DNA of 64,000 nucleotides from positions 1,612,001 to 1,676,000 of the forward strand of contig CP128816.1 in the NCBI GenBank assembly GCA_051546255.1. The letters are read 5' to 3'. The position numbers were made by a program, and so were the translations under genes. Below are positions 1 through 64,000 of the stretch, one piece after another. Within the stretch, counting starts at the first letter, position 1. Each line of letters starts with the position of its first letter. The stretch is from Meyerozyma guilliermondii. Its lineage: Eukaryota. The notes under the pieces are model-generated. The model saw nothing but the letters and a program-made list of their open reading frames with translations. It had not been told where the DNA came from and did no database searches.

Positions 1-2933
1 TGACTCCTCAAATGGTCAAGTTGTGCCAAGAGAGTCCCGTTATGGCAGACTTGAACGGTGGCTTGCAATTCCTTGACAACTTGAAGGAATTGACCACCAA
101 GTTGAGAACTGATGTTATGGAGTCGGCTGATGTACGCAGAGCTGTCTCTATCGAATCTTCGATTGAGCAAAAGGTTGTCAATGGTGACGATGTCGATGCC
201 AATTATACCGCAGTTGAGGTGCAACCAAGAGCCAACATGAAGTTTGAGTTCCCTGGATTGAAATCTTACGAAGAAATCAAGGAAGTTTCGCCAAATCTTG
301 AGGGAATGTTAGACTTGGAAAGTACCATTGTTGTCACTGGTTTTGCTGAAGTGGGACCATGGGGTAATGCCAGAACAAGATGGGAAATGGAAGCTAATGG
401 TGAATTCTCTTTGGAAGGTGCCATTGAAATGGCTTGGATCATGGGCTTGATCAAGTACCACAATGGTAACTTGAAGGGTAAACCTTACTCTGGATGGGTT
501 GACGCCAAGACTCAACAACCTGTTGAAGACAAGGATATTAAGGCCAAGTACGAGGAGCAAATTTTGGAGCACTCTGGTATCCGTCTTGTCGAACCAGAAT
601 TGTTTGGTGGATACGATCCAAAGAAGAAGAAGTTCATTCAAGAAGTGGTGATTCAGCACGATTTGGAAGAATTTGAAGCTTCCAAAGAAACTGCTGAACA
701 ATACAAGCTCCAGCATGGTGATAAGTGTGAGATCTTTGAAATTGATGGCTCTGGTGAGTACACCGTCAAGATCTTGAAGGGTGCTACTTTGTACATTCCT
801 AAGGCTTTGAGATTTGACAGACTTGTTGCTGGTCAAATTCCTACTGGATGGGATGCTCGCCACTACGGTATCCCCGAAGATACCATCAACCAAGTTGATC
901 CAATTACTTTGTACGTATTGGTCTCTACAGTTGAAGCTTTGTTATCGGCTGGTATCACCGACCCTTACGAGTTCTACAAGTATGTCCATGTTTCAGAAGT
1001 TGGTAACTGTTCTGGTTCTGGTATGGGTGGTCAATCTGCCATGAGAGGAATGTTCAAAGACAGATATGCCGATAAAGAAATTCAAAACGATATCTTGCAG
1101 GAATCTTTCATCAACACCATGGCTGCTTGGGTTAATATGTTGTTGTTGTCTTCTTCAGGTCCTATCAAGACTCCCGTCGGTGCATGTGCCACTGCTGTGG
1201 AGTCTGTTGATGTAGGAATGGAGACCATCTTGAGCGGTAAAGCTAAGGTTTGTATTGTTGGTGGATACGATGACTTCCAAGAGGAAGGTTCTTATGAGTT
1301 CGCCAACATGAATGCCACATCTAACGCTGTGACTGAGTTTGAACACGGAAGAACTCCAAAGGAAATGTCAAGACCTACGACTACCACAAGATCAGGTTTC
1401 ATGGAATCGCAAGGTTCTGGTATCCAGATTATTATGACAGCTGATTTGGCTCTCAAGATGGGTGTTCCAATCCATGCCGTTATTGCCATGACTGCAACTG
1501 CTACTGATAAAATTGGACGTTCTGTTCCTGCTCCAGGTAAGGGTATTTTGACCACTGCTCGTGAGCACCATGGTAACTTGAAATACCCATCTGCTATGTT
1601 GAACATCAAGTACAGATCCAGACAGTTGAAGAAGAGATTGCAAGAGATCAAGAAGTGGGAAGAAGGAGAAATCGACTTTTTGTCTGAGGAGGCTGAATTG
1701 GCCAAGGAGGAATACGGTGATCAATTCTCTCTTGAAGAGTTCATGAGAGAACGTACTGAGGAAATCCACCGTGAAGCCAAGCGTCAAACTTCCAACGCTA
1801 AGCAACAATGGGGTAACAACTTCTACAAGTCGGACCCTAGAATTGCTCCATTGAGAGGTGCCTTGGCAGCATTTGACTTGACTATTGACGATATTGGTGT
1901 TTGCTCTTTCCATGGTACTTCTACCGTGGCCAATGACAAGAACGAGTCTGCCACCATCAATGAAATGATGAGACACTTGGGAAGAAGCGAGGGTAACCCA
2001 GTGTTTGGTGTCTTCCAGAAGTACTTGACTGGTCACCCTAAGGGAGCAGCAGGAGCTTGGATGTTGAATGGTGCCATTCAAATTTTGAACTCTGGTCTTG
2101 TGCCAGGTAACCGTAACGCTGATAACGTTGATAAGGTCCTTGAGCAATTCGAGTATGTGTTGTATCCATCTAGATCCATTCAGACTGATGGAATCAAGGC
2201 CGTTTCGGTTACCTCCTTCGGTTTCGGTCAAAAGGGTGCTCAAGCTGTTGTTGTCAACTCAGACTACTTGTATGCCTCGTTGGACAAACGTACTTACGAA
2301 GCTTATGCAACTAAGGTGACTGCTCGTAACAAGAGAACCTACAGATACATGCACAATGCCATCACCAGAAACACCATGTTTGTTGCAAAGGACAAGCCTC
2401 CATACAGTGACGAATTGGAACAGCCAGTCTACTTGGACCCATTGGCTCGTCTCGATAGCTCAAAGAAGGAGTTGGTTTTCACCCAGAAATCGGTTCAAAG
2501 TGACAAGACATATGTGAGTGCTGTTGCAAACTCAACCGCCAACGCTTTGTCGAGCTTGAACAAGTCTTCAAAGGGCGTCGGTGTGGATGTGGAGTTGATT
2601 TCAGCTCTCAACTTGGAAAACTCTACTTTTGTTGAGAGAAACTTCACTGCTGGTGAAGTTGAATATTGCTCCAAAGCCGCCTGCCCACAAGCTTCGTACA
2701 CTGGAACTTGGTCTGCCAAAGAGGCTACTTTTAAGGCCCTTGGTGTCTCATCGCAAGGTGGAGGTGCTGCCTTGAAGGATATCGAGATCACTCGTGATGC
2801 TAAAGGTGCTCCTCAGGTGGTTCTTCATGGATCAGCGCTTGAAGCTGCCAAGAAGGCTGGCGTGAAGGGTGTTAGTGTTTCCATCTCTCACGATGATTTC
2901 CAAGCTACTGCAGTGGCACTTAGCGAGTTCTAG
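1..2933 (+). CDS. FAS2: Fatty acid synthase alpha subunit, 5'-truncated by the window edge (end of KR, KS and PPT domains)
   Basis: Frame is open from the window start. KS motifs [14 protein letters not shown] and GHPKGAAG; C-terminal phosphopantetheinyl transferase motifs GVGVDVE and WSAKEA. Confidence 0.98.
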
Positions 2934-3177
2934 TTGTGGTCGTTAGATTACATGATTATTAGCTATTAATTTACAGTTTGTGTTCATTACCTCATTCATT
3001 AGCATTCAATTACTTTCCCCTTTTTATAATCAAGCTCGATTCCTCTCAAACTGTGTTGAAGATTTTAGAGCTATAGCCAAAAATTAGCAAAAATAAATCT
3101 CATATTTATCTCATATTTCATAGCAAGCTTCCTGAACATATTCGCTTCAATAAAATCTAACCGCGTGATATGATATA

Positions 3178-4167
3178 TTACCCCACGTTTGGTTGATCTT
3201 GCGCCTTCATCGTATCATTTTTGTCAGAAACAAAGTCGGGCCGATAGCAGAGTGGCGAGTTCACAAATTGTCTCAATGCCTCGTCGATTCGTTGTCTGGT
3301 AAGTTCAGAATACAAATCTTTAATATGCCCGCGACCTTTCCCAAGATACTTCTTGTCGGACCATGACTCGAACAATCTCGCTAAAGTTGTTATTGTATAA
3401 CGATGAAAAGTACGATAATTTTCCAACACGATCACGGTCTTGTTTTCATCGTCAAACATCTCGCCCTTGTCTTCAAGATATTGATAAAGAATCCTGCGAG
3501 TTGATAAGTAATATCGGTCACGAACTGACTTCTGCCAAATGTAGTTCTTTATGATTTTGTATTCATCCATGAGGTCCGGGATGCAACGTGCGTTAAGAAC
3601 TATCGGAGCTTTCTTCGGAATTCTATTGACCCTCTTGCGTTTGGGCCCATTGCTCAGCTTCGTTATACTTGTTTCTTGAGATACTTCACTAATAGCATGC
3701 TTTGCTGAAGAAGGTTCAAATTGATTGCTTTCTTCTTCCGAGCTCAAGTGGTACAGCAGTGTTTCCAGCAGGAACAGTTGTGGTGGAGAAATTGATTCCC
3801 TTCTCCTTTGATTTTCCGGATTTGGGGCATTATGATGATTCAGCAAAAGCTGGAGTATGCTTTGCATTCCCATCTTTAGTTCGAAGTAGTCAGCTATCAT
3901 TTCATCAAATTTCGATTCCAATCTCGATATCAATCCCAGTTCCAGTCTCGCCTCCAACTTCGATTCCATCCTGCTCAAGGCCAACTTCATACTACTCACA
4001 TCGTTTCGGATATTGTTCTCTTTGACGTTTACCCGACTGAGGAGTAGCGCTTGTCTTTGCCTTTGCTCAGCTATAAGTGCTAGGAATGTGTTCGACATTT
4101 TCGTCAACACTTCATCGCCTTCGAACGCGACGGGATCTACTGAGGGCCTATCCGAGTGGTCTGTCAT
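3178..4167 (-). CDS. Uncharacterised protein with an N-terminal coiled coil and a probable C-terminal GCR1_C-type DNA-binding domain
   Basis: 329-codon ORF from ATG 4167. Heptad-like N-terminus and basic KRKRVNR stretch. The segment IPDLMDEY..W.KS..DR.Y.S.RR.L..YLE...LENYR...TITTL resembles GCR1_C. Confidence 0.55.
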   Translation of the reverse strand: MTDHSDRPSVDPVAFEGDEVLTKMSNTFLALIAEQRQRQALLLSRVNVKENNIRNDVSSMKLALSRMESKLEARLELGLISRLESKFDEMIADYFELKMGMQSILQLLLNHHNAPNPENQRRRESISPPQLFLLETLLYHLSSEEESNQFEPSSAKHAISEVSQETSITKLSNGPKRKRVNRIPKKAPIVLNARCIPDLMDEYKIIKNYIWQKSVRDRYYLSTRRILYQYLEDKGEMFDDENKTVIVLENYRTFHRYTITTLARLFESWSDKKYLGKGRGHIKDLYSELTRQRIDEALRQFVNSPLCYRPDFVSDKNDTMKAQDQPNVG

Positions 4168-4698
4168 CACTCAAATATTGTATTTAATTCTTTTTAAACA
4201 CTAACGAAATATGTGGGAATATTTGCCGCACTGGCTGCAAATATTTGGTAAGGTGTGGAAAAAGGAATCCAAACCAGAAACGTCATTAATCAAGCTGCTA
4301 AGATAACGTCCCTGCCGTATGCGTTCATAAACGGAGATGACTTTGAATTACACGAGGATGTTACAGATGAATCAAAACATATTCAAATTGATCCTGAATG
4401 CCAAAGGGGGTAATTTAGATGCAATTTGAGTTTCTCAATAAATCCCTCAGCATCTCATTTAACAGATATAAATATGCGCTTATATGATTGTGGAGCTTCA
4501 AGAATTAAACTATTAAGCTTTTAGTAGCTAATCCTTACGAACCCCAGCTTTTATTGTACAAACTTTAATAGTATTCGATTATGTCAGAATCACTGGGGTT
4601 TCAATTTAGGCTGCACTGCCTGTGTGTGCGCGCACCAGGGATTATCAACAATCGGCACTCGATCTTAGCAGAAGCAAGAGATCTGTCCTATAGTCGAC

Positions 4699-7600
4699 AT
4701 GTCTAACGAGGACTTAGCGAGCCGAAATCCAGAACCGGAGAATGACGTGGGACCTGAATTGAGCTCACATCGACATAACGGTGAAGGTGATTACTCTGAA
4801 TCTCTGAACCGAGATGGATCTGCCGGTGAACAACCGACACAAGTGGCTCCTAATTCGGACCCTGAAGTATCCAACGGCACTCAGACTGTGACCGATGATG
4901 CAATTGAGGGGAAATCAGAAGCAGGACTCGAGCCTAGCGAAGTCCAAGTTGAGCATGATGAAGTTTCACCGGCGGGTGAAGAAGGCACTCCAACAGTTGA
5001 AGTCAGCTCGCCGCAGATAAACGTCGACGATGTGGATGCGGACGACACGGCCGATGTGACAGCCGAGTCACACAACGAGCCCGCTACGGGTCACGGTACC
5101 AGCCATTCCAGACGACATTCAACCCTCTCACTTAGCTCTACTGCCACGGTGGATAATCTGCACATCTTCAAGAATGCGTTTGATTATATCATGAACAGCA
5201 AGGAAGTCAAGAAAGATGAAGCGTTCAAAGCCACTATGCAGAAAGCTATGGATTCTTTGAACGATCCACATTCGAGAGATCCTCACATAATCTTCGATGC
5301 ACTTCAAGCAGCGTGTAAAACACCTAATAACACTATGAAAGCGAAAGCTTTAGACCTTTTCTCAAAGCTATTTGACTATACCGTGTTTGAAGATGCTAAA
5401 GATAAGGTACAGCTCACTGATGCATCGGTGGATGTCATTTCGTCGTGTTTTGATGGAGAAGGCACCGACCCAGAAGTCGAACTTCAAGTTGTTCGATCTT
5501 TAATGAACAGCGTTCTCCTCATGCCTTGTCATGGTGCTGCTTTGTTAAAAGCGGTTCGTCAGATCTACAACGTGTTCATCTTTTCGTTGACTCCTCGTAA
5601 TCAAGCTGTGGCTCAGGGAATTCTCACACAGGTGATTAGCTCCATATTTCGAAGAATCAGCGACACCACATTAAAATCGAAAAAGATAGGCAGCAGCACC
5701 AATTTCACGTCACCCAAAGACAGCAAAGATGAATTTGATGTTCCAAATGGTGAAGATGAGCACAATGACGGCAGTGAAGCCGGTCAGAAATTGACCCTAG
5801 AGAACTTGGAGCGACTCAATAATAGCGCGCTAGACAGCGAAAGGGTCCAGGAGGCGAACCAAGCCCTGGAAGGAGACGAGGACCTATTTGTAAAGGACGC
5901 TTTCTTGATTTTTCGCTCCATGTGTAAACTCTCCGTCAAGCCTATTGATTCTGAAACGACAATTGACATGAAATCACACTCAGTGAGGTCCAAGCTTCTA
6001 TCATTACACATAGTCCACACTATCCTCAAAGAGCATATTGAGATTTTTCTCAGCAAAGATGTGGTCATTCTTTCCTCGAATTCTAGTGAGCAGACCCGTT
6101 TGATCAACGCCGTTAGGCAGTACTTATGCTTGACATTATCGCGCAATGCTGCCTCTCCATTGGCACCTGTTTTCGAATTATCGTTGGAAATCTTCTGGCT
6201 CATCATATCGAACTTACGTTCCGAGTTCAAGCAAGAAATTCCTGTTTTCTGGGATGAAATTTATCTTCCTGTTGCTGAAATGAGAACCTCGACAGCGCAC
6301 CAAAAGCGCTACCTACTTTCAATAATAGAGCGGTTGTGTAATGACTCCCGCTGTATTATCGAATTTTACTTGAATTACGATTGTGACAGTACAATGCCTA
6401 GTATATGTGAGAAGATTGTCGATCTTTTGACGAAGCTCTCCTTGAGTAGGATCGAGGTAACTCCACAACAAAGAGCAGCTTTCTATGATAATCGAAGAAA
6501 GGGTATCTCTGTTTACGACATTAGCAAGATCGCCAATCTTACCAGCTCCACTATGAGCTCAAAACCTCCAGAACCAGATGTATACAACATGTATCCCCTC
6601 GAGTTTGCATTGAAGATAACTGCGTTAAGTTGTAACGTTGCCCTTTTGAGGTCATTATACTCATGGGCTCAGAAAGGAATTACTTTCAAGGAAGAAGCTA
6701 CTCGGAGCAGTCATGATACTACTGCTCCCACACCACTTCTTGACTCGAGCAAGTCAACTGCCTTCAACTCTCGCAATGCATCCTTCGTTAATGGCTCAGC
6801 GTTGGAGATCAGTGACGTTGACGATCCTGAACAATTCGAGAATCTGAAACAAAGAAAGAAAGCATTTTTGGAAGGTGTGAAGCTTTTCAATCAAAAGGCC
6901 AAGAAAGGTATTGAGCATTTCTTGCAACATCATTTCATTCCTTCAGATTCACCGAAAGATATTGCCAAGTTTTTGTTGGAAACTGAAGGTCTTGACAAGG
7001 CTGTAATTGGAGAATACATGGGAGAAGGAAACGAGCAAAACGTTGCAGTCATGCATGCCTTCGTTGATCAAATGGACTTTGCCGACACCGATTTCGTGCA
7101 AGCTATGAGAACATTCTTACAATCATTCAGACTTCCAGGTGAGTCCCAGAAGATCGACAGATACATGTTAAAATTTGCAGAACGATATGTTCAAGGCAAC
7201 CCTTCCGTCTTTGCCAACGCAGAAACGGCGTATGTCCTTTCTTATTCTGTCATTTTGCTCAACACCGATTTGCATTCGCTTCAAATTAAGAATAGGATGA
7301 CGGTGGAAAGTTTCATCAAGAACAATTCGGGAATTGACAATGATCAGGATTTACCAAGAGAGTTTTTGGAAGATATCTACCGTGAAGTGCAAGAGAATGA
7401 GATTGTGCTTGTGTCGGAGCAATATGCTGCGTTGCTTGCTGGTGATATTCAAGTACAACATTCTGGAGGATTGGGGCTCTTCGGTGGCAGAGATTTGAAC
7501 AAAGAAGCCTACTCACATGCCTCTAAGGAGATGGCTACCAAGACTGAAAAACTAGTCAGGGATTTGGGAAAGAAGCTGAAAGCTGAAGTTTCAAAGGGCG

Positions 7601-10203
7601 TATTTTATGCTGCATCCAATGTCTATCATGTAAAGTCCATTTTTGACACCATATGGATGTCAATTTTGGCAGGATTGACGCAAATATTCAAAGAGTACGA
7701 CGACAGTGAAATCTCACGAGTTTGCCTCGAAGGAATCAGACTTTCAATCAAAATCAGTTGCATGTTTGATCTCGATTATGCTCGGAAATCGTTTCTTGGT
7801 GCTCTAGTTCAATTTGAGAATTTACACAGCTACGAAGAGATGAAAGAAAAGAATGTGGACGCAATTTACATGATGTTGGATTTGGCGGTAAGCGAAGGAA
7901 ACTACATGAAGTCAGCATGGATGCAAGTGTTGACTTCTGTATCTCAACTCGAGAGGTTACAGTTGATTGCACAAGGAATTGATCAGAACTCGATCCCTGA
8001 TGTGTCCACTGCCAAAATGGTCAACAGAACTTCGACTGAGAGTAATCAGTCAGCAGCAACAAGCTTTTTCAGTCTGTTTACCTCACATCCTACTGCATCA
8101 CAGACTGCTTCCAACAAGTTTCATAACCAAAGGCTCACCCCACATATATCTCAACTCCTTACAAAGACAGAACTCGAGGTTGCAGTTGACAAGGTTTTCA
8201 CAAATAGTTCCAATCTAAGTGGAGAAGCTATTGCTGAATTCGTCAAAGCATTATCTGACGTATCTTCTGAGGAAATTGACTCTTCTGGTCAAAGCAGTAA
8301 CCCAAGAATGTTTTCGTTACAAAAGATAGTTGATATCTGTTACTATAACATGGGTCGTATTCGTCTTGAATGGTCGCAACTTTGGGCTATCATTGGAGAG
8401 ATTTTCAACCGGGTTGGTTGTCATAGTAATCCGGCTATTGTTTTCTTCGCTTTGGATTCTTTGAGGCAGTTGTCGATGAGATTCTTTGAGATTGAAGAAT
8501 TGTCGCATTTCAAGTTTCAAAAAGAATTTTTGAAACCCTTTGAACATATCGTTCGTCACAATGAGTCTTTGGAAGTCAAGGATATGGTATTGGAGTGTAT
8601 CAACAATATGATCCTTGCAAGATCAACTAAAATCAAATCTGGATGGAAGACAATTTTTGGTACCTTGAGTGTCACTGCTAAAGAGAACAAAGAAACTTTG
8701 GTTAATAAGAGCTTCAAAATGGCCAATTGGATCAATAAAGAATACATTGATACTGTTCGTCAGCAGGAGTCTTTTGCTGATTTGGTAGTTTGTTTCACCG
8801 AGTTGGCCAAGAATGAAAGGTTTCAACGCATCAGTTTGCTCTCTTTAGATGTTTTGCGAAAGTTGATAAAAGAAATTCCTGGTTACACTAATACGGATGC
8901 TAATGATGTGATTTCAGATAAGAATGACAATCTCGTGAAATTGTGGTTCCCAATTCTTTTTGGCTTTTATGATATAACCATGACTGGTGAGGAGTTGGAA
9001 GTCCGGTCTCGAGCACTAAACGCTTTGTTTGATATCTTGCTCGAATATGGTGAGCATTTTGAGAACAATTTCTGGGACCTTGTCTGTCGTCAACTTTTGT
9101 TCCCAATATTTGGTGTATTGAGCAACCATTGGGAGTTGAACAATATCGACGACAACGATAAATTGTCGGTTTGGCTTTCAACTACATTAATCCAAGCATT
9201 GCGCAATATGGTCACAGTGTTCACCCACTATTTTGACGCATTAAATCGCATGTTGGATGAGTATTTGAACTTATTCATCTCCTGTATCTGTCAAGAAAAT
9301 GATACCATTGCCAGGATTGGAAGATCGTGCTTACATTCGTTGTTAATCGAAAATGCATCGAAGTTTGATCAAGATCAATGGAATTTGGTAACCAAAGCAA
9401 TTCATGATTTATACGACTTGACCACGGCGAAAGAATTATTCACTGCTGATCCAATGCATTCAGTCAAGGAGCACCCTTCAATTGACGATAAGGCATATTC
9501 CTATATGGCAGACGAGGTGGAGACCGATGATACAGAATCATTAAAGCCTGCTCCTGAAAACCATATCAATGACACTGAAGCCAGGCTCCAACGTTCGCGC
9601 GATAAGTCTTCGATTGTGGTCAAGTGTGTGCTTCAATTATTGATGATCGAGACATTGTCAGAGCTTTTCAAAAACGACGATTTCTACGAGGCAGTTCCAT
9701 ATACCAATTTGCTTCAAATGGCTGGGTATTTGAGGTTCAGCTACGACTTTGCTAAAAGGTTTAACGATGACTACGAGTTGCGGGTGCGTATATGGAATGC
9801 CGGAGTTATCGAAAGACTCCCCAATTTACTCAAACAAGAATCGTCGTCAGCGGCAGTTTTCATTAATATCATGTTGCAAATGTACTGCGACGATGACAAA
9901 ACAGACAATGCTGCTAAAGCTATAATAATGAAGCAAATCATTCCGTTATGCAACAACATCATTGACCGTTTCACCGAGTTTGATGAAACCAACCAACAGC
10001 GCAACATCACCACCTGGAAGCCAGTAATTATTGAGATTTATCAAGGCTACATTGAATTGGATGAAGAAGACTTTGTCAAGTATTCTCCCGAGATGTACCA
10101 GCTAACACTACAATTATTTACCAAAAGCATATCGACAGATCTTCGAGGAGCAATTCGAACATTTCTCACAAGAATTGGCGATACATTCGTTAAGACGAGC
10201 TAA
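4699..10203 (+). CDS. SEC7: Large Arf guanine-nucleotide exchange factor Sec7
   Basis: 1834 aa. Sec7 domain FRLPGESQKIDR and ILLNTDLHS; HUS box YLNYDCD; HDS repeats. Confidence 0.98.
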   Translation: MSNEDLASRNPEPENDVGPELSSHRHNGEGDYSESLNRDGSAGEQPTQVAPNSDPEVSNGTQTVTDDAIEGKSEAGLEPSEVQVEHDEVSPAGEEGTPTVEVSSPQINVDDVDADDTADVTAESHNEPATGHGTSHSRRHSTLSLSSTATVDNLHIFKNAFDYIMNSKEVKKDEAFKATMQKAMDSLNDPHSRDPHIIFDALQAACKTPNNTMKAKALDLFSKLFDYTVFEDAKDKVQLTDASVDVISSCFDGEGTDPEVELQVVRSLMNSVLLMPCHGAALLKAVRQIYNVFIFSLTPRNQAVAQGILTQVISSIFRRISDTTLKSKKIGSSTNFTSPKDSKDEFDVPNGEDEHNDGSEAGQKLTLENLERLNNSALDSERVQEANQALEGDEDLFVKDAFLIFRSMCKLSVKPIDSETTIDMKSHSVRSKLLSLHIVHTILKEHIEIFLSKDVVILSSNSSEQTRLINAVRQYLCLTLSRNAASPLAPVFELSLEIFWLIISNLRSEFKQEIPVFWDEIYLPVAEMRTSTAHQKRYLLSIIERLCNDSRCIIEFYLNYDCDSTMPSICEKIVDLLTKLSLSRIEVTPQQRAAFYDNRRKGISVYDISKIANLTSSTMSSKPPEPDVYNMYPLEFALKITALSCNVALLRSLYSWAQKGITFKEEATRSSHDTTAPTPLLDSSKSTAFNSRNASFVNGSALEISDVDDPEQFENLKQRKKAFLEGVKLFNQKAKKGIEHFLQHHFIPSDSPKDIAKFLLETEGLDKAVIGEYMGEGNEQNVAVMHAFVDQMDFADTDFVQAMRTFLQSFRLPGESQKIDRYMLKFAERYVQGNPSVFANAETAYVLSYSVILLNTDLHSLQIKNRMTVESFIKNNSGIDNDQDLPREFLEDIYREVQENEIVLVSEQYAALLAGDIQVQHSGGLGLFGGRDLNKEAYSHASKEMATKTEKLVRDLGKKLKAEVSKGVFYAASNVYHVKSIFDTIWMSILAGLTQIFKEYDDSEISRVCLEGIRLSIKISCMFDLDYARKSFLGALVQFENLHSYEEMKEKNVDAIYMMLDLAVSEGNYMKSAWMQVLTSVSQLERLQLIAQGIDQNSIPDVSTAKMVNRTSTESNQSAATSFFSLFTSHPTASQTASNKFHNQRLTPHISQLLTKTELEVAVDKVFTNSSNLSGEAIAEFVKALSDVSSEEIDSSGQSSNPRMFSLQKIVDICYYNMGRIRLEWSQLWAIIGEIFNRVGCHSNPAIVFFALDSLRQLSMRFFEIEELSHFKFQKEFLKPFEHIVRHNESLEVKDMVLECINNMILARSTKIKSGWKTIFGTLSVTAKENKETLVNKSFKMANWINKEYIDTVRQQESFADLVVCFTELAKNERFQRISLLSLDVLRKLIKEIPGYTNTDANDVISDKNDNLVKLWFPILFGFYDITMTGEELEVRSRALNALFDILLEYGEHFENNFWDLVCRQLLFPIFGVLSNHWELNNIDDNDKLSVWLSTTLIQALRNMVTVFTHYFDALNRMLDEYLNLFISCICQENDTIARIGRSCLHSLLIENASKFDQDQWNLVTKAIHDLYDLTTAKELFTADPMHSVKEHPSIDDKAYSYMADEVETDDTESLKPAPENHINDTEARLQRSRDKSSIVVKCVLQLLMIETLSELFKNDDFYEAVPYTNLLQMAGYLRFSYDFAKRFNDDYELRVRIWNAGVIERLPNLLKQESSSAAVFINIMLQMYCDDDKTDNAAKAIIMKQIIPLCNNIIDRFTEFDETNQQRNITTWKPVIIEIYQGYIELDEEDFVKYSPEMYQLTLQLFTKSISTDLRGAIRTFLTRIGDTFVKTS

Positions 10204-10384
10204 AAATATATGTCTCCATTATCTTACCTGTGGCTGTAGTATACCAGTTACTCACGCGCTCCCACCGAGCATGCCCACAATTACGCAAGCCAAAGTTGGG
10301 GAAGTTACACAAAGGCGCAAGTGTGTCGACATTCAGTCAGCAAAATTTTCAAGACTGAGACAGAGAGTAAATCGATTGAGAGAC

Positions 10385-11451
10385 ATGTCTTTCGAAAATA
10401 AGGTAAGTAGACATTTATATGATGTCTAAAGTGGATTATTCATTTCTCATAGACCTCGATATGTTAATATGGTGTGATAGAGATCGTCATTGCCTCAATT
10501 GAAGATTCGTCATTCATCTTGTGACCTTTAATAAAGCAACAATAAAAGCTGCTAAAAAGCTCCTCATGAGGAATTGGCAGCACAGGATCATTACACCACC
10601 TGAATTGAGCTATGTTACTAACTCAGAACTTGTACCACTTGTTGGGGAACGATGTTGAGGACGACTCAACACCTATTCTTGCAACCAAGGAGGTCGTGAA
10701 AAACACCACTTCATCGAAGAAGGCTGATGTACCACCACCTTCTGCCGACCCAGCCAAGGCTAAGAAGAAGTCCAAGGCTACCGGTAACGAAGCCGCATTG
10801 AAGAACAAGGCTAACAACAAGGAAGTCAGTGCTCCATCTTCCACCCCATCCAAGCACTACAAAAAACCATTTGACCGTCACTCTAGATCCGGAAAGTCCG
10901 ATTCCGGAAAGAAGATCAAGCAAAGCTGGGGCCAAAAGAGTGCTGCAGACTTGGAAGTCGAAGCCGAGGCTGAAGGTGCCGCCGATGCCGTTGCTGGTTT
11001 AGAAGAAGACGCCGAGTCCGCCGAGCCAGTTGACAACACTCCCAAGAAATCTTTGGCAGACTACATTGCCGAGTTGGAATTGAAGCAAAAGGAATTGGAT
11101 GGAGCCAAGAAGGTCAGACAAGCCAACCAAGGTGCCGAATCCAAGTGGACCAGTGCTGAAAAAATTGAGAAGGCCGAACAAGGATACGTTGAACCTTCAG
11201 TTGTCAAGAAGGCCAAGGCTAAGGCTCCTAAGGAGAAGAAGTTTTTGGAAATTGACGCCAAGTTTGCTGACTCCGAGCCTGCTCCAAGAGGTGACTTTGG
11301 TGGCAGAGGTAGAGGAGGAAGAGACGGAAACAGAGGTGGAAACAGGGGCAGAGGTGCTCCTAGAGGCAGAGGTGGAAACAGAGGAGGTGCCCGTGAGGGT
11401 GCTGGCTCTGCTAAGCCAACTGTTGACGACAAGAACTTTCCTTCTTTGTAA
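10385..11451 (+). CDS. STM1: Ribosome-preservation / G4-binding protein Stm1; spliced (exons 10385-10402 and 10627-11451)
   Basis: Spliced N-terminus MSFENK|NLYHLLGND matches the Stm1_N pattern. FDRHSRSG, RGG-rich tail and terminal FPSL. Confidence 0.92.
10403..10626 (+). other. Spliceosomal intron of STM1 (224 nt)
   Basis: GTAAGT donor at 10403, TACTAAC at 10616-10622, CAG acceptor at 10624-10626. Splicing keeps the frame. Confidence 0.93.
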
Positions 11452-11656
11452 AGGACAAAGTTAGATGGCCACCATCGTAATCGTAGCTCTGATACTTACG
11501 CAATAAGACACAACAAATGATCTCTGTAGACGAAGTGAGGAAGATGAAGAATTAAAGAAAGATAAGAGAACAAATGTGAACGAAAATGAGCAAGTAGTGA
11601 ACAAGTACAGTGGACAAAATGCAACAAGAAAGTGAATGTGCCTGGTAGGTTATATG

Positions 11657-12001
11657 CTATCTATGTAAAAGTATACTTATATACAAATGTGACTTGAATA
11701 CGGTCACAAGATCTTGTCCTTCATACTGTACGATCAACGATAAAATTGTGGGGTCGAATATTTTGGCACCTCCAGCCATTGAGATCGTAGCGTCCACCAT
11801 AGACTTGGTCCTGGCCACTTCTACTGCAAGCGGTACACCATCTTCAAAACCTACAGCTCCAACAAGCGTATTAGTCTGTTGGTCAATTAGGCAAAGAATT
11901 TGAATCTTACTATGATCCTGCTCAGGAAGAAACAGTTTAATGGATTCTACAAGTACACTTAAAGTGCTATCAGGAAGCTTTGGTGCTACTTCCTCCGGCA
12001 T
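11657..12001 (-). CDS. Small uncharacterised protein, possibly Roadblock/LAMTOR-like
   Basis: 114-codon ORF from ATG 12001. The helix/strand pattern (IQILCLID..LVGAVG; LIVQY..QDLVTV..LYISILL) fits a Roadblock-type fold. Confidence 0.5.
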   Translation of the reverse strand: MPEEVAPKLPDSTLSVLVESIKLFLPEQDHSKIQILCLIDQQTNTLVGAVGFEDGVPLAVEVARTKSMVDATISMAGGAKIFDPTILSLIVQYEGQDLVTVFKSHLYISILLHR

Positions 12002-12925
12002 CAATGATGCAACCACAGCTCAATGCGTTGTAAGACCAAGCACTGTGCCCTAAATAGTGAACTCACCTAATCGCACTTATTATCAAGTCGCACAATTAGC
12101 CTAACTTTTCGCACTGCAACTCTAACTGACGACCGCAATGCCACTTGAAACTCGCACACTCAACTTGGCCGCCGCGGGAACGAATCTGGGAGTGTGGGGC
12201 CCAAGCCTCATATCCATGACCGGGTCCGTCTGCAGGAAAACCTAAATTTGGTCACGAAATGCTGGCTAACAACTATACTCTTTTGCCTATTCATCATTGT
12301 AGACCAAAGCATCCACCACTAACAAAGTAACCAGTGACCTTTATTATTTTATTATGTGCGCTGACCCGCTTTTCGCGTCCCAGTTAGGATAATATTGCCC
12401 CACTATGTCGTACCCTGGCAAGCATGGGGGGCATAACACCCATGCACCACACCTGAGTCACGGTGTTTGTTCTGATAGCCACGCGCTGGTTGGGTTCAAA
12501 TATAACTTGCTTCAATTTAGCCACAAAAACCATCTTTTTCTCGAAAAAAATCGGCAGTTCTTACCGTTTCATACCAAGAACTATTCTGTGACCCTAAGAA
12601 ACTACTCTCGCTTGTCGATACCTAATATCGTTGATTGTTTGTAACCTGCAGACAAGCTGAAATATCCAAACTGAAATATTAAAAAGAGTGGTTTATTCTT
12701 GTTTCACATTTTCAATTGAACGAATTTTAAAGATATCTCGCGTTTTTCAATTATTTTCTGCGTGTTATAACATTCACCGGTCGACCTCAACTGTCAGGAT
12801 CGAATTTTGGTGAAATTTAACGATCCATTGTTCGGAACAATAACCGTTGCACACAGGTGATAAGAACCGTCGTGTCTCCACACCAACGTTTTATCCAATA
12901 CGAAGTGCTCCTCCATTCAATCGCT

Positions 12926-14182
12926 ATGTCAAGTCCTCCAAATCGCAATATCCTATCGACTTCTTCTCCAGAAGGCATTCAAGTCGCTTCCAAAATTACT
13001 CCTACTCGGCTTGCGAATCTCTTGATACGCCATGGTCCGTTGCCCATTAGACACATAACGGCCCAGTTATCCATTGAGGTGCCTGGCTTCGAATTGCTCT
13101 CGTTGTCGAAACAGAGAAGGCTCATAATGGCCGCCATGGAACAGAAGGACCCAACTAATGATGTCGTATTTGAGAAAATTGGTTGGGGACAATGGGCTGT
13201 GCGTCATGACGGATCAGACTATATTGTCACGGAAGGGACCGAAGGAGCCGGTGCTGCTCCAGGTAATCCTGCTGGTCCGGAAAAACCACCACTCAGCGTT
13301 CAAGACTTGCGTAACCAAACGGGCTTGAAATTAGGCTGGACAAAAAAGCAACTGCTTCGCAGAAAGAGTATCACCAATGCCAAAAGTAACTTGCATAATG
13401 TGCGAGTTCCTAACGAAAACATAATGGAATCGTCAGCCATAGCCTCGGACTCCGAGGACGATGACCCTATGGATGGTGTTGAGGATGAAAGTGAAAGCTC
13501 CAGCGAGAGTGACAATGAACTCTTCGTTTTCGATAACGATTACGACGCCAAGTTTAAACGGTCACCACCCATCAAGTTTGCTGATAGGGTTCCTCTCAAG
13601 GTAACTTCACCACCTCCTGGAGCTGCCAGCCGGCGCAAGTCGTCGTCGGCTGCGGTACACAAGTATCGTCATCCTATATTCAATCGTTCCAGGCTCAATT
13701 CGCTTGACAATCTCGACAATTATATTTTGTCCTCGGGCAAGAACTCGACAACCTCATTCAATTCTCCACCACCACTTTCTGCATCACCAATCAACTCACT
13801 CGGTCTGAGTTTTGCTCACCACACCATTAACACATCTCCTGAAAGCATTGAAGCTGCCATGTCGGCGGCTGGAAGAAGAAAGTCCTCATTCAATGAATCT
13901 CACATACGAAGTACCCTTTCTTCATCATTGCCAAAACCTCTGCATCCTCCAGAGGTAGCTAGAAAGCAGCCTTACGAACACAGTTCTCTTTCTCATTCTA
14001 CTTCGCTCATATCACCTGTTGCTAACCATGGCGGTCATCATGGAGACGAATCAGATACTGATGAAGAGGACTGGGCTACCATCGGCGCAGAGTCATTACG
14101 AAAACCCAATGGGAGTCTGAAGAAACCACAGTCCGAGGAACGAGCTGCGGCCATTGCATTAGTAGATCTTATGTCAGTGTAA
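12926..14182 (+). CDS. STB3: Sin3-binding, RRPE-binding transcriptional regulator Stb3
   Basis: Stb3 domain ITPTRLANLL..GPLPIRHIT..SKQRRLIMAAME..FEKIGWGQW; C-terminal SDTDEEDW. First ATG at 12926; lies near SEC7 as in S. cerevisiae. Confidence 0.88.
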   Translation: MSSPPNRNILSTSSPEGIQVASKITPTRLANLLIRHGPLPIRHITAQLSIEVPGFELLSLSKQRRLIMAAMEQKDPTNDVVFEKIGWGQWAVRHDGSDYIVTEGTEGAGAAPGNPAGPEKPPLSVQDLRNQTGLKLGWTKKQLLRRKSITNAKSNLHNVRVPNENIMESSAIASDSEDDDPMDGVEDESESSSESDNELFVFDNDYDAKFKRSPPIKFADRVPLKVTSPPPGAASRRKSSSAAVHKYRHPIFNRSRLNSLDNLDNYILSSGKNSTTSFNSPPPLSASPINSLGLSFAHHTINTSPESIEAAMSAAGRRKSSFNESHIRSTLSSSLPKPLHPPEVARKQPYEHSSLSHSTSLISPVANHGGHHGDESDTDEEDWATIGAESLRKPNGSLKKPQSEERAAAIALVDLMSV

Positions 14183-14347
14183 CACCAGTAAAATACATAT
14201 TTATCGAAGATGTGACTTCAGAGTACATCTGCTACGTTGCTTGCTAGTTGCTTATAGCTTGATAGTTGCACCTTACCACCAGCAGTGATCGCAACCGCTG
14301 AGTTCCTGTACAGTTAATTTTTCCTGTTTCGGTCTAATTTACATCAA

Positions 14348-14352
14348 ACGCG
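14348..14352 (+). promoter_or_regulatory. MCB-like ACGCG core upstream of MCM7
   Basis: ACGCG about 70 bp upstream of the ATG of a DNA-replication gene. The motif is short and could be chance. Confidence 0.35.
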
Positions 14353-14422
14353 CTGAAAAAACGCCTGTCAAACTTCATCTCATTATCAGTAAAGGATAGC
14401 TCAATTATAGCCACGGTCAATC

Positions 14423-16816
14423 ATGTCAACGACCTCGACTGTTCTTCCAGCTATTCAGCTCAATGTGAACTACGAAGACATAAAACTGTCGATTCGTGAC
14501 TTCTTGACCCATTTTAAAGGTTCCAGTGAAGAAGTCCAAACTGATATCAGCGATGAAATTGAGTACAACGGACCAAAATACTTGGGTCTTTTGCAACGAA
14601 TTGCAAACAGAGAGCTCTCAACTCTTTATATCGACCTTGAGGATTTGAAAAACTATCATGAAAACCAGTTCTTTGCTGGACCTAATTCTCAAACTCAAAG
14701 CTCCACCAGCCCTAATTCACTTATTGGTCATATCATTAAAAATTGTTATAGATACGTGGAACTCTTCAGCAGCGTGGTTGATGAATTGATGCCAGAGCCT
14801 ACGAAAGACATTTCTTACAAAGATGATGTGCTTGATGTGATCTTACACCAAAGAAAGCTCCGCAATTTGAGATTGCAACAAGATAATAATGAAGAATATA
14901 ATAGCTTGCGAGATGGATTCGACTCCAACAATGGCGAAGGAGTCCGTCAAGATAACCAACCTGCCGACAATATCTTTCCATCCAAGCTCATTCGTCGATA
15001 CTGCTTATACTTTAAGCCCACCTCAGATTTTAGTAACTCAAAAGCATTGGCTGTTAGAGACGTCAAAGGCAGCTATGTGGGACAGCTTATTACTGTGCGT
15101 GGTATAGTGACGAGAGTTTCAGACGTGAAGCCTTCGGTTCTTGTCAATGCTTATACTTGTGACAAGTGTGGTTTTGAAATTTTTCAAGAGGTATCCTCAA
15201 GAGTGTTTACACCTTTATCTGAATGCAATTCGCCCGTTTGTAAGGCAAACAACACAAAGGGCCAATTGTTCATGTCTACTAGAGCATCAAAGTTCTCATC
15301 TTTCCAGGAGGTAAAAATTCAAGAATTGGCAAATCAAGTCCCAGTGGGACATATCCCCAGAACCCTTACAGTCCACGTTAACGGTGACTTGGTTAGGACG
15401 ATGAACCCTGGAGATGTGGTGGATATAGCGGGGATTTTCATGCCTGCACCATATACTGGGTTCCGTGCCCTCAAGGCTGGTTTACTTACTGAGACGTATT
15501 TGGAAGCCCAATATGTCAAGCAGCACAAAAAGCAATATGAATCACTTGAATTGACAGAAGAAATCAAGTTAAAAGTTCAAAAATTACACGATGAAGGCGG
15601 CATCTACCACCGTTTGGCTCTGTCGATTGCTCCAGAAATTTATGGGCATCTCGATGTCAAGAAGATTCTACTTTTACTATTATGTGGTGGTGTGACCAAG
15701 GAAATTGGTGATGGATTAAAAATCCGTGGTGACATCAACGTTTGTCTTATGGGTGATCCCGGTGTGGCCAAGTCCCAATTATTGCGTGCTATAGGAAAGA
15801 TTGCTCCAAGATCCGTCTACACCACTGGTAGAGGATCTTCTGGTGTTGGTTTGACCGCAGCCGTTATGAGAGACCCCATCACCGACGAGATGGTTTTGGA
15901 AGGTGGTGCTTTGGTTTTGGCAGACAGTGGAGTTTGTTGTATCGATGAATTTGATAAGATGGAAGAATCAGATAGAACTGCGATTCATGAGGTTATGGAG
16001 CAGCAAACCATATCGATCTCAAAAGCCGGTATCAACACCACTTTAAATGCCAGAACATCAATTCTTGCTGCCGCCAATCCTTTGTATGGAAGATACAACC
16101 CCAAATTATCACCACATGAAAACATCAATCTTCCAGCTGCATTATTATCAAGATTTGATATAATGTACTTGATGTTAGATCAGCCTACGAGAGACTCTGA
16201 TGAACGACTCGCCCAGCACGTTGCCTACGTTCATATGCATAACAAACAACCTGAAAGCGAAATCGTCCCATTGGACTCTGCTACCATCCGTCAGTACATT
16301 TCCTTGGCTCGCACTTACAGACCAGTCGTTCCCAAAGAAGTTGGAGATTATATTGGCAATTCCTACATCAGTATGCGTAAAGAGTCCAAGAGAAACGAAG
16401 GTTCGGTCAAAAAGTTCTCGCATATCACACCAAGAACCGTGTTGGGTATTTTAAGAATGGCTCAGGCGCTTGCAAGAATCAGATTTGATAACACTGTTAC
16501 GATTGAAGATGTCGAGGAGGCTTTAAGATTGATGCAAGTTTCGAAATCGTCGTTGTATGTTGACGATGATGGACCACCTGAAGACACATCGTACCTTACA
16601 ACAATCTTCCAATTGATCAGGAATATTTCCATAAGAGAAGGACGTTCGTTGCCAATGGACGACCTTAAAAACCGAGTTCTTGGACGTTCGTTTACCGCGG
16701 ACCAGTTCCAGGAATGTATAAAATTGTATGAGGACGCGAATGTGTGGCAGGTGAACGACAATGGTGCAACTTTGTTCTTTATTAGCACAGATAGCGACCT
16801 GGAGATGTCTGACTAG
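14423..16816 (+). CDS. MCM7: Replicative helicase subunit Mcm7
   Basis: Walker A GDPGVAKSQ, Walker B IDEFDKM, arginine finger SRFD, zinc finger CDKC..CNSPVC. Mcm7-specific YTGFRALKAGLLTETYLEA and AALLSRFD. Confidence 0.97.
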   Translation: MSTTSTVLPAIQLNVNYEDIKLSIRDFLTHFKGSSEEVQTDISDEIEYNGPKYLGLLQRIANRELSTLYIDLEDLKNYHENQFFAGPNSQTQSSTSPNSLIGHIIKNCYRYVELFSSVVDELMPEPTKDISYKDDVLDVILHQRKLRNLRLQQDNNEEYNSLRDGFDSNNGEGVRQDNQPADNIFPSKLIRRYCLYFKPTSDFSNSKALAVRDVKGSYVGQLITVRGIVTRVSDVKPSVLVNAYTCDKCGFEIFQEVSSRVFTPLSECNSPVCKANNTKGQLFMSTRASKFSSFQEVKIQELANQVPVGHIPRTLTVHVNGDLVRTMNPGDVVDIAGIFMPAPYTGFRALKAGLLTETYLEAQYVKQHKKQYESLELTEEIKLKVQKLHDEGGIYHRLALSIAPEIYGHLDVKKILLLLLCGGVTKEIGDGLKIRGDINVCLMGDPGVAKSQLLRAIGKIAPRSVYTTGRGSSGVGLTAAVMRDPITDEMVLEGGALVLADSGVCCIDEFDKMEESDRTAIHEVMEQQTISISKAGINTTLNARTSILAAANPLYGRYNPKLSPHENINLPAALLSRFDIMYLMLDQPTRDSDERLAQHVAYVHMHNKQPESEIVPLDSATIRQYISLARTYRPVVPKEVGDYIGNSYISMRKESKRNEGSVKKFSHITPRTVLGILRMAQALARIRFDNTVTIEDVEEALRLMQVSKSSLYVDDDGPPEDTSYLTTIFQLIRNISIREGRSLPMDDLKNRVLGRSFTADQFQECIKLYEDANVWQVNDNGATLFFISTDSDLEMSD

Positions 16817-16936
16817 CGGTTGAGCCTTTAATTCTATGTGTATTAGTATAAATCTGTCGGTATGCAAGTCACGTGCGCGCACAACCAATTAGGTAGTCAT
16901 AACCCCGGCTTATCAGGCTTCTAATTGTATTTATTT

Positions 16937-17552
16937 ATGGAGTTGCCTCGCGCGAACAGCGCTATGAGAATTAGGCGACCGCCCGAACAGACCAGAGAAG
17001 AAAATGTGCTGGCTGTGCCTACCCAAAGTGAAGAAGTTGGGGAGAAGAAATCAAGAACCATGGCTGAAAAATGTAGGGATCTGATAAACTATTCCTCGCT
17101 TCTTCTCGAAAATAAAGGGCCTGTAGCACGAGATCATGTATGTATGTTCTATGGCGTGCAATTGCAAATACTAACGGTAGATGGCTAACGAAAGAACGTT
17201 TCTCGCATGGACTCGAACGGCAATTGGCTTCTTAACATTTGGTGTTGCATTTCATCAATTTTATCGACTCGATATGAAATCGGTATCAGTAACGTTCACA
17301 GACGGAAGCACTCATGTAATTGACGATAATAAGGTCTCGGTAATGCTGAGACTAGGCGCCCCGCTTGGACCTCTTTGCATCTTTTTGGGCTTAGTGACAG
17401 CTTGCTTAGGTCTTACTCGATACTTTCAGATCCAAATGCTGTTGCAAAAAGACTTCTATCCAGCGTCTCGGATTGCAGTTGTGGTAATATTGTCAGTACT
17501 AGTGGCGATTGTCATAGTTCTACTAGTGCTTTGCATAGAGCTCGCAGTCTAG
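16937..17552 (+). CDS. DUF202 (Vtc1/YidH-like) 3-TM membrane protein; spliced (exons 16937-17137 and 17181-17552)
   Basis: Splicing restores the family signature LENKGPVARDH|MANERTFLAW. Three hydrophobic helices follow. Confidence 0.9.
17138..17180 (+). other. 43-nt spliceosomal intron in the DUF202 gene
   Basis: GTATGT at 17138, TACTAAC at 17169-17175, TAG at 17178-17180. Confidence 0.92.
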
Positions 17553-17754
17553 TATTGACAAAATTACAGGGCTATAAAGGCAGAAAATGGAACATTAACG
17601 AAGAACTACTGGAGCCTGAAAGAGAAAAGCAAGCACAGTGTTCTACTGCCTTTAACTTTGATAATCTTTTTACTTCTTCTAGCTTATCGTGCTTATGTAA
17701 TCGGACTATGGTGCTAATTCACAACGCACTTCGACATCCAACAACAACACAACC

Positions 17755-18309
17755 ATGAGTGATTACTCGTCGCAAACTGTAGCCAGCTTGAAGGAGGTTT
17801 TGAAATCTCGTGGATTGGCTGTTGATGGTAAGAAAGCTGACTTGGTTCAGCGATTGACCGAACATGACGCTCAGAATGGCGGTGAAAATTCCACGGCTGG
17901 TGATAATGAAGCAACCAAACCTGAAGAAGAACTCAAAGAAGAAGATGTAGCGGATGAAGCTGCTGCTGAGCCTGCTAAGGAGAACACTGCTATCGAGGAA
18001 GAGGAACAAAAGGAGAGCAAACCCGAGAAAAAAGTCTTGTCACCAGAAGAGAGGAAGAAATTAGCAGTGGAATTGTTACAAAAAAAGATCAAACGAGCTG
18101 AAAAATTCGGTGACGAAGCAGCAGCCGAAGCTTCTCGAAATGACTTGGCTAGAATAGAGAAGTTTGGCGTGGAGGCTGGCACCGCCGTGTCGCGTGAAAT
18201 TGGACTTGGAGACAGAAGTTTGTCTGACAGTATAAAGTTCAACAAGAAGCACTCCCAGAAGAAGGGATTCAAGAACAGAAACAAAAAGAACAAGAAAGGA
18301 GGAAAGTAG
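17755..18309 (+). CDS. THO1: SAP-domain RNA-binding protein Tho1
   Basis: N-terminal SAP domain (TVASLKEVLKSRGL..GKKADLVQRL) and the Tho1/MOS11 C-terminal motif KKIKRAEKFG..RIEKFG. Confidence 0.88.
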   Translation: MSDYSSQTVASLKEVLKSRGLAVDGKKADLVQRLTEHDAQNGGENSTAGDNEATKPEEELKEEDVADEAAAEPAKENTAIEEEEQKESKPEKKVLSPEERKKLAVELLQKKIKRAEKFGDEAAAEASRNDLARIEKFGVEAGTAVSREIGLGDRSLSDSIKFNKKHSQKKGFKNRNKKNKKGGK

Positions 18310-18568
18310 TCCTTTGTATCTATTGTAATATATGTACAAAGTCGAGGAAGCGTGCGGATGACGAACATCGAGGGACCAAGTACCTTTTATTGATTAATGC
18401 AAACTGTCGTGTAATTTCAACTCAAGTTGAAAACCGAAAGCCACCAATTTCACGAAATAGTTATTAGGCTCATATTTATACCATAAGTATTGCCATATTA
18501 AAGTTTAACGATGAGAATGCACCTATAGAAGTTAATGTACAGCGAAGTTTTCTAGCTAGCCCACAGCA

Positions 18569-20149
18569 CTACTCGGAGTCAACTTCATACTCATCGACAA
18601 CCGTTTCTTTGGTTACTAGCCCATTGTTGTTCTTGATCCAGATGAAGTATAGCAAAGCTACCGATCCGTAAACCTCAAGCAAAAGCGACCAGACCATAGA
18701 CTTGTAGATTTTGGAATCAAGCGCTGCATACTCCATTAGACGAACGAGTTCACCTGAATTTTCTATCCTACCATCTTGTCCAAAGGAGAAATTCAAACTT
18801 GACTTTCGTAAAAGTCCCACCACTAACACAATGGAAGTCATAGTGAACACAAATATAGGCATGACAAATATAACCAAGATGGACATCTTAAAACATTTGG
18901 ATGTTTTCGAAGAGGCGATCTCACGCTCTCCGACATCATTTCCATTGCCGGGAAAGTTAGCAATTAGTTTTTGGGTTTTGAAATAGTGGCTCAAAGATAC
19001 TATGAGCCATACTATTGGAAATACTCCATTAAGAAGCAGCAAAATCTCAGGAATGAGCTTGAAAGAACCACCCTCCATAGGTCCCATTGCAAGCTCAGCA
19101 AATTGTACCTTGTCATACTGTATGATTCCGGAGGCACGGAATACGAAATTCAATGTGAGAGCCACCAAATTACCAACGAACAACACCTTGGCTAACCTCC
19201 ATGAGCTATATGGGATCTTGTTATAGCTGCTTGAGCCCTTTCCAATGCTGTATATCACACCATAGCCCATGGCAAATAATAAAATGCAAAAGTTAATATA
19301 GATATTAAAACATGCATCAGCCCATAATAATAAGCCATCGAAAAATGCAAGAAGTTTGTGCTCCGATGGAGAATAGTGATTACTCACAAAGAAGAAGAAC
19401 CACCGGACAATCAACAATACTTGGAGTGGAATCAACACCCGAAAAATGATTCCTTTTGAGATTAAGGATACCGAGTTCAAGTTCTGAAAGTTGCTTCCCA
19501 CTTTAAACCGAAGAATATAGTATATCAAGTATGCCACGAGAGCCAGACCCACCAAAATACCATAGATCAACTGCTTGTAGACAACCCAACCAGCAAAGTC
19601 CAACAATCCATGGGAGTTCACAGAATTGATAACAACCTTCAAATTGGAAAGTCCGCTATTTTCTGGAACGGCAATGAGGGCACAGTAGATTCCTGATTCG
19701 GGAACATCAAATATTATGTCGACATGTTCATGAGCTTTACCATCTCTTGGGTCTGCCACCATATAGTCATTGAGGAGACGAGATTGGTCAATCTTAGGCG
19801 CATCTTTCTTGGTTTCGAGTTTGAAAGTGGTAGTCTTATCATCAATGAGCTTTTCATATGGCGGTTTTTCTCCTTCAAATACGTAATCCAAAGTGAAGTT
19901 GTCTGTATCTGAAGCACGCATTATCAAGATGGGGATCTTTATCTTTTCAATCTCAGAAGTAGAATCGATTTTATCAATGTAGAGATGCATTGTTGCAGTA
20001 CCAGAAGTGTCTTTACTGATGAGCCTGCAAGCTTCGTGATTGTCAAGAGTCAAGTCTGACATTAAATATGACTGAAGCATGAATGCACCATCAGAACTGA
20101 CACTAGCCAATGCTCCGAATGCACATAGTAGGAATATAAGGATGTTCAT
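18569..20149 (-). CDS. Divergent Ptm1/GOST (lung 7-TM receptor-like) membrane protein
   Basis: Signal peptide, lumenal domain ending ESGIYC..NSHGLL, then about 7 hydrophobic helices and an acidic tail. Confidence 0.6.
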   Translation of the reverse strand: MNILIFLLCAFGALASVSSDGAFMLQSYLMSDLTLDNHEACRLISKDTSGTATMHLYIDKIDSTSEIEKIKIPILIMRASDTDNFTLDYVFEGEKPPYEKLIDDKTTTFKLETKKDAPKIDQSRLLNDYMVADPRDGKAHEHVDIIFDVPESGIYCALIAVPENSGLSNLKVVINSVNSHGLLDFAGWVVYKQLIYGILVGLALVAYLIYYILRFKVGSNFQNLNSVSLISKGIIFRVLIPLQVLLIVRWFFFFVSNHYSPSEHKLLAFFDGLLLWADACFNIYINFCILLFAMGYGVIYSIGKGSSSYNKIPYSSWRLAKVLFVGNLVALTLNFVFRASGIIQYDKVQFAELAMGPMEGGSFKLIPEILLLLNGVFPIVWLIVSLSHYFKTQKLIANFPGNGNDVGEREIASSKTSKCFKMSILVIFVMPIFVFTMTSIVLVVGLLRKSSLNFSFGQDGRIENSGELVRLMEYAALDSKIYKSMVWSLLLEVYGSVALLYFIWIKNNNGLVTKETVVDEYEVDSE

Positions 20150-21137
20150 GGTTACAGAAATAATCGCCCCTTGTTTGGATGTCTGGTGGTGCGAAATTGC
20201 GAATGATGCAGTGTATGTTGAAGATATAAGTCAACGATAACGTAATGTCAAGTGTAGGTATGAAGTCAATGGCTATAGTTTAGATACTACAAGATAGAGA
20301 AATTACAGGCACCCCATTTAGAGACAACACTACAAAATGTGGGAGCTCATTGCGTTTCTCGCTTATACTGAGGTCAAACGACAATACGATAAGGGATTTC
20401 TGCAGATATAACTGAAGTGCTGACGGCGATGAGCTCCTAGCAATGTGGCCACTGGTATTTGTTTACTGGTGACAAATCAGCTTACGAAATACGAAATGGT
20501 CAAGCCACCGGCCGTGAAGAGCAGACAGACGACAATAGAGTTTCTGCCTGACAACAGAACTCCGAAGCTATAGCCTCTTGAAGCTTTCTATGTCGGAGTT
20601 TTTGATACAAATGACTCAATTGCTGCTCTTCACAAAACTGTGATATTGTTAAGGCAAATTTGAAGGAAATCTTTCTTCAATGATAAAGTGCTTCGACAAT
20701 AAAGCACTAGATGCGAAGGTTTGTTGTTTTGAAGCAATTGATTGAAAAGTATCCACTGTAGTTACTCAATTGGATGTAATGTAACTAGGACCTGAAGTCG
20801 GATGAACGTCGATTTTTGACGACCTGTACTTCTCAGTTCCTTACAATAGTCAAGAGATCAACAGTATCGCCAATGCGCCAATGGTATCATAGTTCAATAA
20901 TTAATTGAAGCGAACACCTTGTAAGACTCCAGCAAAGTTCAGGTTGATCACTGACATACTTTTAGGCAAAAATCTATAAAATATAGGAAAGATAACCACA
21001 GTTAATCACATACAATCAATTCTCTACGTTTTGCAACTTTCTCATTTTTGTCTAACAATGCCAATTTGCAGCCTTCCACCCCACTTTTGGTGCCGTTCGA
21101 CTGCGAAATTTTTATTCCCTCACTTAATCACTAAGAA

Positions 21138-23759
21138 ATGTCATACTATGAAGCTTTGCCTACGGGTTTAAAGCCAATTCATTATGACTTGTTGATTAGT
21201 GACATTGATTTAGACAACGATACATTCAAAGGATCCACAAATGTTCATCTCATTGCTAAGGAGGAGACTTCAGAAGTGTATTTGAATTATAGAGAATTGC
21301 TGATCTCCGAATCCGAAATCCATGTTGAGGTAGATGGAAGTAGAGTGAGCGTTTCTGGAGTTGAGTTTAATGAAAAGAAAGAATACTTTGTTGTCAAACT
21401 TTCTCAATCTATACCCAAAGATGCTGAAGTTGTCGTTACTGTCGTGTACCATGGAGTGCTTCAAACTAATATGACTGGTCTCTACAGATCAACATATGTT
21501 TTAAATGGGGAGAAAAAGGTCATGATTTCTACTCAGTTTGAGGCTACGGATGCCAGAAAAGCTTTCCCTTGTATGGACGAACCAGCATTGAAGGCTACAT
21601 TCACCGTTGATTTGATAATATTTGACGAGTGGATGGCTTTGGGAAATATGCCAGTAGACAAAGAACTGACAACCGAAGGTTCAGGATCCAGGCGAGTGAA
21701 GTTTCAGAAGACTCCTATAATGTCAACCTATTTGCTTGCTTGGGCGTGTGGTGAGTTTGAGTATATTGAATCTTTCACTTCCGATCTCTATCACGACGAC
21801 AAACCCTTACCAGTTCGGATTTATACCACTAAAGGCTATAAGAAAGAGGCTGAGTATGCTTCCATCATTACTCCAAAGATTGTTGACTACTTTTCCCGCA
21901 TTTTTGAGGTCAAATATCCACTTCCAAAACTTGATTTGATTGCCGTTCATTCGTATTCACACAATGCCATGGAAAACTGGGGATTAATCACCTACAGATC
22001 AACAGCCTTATTATACTCTGAGGAAAAGTCAGACCCATCTTACAAGAAGAAGGTCACTTATGTCGTTGCGCACGAATTAGCCCACCAGTGGTTTGGTAAC
22101 CTTGTCACAATGCAATGGTGGGATGAATTATGGCTCAACGAGGGCTTCGCAACATGGGTTGGTTACAATGCGGTTGATTACTTGTTCCCAGAATGGAGCA
22201 TTTTTAACGACTTTGTTTCTGAATCCTTGCAGCAAGCTCTTGACCTTGATGGTTTGAGAAATTCACATCCAATCCAGGTGCCTGTCGTCGATGCCTTAGA
22301 CATTGATGCCTTATTCGATAAAATCTCATACCAGAAGGGTGCGTCTACAATCCTTATGATATCCAACTTCTTGGGTGAAAGCACGTTTTTGAAAGGAGTT
22401 GCAGCCTATTTGAACAATAACAAGTTCAGTAATGCCACATCTGATGATCTCTGGAATGCAATCGAGAAAGTCTCTGGGAAACCAGTGAAGAAGATGATGG
22501 ATAACTGGATCAAGAAAATTGGTTTTCCAGTTATCAATGTTGACGTTGACACGAATACTGGTTCGTTGATTCTTAAACAGTCTAGGTTTTTGAATGGTGG
22601 AGATGTGAAGGCTGAAGAAGATCAAACTACCTGGTGGATACCTCTTAATATTGTGGGTTCTGTGGATTCAGGTGCTTCAGACTTCTCCGGAAGAAATTTC
22701 ACGATCAATAAATTCAGCCCTGGCCACGGAGCTTTCAAGCTCAACAGAAACACTACTGGTGTTTACCGTGTCAACTACTCTCCCTCTGTTTTGGAAACCA
22801 ACATCTTACCGCATTTTGACAAGTTTTCAGCAACGGACAAGGTGGGTATTATCGCTGATACCGTATCCATCGCTATTTCTGGCGACAAGTATACGACCAC
22901 TGTTACGTTTCTTCAACTCATAAAGTCTGTTGTGGAAGCCGACCAATTTGGGGAAGATTTTGTTGTGTGGCTGGAACTTGGTGTTAGATTGCAAAGCTTG
23001 AGTATTGTCTTTCCTTCATTAAGTTATTCGTGGGCGGCTTTTGCAAGAAGCATTTACACTAAGTTGGCGCTTAAACTCTTGAACTCTCTGATTGATGCTT
23101 CCGAGTTTTTGAAACTGAAACTCAAAACGTTGATTTTAACCGCCTCGGGTGTTTCTGGTGTCAAGGAGGTTGAAGACTATGCGTTCGAATTATTTGAACA
23201 GTGGAAAGCTGGCAAACAATTGGATCCTTCTCTTAGATCATTTGTGTGGTCTACGGTATGTGCTTCATCGAAAGTCAACGAGGAGATTTTCGAAACCATA
23301 ATGAAAGAAGTCAGGAGCCCTTCATCCTTGGACTCCAGAGAGATAGCTCTTGGGTCGCTTGGTAATTTGAGTAGTGTCGAGCTTGCCAACCGGGTGATGA
23401 ATTTTGTCTTAGATCCGGAAACCATCCCCACAATGGATGCTCAATTTTTGTGCCAATCTCTTTCGGTCAATCCCAAGACGAAGGACATATTCTTGACCTT
23501 TTTCAAGAACAACTACGATGCTCTTTACGGCCTTTTGTCAACAAACATGGTCTTTTTGAATGGATTTGTCAAAACCACCTTGAGCAATTACCTGACGACC
23601 GAACAATTGTCGGAAATCGAGCTGATCTTCATTGGAAGGTCTGTTCATGGATTTGACAGATCATTAGAGCAGGTGCGTGATAATGTCAAGATCAATATTA
23701 CGTGGGTAGAACGGGACGAACAGCCAGTGGCCAACTGGCTTACGAGCAATGGCTATTAG
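21138..23759 (+). CDS. M1-family zinc aminopeptidase (Ape2/Aap1-like)
   Basis: TQFEATDARKAFPC, NAMENWGLITYR, zinc motif HELAHQW..LWLNEGFA, ERAP1-like C-terminus. Confidence 0.96.
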   Translation: MSYYEALPTGLKPIHYDLLISDIDLDNDTFKGSTNVHLIAKEETSEVYLNYRELLISESEIHVEVDGSRVSVSGVEFNEKKEYFVVKLSQSIPKDAEVVVTVVYHGVLQTNMTGLYRSTYVLNGEKKVMISTQFEATDARKAFPCMDEPALKATFTVDLIIFDEWMALGNMPVDKELTTEGSGSRRVKFQKTPIMSTYLLAWACGEFEYIESFTSDLYHDDKPLPVRIYTTKGYKKEAEYASIITPKIVDYFSRIFEVKYPLPKLDLIAVHSYSHNAMENWGLITYRSTALLYSEEKSDPSYKKKVTYVVAHELAHQWFGNLVTMQWWDELWLNEGFATWVGYNAVDYLFPEWSIFNDFVSESLQQALDLDGLRNSHPIQVPVVDALDIDALFDKISYQKGASTILMISNFLGESTFLKGVAAYLNNNKFSNATSDDLWNAIEKVSGKPVKKMMDNWIKKIGFPVINVDVDTNTGSLILKQSRFLNGGDVKAEEDQTTWWIPLNIVGSVDSGASDFSGRNFTINKFSPGHGAFKLNRNTTGVYRVNYSPSVLETNILPHFDKFSATDKVGIIADTVSIAISGDKYTTTVTFLQLIKSVVEADQFGEDFVVWLELGVRLQSLSIVFPSLSYSWAAFARSIYTKLALKLLNSLIDASEFLKLKLKTLILTASGVSGVKEVEDYAFELFEQWKAGKQLDPSLRSFVWSTVCASSKVNEEIFETIMKEVRSPSSLDSREIALGSLGNLSSVELANRVMNFVLDPETIPTMDAQFLCQSLSVNPKTKDIFLTFFKNNYDALYGLLSTNMVFLNGFVKTTLSNYLTTEQLSEIELIFIGRSVHGFDRSLEQVRDNVKINITWVERDEQPVANWLTSNGY

Positions 23760-23846
23760 AAATTAGACCAATAATTTATTACATTGTAGTAAAAGTAGCT
23801 AGGTTTGTTGCTCAATTATGTACAAAAGTCCACGAGCATTACTAAT

Positions 23847-25568
23847 CTATTCAACCTTGGCTTCATGAATGTTGGCGTATCTTCCTGATGGGTCTGCGTG
23901 ACATCCCCATTCAGCCTTTGGAATCCATCTCATGACAGTGGTGGCTGCAATGGCAGATTTTTCCTTGAAGATATCGTCGAATTTGCATCTATACCAGTAG
24001 GCTTCCTTTGTGGTTGGAATGTCATCGCCCCATTCTGGTTTAGGTGTGGCAAGCTCTTCGTCACTGACAGCAGCTTCTGCGGCATCCTTCAAGCCATCAA
24101 TCCACGAGTAACCAACACCGTCTGAAAATTGTTCTTTTTGTCTCCACAAAATCTCTTCTGGCAAGTAAGGTTTGACGTCTGGCTCGGAAGAAGTATCAAA
24201 TGCCTTTCTCAAGGCGTATTTTTCGATCTTGCCCTCCTTAGGTTTTATCAACTTATCCTCAGGGTTGATGTTCATGCAAACCTCGAGGAATTGCTTGTCC
24301 AAAAATGGCACTCTAGCCTCCACACCCCAAGCCATAGTAGACTTGTTAGCACGCAAGCAATCAGCGTAATGTAAGTTCTTCACACGCTTAACACATTCCT
24401 GGTGAAAATCGCTGGCGTTTGGAGCATTGGCAAAGTAAAGGTATCCGCCAAAAATCTCATCAGATCCTTCTCCAGATAACACCATCTTGACACCTTGAGC
24501 CTTGATCTTTCTCGACAACAAGTACATAGGAGTAGATGCTCTGATGGTGGTCACATCGTAGGTTTCAAGGTGGAGAATCACATCGTTAAGAGCGTCCAAA
24601 CCTTCTTGAAGAGTGAAGGTATGAGAGTGGTGAATGGTACCAATAAAATGAGCCACCTTTTCAGCAGCAATTAAATCCGGAGCACCGGGCAAACCAATGG
24701 CAAAAGAGTGCAATCTGTTCCATCCGCTGCTGTGCAAAGAACCAGACTCATCAACACCCGATAATTCCTTGTTGGCGTCGATTCCGTGGCTACTGAAAGA
24801 CTTGGCTGCCTTTTCAGTTTCACGAGCAGCGATAGAGGCAATCAACGATGAGTCCAAACCACCAGACAAGAGAACTCCATAAGGTACCTCTGCCATCAAT
24901 CTCTTTCTGACGGCCATTTCAAGAGTTTCTCTGACTTCTTTGTAGTCTACATTCTTTTGTGGCACCTTGGTTTCATCCCACCAAGTTGGTTCAAAGTATC
25001 TGGTGAGCTTGTCGGTGTCAGAGTCATAAACATGACCAGGGGGGAAGGCAACAACTTCATCACAGTCTTGCAAGAGACATTTGAGCTCGGAGGCAAAGTA
25101 TCTGGTTTTTGGGTTTTTGGAGCTTTTACCCATGTACAAGGTGGTGATACCAATAGGGTCTCTAGCAGCCACGATTCTATCCTTCTTCTTGTCGTAGAGC
25201 ACCCACGCAAACATACCGTCCAAGTACTTTGGAGCATCCACATCGTACTTTTCAAACAAAGGAATGATAGGTTCACAGTCAGATAACGAGTGGAATTTGT
25301 AGTCTTTAAATTGATCTCTTAACTGAATATGGTTGTAGATCTCACCATTGACGGCCAAGAAGTAGTTGTCGTCGTCAGACTTGATAGGTTGGGCACCAGA
25401 ATCCAAACCAACAATAGCCAAACGTTCATGGCAAAGAATGGTGGAGTTTCTAATGACGTTACCAGACCAGTCAGGACCACGATGACGAATCATCTTGGAG
25501 TTGCTGAGAGCAGTCTCTTTGTACTTGTCCACTTCGGGCTGCCTGAAAGCAGCGAAAATTCCACACAT
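23847..25568 (-). CDS. ASN1: Glutamine-hydrolysing asparagine synthetase
   Basis: N-terminal MCGI (Ntn amidotransferase), [26 protein letters not shown]. Confidence 0.98.
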
Positions 25569-25600
25569 GTCTTCTGCAAGCTTTTTGGTGGTGGAAAACT

Positions 25601-25651
25601 TTTATAGCCAAGAAATGAGTCTTTATGGATTATAAATTTTTCAATGAGTCA
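25601..25651 (-). promoter_or_regulatory. TATA box plus two Gcn4-type sites upstream of ASN1
   Basis: TATAAA on the minus strand at 25601-25606. TGAGTC at 25616-25621 and full TGAGTCA at 25645-25651. ASN1 is a known Gcn4 target in yeasts. Confidence 0.7.
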
Positions 25652-25937
25652 ACGAGCGCGGAAGCTGCAGGCGAGATAAGATCGGAAGACCGGACTGCAG
25701 GCAGGAGCAACCGAAATGGGCTGGACAATAAAAGTGTCAAGTGACCATACTGATATAATAAAGAGAGTATGATGTTTCTTATACAGTTCTAGAGATGATC
25801 AATTTGTCAAATTGTTCGAATGTCCCATTTTTCGTCCCCTTCACTCCAACCTCTCTGGTCTCTTTGCACCCATTGCACCCAATCCTACCTTTTGTCGCCA
25901 CAGAGTACACCACCAGTCTAAACTAGACACCATCGTC

Positions 25938-26777
25938 ATGTCATTACAGAAACTTACTGCCGAGCTCTACCAGCTGTATGACCAAGAGGAGTACGAAAAG
26001 TGTCAAAAGATCTTAACTCCCATCAAATTGGAATTGATAAAACACAACTTGCTTCTTCCAACTGTCGCTAACAGTGACTCCAAAGACAAGATCAATGACC
26101 TCAAGATTGCCGAAAGGATCCTTGAAATCGGCGCGTTGTCGTCGTTGTTGAGCAACAACTACCGCGGCTTTGAAAACTATGTGGCTCAACTCCGTCCGTT
26201 TTACTCCAATAAGCAAATCCACGCTAAGCCAGAAAAAAACACCGACCAAACCAAAATCATATCGCTCTACTTGTTGTACTTGTTGTCGCAGGGACTAGTA
26301 TCCAAGTTCCACGTGGAGTTGGAGCTCATCTATAACTCGAAACAGTACAATGTCGAACAGGATCAATACTTGCTGTTCCCGGTCAACTTGGAGAAACACT
26401 TGATGGAAGGCAATTATATCAAGATTTGGAAAGTGCTCAAGAATGACACTAATTTACCATGCAAGGAGTACGGCCATTTTCTTGATACCCTTGTGAATGC
26501 TTTGCGCTTCGAGATCGCCAAGTCATTGGAACAAACCTATGAAACCATTCCTATCTCCAACTGTAAAGGTCTTTTATACTTCCCTCAGGAGCAGTCTGAC
26601 GCCACATTTGAGTCAATAATAAAAGATGACCTCAAGATGACAGGATGGACATTCAAAGATGGTTCCATCACTTTCAAAAACGACGACGACTCCCATAAAG
26701 GTAACGTCAATCCAAACTCAATCAACCTTATCAGCAACGTGTTGTCTTACGCAGAAAGAATAGAGTCTATTGTATAG
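25938..26777 (+). CDS. RPN12: 26S proteasome lid subunit Rpn12
   Basis: ILEIGAL, FHVELE, LMEGNY.KIW and C-terminal LSYAERIESIV. First ATG at 25938. Confidence 0.93.
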   Translation: MSLQKLTAELYQLYDQEEYEKCQKILTPIKLELIKHNLLLPTVANSDSKDKINDLKIAERILEIGALSSLLSNNYRGFENYVAQLRPFYSNKQIHAKPEKNTDQTKIISLYLLYLLSQGLVSKFHVELELIYNSKQYNVEQDQYLLFPVNLEKHLMEGNYIKIWKVLKNDTNLPCKEYGHFLDTLVNALRFEIAKSLEQTYETIPISNCKGLLYFPQEQSDATFESIIKDDLKMTGWTFKDGSITFKNDDDSHKGNVNPNSINLISNVLSYAERIESIV

Positions 26778-26803
26778 GATAAGAATAGGCATTTTACACT
26801 AAA

Positions 26804-27619
26804 TTACTCTAACGATGTAAAGAACCCTTTGTATGCTGTGTCCAAGTCTTCCAAGAATGTGTCTACATCTTGCTGCGACAACTCCTCTGATTCCAGCAAG
26901 TTGTTTAATTTTATGAGCCAAGTCACAAGCTTGGACTTCCCTGGAAATTCAATCGTACTTCCGCCGTTTTCGGGCGAATTATGAAGTTCGTTCAAACTGA
27001 TTACAAGATTGCTCAATAGTGGATGCAATTGATACTTTGTCCTATAGTTGAGCTTTAATGCATCCATGCATGTAATAAAATTGCCAGTGGCCTGAGCAAC
27101 CATCTTGCCGCCTGCTCTGGTGGGGGTGTTTCTTCCGCTTGTGGATTGCTGTTGCAAGACTGGATTTTTCAGGTGTTCGATTGTAGCTGGCAATCCTACC
27201 TTGAGTCGTTTCACTGCCAAAGCGGCATGTAGATCGTATTTGGTGGTAAATGCATCCAAAAATTGGCCATCTTCGGAATCCAATTGTAAATTGGGACGGT
27301 TGAAGTGAGTGGATAGAAACTCCTTTTTTTGTCCATCTTCGTCAAAATCCCGTATTATGATTTGAAATTGACTTATAAGTCGTAATGCAGTGCTAGTATA
27401 TTTCTCCCTATCAGTGATATAATCCTTTAAAAACGAGGTTTCCAAAACTTGCAACGCAGCAATTATGGAGTAAATCTCTGAAAGTGATTCATACACAGTT
27501 TTGTGTAGAGCAGACTTGATAAGCGAGTTTCTCGTCACCTCCTGGTGAAACTGGTTGGCATTACGCGCCCCTGGGGTATACGAAGTAGTCGAAGTGGGTG
27601 CATACGACGGCAAACTCAT
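26804..27619 (-). CDS. VPS28: ESCRT-I subunit Vps28
   Basis: YESLSEIYSII, RLKVGLPATIEH, ATGNFITCMDALKLNY, QLHPLL. Confidence 0.95.
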   Translation of the reverse strand: MSLPSYAPTSTTSYTPGARNANQFHQEVTRNSLIKSALHKTVYESLSEIYSIIAALQVLETSFLKDYITDREKYTSTALRLISQFQIIIRDFDEDGQKKEFLSTHFNRPNLQLDSEDGQFLDAFTTKYDLHAALAVKRLKVGLPATIEHLKNPVLQQQSTSGRNTPTRAGGKMVAQATGNFITCMDALKLNYRTKYQLHPLLSNLVISLNELHNSPENGGSTIEFPGKSKLVTWLIKLNNLLESEELSQQDVDTFLEDLDTAYKGFFTSLE

Positions 27620-27691
27620 ATATATTGAACTTTCAAATCAGCCGCGAATTGCAGTCTTGTGCGATAAAGTGTGGAGTCATTGGTCATAAAA

Positions 27692-29074
27692 TTAGTCTAT
27701 GTAATCTAGTATAATCTTGCCCGTTCTCGAGGCAAATGCTTCTCCATTGTAGCCCAACCGTACCCAGTCTTGCTTTCGGTACCTGTACACGATCGGAGGT
27801 GGGGTGAATGGTACTAAAATGTCTATCATCGAACCATAATTAGGACAATTGATTAAAGAGTTGACAACATTAGAACCAAACTTGCGACGGGCTTCGGAGC
27901 ATTGCTTCATTATCCACTGTAGTAGGTAGTCACTGGAGGCTCGGTCATAGGGACTGACTGTGAGCGGAACCCTCATGTCAAAGTCTTTGCACCCAACAAG
28001 CTTCACCTTAAGAACAACTTCAAACCTAATAGAAAAGAGTTTGCCAATCGTGGTGAATCCTTGGATGTGCGTGATAGGTATACCCTCGTCTACTTTACCG
28101 ATTTCCACCTCTTTCACGAGTTTTGATGTAGCAACGTCTCGTTTAGCTAAAAGTTCATCCAAGTCGTAAGGTTTATATAAGGACAAAAAAGAGCTTTCGA
28201 CGGGGAAATCTACTTTGAACTGGGTAGGAGTGCCGGTAGAATTTAATATTCCACGATCTTCTTCATCGAAGGTCTTGGTGGTGGTGTACAACTTCATTTC
28301 TCTCCTAGGAGGAAGGCCACCTTCGTGGCATTCCAAGACTTCCTTGATCTGGAACGTAAGCTGTTTCAACTTGATTTTCCTGCGTAGCCTATTATGCAGT
28401 TGATTGGTGGAAACCCTGGTGTTCATTATAAACGTATCTTCTGGACCTACCGCTGTATTCGTAAGCTTGATCTCCGCCACCACTTGGTTACCATTAGACG
28501 CCTGCGTTTCTGTGAGAGGCTCGTTAAACTGCCGATATATAGGCAATGTGTCATATAATTTTATTGATATTGGAAACGATTCGATAAACGTTACTTCTTT
28601 GGCCAGAGTAATGCCACATGCAACCTTGGCCACGAGATAATGCAGAGTCGCAGCTTGGCAATTGGGGAACGCTCCGGATGATACTATGTCTCGTGGAAGT
28701 GGGAAGAGTATGGGTACGTCTAAACCCAAAAGACGCTGGCTGAACTCTCCAACTGGTGGACGAAATGCAAACGGATTGTTGTATATTGTGTACTCCTGTT
28801 GAGTATCTGTGGAGCCTAGTTTGGCAGGGATTGTGACTTTTTGTACTGTTTTGAGCTCAATTCCCACAGATCTAATGGTGAATGGTACCCCGGCAATCGG
28901 TCGGAGTTCTAACACAGTTTCTACGCGAGGCTAGGTTAGCAGAAATTTGACCAATGTCTGGGTTAAATAACTTACAATACTTCTGGGTACTCCAGGGCAT
29001 CCATGGACCACGCTAGCGTAATCTGCGCGTAAGCTGGCCACCACAGGAGGCGTTGAGGGCTTTGTGGGGGCCAT
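27692..29074 (-). CDS. Arrestin-fold protein; spliced (exons 29074-28976 and 28930-27692)
   Basis: Exon 1 MAPTKPS..HGCPGVPRSI joins in frame to PRVETVLELR. Beta-sandwich arrestin N/C pattern (YDTLPIYRQFNEP; FTTIGKLFSIRFEV). Confidence 0.75.
28931..28975 (-). other. 45-nt spliceosomal intron in the arrestin-like gene
   Basis: Minus strand: GTAAGT donor at 28975, TGCTAAC branch, TAG acceptor ending at 28931. Confidence 0.88.
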
Positions 29075-29160
29075 GTCAATACGCTAGACGTTTAATTATC
29101 TGCAGGCGACTTCAAAAATAGTTGTACCGCAGTGTCTCTTATGCAGGCAGAAGCTACCTT

Positions 29161-29973
29161 TTAAACCAATCTAGGTACAATGCTCCATTTCGCCTTATAC
29201 TCGGTTCCGAAACGTTTATAGTACTCGTGAGACTCTCTTGAGCTGATGGATAGGTTTACCGCGACGAAAAGAGCCGCAAGACCGAAATTGACATCGACAA
29301 GATTTGGTTGGTTCTTCAATGCTAATGCAGCGACGATAGTATAAATTACAATTTCGTCAAGGTAATGAGCACATGCCACCATCAGAAACAACCCTCTGGT
29401 GGGCATGGAGTATTTTTTTAACAGTGCCAAATGCTTGTGATTCAAAAACTGGTCGTAAGCTGTGATTATGTAGACTGTGATGAGAATCGTATCCAGCACT
29501 GAAAATTGCAAACCTTTTGAAACTGTCAGGCCCAAGTAGCAGTTGATTGACATAAGACTGTAGAAAACTAGTCCTAAAGTGTAATGAGCGATGTTCATTC
29601 GTGAAAGTTGGTTTGGTTTTAAAACGTAGATCGATTCATACAACCGTCGCAATGCTTGAGCAAGTAGTATACATGTGATTATAGTGTAGTTGTTGTGTTT
29701 TGCAAGGCTATAGTGGCTGTTCCTTCGAGGAAAGCTCACTATTAGTAGCATGGAAGCACTGAAAAGCACATAAAAGTGCCAGAAAAAGTACTTTGGGACT
29801 GTCAAATGCAAGAAACGTTGAAGAAACCAGTTCTCGTTTGCAATAGCTTTTGAGTTATAGCACTTGCCATATTTGAGAAAGTTGTTGAGCGGGGTTACAA
29901 ACTTGACGATAAGAACCCCACATATTAAACCAACGTAAGCTACCGATATAGCCAATGCTAGCAATTGTAACAT
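29161..29973 (-). CDS. DFG10: Polyprenol reductase (steroid 5-alpha-reductase family)
   Basis: LKYGK, TVPK..FWHFY, RRLYES, SRMNIAHY, KKYSMP..GLF..V..AHYLDEI. Confidence 0.9.
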   Translation of the reverse strand: MLQLLALAISVAYVGLICGVLIVKFVTPLNNFLKYGKCYNSKAIANENWFLQRFLHLTVPKYFFWHFYVLFSASMLLIVSFPRRNSHYSLAKHNNYTIITCILLAQALRRLYESIYVLKPNQLSRMNIAHYTLGLVFYSLMSINCYLGLTVSKGLQFSVLDTILITVYIITAYDQFLNHKHLALLKKYSMPTRGLFLMVACAHYLDEIVIYTIVAALALKNQPNLVDVNFGLAALFVAVNLSISSRESHEYYKRFGTEYKAKWSIVPRLV

Positions 29974-30081
29974 AGATTGTGCGAAGAATAAGAAATTAGA
30001 ACCGAGGCAGATTTATCAAAAATTTAAATAGAAACTATATTACAATATCGCTATGAGAAATGAAAGTCTATGATACCAGTT

Positions 30082-31623
30082 TTAACGACCAATGTATTTC
30101 TTCTCAAACGGCCTCACGACGTTGAAAGCAATAAATGAGAAGGCAAATGCCAATTCAAACCCAATATCACCACCAAAGTCTCCAATCTTCTTGGCTATAG
30201 GACCAGCGTACCACACTTGGTTCATTCCCACCACAGCACCAGCGACACCGCAACAGAAACCAAATACTCCAGCAATTCCAACTGGGTAAGAGGTTTTAAG
30301 ATGAAAGTTCTCGTAATCATAGCGAGCAAAGTTACCCTTGTTGTGAATAAAGTGCTCCGACAAAGACATAGCCTCGTATATGGCAAGGTAGTAACCGATC
30401 AAGTTCATAAAGTTGTCCATAACTTCTTCAAAGTTATAGTAGGCAGGAATACAGATTGCAAGGGTAACAAAGTTACCAGCGATGGTCCAAAGAACTCTTG
30501 GAATTTTCGCAAGAGGCGACCACAAAGCCTGGGCAGACAACGCAATGGTGTACATATTAGGAATGTTGTTAGCCACAGTAGAGAGAGCCAACAATACACA
30601 CAAGAATTGACCGAATCCATGAAGTGAGTTCTCCACGAGAATAGCATACACCAAACCTCCGATAGCCTTGTCTTGGTATAATTCGTCCCACTTCTTGTTG
30701 GTAATGGTTCCAGTAGCACAAGCAGCCCCCAAAATCATGGTAAAAAGCAAAGGAAGCAAGAGACCGACAAGAATACTGGCAAAGATCTTAAGTGAGTTGG
30801 CATTTCTCTTTTGGTAGACGGTGTAATCACTTGCGTAGGTAGTCCATCCGGTAGCGAAACCATAGACGGCACCACCAAAAGATAACACATTACCTGCGGT
30901 TGTTTGTCCACCAGGCATGGTTCCACCAAACTTTGCCTCACTTGTAAATGTGCCAGCTTTGGCCATACGAACAATAATTGCAATAAAGCAAACAATATTG
31001 GGAACCCAAGACCATTTCTCGTACATGTGAATAACATGGTAACCAAAGAAAGTAACGAGAATAGTGCAAACGACCAAAATCAAGCATCCTGCCCATGGAG
31101 GACAAGCACCATTGTTAACGATGTTTAACAATTGGGCGGAAACCATAATGTTGACAGCACCCCATCCAACACAAGCAATCATATTGATAAAAGCGAAAAT
31201 ACGCATGGCATAATCACCCACCAAAAACTTGGACAAAATCATTTGACGCAATCCCAACTTTGGACCAAACACAGAGAAGAATGCCACGGGAAGGGCACCA
31301 AGCAAAGAAAAGAAAATGATCACAAGAACTGCTTGCCAGAATGAAAGTGTAAACACAGTGATACCAAGAGCACCCAAAGAAAACGTGGCAATCACCATAT
31401 TGGCAGAAAGCCACATGGTAGCAGCATTAGAAATGGAATTTTCTGTCTTTTCTTCATCGGTAACCATTTCAATACCCTTAGTTTCAGCATTAAGCTGAGC
31501 AGCAAGTCTATTAAAGATACTGAGTTTCTTAGCAGTTAACTCCGCTTCACCAACAGACGAATCTGTGGTGTCGACGGTATAAGGAACCTTGTCCGCAGCA
31601 GCGGATTTCTCTAAATCAGACAT
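30082..31623 (-). CDS. FCY2: Purine-cytosine permease (NCS1 family, Fcy2/Fcy21-like)
   Basis: AETKGIE, MWLSANM, GPKLGLRQM, GWTTYASDY, ANNIPNMY, GDIGFELA; about 12 TMs. Confidence 0.93.
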   Translation of the reverse strand: MSDLEKSAAADKVPYTVDTTDSSVGEAELTAKKLSIFNRLAAQLNAETKGIEMVTDEEKTENSISNAATMWLSANMVIATFSLGALGITVFTLSFWQAVLVIIFFSLLGALPVAFFSVFGPKLGLRQMILSKFLVGDYAMRIFAFINMIACVGWGAVNIMVSAQLLNIVNNGACPPWAGCLILVVCTILVTFFGYHVIHMYEKWSWVPNIVCFIAIIVRMAKAGTFTSEAKFGGTMPGGQTTAGNVLSFGGAVYGFATGWTTYASDYTVYQKRNANSLKIFASILVGLLLPLLFTMILGAACATGTITNKKWDELYQDKAIGGLVYAILVENSLHGFGQFLCVLLALSTVANNIPNMYTIALSAQALWSPLAKIPRVLWTIAGNFVTLAICIPAYYNFEEVMDNFMNLIGYYLAIYEAMSLSEHFIHNKGNFARYDYENFHLKTSYPVGIAGVFGFCCGVAGAVVGMNQVWYAGPIAKKIGDFGGDIGFELAFAFSFIAFNVVRPFEKKYIGR

Positions 31624-31735
31624 CACTCCGAAATCAAACCCTTGGAACGTCGCTGTAATATAGTCAAATTTTCACGCAAGCGGCGTTCACTGCGGCGCTG
31701 CATCGCTGCAGCTTATCTACTTTACCCAAACGAGA

Positions 31736-31761
31736 CCGCGGAGCGCCGCGGGGCGCCGCGG
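31736..31761. repeat. Three CCGCGG palindromes at exact 10-bp spacing upstream of the permease
   Basis: CCGCGG starts at 31736, 31746 and 31756. Confidence 0.85.
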
Positions 31762-32300
31762 ATAATTTTGAAAACGAACAATGGGCTTCGAAAGTGCGGT
31801 CCAATTGATGGCAGGAGTATATGCCGCGTCTTAGGTTGTGCCACTCAATTCGAGTCCGGAACCGTTTACGAATACAAATCAGAACTAGCATTGTTAGCCA
31901 AAATTTCATGAGCCGTACATCCCTACATCACGATCAAGGCGGCAGTGCGGCGCCGGCGATGAAGCGAAGCCTCTCATATTCGACGGCCAAAGATCAGGAC
32001 GATAAGCAATGCTCAGTCGGATTGTGCCGATACCCCGCATATTCGATACGAGAGAATTGCCCGGCCGGTGATTTGGGCGGAGGATAAGGATGGATGGTTC
32101 TGTGCACCGATATGAGTCTTGACGTATCAGGAGCGCGGCATGTTGCCGTGTAGTGGTGCAGGAGAGGGAAATGTGCAGGTGAAACGACAGAGATAGATGT
32201 AGGAACTGGAACCAGGCAAGTAGAGGAGCACAAGGCAAGTGGAGCACGATAACGAGGCACAATGACAACTTTTAATCTGGAGGTATAGTAGTATTATAGT

Positions 32301-33152
32301 CTATTTAGTGCCGAAGTAAGCGCCGAGAATGACTGCAATAATAATCACAATAATAAGACAAATGATAAAACACCAGAGCCTCTTTCTTCTAGCCTTTTTA
32401 GCACTGACCACCGCCTTGTTGGTGTGGCCCACACCCTGCTCAATATCGTGCTGGGCGGCTCCGATCTGCTCGTCAATTTGTTGAATAGGCTGGTCCTGTT
32501 CGATAACCAACTCCTCCATGTCATGGAATAACTGGGTCAATTCGGCCATGGTACGTTCCAATTTCAATAATTCACGATGTCTAATTTGCACCTCGTTCAA
32601 CACAGTTCTTGCCTCTCCACGTCTGTTGGATTGCATCAACGCCTGCTGGAAATACTGCTGACCATTTCCATCTTCCACCACAGCCTTTACCTCGGCATCC
32701 GAAGCTTCAGGTTTAACAATACGGTATTGACGTTCTGCCTGGACCTTGGTTTGCTCACGGTTGTTTGCCTCTGTCATACGGTAATCCTGAATAAGCTCCA
32801 AAAACCGCTTTCGGCACGTCTCCGCCTGGTCCATCTTGGTTTGGTCTCGAGCAGTGGCCGCCTGGGTCTGCACGTTTTTTATACGGTTTTTCAAATCTAA
32901 CTGCAAAGATTGAGCCTCGGAGATTAACGCGTCGATCTGCTGCGAGCTGTAATCGCTGTCCTCTTCATTCAAGTCCAATTCTTGGAGGAGGTTTCTTTGT
33001 TTGTTGGAAATTAAATTGATTAAGTTACCATATTGGTCTAACGAGTTGTTGATATCCTGAATTTCGTTCATAAACGACACAAAGTCATCGTCCCCGGAAG
33101 ACGAGTACTTGTTGACGTTCTGCAACTCATAAGAGTTGTAGGGGTTGCTCAT
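32301..33152 (-). CDS. SSO1: Plasma-membrane syntaxin Sso1/Sso2
   Basis: Habc domain, SNARE motif NRRGEARTVLNEVQ.RH.ELLKLE.TMAELTQLF, C-terminal TM. Confidence 0.94.
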   Translation of the reverse strand: MSNPYNSYELQNVNKYSSSGDDDFVSFMNEIQDINNSLDQYGNLINLISNKQRNLLQELDLNEEDSDYSSQQIDALISEAQSLQLDLKNRIKNVQTQAATARDQTKMDQAETCRKRFLELIQDYRMTEANNREQTKVQAERQYRIVKPEASDAEVKAVVEDGNGQQYFQQALMQSNRRGEARTVLNEVQIRHRELLKLERTMAELTQLFHDMEELVIEQDQPIQQIDEQIGAAQHDIEQGVGHTNKAVVSAKKARRKRLWCFIICLIIVIIIAVILGAYFGTK

Positions 33153-33293
33153 ACTAAAACCCTCCGTACGTTCCTCGCGCTGTCAAACACAAATGGAAAA
33201 ATGGCAGTGCGGGTTACGTGCAGGTGACGAGATTTAAAAGTGTCGCCTCGTGTAAGCCTCTGGGGTTGTCTGCAGGTGCACTTTTGCTCATTG

Positions 33294-34262
33294 ATGCCAC
33301 TGGAATCTGTGATACAAGCAGCAGGTCACGATGGATGTGAAGTTTCGGGGGCTGTGTTTATAAAATCGACGACAGAACAGGAAGTGCAGTTTTACCGAGA
33401 TGCTTTAGTAGGAGATTCCCAATTGGATGGTACAATACTCCTGCACTGGATGCCAGTAATGATGGGGACTTTGACTCCGGGAAATTTGCATGGAATTGAA
33501 GGAGCCGAGAAGCCGGTATTAGGTCTGGATGTGACAGATCATATCAATTCAAGCGTTAGCAATGAAAAAGTCAAAATTGTGTTACAAAATCTTTACCATG
33601 GATTCTCGCATCCTAGCATATTAGATATCAAGCTCGGCAAGGTTCTTACAGATAATACTGTTACCCCAGAAAAGGCACATCGACTAGCAAAGGTCAGCAG
33701 TACCACCACGAGCGGTAGCTTGGGATTTAGGATCTGTGGGATGAAATTGTGGGGAAAAGATGTTGAGGAGTTACCGCAGATATACCCTAATATGAAGGAC
33801 CATATCACCAATGATAACGATTATTTGTCTTTTGACAAGTTTTTTGGCCGCTCACTAACCGATTCGACTATGGAGCAGGCAATGCATGTCTTTTTTTCTG
33901 CTATTCCGGCAAAGCATAGACTGAAAGTCATCAATCGATTTCATCAAAGACTACAACTCCTATACAATTGTTTGCTAGATGCAGAGGTGAGAATCTTTTC
34001 TGGTTCATTGCTATTCATATACGAAAGTGATCCTCATCGCTGGACTTTGGTTGAAAATTATGATGAAGCAGACCCTCTTTTGTATGGTCTTCCTGATGAC
34101 AGCGACGAAGAAGACACTTCGGAGCAAAATGATGCACCGCTCAGTAAGCTCAACATGATAGATTTTGCCCATGCTACGCACACAAAAGGTAAGGGCTACG
34201 ACGAAAACATAGTGGATGCTGTGGAAAACTTAATAGATTTATTCGATCGCATATTGCAATAA
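33294..34262 (+). CDS. ARG82: Inositol polyphosphate multikinase Arg82/Ipk2
   Basis: QAAGHDG, PSILDIKLG (PxxxDxKxG), SLL, IDFAH. Convergent with SUP35 as in S. cerevisiae. Confidence 0.92.
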   Translation: MPLESVIQAAGHDGCEVSGAVFIKSTTEQEVQFYRDALVGDSQLDGTILLHWMPVMMGTLTPGNLHGIEGAEKPVLGLDVTDHINSSVSNEKVKIVLQNLYHGFSHPSILDIKLGKVLTDNTVTPEKAHRLAKVSSTTTSGSLGFRICGMKLWGKDVEELPQIYPNMKDHITNDNDYLSFDKFFGRSLTDSTMEQAMHVFFSAIPAKHRLKVINRFHQRLQLLYNCLLDAEVRIFSGSLLFIYESDPHRWTLVENYDEADPLLYGLPDDSDEEDTSEQNDAPLSKLNMIDFAHATHTKGKGYDENIVDAVENLIDLFDRILQ

Positions 34263-34274
34263 GCTACTTTACAT

Positions 34275-36350
34275 TCAATTCAAGATCTTGGTGATCTTAC
34301 CAATGGCAATCGTAGTACCTTGGTCTCTCAATGTGAATCTTCCCAACTGGTTGTAGTCAACATAAGTCTCCGCACATACAGGCTCGTTGGTTTCCAACAC
34401 AGCAATGATCTTCATTCCTTTCTTGGCAAATGCTGGTGGCTTTTTCGACTTTCTATTAGTACCCTTCTCCAATTTGTGTTTCAATTCGACAAACTTAACC
34501 TCCTCAATGGCTGTATGCAAGTGCATCACACATGAAAAACCGTTGGAGAGAATCGATTTTAACTCCACAATGGCAATTTGTGCTTCGAATTTGGTAACTG
34601 TCTTGACGGGGTTATTTGGGGAAGTCAACACATATCCTTGTGCCAAATCTTCTTCTTCAACACCCTTGATTCTGAGTCTCACTTGTTCACCACAGTAAGC
34701 AGCGTCACATTCCAGTTCGGTTTCATTATAGATCGTAACCACTTCTACCGATGTCTTGTTAGGCATCAATAACAAGCTTTCATTTTTCTTGATATGACCA
34801 GATTCAATCTTACCTTCAACCACAGTTCCCAAATCTTTCATCTTACCTGAAATAGGAAGCATGAATGGGCCGTTTATACGACGATCAGCCGTCTTCATGT
34901 TGTCCAAGTATTCCAACAACGATGGTCCAGTATACCATGGACAATCCTTCAGGTTGACACGATCTTTCAAGCCTGCTCCCGTGTATCCAGAAACTGGCAT
35001 GAAAACAATGTCTTCCTTGCTGTAGCCTATTCCCTTCAAGAAAGCACCCAATTTGGTAGTACAGTCTTTATAACGGTCTTCAGACCAGCCGACGGTAGGA
35101 TCGTCCATCTTATTAACGACAACAACAATCTTGTTCACACCTTGAGTCTTTGCTAAGAGAGCATGCTCTCTAGTTTGACCACCCTTTTCGAATCCGGTTT
35201 CGTACTCACCCTTTCTGGCAGAAATAACCAAAATACCAACGTCAGCTTGAGAAGCACCACCAATCATTTCGGAAACGTACAGCTTATGGCCGGGAGCATC
35301 CAAGATGGTATATCTTCTCTTTTCGGTCTCAAAATATGCTTTTCCCACTTCGATCGTCTTACCATCGTTTCTTTCTTCTTTGTTGGTGTCCATAACCCAC
35401 GACAAGTACCAACCTTGTCTACCAGCGTCCTTGGCTTCTCTCTCATACTTTTCCACAGTTCTCTTGTCAACAGAGCCAGTCAAGTAAAGAATGTTACCTC
35501 CCATGGTGGATTTACCTGCGTCCACATGTCCCATAAAGATAATTGAAAGATGCTCTTTTCCACCGAATAAGTCTTTAACGACATCGGCATCGATATGCAG
35601 TTCCTGCTGTTTAGCAAGAGCGTCAGCACTGGCAGCGGCAGCGGCAGCAGCCTCTCTGGCTACTTTGGCCTCTTTGACCTTGGTAGCTGGTTTGCTTTCT
35701 GGAACAGGCGTAGACTCTTTAGACTTTGAAGCAGCAGCTGCAACTGGTGCAGCAGCTACGGCAGCAGCTACAGCTGGAGCAGATGCGGTTTCGTCTTTCT
35801 TGGGTTCCTCCTTCTTAGATTCTTCTTTCTTGGGCTCTTCCTTTTCCTCTTTCACGAGTTCATCCTTCTTTTCAGGTGCTTTCTTGGCGTTGGCCAACTT
35901 GATTCCGGACGATGAAGCCAACTTTAATGTACGCTTTGGCTTGTTCAAGGAAGCTTGAGAAGCTTGGCTTTGTTTTTGAAAATCAGCCAAAGACATTCCT
36001 TGTGGTTGAGCAGGCTGCTGAGCTGAATAACTGGCATACTGGTCGTACTGGTTGTAGCCACTGTTAGCCTGATTATAGTATCCCTGTCCTTGGGCACTAT
36101 TGTATCCCTGATAACCTTGGTATCCCTGGTACCCCTGGTATCCTTGTGCTTGGTATCCGCCTTGAGCCTGATATCCTTGGTACCCTTGAGGTTGGTATTG
36201 TTGGTAGCCTTGAGGTACGAATGATGATGCGCCAGCATTGAAAGAATTCTGGGCATTTTGGCGTCTATCTGCTCCTCCCTGGCCACCAAGGGATGTGTTC
36301 TGAAGGTCTTGCGACAATTTATCTTGGTCGTAGTTCTGTTGATCGGCCAT
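34275..36350 (-). CDS. SUP35: Translation termination factor eRF3 with N-terminal Q/N/Y-rich prion-like domain
   Basis: GHVDAGKST, DAPGH, NKMD; GYQ repeats and charged M domain. Start assigned to MADQQNY at 36350. Confidence 0.98.
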   Translation of the reverse strand: MADQQNYDQDKLSQDLQNTSLGGQGGADRRQNAQNSFNAGASSFVPQGYQQYQPQGYQGYQAQGGYQAQGYQGYQGYQGYQGYNSAQGQGYYNQANSGYNQYDQYASYSAQQPAQPQGMSLADFQKQSQASQASLNKPKRTLKLASSSGIKLANAKKAPEKKDELVKEEKEEPKKEESKKEEPKKDETASAPAVAAAVAAAPVAAAASKSKESTPVPESKPATKVKEAKVAREAAAAAAASADALAKQQELHIDADVVKDLFGGKEHLSIIFMGHVDAGKSTMGGNILYLTGSVDKRTVEKYEREAKDAGRQGWYLSWVMDTNKEERNDGKTIEVGKAYFETEKRRYTILDAPGHKLYVSEMIGGASQADVGILVISARKGEYETGFEKGGQTREHALLAKTQGVNKIVVVVNKMDDPTVGWSEDRYKDCTTKLGAFLKGIGYSKEDIVFMPVSGYTGAGLKDRVNLKDCPWYTGPSLLEYLDNMKTADRRINGPFMLPISGKMKDLGTVVEGKIESGHIKKNESLLLMPNKTSVEVVTIYNETELECDAAYCGEQVRLRIKGVEEEDLAQGYVLTSPNNPVKTVTKFEAQIAIVELKSILSNGFSCVMHLHTAIEEVKFVELKHKLEKGTNRKSKKPPAFAKKGMKIIAVLETNEPVCAETYVDYNQLGRFTLRDQGTTIAIGKITKILN

Positions 36351-36456
36351 AATGATCCTTCTTTGATGGAAGCAAAACCGCACGAGTTCTCTACAAAAAT
36401 TTTCATATGGTGTACCGATGTGTTGATACAACATCAAAATAGAGGACATAAAGTAT

Positions 36457-37545
36457 CTAGTTATTTGAGTGTAGGGAGGTCCAATGCAGTAGACATTCAC
36501 TCTGCAGCATCTGTACTGCTTTCATTTGCAGGGGCCCAAATTTGTAGGCTTTTTGGTGGATATTAGCATCACAAGTGCACCTATTGGCGATATAAGTGTC
36601 TGGGGAAGATGGGCAATTGAAAACGCCATACATGGGCGATATTATGGGGAGATCCATAAATCTGACTTGTTCACTTGGTAAGAAGAGCGAAACTGCTGCT
36701 GTTTTGATAGCAGCTTCTCGCCATGTCTCATAATACATACCCTTGAGCAGATCAATGTGGTTGAAAAAATGCTTGTACTGTGGAGATTGAAAGAAATCAA
36801 CACTAACAATCTCCGACTCGGCATCGAAATTGCATGATTTATAAATCCATTCGTTGTTTTCGGTGACTTCGCCGGATTCAATGAGAAAGTTAAAGTTGTT
36901 CTTACTTGGAGATGGTTGCATTTCATTGTCTGGATTCTCCACGTATTTCTGGACTTCGTGCAAAAACGAAGGATGCATAGCCATGTTGTCCTTCTGAATC
37001 AACAGAAAACCGTATTTGATGTTGTTGTCTTCCATATACTGAAAGACATCGTAATTGACGTCGCATCCTAATTTGGAGCCAACAGGAACCCGCCAATAAT
37101 ACTCGTACGACAGCCAAATGTTATCTAGGTTAAAGAAGTGGCCAGCAGAAAACCTTGTAAAGTGACGGGAGTAGACAGAATTGTATAATCGTCGCCATGG
37201 GCTTTTAAGTGGTGTACTATTCCGAAGCTTACGCACTTTCGTCGTATCTGTTCCCTCTGGATACTTGAGAAAATCACCCAAATACTTGAGATCCACAAAC
37301 ATTACCGTGGAACCTCGCACGATTTCCCTAATTGTTTCTCTGTGATTCCGAATTACACTTCTGTAGCTGATTATAACCCAGTCGTTGTTGTACTTTTCAT
37401 TGAAACGTTCCTGATAACTATGGATGGTTGAAAGGACATAAGGAACCTCAGATCGAGCGGTTACCAACATCACCATGGCACCAGCAGCGGAAACCGTCCA
37501 TGGTAGCCATACAAAAATTGTAGTAAGATGCCATAGTAAACGCAT
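36457..37545 (-). CDS. Divergent GT15 (Kre2/Ktr/Mnt) mannosyltransferase-like protein
   Basis: RFN..Y..DW, RHFTRFSAGHFF, YEYYWRV, CDVNYDVFQYM...KYGF, FFNHID..GMYYE.W; N-terminal signal or anchor. Confidence 0.82.
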   Translation of the reverse strand: MRLLWHLTTIFVWLPWTVSAAGAMVMLVTARSEVPYVLSTIHSYQERFNEKYNNDWVIISYRSVIRNHRETIREIVRGSTVMFVDLKYLGDFLKYPEGTDTTKVRKLRNSTPLKSPWRRLYNSVYSRHFTRFSAGHFFNLDNIWLSYEYYWRVPVGSKLGCDVNYDVFQYMEDNNIKYGFLLIQKDNMAMHPSFLHEVQKYVENPDNEMQPSPSKNNFNFLIESGEVTENNEWIYKSCNFDAESEIVSVDFFQSPQYKHFFNHIDLLKGMYYETWREAAIKTAAVSLFLPSEQVRFMDLPIISPMYGVFNCPSSPDTYIANRCTCDANIHQKAYKFGPLQMKAVQMLQSECLLHWTSLHSNN

Positions 37546-37627
37546 GAATAAGTATTCGCATCGGTAAACCTCGATTTACGCAGTACCCCAGCCGCGCGAT
37601 AAGATCTTGCGGTCACTTTCCACTAAA

Positions 37628-39010
37628 ATGCCCCTTTTTGAGGCACACAATTATACGGCCATAACGGTCAAAATCAACCAGCTCTCAGAGGCAAACCGCA
37701 ATGACGAGATCGATAATCTGATAGAACTTTATATGTCTGACCTCATTGACCTCATAAAGTTGCAGGGCAATGTTGGAGCCTCCGAAGCAGCTAGAGCCAT
37801 TCGAAAGAATATCAAGTATGGAAAGGACCAGGACACTCAATTGCGTTCTTTGTACATCTTGGAGTTGTTAGTTTTGAATTCGGGCCATAAAATAGGTGCC
37901 ATCATTGCTCGTGACGACAAGTTGTTGGATGTACTCAAGGGGATATTAAACCACCTGGGCACCACAGGTTCAGGTTCCCATTATTCCAAGGATATCACAG
38001 ACAAAGTGACAGCACTAGCGCTTGGGTGGAGGACAGAAGTGGCAGAATTGGACGGTTACAAATATTTGGCATCGCTCTACAAGTTCATCCCCAAGTACCT
38101 GAAACTGCGTAGCCATCGTACTCACCGTCGTACGGGAAGCAGCAATATATTTGAAACTGCTGAGGACAATGCTGTGCTGTCTCCACGTTCTTCAGGTCGT
38201 CAGCGGTCAGTGAGTCCTCCCTCTAGACCTTCAACTCCTCCGCCAAGATTTAAATCACCCCCTCCGCCACGTCCCAAGACATCATCGCCCTATACTGAGG
38301 TTGAAGGCTCATCGAAAAAGAAGAAGAAGGAGAAGAAGAAAAGAACAAGAAGAACCAGAAATGGGGTGCGATACGCCGATGCAGAGTACCAGATCCCTCA
38401 GATTAACTACAAAGCCGAAGCTCCTAAAATTCGCCAGGTGATTGCTGACTGTCACACTCATACCACGGCGCTCGGCAATATTTTGCTCACTTTGACAGTG
38501 TCGCCTCTTGATGATGAGAGGGCAAAATCCGAATTTGACAAGTGCCGTAAAATTCGTCATAAGGTGCTTCGGTACCTTCAATACGTTGGAGCTGGAAGCG
38601 AAGAGACGAAAACGAAGGAGGTTCGTGCGATGGATGAGGAGTTCTTGGGAAGTTTGATTATGGCCAATGAACAATTGGTCGATGTGTTTAAAAAGTACGA
38701 TACTGCTTGTGGTTACACTGAAGAAAACCCTGCACCTCAGGTTCAAGACGATGACTCTGATTCCTTGGAATCCTACTACACTGAAAGCTCAGAAGAGGAA
38801 GATGATGATTTGGGTGAAACTTCTTCGACTCAATTTGCTCAATTGAGTTTGTCACTGGAACCATCTGCTTCTCCCCTACAAAGCACTCCAAAAGCTCCAC
38901 CTCCCAGACCAGCCAAGCCATCCAAGCTCAAATCTTTGGACCGTGTCAGCACAAATGATACCGTTGCTACGACCTCGAGCGATCCGTTTGGTGACAAACA
39001 CGGCATGTAA
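37628..39010 (+). CDS. LSB5: VHS/GAT-domain endocytic adaptor Lsb5
   Basis: GASEAARAIRKNIKYG, LELLVLNSG, GAT-like R.KVLRYLQYV..LIMANEQL, terminal DPFGD. Confidence 0.8.
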   Translation: MPLFEAHNYTAITVKINQLSEANRNDEIDNLIELYMSDLIDLIKLQGNVGASEAARAIRKNIKYGKDQDTQLRSLYILELLVLNSGHKIGAIIARDDKLLDVLKGILNHLGTTGSGSHYSKDITDKVTALALGWRTEVAELDGYKYLASLYKFIPKYLKLRSHRTHRRTGSSNIFETAEDNAVLSPRSSGRQRSVSPPSRPSTPPPRFKSPPPPRPKTSSPYTEVEGSSKKKKKEKKKRTRRTRNGVRYADAEYQIPQINYKAEAPKIRQVIADCHTHTTALGNILLTLTVSPLDDERAKSEFDKCRKIRHKVLRYLQYVGAGSEETKTKEVRAMDEEFLGSLIMANEQLVDVFKKYDTACGYTEENPAPQVQDDDSDSLESYYTESSEEEDDDLGETSSTQFAQLSLSLEPSASPLQSTPKAPPPRPAKPSKLKSLDRVSTNDTVATTSSDPFGDKHGM

Positions 39011-39111
39011 TACTTTGTCCTATTATAACTACTGTGTAGATTTTACCGCGAAAACTTTCCCCGGAATCAGTGTAGAAAACTATTGGCCCATACATTTGTT
39101 GTTGTTGTGCC

Positions 39112-40797
39112 ATGTCGGTGACAGCACACGATACTGCCTCGAATGGTCACCTGGACAGGCGACGTGAGGTCAGAAATGGGCGGTCAAATCGCAATTCTTC
39201 CAAAAATAAGAGCTCCAAATATGCACCCATCATCGACCCCAGCGTACCACAAATACCGCCAATCGATGACTTCAAGCTATATAACATCGTGCAGAGTCAT
39301 ACTCAAGAGGAGACTACTGAAGTGGTCGATGCGGTTCTCAACGTCACAAAAAATTTCCAGCAAGACTTGCGAGATGAAATCAGAAAGAAGCTATCCATCG
39401 AACAAAGAATACAATACAAGAACATTGAACTTGCCAAACTAGTCCATGCGGTGAAAAAAGCGTCGCTGATGAAACTGCAACGGAACTTTGAAACCTTAGA
39501 TACCCTGAAGATGCAACATGAAGTTGAACTGCTAGTGACCACTGCGGCCGAGACTTCTCAAAAAGCTCGAAACTTGATCTCCACAGTCAAGAAGCTTCAA
39601 ACTAAAAGTAGCAAGTATTCTGTCAGTGAGCAAAAGTACCCAAATTTGTACAGACTTGTACATTCAGAGACAAAACAGACACATATACCAACAAAGCAGA
39701 CCAAGGTTGATAAGAAGGAAAGTCAGAACCAAGACAAAAGTAAAAACCAAGAAGTTCAGGAGCTAAGTGACGGTATCCCAGAGTATCCTGGAGCCTCCAT
39801 TATCAATGGAACTTCAATGCCTCCAAGGTCTCCCAGTCCCTCACCTTCAGATATGTCTGCCGAGCTGTTTGAACAGTTTCTTTCTCTGAGCATTGCAAAG
39901 TATCGAGAACGGCAGCGTAATAGACAGAGGGCCAATGCACTTATCAACAATGAGCTTGACGAGCTTAGTAACGTAAGAGAGGCTTCAAGTTTATCCATCA
40001 ATCCGGTCAAGCTTCTCTATTCCTCGATATTAGAAAGAGATTCTGGCAACACCACTTTTGGAATCAAATCAACTGCTACATCTGCCCTGACATTTCAGAC
40101 TTCTCATTTCAAGAAACTCAGAATCAACGGGTCACCTATCACTTCTGCGACATACAAAAATATGACTGTGAAGCCTAAATGTGATTGCGAAAGTAGTGAC
40201 GGTTCCCCCGCCAAAGCGGCTCTAGAGTCGTTGAGTATTTCGGACGCAGATGCTGGTCATAGCGTGGAATACTCAAGCTCAGATGTAATCTCTGAATCTT
40301 CTGACGATGTTTCGGTGAGCAGTGACGAATTTGCATCGCCCACCACTATAAATACCAACCAGTATTATTTGAATCTCAAAAGCGATCTCAGGCGAAAACA
40401 GTCGAAACAGTCACTCAGAAAGAGAGCGTCCACGCGGTCTTTTATTCGTGAAAGTACGTCTCCTACCCCTCGTCACAAACCATCGCATCGGACTCTCAAA
40501 CCTAAAAATTCCATACTCAAGACCAAGTCGAAACCGCAAAAGCCACTGAAAAGGACTCCCAAGCGTTCTATGGGCCCAATTGTACCACCTCATACCGATG
40601 AGGGCATCATATCTCTCAACACTGATACAGTTCAAGGCACCATTCTTCAGCTAGAACCAGAAACGAGCGACGACGAGAACGAGGTCCGCACATATCGTGG
40701 AATTGACGACACAGATAACCATAGCAGTCGATCCATAGAACGATTACGAGAATACTTGATAATGGAAGAAGGTATTATTGACTCTAGTACAAACTAG
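39112..40797 (+). CDS. Uncharacterised protein with an N-terminal coiled coil (Vab2-like candidate) and a long disordered tail
   Basis: 561-aa ORF. IPPIDDFK..coiled coil..KYPNLYRLVH; adjacent to BET1. Confidence 0.6.
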   Translation: MSVTAHDTASNGHLDRRREVRNGRSNRNSSKNKSSKYAPIIDPSVPQIPPIDDFKLYNIVQSHTQEETTEVVDAVLNVTKNFQQDLRDEIRKKLSIEQRIQYKNIELAKLVHAVKKASLMKLQRNFETLDTLKMQHEVELLVTTAAETSQKARNLISTVKKLQTKSSKYSVSEQKYPNLYRLVHSETKQTHIPTKQTKVDKKESQNQDKSKNQEVQELSDGIPEYPGASIINGTSMPPRSPSPSPSDMSAELFEQFLSLSIAKYRERQRNRQRANALINNELDELSNVREASSLSINPVKLLYSSILERDSGNTTFGIKSTATSALTFQTSHFKKLRINGSPITSATYKNMTVKPKCDCESSDGSPAKAALESLSISDADAGHSVEYSSSDVISESSDDVSVSSDEFASPTTINTNQYYLNLKSDLRRKQSKQSLRKRASTRSFIRESTSPTPRHKPSHRTLKPKNSILKTKSKPQKPLKRTPKRSMGPIVPPHTDEGIISLNTDTVQGTILQLEPETSDDENEVRTYRGIDDTDNHSSRSIERLREYLIMEEGIIDSSTN

Positions 40798-40844
40798 TTG
40801 ATATTACTTCTACAGATGCAAGCGTACCCGACGCTGGAACGGGA

Positions 40845-41282
40845 CTAGAAGATCCAAACATAGAAAAACCACAAGAAGACCAACGCGAAGAACAACAACC
40901 ACACCCGCCAACTTATTCCTGCTCGTTGGCTCATCACAATCATTTGATTAAACGTGTTTTTCAACGTCACCTTACCCTTCTCCATCGAATTGGTTATATC
41001 GTCATTCAACGCAATTCCCTTGTTGATCTCCGAACCCATCCGCACCCCCAAGTTGCGAAGGGCAGCCACTTTTTGTGACATTGATCCCAACTCGTCGTCG
41101 TTTTGAGATTCCAACGTCAGCATCATCGACTCATTATATTTGGCAGAGTTTGAAACTGTTTTGTCATAAGGCAGTCCCGACCGCAACGGCGGACTCCCCG
41201 TGTTTCTATTTGTCGGCTGCGAGAACAACTGTGTTCTGAGCTCCCGCTGATGTGCTCCGTTCGTCGAATATCGGGAACTCAT
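40845..41282 (-). CDS. BET1: ER-Golgi Qc-SNARE Bet1
   Basis: MSSRY, RTQLF, LESQNDD..MSQKV.AL..LG..MG.EI, C-terminal TM. Confidence 0.93.
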   Translation of the reverse strand: MSSRYSTNGAHQRELRTQLFSQPTNRNTGSPPLRSGLPYDKTVSNSAKYNESMMLTLESQNDDELGSMSQKVAALRNLGVRMGSEINKGIALNDDITNSMEKGKVTLKNTFNQMIVMSQRAGISWRVWLLFFALVFLWFFYVWIF

Positions 41283-41417
41283 GTTTGCTAGATGTTGTTC
41301 CTGACGCACCATCTTGCATGGTGGCATTGTACGACCTGCATAATCACACCAATGCACCCAGCCTAACCCCAGAGGCTTGCATTTTGGCACAATTGAAGGT
41401 GCATTACTAACTGCAAT

Positions 41418-42263
41418 ATGACTTCTGAAGGTCAGGTACCACGGTCGCTTTCGAACGTGCGACACATATTGCTCGTACTTTCGGGGAAGGGTGGTGTAGG
41501 CAAGTCGTCTGTGACGACGCAAACAGCCATGGCTCTTGTCAACAAGGGTTTCAACGTTGGGGTCTTGGATATCGATTTGACAGGTCCGTCATTGCCTCGA
41601 ATGTTTGGCGTGGAACTGCATCAGATCCATCAGTCCAGAGCTGGTTGGGTTCCTGTGACTGTCTATCCTCGAACAGAAACGAGAGGATCGCTTTCGCTCA
41701 TCTCTTTAGGATTTCTTCTCGGTAGTCGCAGCAGTTCTGTGGTATGGAGAGGACCGAAAAAAACAGCCATGATTCGCCAGTTTCTCTCTGATGTTGTTTG
41801 GACGGGAACTCTTGACTATTTGATCATAGACACCCCTCCAGGAACTTCGGATGAGCATATCGCCATTGCCGAAGAACTTCGGTGGGCCCAACCTTTAGAT
41901 GGAGCTATAATAGTAACCACCCCACAGCAGGTTGCAACTGCCGATGTTCGCAAAGAAATCAATTTCTGCAAAAAAGTAGGATTCGAGATTGTTGGTGTGG
42001 TGGAAAATATGAGTGGATTTATATGTCCTCATTGCGCAGAATGTACCAATATTTTTCTGTCCGGTGGTGGAGAAGCCCTCAGTAAGCAGTTGGATCTTCC
42101 CTACTTGGGCAACATACCTATAGATCCACGGTTTGTGGAGATGGTGGAAACACAATCCGATGAAAATAAGCTCATCGACTTGTATGAGAAATGTGAGTTG
42201 AAGCCCATCGTGGAAGGTATGGTGACCAAGGTGTTGGAGCAAAATAAACCGGCCAGAATATAA
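41418..42263 (+). CDS. CFD1: Cytosolic Fe-S assembly scaffold Cfd1
   Basis: [32 protein letters not shown]; lacks the N-terminal Cys cluster of Nbp35. Confidence 0.95.
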
Positions 42264-42305
42264 AGTGCTGTACGAGTTGACGAATTAATAGACGTATATA
42301 GATAT

Positions 42306-42926
42306 TCATACTATGAGGTTAAGTTTCTTCCATTGGGTTATTCTTCTTCTCAAATCACCAGCGCTCTGTTGGTAAACGTTGAGTTTCTTGTCCCATTTCA
42401 TTTTTTCATAATCATCACCATACTTCTCATACAATTTCTGTAGCCACTGGCTTTCTTGCTCTGATGGTTTGCGTTCCTTTTTGATCTTGGCATTCTTTTG
42501 GGCGGTTTCTTCGAGCTGCTTAACAACTGTGCTTACTTCTGGTGTGTCTTCGGTCAGCTTTTTCTTCATCGTACCATAGATCACCTGGGTGACCTCGTTT
42601 GTCTCTGGGTCTCTGATCAACCGTGCTTCTCCCTCAGGGATCTTTGAAGGATCGGTTGTGTTCTCTATCTCACTCACAGGCACATGTTGTTCCTCCTGTT
42701 TCTGGCTGGCCTTGATGACTGGTTTTTCCTGACCACCAACCATCGTCCCGAGTTTAGCTCTTAAACCAAGACGCTTATAATTTTGTTGAAGTGTAAGTGA
42801 TTTGTCCCAATTTGCAGCAATGATGGGATTGGAATGTATATTAATTTTTGCCTGTCTGTCCTTGAGCCTCCTGGTGTTCTTGCGGACACTCAGGCGGGCC
42901 ATTTTTCTCTTTCTGACTGAAACCAT
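42306..42926 (-). CDS. NOP16: 60S biogenesis factor Nop16
   Basis: MVSVRKRKM, NPIIAANWDKSLTL.QNY.RLGL, KYGDDYEKMKWD.KLN. Confidence 0.94.
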   Translation of the reverse strand: MVSVRKRKMARLSVRKNTRRLKDRQAKINIHSNPIIAANWDKSLTLQQNYKRLGLRAKLGTMVGGQEKPVIKASQKQEEQHVPVSEIENTTDPSKIPEGEARLIRDPETNEVTQVIYGTMKKKLTEDTPEVSTVVKQLEETAQKNAKIKKERKPSEQESQWLQKLYEKYGDDYEKMKWDKKLNVYQQSAGDLRRRITQWKKLNLIV

Positions 42927-42953
42927 GTTGCTGAAGAGTGAACCAGTTTGGTG

Positions 42954-42970
42954 GAAATTTATGAGATGAG
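42954..42970. promoter_or_regulatory. RRPE-like plus PAC (GATGAG) elements upstream of NOP16
   Basis: GAAATTT followed by GAGATGAG (GATGAG at 42965-42970), within about 45 bp of the ATG of a ribosome-biogenesis gene. Confidence 0.55.
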
Positions 42971-43217
42971 GTGTATCTGCAGGAAATTGTGTGTGGGGAC
43001 GATTTCAAGCAAAATACATTAGGGCCAGGATTGCACAAGCTAGGGTATGCCAAAAGGCTATCGCTGTTGATGCTTTTCGATTTCAGTTACTTTGAGTCGA
43101 ATGGAAAAGATGTTCGAAAATTTGAAGATTTTCACTTTCGTACAAGATACTACTTTTGCTTTCTCCACTCTTTGGGGGTTCCACTCTTTGGTACTTTGAG
43201 ACACCATTTTCTGGTAA

Positions 43218-43697
43218 TTACCCTCTTTCGGTATTTGAATCTCCTGGAAAATCACCTCGGCCACCACGACCACCTCGTCCACGTCCCCTTCCTCTACCTC
43301 TGCCTCGTCTTCCACGGCCACCACGTTTGCGGAAACCTGGTAAGTTGATCCTCTTTGGACTTATCCTTAATTCTCTTTCATTGAACTTTTTGCCGTGCAA
43401 TTCCTCGATGGCTCTTTCGGCGGCTTCCGTGGTGTCAAATTCAATGTATGCAAAACCTTTTGACAAACCAGAATACCTATCAAAGAGTATGGTGACTCTT
43501 TCTACTGTGCCGACAGCACTGAAAAATTCTTCCAATTGTCCAGGAGTGGAAAGGTATTCAACGTTTCCGACGTAAATGGATCTTTGATCTATTTCTTCTT
43601 GCTTTGGCAAATGTTCTCCTCGTCCTTGTTCGGTCCCTTGAGTATTATCTATTGGATGCGACACCTCTTGGTGGCTGAATTGTTCTTGTTCACTCAT
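43218..43697 (-). CDS. SGN1: RRM RNA-binding protein Sgn1 (PABPN1-like)
   Basis: RNP2 SIYVGNV, RNP1 KGFAYIEF, PKRINLPG, RG-rich tail. Confidence 0.85.
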   Translation of the reverse strand: MSEQEQFSHQEVSHPIDNTQGTEQGRGEHLPKQEEIDQRSIYVGNVEYLSTPGQLEEFFSAVGTVERVTILFDRYSGLSKGFAYIEFDTTEAAERAIEELHGKKFNERELRISPKRINLPGFRKRGGRGRRGRGRGRGRGRGGRGGRGDFPGDSNTERG

Positions 43698-43810
43698 TAT
43701 TTACTAAAGGATCAATGTAATGTCTATTCACCAAGCCGGTATGACCAGGTCTAGCTTGGTGCAGGTCACTTCATCAAATTTTCCTGCACAGGCCGCAAGC
43801 TAGCTGTGTA

Positions 43811-45100
43811 TTATACCTCTACAAATGCTCTGTAAGTGGTGAACTCGGGCTCGGAAGAGTGAAGATCAACTTCAGCCCCTGGGCCGATAAAGTAAACGTA
43901 ACCCTTTTTGACTTCTTGCTTGGAACCTTGCACCACAATCGAACCCAGGCCCTTGGTTGCAATGAGAATCGATGGGCCGTTAAACTTATCAAAGTGTTGC
44001 AACTGGTTAGCTTCAGTGAACAAGGTTTGTAACACGGCAAACTCTTCAATTGGTGGGTCGTAGAGCACTGACTTAGCATCACCGGAAGACTTGGCAAATG
44101 GAAGTAATGGCATTTTCTGTTTCTCGACCGAGTCGTACGAGTAGGTCAACATATCCACCAAATTTTTCACGTCTTTGAATTTGGGGGTAAATCCAGCACG
44201 TACCACGTTGTCCGAAGCAGCCATACATTCGATTATATCTCCGTTGATGTATGCGTGGGGGTCCTTTGCTTGCAAGAACATGGCTTCACCTGGTGCAAGA
44301 ATAACATGGTTCAACAAAAGGCATCCGCAAAAGAGACCGATATCGTTGGGAAACTGCTTATTGAGGCGCTGTATCAATTCTGGCAACTTTGGAGAAATCG
44401 CAGTGAACACCTCAGGCTGGGACTTGGTGCGTTCGACCAATTCGGCAGCGCGAGCATTGATGGTGGCATCGTCAGTGTTCATCAATTTGCCAAACACTTT
44501 TTGAAGAAGCTTACGGTTCTCTACGTCCTCTTGAGATCCAGCGGTTGCATCTGGGGTAATACCATTGCAAAATTCCTCAACCAACAAATCGCCAATCACA
44601 GAAGTCAATTCAGGCACGGTTTTCAATGTCTTGGCGAGCTCGGAAAGTGGCTTGAAACCACAGAAACCTTCGAACAGAGTCACGGCAATGGCCATTTCCG
44701 GCTTGTGGTTGTCGTCAGGGTAGTTCTTGGGGTCGTTGGTGTGAAGCTGTTTGGCCAACTGCTTATCAGGATGAGCTTGAATCGATAATACCTTTTCGAT
44801 TGACAACACCTTGAACAAAAATGGAAGTTGAGCACCAAATTTCTTTACAATTGAGGCATGAAGGTGCTTCGAAGGATCTTCGGTAACCAAGTCCCGCAAA
44901 GTCTGGCCGGACTTGCCGCCAGACACAACGGTTGAAGGAACCGATGGATGGGTACCCATCCACAATTCAGCATATGGCTTTTTCTCGTCAATGGTGATAG
45001 AAGGGTCTGAGGTGCTTGCAAATTGAGCCACAGCAGAGCTGGAGCCGACTTTGCCCCAATCGTAGTTCTGATATCCACAGTTTATTCTGAAAACTGACAT
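43811..45100 (-). CDS. PMI40: Mannose-6-phosphate isomerase
   Basis: YDWGK, AELWMGTHP, LSIQAHPDK, YPDDNHKPEM, ECMAASDNVVRAG. Confidence 0.98.
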   Translation of the reverse strand: MSVFRINCGYQNYDWGKVGSSSAVAQFASTSDPSITIDEKKPYAELWMGTHPSVPSTVVSGGKSGQTLRDLVTEDPSKHLHASIVKKFGAQLPFLFKVLSIEKVLSIQAHPDKQLAKQLHTNDPKNYPDDNHKPEMAIAVTLFEGFCGFKPLSELAKTLKTVPELTSVIGDLLVEEFCNGITPDATAGSQEDVENRKLLQKVFGKLMNTDDATINARAAELVERTKSQPEVFTAISPKLPELIQRLNKQFPNDIGLFCGCLLLNHVILAPGEAMFLQAKDPHAYINGDIIECMAASDNVVRAGFTPKFKDVKNLVDMLTYSYDSVEKQKMPLLPFAKSSGDAKSVLYDPPIEEFAVLQTLFTEANQLQHFDKFNGPSILIATKGLGSIVVQGSKQEVKKGYVYFIGPGAEVDLHSSEPEFTTYRAFVEV

Positions 45101-45209
45101 AGCTAGCGAATGATACACAACACGTTGTCAGCGGAGCGCGTTGTCGCGAACTCCGAAAAAAAGGCACCATACAGGAACTCTTACATGCATTCCAATTGTC
45201 CTATCTAGC

Positions 45210-47729
45210 TTAATCTGCCTTAGCACCGATTATGGCACCCAAGGTAGAATTTCCGGCTCTTCTTGCTGATCTCTTTCTCCGTCGTAACGTGTGGATCATA
45301 CCAAATACGGCAAATAGTACCAAGTATCCTACTATGCCATGCATATGAACATAGTCCATAAACCTCATAATCTTTGGATATGGGCTTCCCACAAGCTTTG
45401 TAGTCATTTGAGCCTTAACCTTGACCAATGCAGGGTCTAAAAAGTATCTCAAAGTCTCACTCATGCTTTCTGGGTCCATGTTCATTGGTTGTCCACCGAC
45501 AAGTTGATCCCAATAGTAGCGTCCATCTCTTTGAACCACGATGGCATGGCCGGGACTATATGAGCGCCCGTTAATGTCTAATCCCAACTTGCGGGCAAAG
45601 TCTTTGTTTACGGCGAGGTCGATGAATGTAAAGAGAACATCATCGTCGTCAAAGTATCGAGGTATTTCTCGCTTCATGTCCTTGACCATTTCAAGACTGT
45701 CAGCAGAACGTTGCTTCAAACGGTTACTAACGTCGTATTCGTCCTTGTGTGCCTGTTTCATTTTCTCGAAAAAATATTCCTTCTTGGTATGGTGATACTC
45801 GTGTGCCATTAAGGACATGGCATAAAGGTAATTGGCGGTAGCACTGGCATCCTCAGAATTGATAAACCCAATAACAACTTTTTGAGTGCCTTTTACGCGC
45901 TCATAGGTGGTATTGAAGTAACTGGGTACTAATTCGGGTGTCAATTCTTGGTATAATGGAAATTGATTCCGAGCAACGAATTCTTCAACCTTGGCATAAT
46001 CTTTCATATCCTCAAGTTGCAAATTTTGATATATGCTGGTTACCAAGGAGTTATCTTTGAAGATGAGAATCGTTGGCTTGGCGGTGAGTGTTGTCGCTAA
46101 AAAGTTTGGCTCGTCAAATGAACGTTCGCTGGAGGAAACAACATTGTTGATAAATTGTACAAGGTTCTTACCTTGGTCGTTCACTTGTTGCTCGTAAAGT
46201 TTCTTAGGGGAAACTTTTCCAGTGTAAAGGTGTACGTTGAACTTTGAGTCCGTGACGTATTGAAGTAGTTTTGGTAAAATTGTTTTGTCTTCTTCTGTTA
46301 CAGTGTTCTTATCGTAGTAGAAAACCACTGAGACAACATTGGCCAACGGGTAGTACAGACCCAAAGGTTTGGCAGGAAGGTTACTGCGAAGCTCCATTAC
46401 GTCGCCAAGTTTGGGAACCGTAAGTATTTCGTACTGAGAGTTCTCAAAAAGACGAGTAGAGAACTTCTTCATAGCTTCAATGGTGAGTTCGCCAGAGTAG
46501 TCAAACCTAACAATGCCTGCGGTTTCTGGAAGAAACATGGCAAAATGAGGACGAGCAGACGCTCCACGCTTGGAGAATTCCTTGAGTCCAATTTGTTCAC
46601 AGAGATCCGGATGGCTCCTGCAATTAAAGTTGGCAGTTCTAACGGTACTTTGAACCAAGTTCAGGAGCCGATCCCACAACTGTTTCCACTCCAAGCACTG
46701 AACACACTCACGAGGAAAGAGGTTTTTGCCGGACTTTTCATGCGCATCCCATTCCTTGTCAGTTGTTGGAAAGAAGCCAACAAACACAGCCAGGTCAATA
46801 GATCCAGACACAATCTTGATAAGTTCGTCCATCGATACTGTCTTGGATACACTAGGCAAGTCTATTGCTCCAGCGTTATACTCCGCCACGCTATTCTTCA
46901 TGTATTTTAAGAAATTCTCCTTCGTTCTCATAATTGAACGAGGGAAAGAACCAACGAATTTCAGCTTCCCAGGAATTAATTTACCGTTCTTATCCTTTGC
47001 TGGTGTGTAAAGACGCAAGTTGGGGTAGTAAACCACATCTTCACGCTCACACAAGTCACCAGACTCAATACAGTTCACCTGGCGCATTTGGATCTTAAGG
47101 TCTTTCATTTCGGCTTGATATTCTTCAACGGTAGCCTCCCAAGTAGGGGCCAATTGCTTACAATGGAGGCAGTACGGTGAGAAAAATTCCACGAAAGAAA
47201 GCTGCTTGCTGGTGACGCTATCAAAGTCTTGCATGGTGAGAAGCGGAGGCATCTCGAACCCTTTATGACCCAGCGATGATTCGTCATACTCAACAACGTC
47301 AGCCTTAGCATTCCGTTGAGGCTTCTTAGCAGCTTTGGGTGCCTTCTTCGGTGCAGACTTGGCTTTTTCGCCAGCCTGTTTCAGATCCTTCGACACTTTT
47401 CCAGGCTTGGCATCTTTTGAAGTATCTTCATCTTTGGGTCTTGCTGGTGCATTCTTTGTATTCTTCGTAGATTTTTCACCAGAAACCTTTTTTGTACTGT
47501 CTTCAGCTTTGGAGTCGTCCTTTACGGTTTTCTTAGGTTTTTTGGCGTCTGTTTTTCTAGCTTTGTCAAGTTCATCCGCGGCACCCAAGTCGATGTATTT
47601 TTCGTCAGGCGTCTCAGCAGCCTTTTCTAATTGATTCTTTACCGAGGCAGGCGTTGCTATAACTAGAGTAGCCAAGAGAAACGAGAGAAACAAGAGGAGT
47701 TGTGGAGAACATAACCTCCGTACTCTCAT
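45210..47729 (-). CDS. EPS1: Membrane-anchored PDI-family protein Eps1
   Basis: Signal peptide, thioredoxin motif FFSPYCLHC, QVNC..SGDLC, C-terminal TM with KAD end. Adjacent to YIA6 as in S. cerevisiae. Confidence 0.85.
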   Translation of the reverse strand: MRVRRLCSPQLLLFLSFLLATLVIATPASVKNQLEKAAETPDEKYIDLGAADELDKARKTDAKKPKKTVKDDSKAEDSTKKVSGEKSTKNTKNAPARPKDEDTSKDAKPGKVSKDLKQAGEKAKSAPKKAPKAAKKPQRNAKADVVEYDESSLGHKGFEMPPLLTMQDFDSVTSKQLSFVEFFSPYCLHCKQLAPTWEATVEEYQAEMKDLKIQMRQVNCIESGDLCEREDVVYYPNLRLYTPAKDKNGKLIPGKLKFVGSFPRSIMRTKENFLKYMKNSVAEYNAGAIDLPSVSKTVSMDELIKIVSGSIDLAVFVGFFPTTDKEWDAHEKSGKNLFPRECVQCLEWKQLWDRLLNLVQSTVRTANFNCRSHPDLCEQIGLKEFSKRGASARPHFAMFLPETAGIVRFDYSGELTIEAMKKFSTRLFENSQYEILTVPKLGDVMELRSNLPAKPLGLYYPLANVVSVVFYYDKNTVTEEDKTILPKLLQYVTDSKFNVHLYTGKVSPKKLYEQQVNDQGKNLVQFINNVVSSSERSFDEPNFLATTLTAKPTILIFKDNSLVTSIYQNLQLEDMKDYAKVEEFVARNQFPLYQELTPELVPSYFNTTYERVKGTQKVVIGFINSEDASATANYLYAMSLMAHEYHHTKKEYFFEKMKQAHKDEYDVSNRLKQRSADSLEMVKDMKREIPRYFDDDDVLFTFIDLAVNKDFARKLGLDINGRSYSPGHAIVVQRDGRYYWDQLVGGQPMNMDPESMSETLRYFLDPALVKVKAQMTTKLVGSPYPKIMRFMDYVHMHGIVGYLVLFAVFGMIHTLRRRKRSARRAGNSTLGAIIGAKAD

Positions 47730-47851
47730 GATAAGTGTTGATCCTCACGTAATTTAAAATCGCTTTTTCGCGCCGAGAAAAGATTAGGCGCCGCGAATCT
47801 GGGGAACTGAAAAATTACGGAATATATTCTATATGCTATTATACAAGTGCT

Positions 47852-48970
47852 CTAAAAGTGGCCAGTAACTTCAAGTAAGTATGTTTTGAAGTATTCGAAA
47901 CTGACAAGGGTCACAGCACTGGCAGGGACAGTACGGGCCAAGTTGATGGTGTATCCGGCGTAAAACCCTCGTAAGCCTTCCTTCTTGTAGATGCGGGTCA
48001 TGATATGTAACAATTTGCTCTTTTTAACTTGACCTGGCTCTTTTTTGGCTTTGGAGCTCTGGATTTGCATTCTGGTACGAAGGATCTCGTGTGGATAAGT
48101 GACAGTGCTGGCAATCATTTTACTGACGGACGATGCGACTATAAGTCTCCATAACAACAGGGAATCTCCATTTTGATGCTGGGGCGTGAGGTTGCAATCG
48201 AGTGCTTGCTTGAGTTTCTCATACACCGGAAAATGAATACCAACATGCAAAAGGCCAAAGAGAGATGGAATGAGTCCACTGTAGAACACACCTAAACCCT
48301 CCTCTTTGTACATCGTTGTGAATGCATCAGTAGTACCTTTGTAGTGGGTGACGCGCTTTCCGTCACCATAGATATTGCTCTCTTTGCCCGTTTGAATCAT
48401 AAGCCGTGTCTTTACTACCCATATTGGGTTTACAAGTACAGACGACGCAGAGCCCGCGGTCAATGCTGATAAAAAATGCGAAACAGTAGCCGATTCCGTA
48501 TCGGCAAAATGCTCTCGAATGAATTTAGGATAGAATACCTTTGCCCGTTCATAAACGGTAAAATAAATGGTCCATGTTGGCAAGTAACCAATAGTGATGG
48601 GAACAAGTCCTCGATACAAGCCACGAACTCCCTCTTCACGAAGTATAGTTTTAAATGCACCGATGAAGCCTGAATACTTGGGCACCTGACGAGGAGACTT
48701 TGGGTTTCGTTCTCTATAACCAGCTCCTTGTGCTTGGAGCCTCGTCTTGACTACATCGAGCGGGCAAACAACAACACCCGCTAAGAAGCCCGAGGCAGCT
48801 CCTGCCAACGTGACAAGCTGGTTGGGCGAGAGCACAGTGAGAAGTTTTGGTGGCAGTGACACGGATAAAGCGGGTATTTTCGTGACATTGAAGTTGCGAT
48901 GCGGTGATTCTCGGAACTCCATATCTTCACCCTGCACGAAATCAGAGAAGTCTCTCGAGTTGGGACTCAT
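47852..48970 (-). CDS. YIA6: Mitochondrial NAD+ carrier (Yia6/Ndt1)
   Basis: Carrier repeats CPLDVVKTRLQ, NPIWVVKTRL, YPHEILRTR; GYLPTWTIYF. Confidence 0.9.
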   Translation of the reverse strand: MSPNSRDFSDFVQGEDMEFRESPHRNFNVTKIPALSVSLPPKLLTVLSPNQLVTLAGAASGFLAGVVVCPLDVVKTRLQAQGAGYRERNPKSPRQVPKYSGFIGAFKTILREEGVRGLYRGLVPITIGYLPTWTIYFTVYERAKVFYPKFIREHFADTESATVSHFLSALTAGSASSVLVNPIWVVKTRLMIQTGKESNIYGDGKRVTHYKGTTDAFTTMYKEEGLGVFYSGLIPSLFGLLHVGIHFPVYEKLKQALDCNLTPQHQNGDSLLLWRLIVASSVSKMIASTVTYPHEILRTRMQIQSSKAKKEPGQVKKSKLLHIMTRIYKKEGLRGFYAGYTINLARTVPASAVTLVSFEYFKTYLLEVTGHF

Positions 48971-49659
48971 GTGCGATGATAATGTGATAAAATATGACGG
49001 TTTGTGGTTTTTGAGCCAATTTTATGGAGTATTTAGCAAACTTTTTGGTTTGTAGACGGCACAAAAATGTGCCTGTGGACGACGGCTCGGGTTCTAGGGA
49101 CACTTATTTGTGAAATTATGGTCCAAGAAGAGATGTAATTTCGAAGAACTCGGAGGAAAACCGTGATACTTGTCGACTTGAAAATAATGTTACCTTTAAC
49201 ACATCAAATCGCATCCGTTAATCGGTCTTGATTTCTCACAAAGGTCGTGCGCGACAAAATGGAGATAAGTAAAGAGGGGAGTTGAAAGGCACTTAATGGC
49301 GAAGAATTGGTAGTCGAGACAGACTGGGTACAGTATTAGCTTAAATTCGCGGGCCGACGTTCCAAAGTCGCAGATTCGGCATTGTCAATTCGTCGTTCTC
49401 AAGTCATAAATTTACGTGCACATCTCTAAAGTCGCTTGCAAGGATTATAAGGTCGCCATTTAAAATTCGTCCTCTGAATTTTTGAAACTCGTTCACGATA
49501 AGAGCCAAATTCTTGTGAAGAATTTCACGGACTCCAAATTTGTCAATCTCGTCTACACTGATCAATAGTGCAGTACTAATTAAAGTTCGATGTCGCCTCA
49601 CAGGACTTTCGAAGGCGGTTATCAAATCTAGAATATGATGTCATGGTCACTTTTCGGTA

Positions 49660-50060
49660 CCCGCTTCTACATGTCTCACGATTATGTTTCACTAAGATAA
49701 TTTTTTAAAAGCAATAGCGAAAGTTGTATATTAACCAAGATTGTTTGCGGCACCTTTCATCAGACAGGTGATCGGCGCTGGTTTAACTGAAGCGTCATAG
49801 TCGTGGGAATGGTGCTTTAGATTTCAAACTGGAAGTTGAAGAAGGCTGTTTATGGTATGAAATAGGCCGGATTCGAATGGTTTGTTTGCCTTACCGATGT
49901 TCTTATCGAAGCGGCTGCAAAGTTTGGTTTTGATGTGCTGAGTGCTTTTGTCATCTTTGCCAACTATGAGTAAATCGTCACATAGAGACTAAGAATGACG
50001 AAATAGGAGGCAAACGGATGTACAATCTTACGAGAAGCGAGATCTGTATTCAGCACGGAA
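49660..50060 (-). mobile_element. Degenerate Ty1/copia (Ty5-like) reverse transcriptase relic
   Basis: Minus strand reads LYIR..SYFVILSLY-V/DDLLIVGKDDKSTQHIKTKLCSRFDKNIGKA, with a 1-nt frameshift inside YVDD at about 49980. Downstream IAF..KLS..RHVEA resembles the copia DIAFAV..LS..H..A block. Boundaries are approximate. Confidence 0.78.
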
Positions 50061-50301
50061 CGAAATAGGATTGATATCAGGGCGAATTTCGGATGTTTGC
50101 CTGCGATTTCACTTCATCTTGTTTGCTTATGACTCTCTTTTGAAGCAATTGCCTACAAGGTCAAGAGAGTCCTGTTTTGATACCATTCAATTGGTATCCA
50201 TGCAACTCTTCACCTCTGTCACTCTCGGAGTTTCATTAGGTTTTACTGGAGTTTGATACTACATGCTCCTACTTGTTTGTGCACTTGTCAATTTATTGCT
50301 C

Positions 50302-51114
50302 TTATTCACACGTTAGAAGTTCGAAGTGCCTTTTGCTACTTTTATGAGTCGTCCATCCTGCATCCATTGGGGCCTCTTGCCTGATATCTTTGACAGTATT
50401 GCAAGCCATAAGCGCCATTACGGTCCGAATTTTGTCATGAATGATATTCAATGCAATGCATACTCCTTTCTCTCCATTATGAGCAAGACCACAAAGATGA
50501 ATCCGATCTACCCAACAATGTTCAGTACCCAAGGCAAGTGCCTTGAAAAAAGTCACTGCCACGTCTTAGTCCCCCATAAATGTGAAAGGGAACTCTTCCT
50601 TTGACTGCTTCAACAATCAGAGGCAACGCATCCCAAGGTGGACATTGCGCTGTCGACTTTTCGGCCACCATGGTTAGAAACGAGAAACCCATCGGCACCA
50701 GCTTCAACAGCTCTTTGGCGGCATTCTCCCTTGTGAGAATACCTTTGAGCCAAAATTACACCTTTGTCTTCTTCTTGATCTCCTGAACGTATTTCCAGAG
50801 GCAAGAGAAGCTCGTAGTGGGTACGTTCGTCGATACTGTTCATGTTGGATCTATTTGTCCATGGGTAACTAGGAAAGTTGAGATGGTGCGTCAGGAAATT
50901 CGTTTTTCATTTCTCCCAATTCACTACCAAGCCATGGACAATCCACACCGATGTAAAGTGCTTTATAGCCACAAGTCTGCATTTAACATAAGAGGATTTG
51001 TTTTCCAAGGTCTTGTGCTCCATTAAACCACCATTGATAGAAGCCTTTCGTTTGCAGCTACTTCCAAGTCAGCTATGCAGTGAATTTTCTGGTCGTAGGT
51101 TGAGCCCGATTCAT
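50302..51114 (-). pseudogene. FMN-dependent (S)-2-hydroxy-acid oxidase (glycolate oxidase-like) pseudogene
   Basis: Fragments in different frames: MNRA/YDQKIHCIADLE, NGG.M..TL.NKSSY, GYKALYIGVDCPWLG, GADGFLVSNHGGRKVD, GGLRRGSD/FFKALALG, TVMALMAC. Several frameshifts and a large internal deletion near 50970. Confidence 0.92.
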
Positions 51115-51377
51115 TGTTACGTGACTAAATCAATCAGAATTGCTAAAGATATATACATCAGAGGAATTCCATTGCTTCGGCATTTCTTCGGCATTTTGCC
51201 GAGCACCAAATCTGGTTTCGTATTTGATATCACAATGCCGAAGCATATCTTGCATATCAATTGCGGGGTGAGATAAGACCGTCGGAAATACCATCTACTG
51301 CGAGATAGTTCTTGTACATATATACCAGCTTGGTAGCCGCCTTTTGCGGTATCAAGTTACAGACGGCAGATTCATCC

Positions 51378-52820
51378 ATGGTAAGTGAATCAAAAATAAG
51401 CCCCAGTATAGTTGTCTCACCCCAAATCAGTCACTATAGTGAGTTTGATACCGGTGAACATGATGTGTTTGTCGTTACTGAGGAAGGTCCAGATTTCCGT
51501 GGAGTATCTACGCTAGGTGCAGCGGTTCTTATTGCAAAGTCACAAATGGGACTCGGAATTCTTGGAATTCCCCAGACTTTTCAATCTTTGGGATTTGTTC
51601 CTGGTCTTATAAGTCTAGTTGCACTCTGTGCGTTAAGTACATGGACAGGATTTATAGTGGGAAAGTTTCGCCTTCGCCATCCTTCAGTATATAGCATTGG
51701 TGATGCTGCAGAAATGATGTTTGGCACTATGGGTCGTGAAATTATGGGAGGTGCATTTTGGCTTTTCTACACTCTTTGCTATGGTGCTTCACTTTTGACC
51801 TTTTCTATATCCTTGAATACGTTGAGTGATCATTCCAGATGTACTATGGCTTGGATCGGAATTGGTGCTGCTATATCATTGGTGTTGGGACTGGGAATTC
51901 GTACCATGAAAGTCATGTCTTGGTGCGGTTATGTTGCTCTTAGCTGTATCATGATCAGTGTATGGATTGTAGCCATAGCATGTTTGGCCCAGAAAAAACC
52001 GGCAGATGCCGCTAAAGGCTTGCCCATTGACAAGGGAATTGTTGCAGTTTCGTCCAATGTGCCATTTTCCTCCATTGCTAGTGCAACTGCTACGCAAGTG
52101 TTGTCACTATGTGGTACAGCTTCTTTTTTTACAATTCATTCTGAAATGAGAGACCAAAAAAAGTACGTGAAATCACTTCTTCTCGGACAAGGGTTTGTTT
52201 GCTTCAATTACATTGTTATTTCCTGTTTCATTTACGCAAAGGTTGGCAATTATGTTACCTCGCCTGCTTTAGGATCGGCTGGTTCACTTTTCAAAAAAAT
52301 AGGCTACGGCATAGCCATTCCAGGATTATTGTTTTCGTGTTTTTTCCAAGCACATCTTGCCGGAAAGTATTCCTTTGTTCGTATTCTTAGAGATACGACA
52401 CATCTACAGCTGAACACGGTCATTCATTGGGTTACCTGGACAATACTGATGGTGGTTGTGATTTGCGTGGGTTTTGTAGTTGCAGGTGGTATTCCTTTCT
52501 TTAATGATTTGTTAGCATTGATAGGTGCTTTGATCGGAACAAGTTTTACATTGATAATTCCAGGGTTCTTGGCTTTATACGACCTTGGGAGATATGTGCC
52601 TAAAGAAGGCGATGGCCTGTTTCAATGGATCGTTCAGTCAAAAAAGAAGTGGGGTTTGAACAACAGAAACATCATAACTGCAAGTGTTGCGATTTTTTCA
52701 ATTGTGTTTGGCAGTTATATCGCTGTTTCCGGGATTTACGGTTCTCTCAAATCTATTATTGATGGATACCGGAATGGTTTGGTTCCGTCTGCTTTTTCAT
52801 GTGCCGATAATAGTACTTAA
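51378..52820 (+). CDS. AAAP/Aa_trans amino-acid permease (Neurospora Mtr-like)
   Basis: GPDFRGV, AKSQMGLGILGIP, FRLRHP.VYSI.D, SEMRD, SPALGSAG, IPFFNDLL; about 11 TMs. Confidence 0.9.
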   Translation: MVSESKISPSIVVSPQISHYSEFDTGEHDVFVVTEEGPDFRGVSTLGAAVLIAKSQMGLGILGIPQTFQSLGFVPGLISLVALCALSTWTGFIVGKFRLRHPSVYSIGDAAEMMFGTMGREIMGGAFWLFYTLCYGASLLTFSISLNTLSDHSRCTMAWIGIGAAISLVLGLGIRTMKVMSWCGYVALSCIMISVWIVAIACLAQKKPADAAKGLPIDKGIVAVSSNVPFSSIASATATQVLSLCGTASFFTIHSEMRDQKKYVKSLLLGQGFVCFNYIVISCFIYAKVGNYVTSPALGSAGSLFKKIGYGIAIPGLLFSCFFQAHLAGKYSFVRILRDTTHLQLNTVIHWVTWTILMVVVICVGFVVAGGIPFFNDLLALIGALIGTSFTLIIPGFLALYDLGRYVPKEGDGLFQWIVQSKKKWGLNNRNIITASVAIFSIVFGSYIAVSGIYGSLKSIIDGYRNGLVPSAFSCADNST

Positions 52821-52984
52821 CAAAATTCAAAGTACCAATGGGTGAATCTGGTATTATGTGGCAGTAGACAACGTCGAAATAGTAAAATTTATGGTTTAGT
52901 CTTGTTCTAATGCCCCAACAGGCGAAGGAGTGACATAAAAAAACACTACAATCTCTCCAAAAGAACACTCGATCAAATATATTA

Positions 52985-53878
52985 TTATTCGATATAACCC
53001 GCAAGAAACGCCTTGTAATAGATGGGTAAACCGTCAATTAGCGACGGCTTGCTAGGATGCCACCCAAGAATGGAGCGAGCAAATGTTCCTCTAACAATGC
53101 TTGTTGCCGCTAAAGCGACTTCGAAATTGGATTTGGGTTCTTTGTAAGAATACGATAGAACACCTGTAAGAGCCACTAGATGTGATAATAGCGTATCAAC
53201 GCTTTCGGTAGTAGTGTTGCTTCCCTCGATTTTGAGCCCCTTCACCAAAGGGTATTTCTCAACAGCAAGACGATATAACTCGCCTAAATCATCAACATGC
53301 ACTGTGGCATATCGACCACCGGGAATCCCTGGCCATTCAATTTTTCCGCTAGCGGCTATCTGACTGAAAAGGATACCAACAACGTTTGACTGCCTTCCAT
53401 AAACTAGTCCAGGACGAATAACCACTCCGTCAACTAATTTACTCGCAACTAGGTAGTTTTCCACTTCTGGTCGCCATGCAACTTTCTTAGGCGGATGAGT
53501 TGCTTCAGAGCCATCTGTCACAAACTCAAAGCGATTATCACCATGTAACCAAACACCAGAAGTCCATACGTATGCCAATTTTGCAGCTGTGGCATCCCGC
53601 TCGGCATTTTCAGCTTTTTTGATAAATTTAATACTCAATTCACTGAGTGAAGCACCTCCAAGACAATCAACTACAACATCAATTGATTGTAGGTCTTTTA
53701 ACCATTTATCATCAGAAACAGGGTCACATTCCAATACTTCTAATTCATTCCGCTCAAATAATTTACCCCATTTACCAGCATCTCGAGTTTGTCCAATAAC
53801 TTGGTGACCAGCACGTACCAATGATCCAGCAACACTAGAGCCGATATATCCACTGGCACCAAGAACGAGCACCTTCAT
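52985..53878 (-). CDS. Atypical/extended SDR (NAD-dependent epimerase/dehydratase-like)
   Basis: KVLVLGASGYIG Rossmann motif, TSGVWLHG, IRPGLVYG, VHVDDL..LY, ARSILGW.P. Confidence 0.9.
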   Translation of the reverse strand: MKVLVLGASGYIGSSVAGSLVRAGHQVIGQTRDAGKWGKLFERNELEVLECDPVSDDKWLKDLQSIDVVVDCLGGASLSELSIKFIKKAENAERDATAAKLAYVWTSGVWLHGDNRFEFVTDGSEATHPPKKVAWRPEVENYLVASKLVDGVVIRPGLVYGRQSNVVGILFSQIAASGKIEWPGIPGGRYATVHVDDLGELYRLAVEKYPLVKGLKIEGSNTTTESVDTLLSHLVALTGVLSYSYKEPKSNFEVALAATSIVRGTFARSILGWHPSKPSLIDGLPIYYKAFLAGYIE

Positions 53879-54163
53879 ATCAAATAAAGCTTGACCGGAA
53901 TTAGTTAATAAATGAGCCTTTCATATCCCCTTTTCTTTCTGGCATTGCGGCAACTTTCCGAAACGGCCAAGTTCTCACTCGGTAGAAGTCCGATAATCAG
54001 TTATATGCCGGATATAGTTGAGATCAGTGGTCGAAATACACTATGACTGACGCAGATGTTCGGAACATCGCCGAATACCGGCATGTCAACGATATCGTCT
54101 ATAGATAACCAAGTGCCACTTATCAAGTACCCTCCTGTTATCTTGTGTGAAAGCAGGAGTAGA

Positions 54164-55170
54164 ATGACTACCAAGATACTAAAAAGATCGTTGGCAAGGA
54201 GCTACGTTTGGTCAATGACAGGCGATAGACGTGTGACTCTAGAGAAAGAAGAATCTGTATCTGAGGCTGCAAATGGTAAGGGAAGTAGGACTGAAGCGTC
54301 GAAAAGGTACGACTGAATCAGCTAAAGAGATCCAAGAACGCGGCGGTGAACAATTACGATCACATATCGGACTGGAGATAAGAAATTGATGAAGATGTTC
54401 ATTCTTATCAAACAGCTTCCGTCAGGAAGTGCAAGTCACCGCATCATGACGTCCAAGGTTCTCCCAGCTCATCAATTCATGGAGGAGATGACACTTTTGG
54501 GTGAAGGATTTGCTAGTGAAATGCCGATACTCCAATTCCTCTGAGCCAGAAAGTATAAGTTTAGAATTCATTGGAAAAGAAAATTGGGCTCTTGCCAAAC
54601 TAGGAAGAGATTCTTTCAAGGTTGCCCGTAAAAATATGCTGGAAAAGCGAACACCCGATTTCACTGCGTATGACTCTTCTGTTTTGCGCCGAGTCTCGAA
54701 ACGCTACTTTACATGGATGAACAGTACCTGCTCTGTATTGCACATGAACTGAGACTATGAGGTATTGGAAAAATGCCAAACGAACGACAAGCACGCTACG
54801 AAATTTAAAATATTCAAATTGAAGACAGTCGTTGCAATTTCCTTATTATGGCCGTCTCCCAATCGACCGAATTACATGTAGCCTTTCATTCGGTTGAAGA
54901 AGCCATAAATTTGGTTAGTTATGCATCGAGACCACTCAGTTGTGTTTTTCCGGCAAACTGTTCAAAATTTGTTCATATGTAGATGAGATTCATCAAATTT
55001 GAAAGAACTTATGCCCTATGTATTTCGTTCATGGACGTTATACTACATATACAAACTTGCACTTCAGCACCTGAAACTCTTGCAACTTTAGTGAGAGGAG
55101 ATCATGAGAAATTTTACGGAAAATTTTTGAAGTTGCCTAAAAGCTTCGAAATTGCAAGATCCTGGTCATA
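54164..55170 (+). pseudogene. Probable decayed Zn2Cys6 / fungal-specific transcription factor
   Basis: RYFTWMNSTCSVLH (54702-54743), in-frame stop at 54750, then LEKC..FKIFKLKTVVAISL, resembling the start of the Fungal_trans domain. A stop-riddled RR*TCDSRER..C..C near 54220-54265 may be the zinc cluster. Boundaries are approximate. Confidence 0.55.
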
Positions 55171-55216
55171 AAGGAGGTTGCTGTGTATGGGATCTTCGTG
55201 CTAAGTCAGATGAATT

Positions 55217-55247
55217 GATCTCGAACGATCTCGAATAGATCTCGAAT
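55217..55247. repeat. Short tandem repeat, GATCTCGAA x3
   Basis: Copies start at 55217, 55227 and 55238. Confidence 0.8.
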
Positions 55248-55496
55248 GAATCTTGGTGAGATTCTCTCGCATGATTGCTCTCGTGACTCTCGATTAGAAT
55301 ACATTATTTAGCTACATCCTCTTCTGGCATTTCTCGTGCGTTGCATCTCTCGGTTATGACGTATCACCGAATCCCTACGAAAATTTCTACATTTTGAGTC
55401 AACTCGGGCCAACTCATTTTGACTCACTCGGCCGAAATTAGTTCGCGCGATGGGCGAACTCCACATAAAAGGAGCACATTCAGCAAACACATTATT

Positions 55497-55982
55497 ATGG
55501 TTCTTTTTTATCTTAAAGTCAAGGCCGAGATGGCCAATGTGACAGATCTTGTACCAATGAATACTCCTGAGGATCCCTTTGAATTCCAATTTACTGTGAC
55601 TTGCACCAAGTGTCGTCAACAGCACAATAAGCCAGTTACAATCAACACTTTTGAACAATACGACATTACGGGATCACGAGGAGAAGCCAGTTTCGTGTAT
55701 CGGTGCAAAGAGTGTAAGAGTGAACACTCTGCAAGCATAAAAACCACCGGTAAAGCGTTGGTGGCAGATAATAATGATTGGGTGCGTATACTTGAAATAG
55801 ATGCTAGAGGAGTTGATTTCAACGACTTTATACCAGATGGTAAATTTGCATGCGTGGGAGCGGAATCCGGAACCAAATTTACCGAGGTGGACTTGAGTGA
55901 CAATGAATGGTATGATTACGACGACAAAGCTGGTGAAGAAGTGAGCATCACCGACATCCAATGGTCTGTTGCTAGAAACTGA
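55497..55982 (+). CDS. DUF866/UPF0587 CXXC zinc-binding protein (YCR090C-like)
   Basis: CTKCR, GSRGEASFV.RCKEC, IDARG, SGTKF..VDL...EWYDYDDKAGEEVSI. Confidence 0.92.
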   Translation: MVLFYLKVKAEMANVTDLVPMNTPEDPFEFQFTVTCTKCRQQHNKPVTINTFEQYDITGSRGEASFVYRCKECKSEHSASIKTTGKALVADNNDWVRILEIDARGVDFNDFIPDGKFACVGAESGTKFTEVDLSDNEWYDYDDKAGEEVSITDIQWSVARN

Positions 55983-56403
55983 ACAATGAGCCATTGAGCC
56001 ACCAGCTCGAGTCTTTGAGTAGTTTGAGAATAACTGGATTCTTACTTATGTATTCTGGGACATTAGAGCATTACTGCATCACTATTTATCCGAATCGTAC
56101 TCTATGCGAGTCGGCAATCTCAGTGAAAACAAAATAGTGAAAATTATGCTTTGAATAAATACCCTAGCCCAAGCACCTTGGTGGTACCTTGGCGGTACCC
56201 CGTATTCACCGTCTACGTCTTCCCCGACCCAGTACGCCACTTCCACATCCCCATTGTACATCTCCCATTCTACTCCGAGCCGAGCCCCCACTACACCAGG
56301 CTTATCGGCTGTATCGGCACAGCAACCAAGTCCCTGCAGAAATAACCCTCCCTGACATTTGCGCTCTTTTGGTCTTGCATCAATTTCTCTTTCTATAGAT
56401 AAC

Positions 56404-57393
56404 ATGCCTGTGGATTCAATTACCCAACCAATTGCTGATAAGGTCAAGTCCATTGGTAAGAGTGCCCTGGACTCGATCCCCGATAAGCCTAAAGGTGGAA
56501 TTACCCTTTTTTCACCCGAGTATTATGCTGCTTGTACTCTTGGTGGAATTATTGCTTGTGGACCTACCCACTCGGCAGTGACTCCGTTGGATTTGGTCAA
56601 GTGTCGTCGTCAGGTGGACTCGTCAATCTACAAGTCCAATGTCCAAGGTTGGTCCAAGATTATGAAGACCTCAGGAGATTCCATTTTCACTGGTGTTGGT
56701 GCTACTTTCATTGGATATTCGTTTCAGGGTGCCGGAAAGTACGGGTTTTATGAATTTTTCAAGAAGACTTATTCTGATGCTGTTGGTCCCGAGTACGCTA
56801 ACAAGTACAAGACGGGAGTCTTTTTGGCTGCTTCGGCATCGGCTGAATTTCTTGCAGACTTGGCATTATGTCCATTTGAGATGATCAAGGTGAAGACCCA
56901 GACGACAATTCCTCCTTATGCAACGTCGGTATTTGACGGTTGGAAGAAATTGGTGGCTGCGGAAGGTTATGGTGGTCTTTACAAGGGTTTGGTTCCACTT
57001 TGGTTTAGACAAGTGCCATATACCATGGTCAAATTTGCTTCGTTTGAAAAAACCGTCGAGCAAATCTACAAGTATTTGGGCAAACCAGCATCGAGCTACA
57101 CTCCTATTCAACAGACTGGAGTATCATTTTTGGGTGGTTACATTGCCGGTATTTTCTGTGCTATAGTGTCGCACCCAGCTGATGTGATGGTGTCCAAGAT
57201 CAACGCAGACAAGAAGCCTGATGAAAGTGTTGGCAAGGCATTGGGTCGGATTTACAACAAGATTGGATTTGCCGGGGTTTGGAACGGATTGCCTGTCAGA
57301 ATTGTTATGATCGGTACTTTGACCGGATTCCAATGGCTCATCTATGATTCGTTCAAGGTGTACATTGGACTTCCAACCACCGGTGGTCACTAG
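56404..57393 (+). CDS. PIC2: Mitochondrial phosphate/copper carrier Pic2
   Basis: [23 protein letters not shown] (Pic2-type), RQVPYTM.KF, MIGTLT..QWLIYD. Confidence 0.88.
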
Positions 57394-57486
57394 CATAGAT
57401 ATACTTAGTGAATAATAAGGCAAAATTGGATTGTTATTACGTGGTGAGTGAAGTTTTTGACATGATATTAAAATGACGAAATTAGC

Positions 57487-58551
57487 CTATTGCTTCCACA
57501 CGTTGCGGAACAAATCTTCGTCGAGAGCATTGTTCAATGCTGCTGCCCCTGATGTCGCAGGAGTCTGTTTCCATGTAGTGTCAGCCCAATCATTACCCCA
57601 TCCAGCCTGGGATTGGGACTGTTGTGGCTGTTGCGATTGAGTTTTGGGGGTCTCGGAGTACACCAAACTGGACGAACTGGAGGTTGTAGCCCGAGGCTGT
57701 GATGGTGAAGCGCCTAAATTGAGTCCACTTAACGAGTTTGACAACGAGTATGGCTGTTTTCCAGTTAACGTTGGAGTTGAGTTGGATGGTGATGAATAGA
57801 GGGAAAGAATCGATTTTTTCAAGTCGGGACGCCCGTTAGAATTACTCCTTTCAGGTGGAGTCAGCATGGGAGAAGGCACAGCGTTATGGGAAGGAAGGGC
57901 GACAGGGGCCAGAGCTGCCAGGTTAACCCTTTGTACGGGCGGTTCCAGAGTTCCCTTCAGAGCCGTCGTTGCCGGCTTATTGCTGGTCACAAACGAGCCA
58001 AAGTCGTCCAAGAGAGATGCAGTGTGCGAGCTATCAGAGCCAGATGCGGATTTAGTGGCAAGTGGGGTGTCTAGAACACTCTTTTGATGGTTTTCATTGA
58101 CCGATATCTGCTTGTTCACCGGCCCCATTTTGAGCGGATCGGGCACTTGTGGAGAAGAAGTCCATTTGCGTAGGTCATATTTGGTGCGAATGAAATTATC
58201 AATCTTCAGTTGGTCAGGAATATACCCTTCAGGTAGCTTGGCTTCCCAGTACATGTTGCATTTGGCATTACCCCATTTCACCATCAGCTCCACCTGTTCA
58301 TCCGTCCAAGCATCCAAGTCGACAGATTTGACCTTGGATATGTGTGTACCCATCGATCTATGGATACCCGAACACCGTATACAAACAAAACATCCTAAAT
58401 TCCACGACGCCCATCTAGGGTGAGCGGCAGTTTTGCAATCTGCACAAGTCTTATTAGCCGTTTCTTTAGAGAGCTGGCGTAGGATCTGCTTGTGGCGCTC
58501 GGAATGTGTCTTTTTGGACGACGGCAACGCGTGGTTCCTGCTGGAGCTCAT
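57487..58551 (-). CDS. AGE2: Arf GTPase-activating protein Age2 (SMAP-like)
   Basis: ArfGAP zinc finger CADC..CIRCSGIHRSMGTHISKVKSVDLD, DLKKSILSLY, terminal LFRNVW. Confidence 0.9.
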   Translation of the reverse strand: MSSSRNHALPSSKKTHSERHKQILRQLSKETANKTCADCKTAAHPRWASWNLGCFVCIRCSGIHRSMGTHISKVKSVDLDAWTDEQVELMVKWGNAKCNMYWEAKLPEGYIPDQLKIDNFIRTKYDLRKWTSSPQVPDPLKMGPVNKQISVNENHQKSVLDTPLATKSASGSDSSHTASLLDDFGSFVTSNKPATTALKGTLEPPVQRVNLAALAPVALPSHNAVPSPMLTPPERSNSNGRPDLKKSILSLYSSPSNSTPTLTGKQPYSLSNSLSGLNLGASPSQPRATTSSSSSLVYSETPKTQSQQPQQSQSQAGWGNDWADTTWKQTPATSGAAALNNALDEDLFRNVWKQ

Positions 58552-58729
58552 GGATGATGGGAAATGGATCGTGATTCAGCGTTTGCTGGATTTCGACATA
58601 TGGACTGCACGCAGCCGCGCGGCACGTGACGAAACCCTTCTTGGTTGGGATTTTCATTTTGTTCCAGGAAACTTTAAACATATCCTATATTGTGGTTAGT
58701 GGACTCTTTTTGGTTGATTGCTGGTTATT

Positions 58730-59200
58730 ATGATGTCTGTTAGTTCTGGAAGCGAAAGACATCGATCACATCGTCTCCTTGACATCAGAGCTCATGATAC
58801 ACCCGATGACTTGTGGATGGTTATTCACAATAAAGTTTATAATGTAAGTTCTTTTGTTCTGGAACACCCTGGAGGTGTGGAAGTGTTGTTTGATTGCGGT
58901 GGCGTAGACGCAACCGAAGGATTTGACGATGTGGGTCACTCTGAACGAGCAGTGATGATGCTAGAACCGTACTATATTGGTGATGTTGCACCCGAAGATC
59001 AAAAACGAGGGTCTAGTTTAAGGAGCTCAGCACAGTCAAGGGAGCCGCTGGAAGGTACCGAAAAGACTGTAGGAAAGCAAATTAAGGAGAACGTTCATAA
59101 TTTTGTGGGACCAAATCTTGCACTTTTATTGTTTGCGGCATTGGCAATTTCCTCCCTTGTATTATATTTGGGATTGCAAAGAACAAAGTTACCGAGGTGA
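58730..59200 (+). CDS. Tail-anchored cytochrome b5-like protein
   Basis: LWMVIHNKVY, EHPGG, DAT.GF.DVGHS, C-terminal TM. Confidence 0.9.
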   Translation: MMSVSSGSERHRSHRLLDIRAHDTPDDLWMVIHNKVYNVSSFVLEHPGGVEVLFDCGGVDATEGFDDVGHSERAVMMLEPYYIGDVAPEDQKRGSSLRSSAQSREPLEGTEKTVGKQIKENVHNFVGPNLALLLFAALAISSLVLYLGLQRTKLPR

Positions 59201-59421
59201 CAAGTTCCAAATGATGGACTCAACAGGTCTCTGGCCTAACTGGATGCATGTGTTCGCTGGATGCGAACTAGTATTTATTATAGACATTAAAATAATGAGC
59301 AAAAAATTAAGTGAGAGCTAAAAATTTTTAATTCAGGAAGCAGCTTGGTGATTCCTTCTTGAATCAACTTGCTTTGCAATCATTAAAAGTTGCAATTACC
59401 TAAATTGAAAAAAATAATCGT

Positions 59422-59507
59422 AGCCCGACGCGGGGGTCGAACCCGCAGCCTTTTGATCGCTTCTCTTGTATAAGAGTCAAACGCTCTACCGATTGAGCTA
59501 GCCAGGC
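59422..59507 (-). tRNA. tRNA-Lys(CTT) with a 13-nt intron (59458-59470)
   Basis: Acceptor stem GCCTGGC/GTCGGGC, D-arm GCTCAATCGGTAGAGC, anticodon arm TTTGA-CTCTTAA-TCAAA after splicing, T-loop GGTTCGACCC. Pol III terminator T7 at 59408-59414. Confidence 0.97.
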
Positions 59508-59633
59508 CCGCTCTTGACAGAAAGGTGTTGCTAGTTCTTATGATCACACGATCTCAGTATATCTGAGAAGAAGTTGCTTGATTAGATACATATACTCTTA
59601 CTGAAGAACTTCCATTTACCATTTATTTATGTA

Positions 59634-60167
59634 TTAATGCTCAAGTAATGCTTTTAATTCGTTTTCGTCAAAAAGACTTCCTCCCGACTGCAATGTCTTG
59701 GCCAAGAGTACCAATGACTTGTCGGTGAAATCAGGTTTCTTACGAAGTTCGTCCAAATCCTCGCTAAAGCTGGACGCCATGAATTTCAAATACTCGTTCT
59801 CAAGGGTCTCTCTATCAGAGTTGATAGTTGACTTCGCAGCTTCCATGTCAATATTGCGATTATTTATTCCCTGGGTAGGGGCGGTGGTTGTGAGTTTGAT
59901 CCTTTGAAGATGACGCTGTTGCTCTAAGGTTAATGGTTCAGGAGCTGTCGATTTCTTTGCGTCGTAAGTTGGTTCCTCAATGGTTTCTATTGCGGCTTCG
60001 GTTTCATTCTCATCGTTTTGTTTGGACTCATCCATATGAGTATCCTCGTCTGACAGTGAAGAAGAAGAAGATGAGGAGTCGGAAAAATCCTCTGTTCTTC
60101 TCTTCTTCCGTCTTCGCCTACCCTTCTTTTCCTTTATTTGTTCATTTGTGACCTGGGGAGCTGCCAT
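59634..60167 (-). CDS. RSA3: Ribosome assembly protein Rsa3
   Basis: RRRRKKRRTEDFS.SSS and YLK.M..F..DLDELRKKPDFT.KSL.LLA..L..G..LF. Confidence 0.88.
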   Translation of the reverse strand: MAAPQVTNEQIKEKKGRRRRKKRRTEDFSDSSSSSSSLSDEDTHMDESKQNDENETEAAIETIEEPTYDAKKSTAPEPLTLEQQRHLQRIKLTTTAPTQGINNRNIDMEAAKSTINSDRETLENEYLKFMASSFSEDLDELRKKPDFTDKSLVLLAKTLQSGGSLFDENELKALLEH

Positions 60168-60176
60168 TGCCAAGGT

Positions 60177-60202
60177 AATTTTTGTCGCGAATTCGCGATG
60201 AG
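60177..60202. promoter_or_regulatory. RRPE-like plus PAC elements upstream of RSA3
   Basis: AATTTTT at 60177-60183 and canonical GCGATGAG at 60195-60202. Confidence 0.7.
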
Positions 60203-60255
60203 ATGCTCATAGTGGTGATGTATTGATTTTATGTAGAGACCCAATTGCACGCAAA

Positions 60256-61290
60256 TTACTTCTTGGGCTTCTTTTTCTTGACCATTCCACTCAAGTCGTT
60301 AACAGCAGTCCGCTTGGCCTTGTTTGGGTCGGACTTCTCGCCTGTTTCGGAGGCTTCTCCAAGAATACCTTTGATTATATCCAATTTTTGTTCATCAAAC
60401 TCTTCGGCTGGATCCTTGCGAAGATCCGCATATCTCTCTTTGAGCTCGTTCAAGAGCTCCAAGTTGTCCTTTTTCTTGGCTTCGTTCTTCTCTGTCTCAT
60501 TTCGGCGCTCCACAGAAGCTATAGCAAGGCGCATCTGCTCGGCAGATTTAGCCCTCAGGTTTGGGTCTTCGACACAAAACTCCAAAGCCAACGAGAGCTT
60601 GTAGTGTGATTCAGACACCAATGCAGATAGTTGGGAGTCGTACAACTGCTCGCGCAACTCCAAACTCTTTTGTAAATCTGCCGCTGCCTGGGGGAAATTC
60701 TCAGATTCGAGCGACACCTCACCTAGTAAATCGTAGACTTCAGATAACTTTTTGGTTATTGTAACGTACTTGTTTTGTGGCTCTTCGCTATCCGTTGCAA
60801 GATATGGGGTTTTACTCGGTTTATCCAGGCATTTTTCAAGCTGCTGCTCAAAGAGCGATCTGGCAAGGTCCAAAATCTCCCACGCAACTTCAAAGTCACT
60901 CTGGTCTTCTTCTGGCTCGTTTTCCTTGTCTTCATTATCCGAGGTCTCTTGTTCCTCGTGGCCAATTGGCGCCGACGCGTCGTTGGTATCATCTTCTTCG
61001 GCCAATGGCGCGTCATCATGGAACTGAAAATTGCCTGCCTCGTCATTATCTTCTTTCTTTGGCTCGTCTTGCTGAGCTCCAACTCCACCGAACACCTCAG
61101 ACCTCAGAACAGCGTTTTGGAACAATGCCTTGCCGTATAAATTCAAGAGATCAGCATCCTCTGCGCCATACTCAGAACTGTACGATTCACAGGCCTCACC
61201 ATACTTCAAGGCCGCTTCCTCGAAATCTTTCTGAGCATATAGCTTGTTTGCATCTGCCACCAAGGCGTTTATCGTGCTTGAATATGCCAT
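60256..61290 (-). CDS. HIF1: NASP-family histone chaperone Hif1 (SHNi-TPR)
   Basis: YGKALF, DFEVAWEILDLAR, LGEVSLESENF.QA, terminal VNDLSGMVKKK. Confidence 0.88.
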   Translation of the reverse strand: MAYSSTINALVADANKLYAQKDFEEAALKYGEACESYSSEYGAEDADLLNLYGKALFQNAVLRSEVFGGVGAQQDEPKKEDNDEAGNFQFHDDAPLAEEDDTNDASAPIGHEEQETSDNEDKENEPEEDQSDFEVAWEILDLARSLFEQQLEKCLDKPSKTPYLATDSEEPQNKYVTITKKLSEVYDLLGEVSLESENFPQAAADLQKSLELREQLYDSQLSALVSESHYKLSLALEFCVEDPNLRAKSAEQMRLAIASVERRNETEKNEAKKKDNLELLNELKERYADLRKDPAEEFDEQKLDIIKGILGEASETGEKSDPNKAKRTAVNDLSGMVKKKKPKK

Positions 61291-61572
61291 AATGAACAGA
61301 ATGAACCAACGCGCAAGAGAGTAGGATAGTTCGCGCGGCTCTCCAGCTACTCGTATGCACTTTAACGGTCCGCGCTCGGTGGTGCGCCGTTATATAAGCA
61401 TTATCTCATCAATCGATAAACACTATTGTTACAAGAATCAACACCAAAGCCAAAAATTAGCACAATTTGGCCGCTTTCCAATCCACAACTATACTGTCCA
61501 TCCTTCCTTTGCTCATATCAGATTATATCATTACTCGCTTTACTCATTACCTAAACTGCTTGGGCTTTTGCT

Positions 61573-64000
61573 ATGCCGCCAAAAAAATCGCTAAGAAGAA
61601 AACCACCACCAGACGTCGATGATTTGTACACCAAACAGCCTGCGGTGCCATTGCTGCCTCCGACTCTATACTCGAAGCCAAACAATGATCGTTGCGGTCC
61701 CATTGACCAAAAGTATACACACAGACTAGGTTACCCTACTGTGGATACATCAGTTTCATTTAATGCTGGAGATGATGATAGCTTTGACGAACTGATCATA
61801 TGGGATAGCCCGAAACCAATGGGTCCTAAAGAACTCCCTGAATTCCTCGACGATTCAGAAGTTGATTCCTCACAACGATATTTGTCCTCCCACCAGAGAC
61901 ACCATGAACGGCCCCAACTTCCATACCCCATAGAAGACATACGACTAACAGAATCGTTTGACGAACCCATAGATCCATATTCCAGAACTTCGCAGATTAT
62001 AGCTGACAGTTTGAATACACCTTCGAAGATTCCTCGGCTTCACGCTTCAGACTCGCTTCAGCGACCGACTTACGATTATTCAGTGGAAAGTACCCCCACG
62101 ACATCCAGTGGCATGCTGGCACCTCAGAACATACTCACTCCTCAATCATCGTCTCGAAATTTGGGAGGCTCACCAACAACGCGATACGATCGCTCCCCAT
62201 CTCCTAATCAAGTCTATGCTCGGTCACCATCATTGTTGTACAAGTATGAGGAAACTACACCTGGGTCTGATGGAACCGATCTGAATCTTTGGGAGGATTA
62301 TGAAGTTGAAGGTGGCGAAGAGCTTACTTTGCACGATCGCACTTCTGCTTGGAGCTCTGTGGAAACCGATGGTCTTGGTTCTTCATTGATACAAGACTAT
62401 TACTATGACGATGAATTTGATGACTTATACGACGATCCCGATACCCCTGCTACTAATTACTTTGACTACTCCATATTGCCCGACCTTCCAACGCCATCGC
62501 TGTCACCAACTAGTTCCCATCTTCGAAAACTGCCTACAAGACGTACTCTTGCCAAGAAAGATTCTCAATTTTCAATATCCCGCAAAAGGTTGGAAGAAGA
62601 CTTACCTCCGGTTCCTCTTGATCTCCCAAGACTTCCATTCTCGTCGTCTTCTTTGGTAGCGCAACATCTTTCTCAATGTTCATCTGTTTGGTCGTTGAGT
62701 AGTGTTCACGAATGGTGTTTAAAATTGGAGACTTGGCTACACGATGAGTTCATTTCCAAAAAAGAGTTCAAAAAAGCACTTATCAAGTTGATTGTCTTTC
62801 ATCGTCGCAACATTTCTTTAGACGTCGTTGGACGAAACGTCGACCAAATTATAACCGATTTCATATCTTCTGGGGCTGTCACCTTGGTAGCAAAAGATGG
62901 CTCTAGTGGCCCGAATGAGATGGGAGTAGTCATGCAACGTGGAGTGGCAGTCGGAGGGGTCTTGACGCAGCTTACAGATTGCTATTGCAGAGATAGAGAT
63001 CACACGATTGATCCTCGAAGTAACAAAGATATATCTTCGGCTCCCAAGCTCAGGTGCTACTCATCAAAATGCCACTTGAACAATATAATTGCCCAAGAAA
63101 CACTAATGAGAAATACCAAACTTGAAGACGTGGTACTAGAGCTTGATTGGGCTTCGCATTGGAAGTTGACAGCGGATGATCTTCGTTCCTTGGACAAATC
63201 GACAGCAAAGCGACAATCGCTCATTTTTGACCTATTAAGATACGAGCAAACATTCATTTTACGTGGTTTATGTTTCGTGGAAATCGTTGCACCTGAGTTT
63301 CTCAAAGCGACTAGGGTTCTACTTGGTGCCAACCGCTCAATAGTAGACAAGTTCCACGAGGAAGTCATCGCTCCTGGCTGGGAGGTAGTTCGCATACATA
63401 AAGAGGTCTTGTTTCAGCCATTGCTACGCATTTTGGTTGCGGAAGGTCGCTTCATCAAGAGCATTGATGAGATTTCTGCCATTTACAATGAGTGGGCAAT
63501 AGCAGTAAAGAAGAGTTTGTTGCAGTACATGAGTGCATTGCCTATGATTGAGGACTTGATGCGGTACGAACCTATCAAACGATGGGTCGACGTGGAAGTT
63601 CGTAAGTTACCTCGTGTTCAAGATTTGCAAGTCAATGGACCTCTTTTATTCATCAGTACATTCAACTCACGGTACCAGCAACTTCCTTTGCAACTCAGTG
63701 ATATCAAACTGTTGTATGACGAACAAGACTCGGAGTTCATTGCTTTGACTCAAGCTATTGAATCGGTGAAATTATTAGGTGCCAAAATCAATGATATGAA
63801 GATACATGCGGATAACATACATGCCCTTAAAAGGCTAAAAGTGGATCTACTTTGGAGGAAGGATGTCAAACAAGTGAACATCAATTTGAGTTCAGAAAAC
63901 AGGCGTCTCATTCGCCGTGGAGATATTCAAAGAAGAGGGGAATTGAAGTTTAGTACTTCCACCAGTCACTTGATTTTGTTGGACAACTACCTATTTGTCA
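61573..64000 (+). CDS. TUS1: Rho1 GEF, Tus1-like (DH-PH), 3'-truncated by the window edge; absent from the ORF track
   Basis: Open frame from ATG 61573 (MPPKKSLRRKPPP). LPPVPLDLP.LPFSSSSL, RCYSSKC, DH start KRQSLIFDLLRYEQTFI, SRYQQLPL, PH segment HLILLDNYLF. Confidence 0.8.
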   Translation, partial: MPPKKSLRRKPPPDVDDLYTKQPAVPLLPPTLYSKPNNDRCGPIDQKYTHRLGYPTVDTSVSFNAGDDDSFDELIIWDSPKPMGPKELPEFLDDSEVDSSQRYLSSHQRHHERPQLPYPIEDIRLTESFDEPIDPYSRTSQIIADSLNTPSKIPRLHASDSLQRPTYDYSVESTPTTSSGMLAPQNILTPQSSSRNLGGSPTTRYDRSPSPNQVYARSPSLLYKYEETTPGSDGTDLNLWEDYEVEGGEELTLHDRTSAWSSVETDGLGSSLIQDYYYDDEFDDLYDDPDTPATNYFDYSILPDLPTPSLSPTSSHLRKLPTRRTLAKKDSQFSISRKRLEEDLPPVPLDLPRLPFSSSSLVAQHLSQCSSVWSLSSVHEWCLKLETWLHDEFISKKEFKKALIKLIVFHRRNISLDVVGRNVDQIITDFISSGAVTLVAKDGSSGPNEMGVVMQRGVAVGGVLTQLTDCYCRDRDHTIDPRSNKDISSAPKLRCYSSKCHLNNIIAQETLMRNTKLEDVVLELDWASHWKLTADDLRSLDKSTAKRQSLIFDLLRYEQTFILRGLCFVEIVAPEFLKATRVLLGANRSIVDKFHEEVIAPGWEVVRIHKEVLFQPLLRILVAEGRFIKSIDEISAIYNEWAIAVKKSLLQYMSALPMIEDLMRYEPIKRWVDVEVRKLPRVQDLQVNGPLLFISTFNSRYQQLPLQLSDIKLLYDEQDSEFIALTQAIESVKLLGAKINDMKIHADNIHALKRLKVDLLWRKDVKQVNINLSSENRRLIRRGDIQRRGELKFSTSTSHLILLDNYLFV

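Follow-up and report, generated by a model that had tools for sequence, protein, structure and literature searches.

In the 64-kb stretch of Meyerozyma DNA analyzed here (the window), an ancient block of seven genes from the CEN7 neighbourhood ends at a small islet of gene turnover in which no centromere was recognizable; this is the reading that we favour, with a probability of roughly 0.6. The islet (48971-55496) contains two intact non-core genes of low GC3, the decayed remains of a gene for an FMN-dependent dehydrogenase, and approximately 130 bp of a copia-type reverse transcriptase (RT). Meyerozyma is a CTG-clade yeast. The coordinates of the features are collected in Table 1.

Table 1. 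Features of the seven-gene block and of the adjoining island, in window coordinates.
Feature	Position	Strand	Evidence
BET1-like tail-anchored SNARE, 160 aa, leftmost gene of the block	40845..41327	-	Size, C-terminal membrane anchor, CFD1 also its neighbour in H. uvarum
CFD1, NUBP-type P-loop Fe-S assembly ATPase	41418..42263	+	Pfam ParA/NUBPL, E 2.7e-90
CFD1/NOP16 convergent spacer, 42 bp	42264..42305	.	ORF coordinates
NOP16	42306..42926	-	Pfam Nop16, E 4.9e-66
NOP16/SGN1-like spacer, 291 bp	42927..43217	.	ORF coordinates
SGN1-like RRM protein	43218..43697	-	Pfam RRM_1, E 4e-19; orthology suggested by position
PMI40, mannose-6-phosphate isomerase	43811..45100	-	Three PMI domains; homologues named PMI1/PMI40
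EPS1-like protein disulfide isomerase family member, 839 aa	45210..47729	-	Thioredoxin, E 2e-18; Thioredoxin_6; YIA6 also its neighbour in H. uvarum
YIA6-like mitochondrial carrier, rightmost gene of the block	47852..48970	-	Mito_carr, E 1.3e-74, 3 repeats
Gap 1, 2407 bp, GC 0.420, divergent upstream region with RT fragment and dead dehydrogenase gene	48971..51377	.	
Copia-type (RVT_2) RT fragment, ~130 bp, about 43 codons, one in-frame stop	49830..49958	+	Pfam RVT_2
Dead FMN-dependent alpha-hydroxy-acid dehydrogenase gene	about 50374..50985 recognizable	-	Three frames with stops; about positions 125-346 of the 350 of the profile
Intact amino-acid transporter (Aa_trans), 480 aa, GC3s 0.316	51378..52820	+	Pfam, E 1.1e-29
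Intact NmrA-like / NAD-dependent epimerase family protein, 297 aa, GC3s 0.298 (lowest in the window)	52985..53878	-	Pfam Epimerase, E 6.2e-10; NAD_binding_10; NmrA
Gap 2, 1618 bp, GC 0.417, divergent upstream region	53879..55496	.	

According to the ORF list and Pfam, seven neighbouring genes (BET1-like, CFD1, NOP16, SGN1-like, PMI40, EPS1-like and YIA6-like) occupy positions 40845-48970. The same contiguous row had been named in a preliminary description of this DNA, and six of the seven named genes were confirmed by Pfam at the family level; PMI40 also matched the C. albicans PMI structure 1PMI with an E-value of 4e-200. The seventh name held up less well, since the BET1-like ORF had no Pfam match at 1e-3, with weak matches to Use1 (E 0.0027) and to a syntaxin-6 SNARE chain (E 0.04), and the assignment is a weak one that depends mainly on size, membrane anchor and position. 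No CEN7-linked gene was detected among 22 further ORFs scanned (21 to the left and one overlapping MIR1) or among the genes to the right, and the block consists of exactly seven genes.

The order of the block is collinear with the H. uvarum gene ids 65, 66, 73, 74, 75, 80 and 81. In H. uvarum, CFD1 is 66, WBP1 69, INP51 70, SGN1 73 and NOP16 74, and EPS1 and YIA6 correspond to 80 and 81. The seven genes are contiguous orthologues of genes flanking Anc_CEN7, as judged from family and order, and so represent the ancestral CEN7 linkage group (CEN-ALG), known from Saccharomycetales, Saccharomycodales and Phaffomycetales. The window shares the genes of this group in nearly the H. uvarum order, but NOP16 and SGN1 are swapped, WBP1, INP51 and URM1 are missing, and no centromere is visible at either of the two candidate positions. 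In S. cerevisiae the seven orthologues lie close to CEN9 and CEN5; a text search of the literature for their systematic names gave no match, and published support comes indirectly, from the order of the genes in H. uvarum and from what Hession (2025) states on CEN7 and URM1.

The first candidate position is the interval between CFD1 and SGN1, where the S. cerevisiae centromere presumably lies, judging from gene numbering. The two spacers of the window, with CFD1 and NOP16 separated by 42 bp and NOP16 and SGN1 by 291 bp, would be the position syntenic with the CEN7 interval of Saccharomycetales and Saccharomycodales, collapsed to 42-291 bp. These short distances, together with the presumed location of the centromere in Saccharomycetales and the location of WBP1 and INP51 between CFD1 and SGN1 in H. 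uvarum, are consistent with a centromere that left with the missing WBP1-INP51 segment and now lies beside those genes elsewhere, the window being two outer pieces fused together. Nevertheless, WBP1-INP51 could instead be an insertion in the Saccharomycetes lineage, and we regard such a departure as very unlikely. It is compatible with the gene-turnover reading.

The second candidate position lies at the YIA6 end of the block. The location of centromeres is conserved across orders, and the CEN7 of Phaffomycetales adjoins URM1 (Hession 2025). In H. uvarum URM1 is three gene ids from YIA6, and therefore the Phaffomycetales CEN7 position falls on the island's side of the block. Additionally, Haase (2026) reports that in Pichiomycetes and Saccharomycetes alike the ancestral centromere-linked genes have kept their linkage to Ty5-cluster centromeres, and that this linkage is far above chance in the Ty5-cluster species. 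Reasoning from synteny is sound and legitimate, and is already in print (Haase 2026; Hession 2025).

The preliminary description had pointed to the two gaps of the island as the longest stretches of the window lacking intact genes, and this was correct, the third longest stretch without an intact ORF being 988 bp. The gaps look empty because each of them lies between genes pointing apart, so that each holds two upstream regions, and because approximately 1 kb of gap 1 is a dead gene. Fragments of this gene matched FMN_dh with E-values of 1e-12, 3.6e-7 and 1.7e-8, and its three read-through frames with E-values of 2e-16, 4.7e-11 and 1e-7; it probably extends to about 51370. In gap 2, a credible Pfam match was found in none of the 15 fragments and none of the 6 read-through frames, there was no Rfam match, and the only repeat was a tandem one of 11 bp x 3.4 (55212-55249). 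The pseudogenes announced for the island are therefore reduced to the dehydrogenase of gap 1, with none recognizable in gap 2.

A copia RT relic had also been announced, and it is real but differs from that description; its strand is the plus strand. The fragment covers positions 114-142 of the 244 of the RVT_2 profile (E 1.5e-4) and matched the protein P0175, which itself carries RVT_2 at 4.9e-75, with an E-value of 5.9e-6 in a search against 5.8 billion proteins. Using a 1344-aa copia polyprotein as a tblastn query, the fragment was recovered with an E-value of 3.6e-11 and 65% over 43 aa, and all of the other pieces in the 64 kb had E-values of 0.5 or worse. The match to RVT_2 identifies it as a copia (Pseudoviridae) relic, and it is the sole retroelement trace found in the window. 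A minus-strand piece reading DDLLIVG over the same DNA (E 0.07) is probably a chance match.

Each of the Serinales centromere architectures that can be tested on sequence fails at this locus. For the inverted-repeat type of C. tropicalis and C. parapsilosis, with a kilobase-scale pair around a mid region, the window contained no inverted and no direct repeat of at least 40 nt, and the longest inverted pair between 38 and 60 kb was 27 nt at 74%. The Ty5 centromeres of S. stipitis (Tps5) and D. hansenii (Tdh5) are those of yeasts of the same family, and here too a copia-type trace lies beside genes with centromere linkage in other orders. In those species, however, each chromosome has a single cluster, some 20-40 kb long, with full and truncated elements and solo LTRs, whereas the island has a single RT match of 129 bp, assigned to the copia class by RVT_2, and no repeat of at least 40 nt. 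A further comparison is with the proto-point centromeres of Hanseniaspora, for which Haase (2026) describes solitary Ty5 LTR relics only. As here, a lone retroelement remnant lies beside conserved centromere-linked genes, and a lone relic is therefore compatible with a centromere; in Hanseniaspora, however, the relics are LTRs at experimentally mapped centromeres, and here the piece is an internal one from RT at an unmapped site.

Point and proto-point centromeres combine a CDEI-like box, an AT-rich core and a CCG-containing CDEIII-like box at fixed spacing. The pair TCACRTG-N70-100-CCGAA had no match in the window against 0.56 expected, in what is a crude test. TCACGTG occurs twice, both times outside the island.

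Base composition was also compared with the small, GC-poor and gene-free centromeres predicted in Millerozyma (Pichia sorbitophila) and with the AT-rich centromeres of Clavispora lusitaniae. Gap 1, 2407 bp without an intact ORF but with about 1 kb taken up by the dead gene, might pass for a gene-free island of 2-4 kb, and its length falls within the 2.2-3.1 kb of the Millerozyma predictions, likewise with no retrotransposon cluster. By contrast, the Millerozyma islands lack any feature and are 10.8 GC points below their genome, and gap 1, which holds the dead gene, differs from the window mean of 0.436 by a deficit of 1.5 points. The largest deficit in windows of 2.2-3.1 kb was 4.7 points, at about 19 kb, and the lowest-GC windows are those at 8-10 kb and 18-21 kb, away from the gaps. 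The lowest GC3s values of the window do belong to the two island genes, with the next at 0.387, and permutation with four run lengths gave p values, uncorrected for the number of lengths, of 0.054, 0.025 (3-gene run), 0.25 and 0.075. Within the 64 kb, the proposed check for a trough yielded a dip in GC3 that is weak (p about 0.025) and no GC-poor island, the dip being a weak hint of a centromere and the only additional one. In the preliminary description the lack of a GC3 trough was to speak against a centromere. Since the unmapped centromeres of C. guilliermondii show neither a GC3 trough nor a skew signal (Lynch 2010; Koren 2010), that argument cannot decide the matter in Meyerozyma, a genus for which the literature searched yielded no centromere map.

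The remaining type is that of C. albicans, whose centromeres have no sequence mark, are gene-free over 4-18 kb, are occupied by Cse4/CENP-A over 3-5 kb and replicate early. The gene-free spans here, of 2.4 and 1.6 kb with two intact ORFs between them, are shorter, and no skew signal has been reported for C. guilliermondii. As this type needs neither motif nor repeat, the sequence of the island, which bears no positive mark of a centromere, would be compatible both with the proposal of a regional centromere, or the scar of one, in or near it and with the absence of either.

An active, small, epigenetically defined centromere, most likely in gap 1, could have been inherited in place on the URM1/YIA6 side, with the RT fragment as all that remains of an earlier Ty cluster. 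The CEN7-linked block directly alongside, the Phaffomycetales CEN7 by URM1 and a location conserved across orders and into Pichiomycetes are all consistent with this, as are the longest gene-free stretches of the window, the match of gap 1 to the Millerozyma size, the RT fragment, the dead gene and the local GC3s minimum; moreover, with no trough or skew signal anywhere in C. guilliermondii, its centromeres must be inconspicuous. Against these points stand the shallow GC deficit relative to Millerozyma, the lack of any direct or inverted repeat, the share of gap 1 taken up by the dead gene, a gene-free span below that of C. albicans, the two intact ORFs dividing the island, the two upstream regions expected in each gap, and a prior of less than 1% for any 6.5-kb stretch, as estimated from genome size and chromosome number. 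We consider an active centromere here quite improbable.

The same decay could be the scar of a Ty-cluster centromere beyond YIA6 that lost its activity or changed its place, with deletion sparing a single RT fragment of its elements and leaving genes in decay and GC3 slightly lowered; or the island could flank a centromere that lies shortly beyond the window. To the right of the block the window covers just 15 kb, centromeres of Phaffomycetales are documented to have shifted by tens to hundreds of kb (Hession 2025), and the weak GC3s dip, over 3-6 genes, would fit, as would the dead gene, the RT fragment and the CEN7 synteny (Hession 2025; Haase 2026). However, the fragment is tied neither to the Ty5 lineage nor to a cluster, with no LTR or second fragment found, the dip is marginal, and neither decaying genes nor scattered pieces of retroelements are peculiar to centromeres. 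Few of the predictions can be checked from one genome, and this explanation appears unlikely.

In the gene-turnover reading, rearrangement would have severed the old block at its left and right ends, with the further loss of the WBP1-INP51 segment, which bears the centromere in Saccharomycetales and Saccharomycodales. At the right-hand breakpoint, lineage-specific genes may then have been gained and lost, and a retroelement may have been inserted and almost wholly deleted, or a piece of cDNA captured in break repair. We infer this order of events and, likewise, that the locus carries no kinetochore. The gene families and their order, the FMN_dh pseudogene, the lone RT piece, the GC content and the lack of repeats and of a motif pair were counted in favour of this reading, as were, as a lead only, the non-yeast neighbours of the NmrA-like gene. 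Counted against it were the position of the island beside genes with centromere-flanking relatives in three further orders, and the gene-free stretches, retroelement trace and dead gene, which fit pericentric decay. The linkage and the Hanseniaspora relics reported by Haase (2026), the local GC3s minimum and the featureless C. albicans type were weighed on the same side.

As for the two intact genes of the islet, the atlas neighbours of the amino-acid transporter are Ascomycota clusters named 'N amino acid transport system'. The clusters nearest to the NmrA-like gene are mostly from Basidiomycota and bacteria, with no yeast among them, which may be taken as a lead only.

The island to the right of YIA6 (48971-55496) is probably an ordinary islet of gene turnover where an old synteny block ends, a reading to which we assign a probability of roughly 0.6. 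The conserved block to its left comprises exactly seven genes. The contiguity of these genes, claimed in the preliminary description, was confirmed by the row at 40845-48970 and by Pfam, in which at least one family was assigned to 16 of the 18 ORFs between 37.6 and 64 kb. The identity of BET1 was not secured to the same degree, as it is based on weak SNARE-like matches and position. No further members of the Anc CEN7 neighbourhood, the ancestral set of centromere-linked genes, were detected among 22 ORFs scanned, 21 of them to the left of the block (including FAS2, SEC7, STB3, MCM7, THO1, an M1 aminopeptidase, asparagine synthase, RPN12, VPS28, a permease, a syntaxin, ARG82, SUP35 and a KTR mannosyltransferase), or among the genes to the right (a CXXC zinc protein, a phosphate-carrier-like protein, an ArfGAP, cytochrome b5, RSA3, a HIF1-like protein and a RhoGEF). 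The window has a GC content of 43.6% and about 40 genes, and CTG codons are scarce in it (0-9 per ORF, in ORFs of at least 100 aa). Meyerozyma is a member of the CTG-Ser1 clade (Serinales, Debaryomycetaceae), and the top named relatives of the PMI40 of the window are those of Suhomyces tanzawaensis (75%) and Scheffersomyces stipitis (74%). Additionally, a Ser/Lys-rich ORF next to the BET1-like gene was found to be very fast-evolving, with 82% identity to Meyerozyma sp. JA9, the closest named relative, and about 33% or less to other Debaryomycetaceae/Candida species; from this ORF the window is assigned to a Meyerozyma species.

Positions of the features of the window discussed in the text.
Feature	Position	Strand	Remarks
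GC-rich intergenic stretch	31624-32300		677 bp, GC 0.510
Tandem repeat	31736-31762		CCGCGGAGCG
SUP35-like release factor	34275-36449	minus	imperfect 9-24 bp tandem repeats at 35731-36216
Ser/Lys-rich ORF	39112-40797	plus	561 aa, no Pfam family
BET1-like	40845-41327	minus	160-aa tail-anchored protein
CFD1	41418-42263	plus
NOP16	42306-42926	minus
SGN1-like	43218-43697	minus	RRM protein
PMI40	43811-45100	minus
Thioredoxin/PDI protein	45210-47729	minus	at EPS1 position, 839 aa
YIA6	47852-48970	minus	mitochondrial carrier
Gap 1	48971-51377		2407 bp without intact ORF, directly after YIA6
RT fragment	49830-49958	plus	copia-type
Amino-acid transporter	51378-52820	plus	intact
NmrA-like/epimerase-family protein	52985-53878	minus	intact
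Gap 2	53879-55496		1618 bp without intact ORF
Cytochrome b5	58730-59200	plus
tRNA-Lys(CTT)	59420-59508	minus	89 nt

The S. cerevisiae systematic names previously listed for these orthologues, which we take to be correct, are numbered from the centromere, and by this counting the genes are centromere-proximal in that yeast; no confirmation of the names in print was obtained by a text search of the literature. The centromere of Saccharomycetales sits at the CFD1/NOP16/SGN1 junction. According to Haase (2026), genes linked to point centromeres are also, far above chance, linked to the Ty5-cluster centromeres of other orders, and a Ty5-cluster centromere is inferred for the ancestor that Pichiomycetes and Saccharomycetes share. 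Conservation of centromere location over three orders is described by Hession (2025), and partial centromere synteny is known within the Candida clade (Lynch, 2010). In Hanseniaspora uvarum, where gene ids run in sequence, Haase (2026) lists BET1 as g004065, followed by CFD1 (66), WBP1 (69), INP51 (70), SGN1 (73), NOP16 (74), PMI40 (75), EPS1 (80), YIA6 (81) and URM1 (84). The window is collinear with this order through BET1-CFD1-NOP16-SGN1-PMI40-EPS1-YIA6, with NOP16 and SGN1 swapped, but the interposed genes are missing from it. Therefore, from the H. uvarum order (Haase, 2026) and the conservation of location (Hession, 2025), two positions of the window could be orthologous to a centromere. 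At the CFD1/NOP16/SGN1 junction the spacers measure only 42 bp and 291 bp, WBP1 and INP51 are gone, and there is no room for a centromere. That a centromere left this place together with the WBP1-INP51 segment is distinctly improbable, and would be compatible with ordinary gene turnover at the island. The other position lies beyond YIA6, in the direction of URM1; the island starts exactly there, and this is the candidate originally put forward. The name Meyerozyma does not occur in the supplementary files of Haase (2026) that were searched.

Gaps 1 and 2 were verified as the longest stretches of the window without an intact ORF, the third longest being 988 bp. Pseudogenes had been announced in these stretches. 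A dead FMN-dependent dehydrogenase gene was indeed found in gap 1 on the minus strand: FMN_dh (Pfam) was matched by three of 21 fragments, in three frames (E 1e-12, 3.6e-7 and 1.7e-8), and when 50300-51377 was read with stops as X, all three frames matched FMN_dh at about 50374-50985, where they cover profile positions of about 125-346 of 350. Extrapolated from this, the gene would once have occupied about 50305-51370. No gene relic was observed in gap 2, where none of 15 fragments and none of six frames gave a credible Pfam match; no Rfam family was detected there, and it contains a short 11-bp tandem repeat only. Between the two gaps, the NmrA-like gene has basidiomycete and bacterial, not yeast, clusters as its nearest neighbours in the protein atlas (a lead only); its distribution may be patchy, or it may have been acquired.

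A copia-type reverse transcriptase relic had been reported in the island; the relic was upheld, and it lies on the plus strand of gap 1. Six-frame read-through gave a plus-strand match to RVT_2 (positions 114-142, E 1.5e-4). A database-wide search with this stretch, in which 42 candidates were scored, returned one match (E 5.9e-6), the 1344-aa copia polyprotein P0175, in which RVT_2 (E 4.9e-75) is accompanied by a Pol beta-barrel domain. When P0175 was used as the tblastn query against the whole window, the fragment was recovered with E 3.6e-11 and 65% over 43 aa; 24 of its first 25 residues are identical to P0175, and it has one in-frame stop. From these matches the relic, of about 130 bp, is considered genuine, and it is alone in the window: no other piece of P0175 in the 64 kb scored better than E 0.5. 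The minus-strand motif at 49827-49988 reached only 13 bits (E 0.07) and was rejected in favour of the far stronger plus-strand match in this DNA. This DNA is RT-like on both strands (plus 'KKAVYGMK.AGFEW', minus 'CDDLLIVG'), the plus strand alone being significant, and 'CDDLLIVG' seems to resemble the YVDD box by chance. No integrase, RNase H, gag or LTR was detected by Pfam read-through (E up to 10), polyprotein tblastn or repeat searches. The fragment may have originated by insertion followed by deletion, or by cDNA capture during break repair, as occurs in S. cerevisiae.

Four centromere architectures have been described in Serinales. Ty5-cluster centromeres span about 20-40 kb, whereas the window has one 130-bp RT fragment. 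Centromeres of the kilobase inverted-repeat type differ from the locus, and no direct or inverted repeats of at least 40 nt occur in the 64-kb window. In the related Millerozyma, gene-free GC-poor islands measure 2.2-3.1 kb and lie 10.8 GC points low; gap 1 fits in size, but not in composition, with GC values of 0.420 in gap 1 and 0.417 in gap 2 versus 0.436 in the window. At the locus no GC-poor island was found for any length from 200 bp up to 3.1 kb. Over 2.2-3.1 kb the deficit never exceeded 4.7 GC points anywhere in the window, with the lowest GC at about 19 kb. Short low-GC spots (200-300 bp, GC 0.33-0.36) occur at about 54.9 kb, but the window has others at least as extreme. The featureless regions of the C. 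albicans type measure 4-18 kb; the gene-free spans at this locus fall short of that, and two intact genes separate them. A crude search found no layout of point-centromere motifs.

These comparisons bear on whether gap 1 or the whole 6.5-kb island might be a working centromere. Such a centromere would be small and epigenetically specified, free of repeats and not poor in GC. It would have stayed on the URM1/YIA6 flank of the Anc CEN7 neighbourhood since the ancestor shared with Saccharomycetes, and the lone RT fragment would be all that is left of a Ty-cluster stage. In a genome of about 10.6 Mb and about eight chromosomes the prior is below 1% for any given 6.5-kb stretch. The adjoining CEN-linked block increases it severalfold, and near the block gaps of more than 1 kb occur in the island only. 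It is reduced by the failure of three of the four known architectures and by the dead gene, which accounts for nearly half of gap 1; an active centromere is distinctly improbable. It is also unlikely that the island is the scar or near-flank of a centromere.

The lack of a GC3 trough had been proposed as evidence against a centromere at this locus. Since C. guilliermondii, in which centromeres were unmapped, has no deep GC3 trough anywhere (Lynch, 2010) and no skew signal (Koren, 2010), this is a weak refutation criterion in the genus. A small dip was observed within the window at 51.4-56.0 kb, where three genes have GC3s of 0.316, 0.298 (the NmrA-like gene, the window minimum) and 0.387 versus a window mean of 0.440 (sd 0.063). 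The permutation p values for runs of 2, 3, 5 and 6 genes were 0.054, 0.025, 0.25 and 0.075, uncorrected for the four lengths, and the dip is no more than suggestive. Low expression or recent acquisition could explain it just as well, the latter because of the atlas clusters nearest to the NmrA-like gene. GC3s is also unusually low in the SGN1-like gene (0.329) and in the cytochrome b5 gene (0.327); as a low-GC3s gene lies outside the island, such values are not confined to it.

The Anc CEN7 neighbourhood survives as a seven-gene block in a CTG-clade yeast, in the Hanseniaspora order apart from the NOP16/SGN1 swap, and the interval with the centromere in relatives of baker's yeast is cut out of it. 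Three places are candidates for a centromere: next to the YIA6 junction, next to INP51/WBP1 and next to URM1/PRE6. The island is a reasonable first place to look, and no new kind of feature is present in it. The concept has already been published (Haase, 2026; Hession, 2025), for partial centromere synteny in the Candida clade by Lynch (2010), and no centromere map of Meyerozyma was found in the literature searched. As a centromere, the island would be the first one located in Meyerozyma, a yeast used in biotechnology and an opportunistic pathogen, and would be useful for stable plasmids. It would lend a further case to the view that yeast centromeres hold their place while their structure changes, extend the conservation of centromere location to a CTG-clade genus whose centromeres resisted every sequence-based predictor, and show what a Ty-cluster centromere looks like once almost all of its elements are lost.

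Moreover, other features were observed in the window. The tRNA-Lys(CTT) gene, the sole RNA gene found, probably carries an intron, since it exceeds the standard tRNA length. The repeats of the SUP35-like gene lie in the N-terminal region and encode Q/G/Y-rich oligopeptide repeats, the prion-domain-like part. Upstream of the purine-cytosine permease gene, the GC-rich intergenic stretch contains the tandem repeat CCGCGGAGCG.
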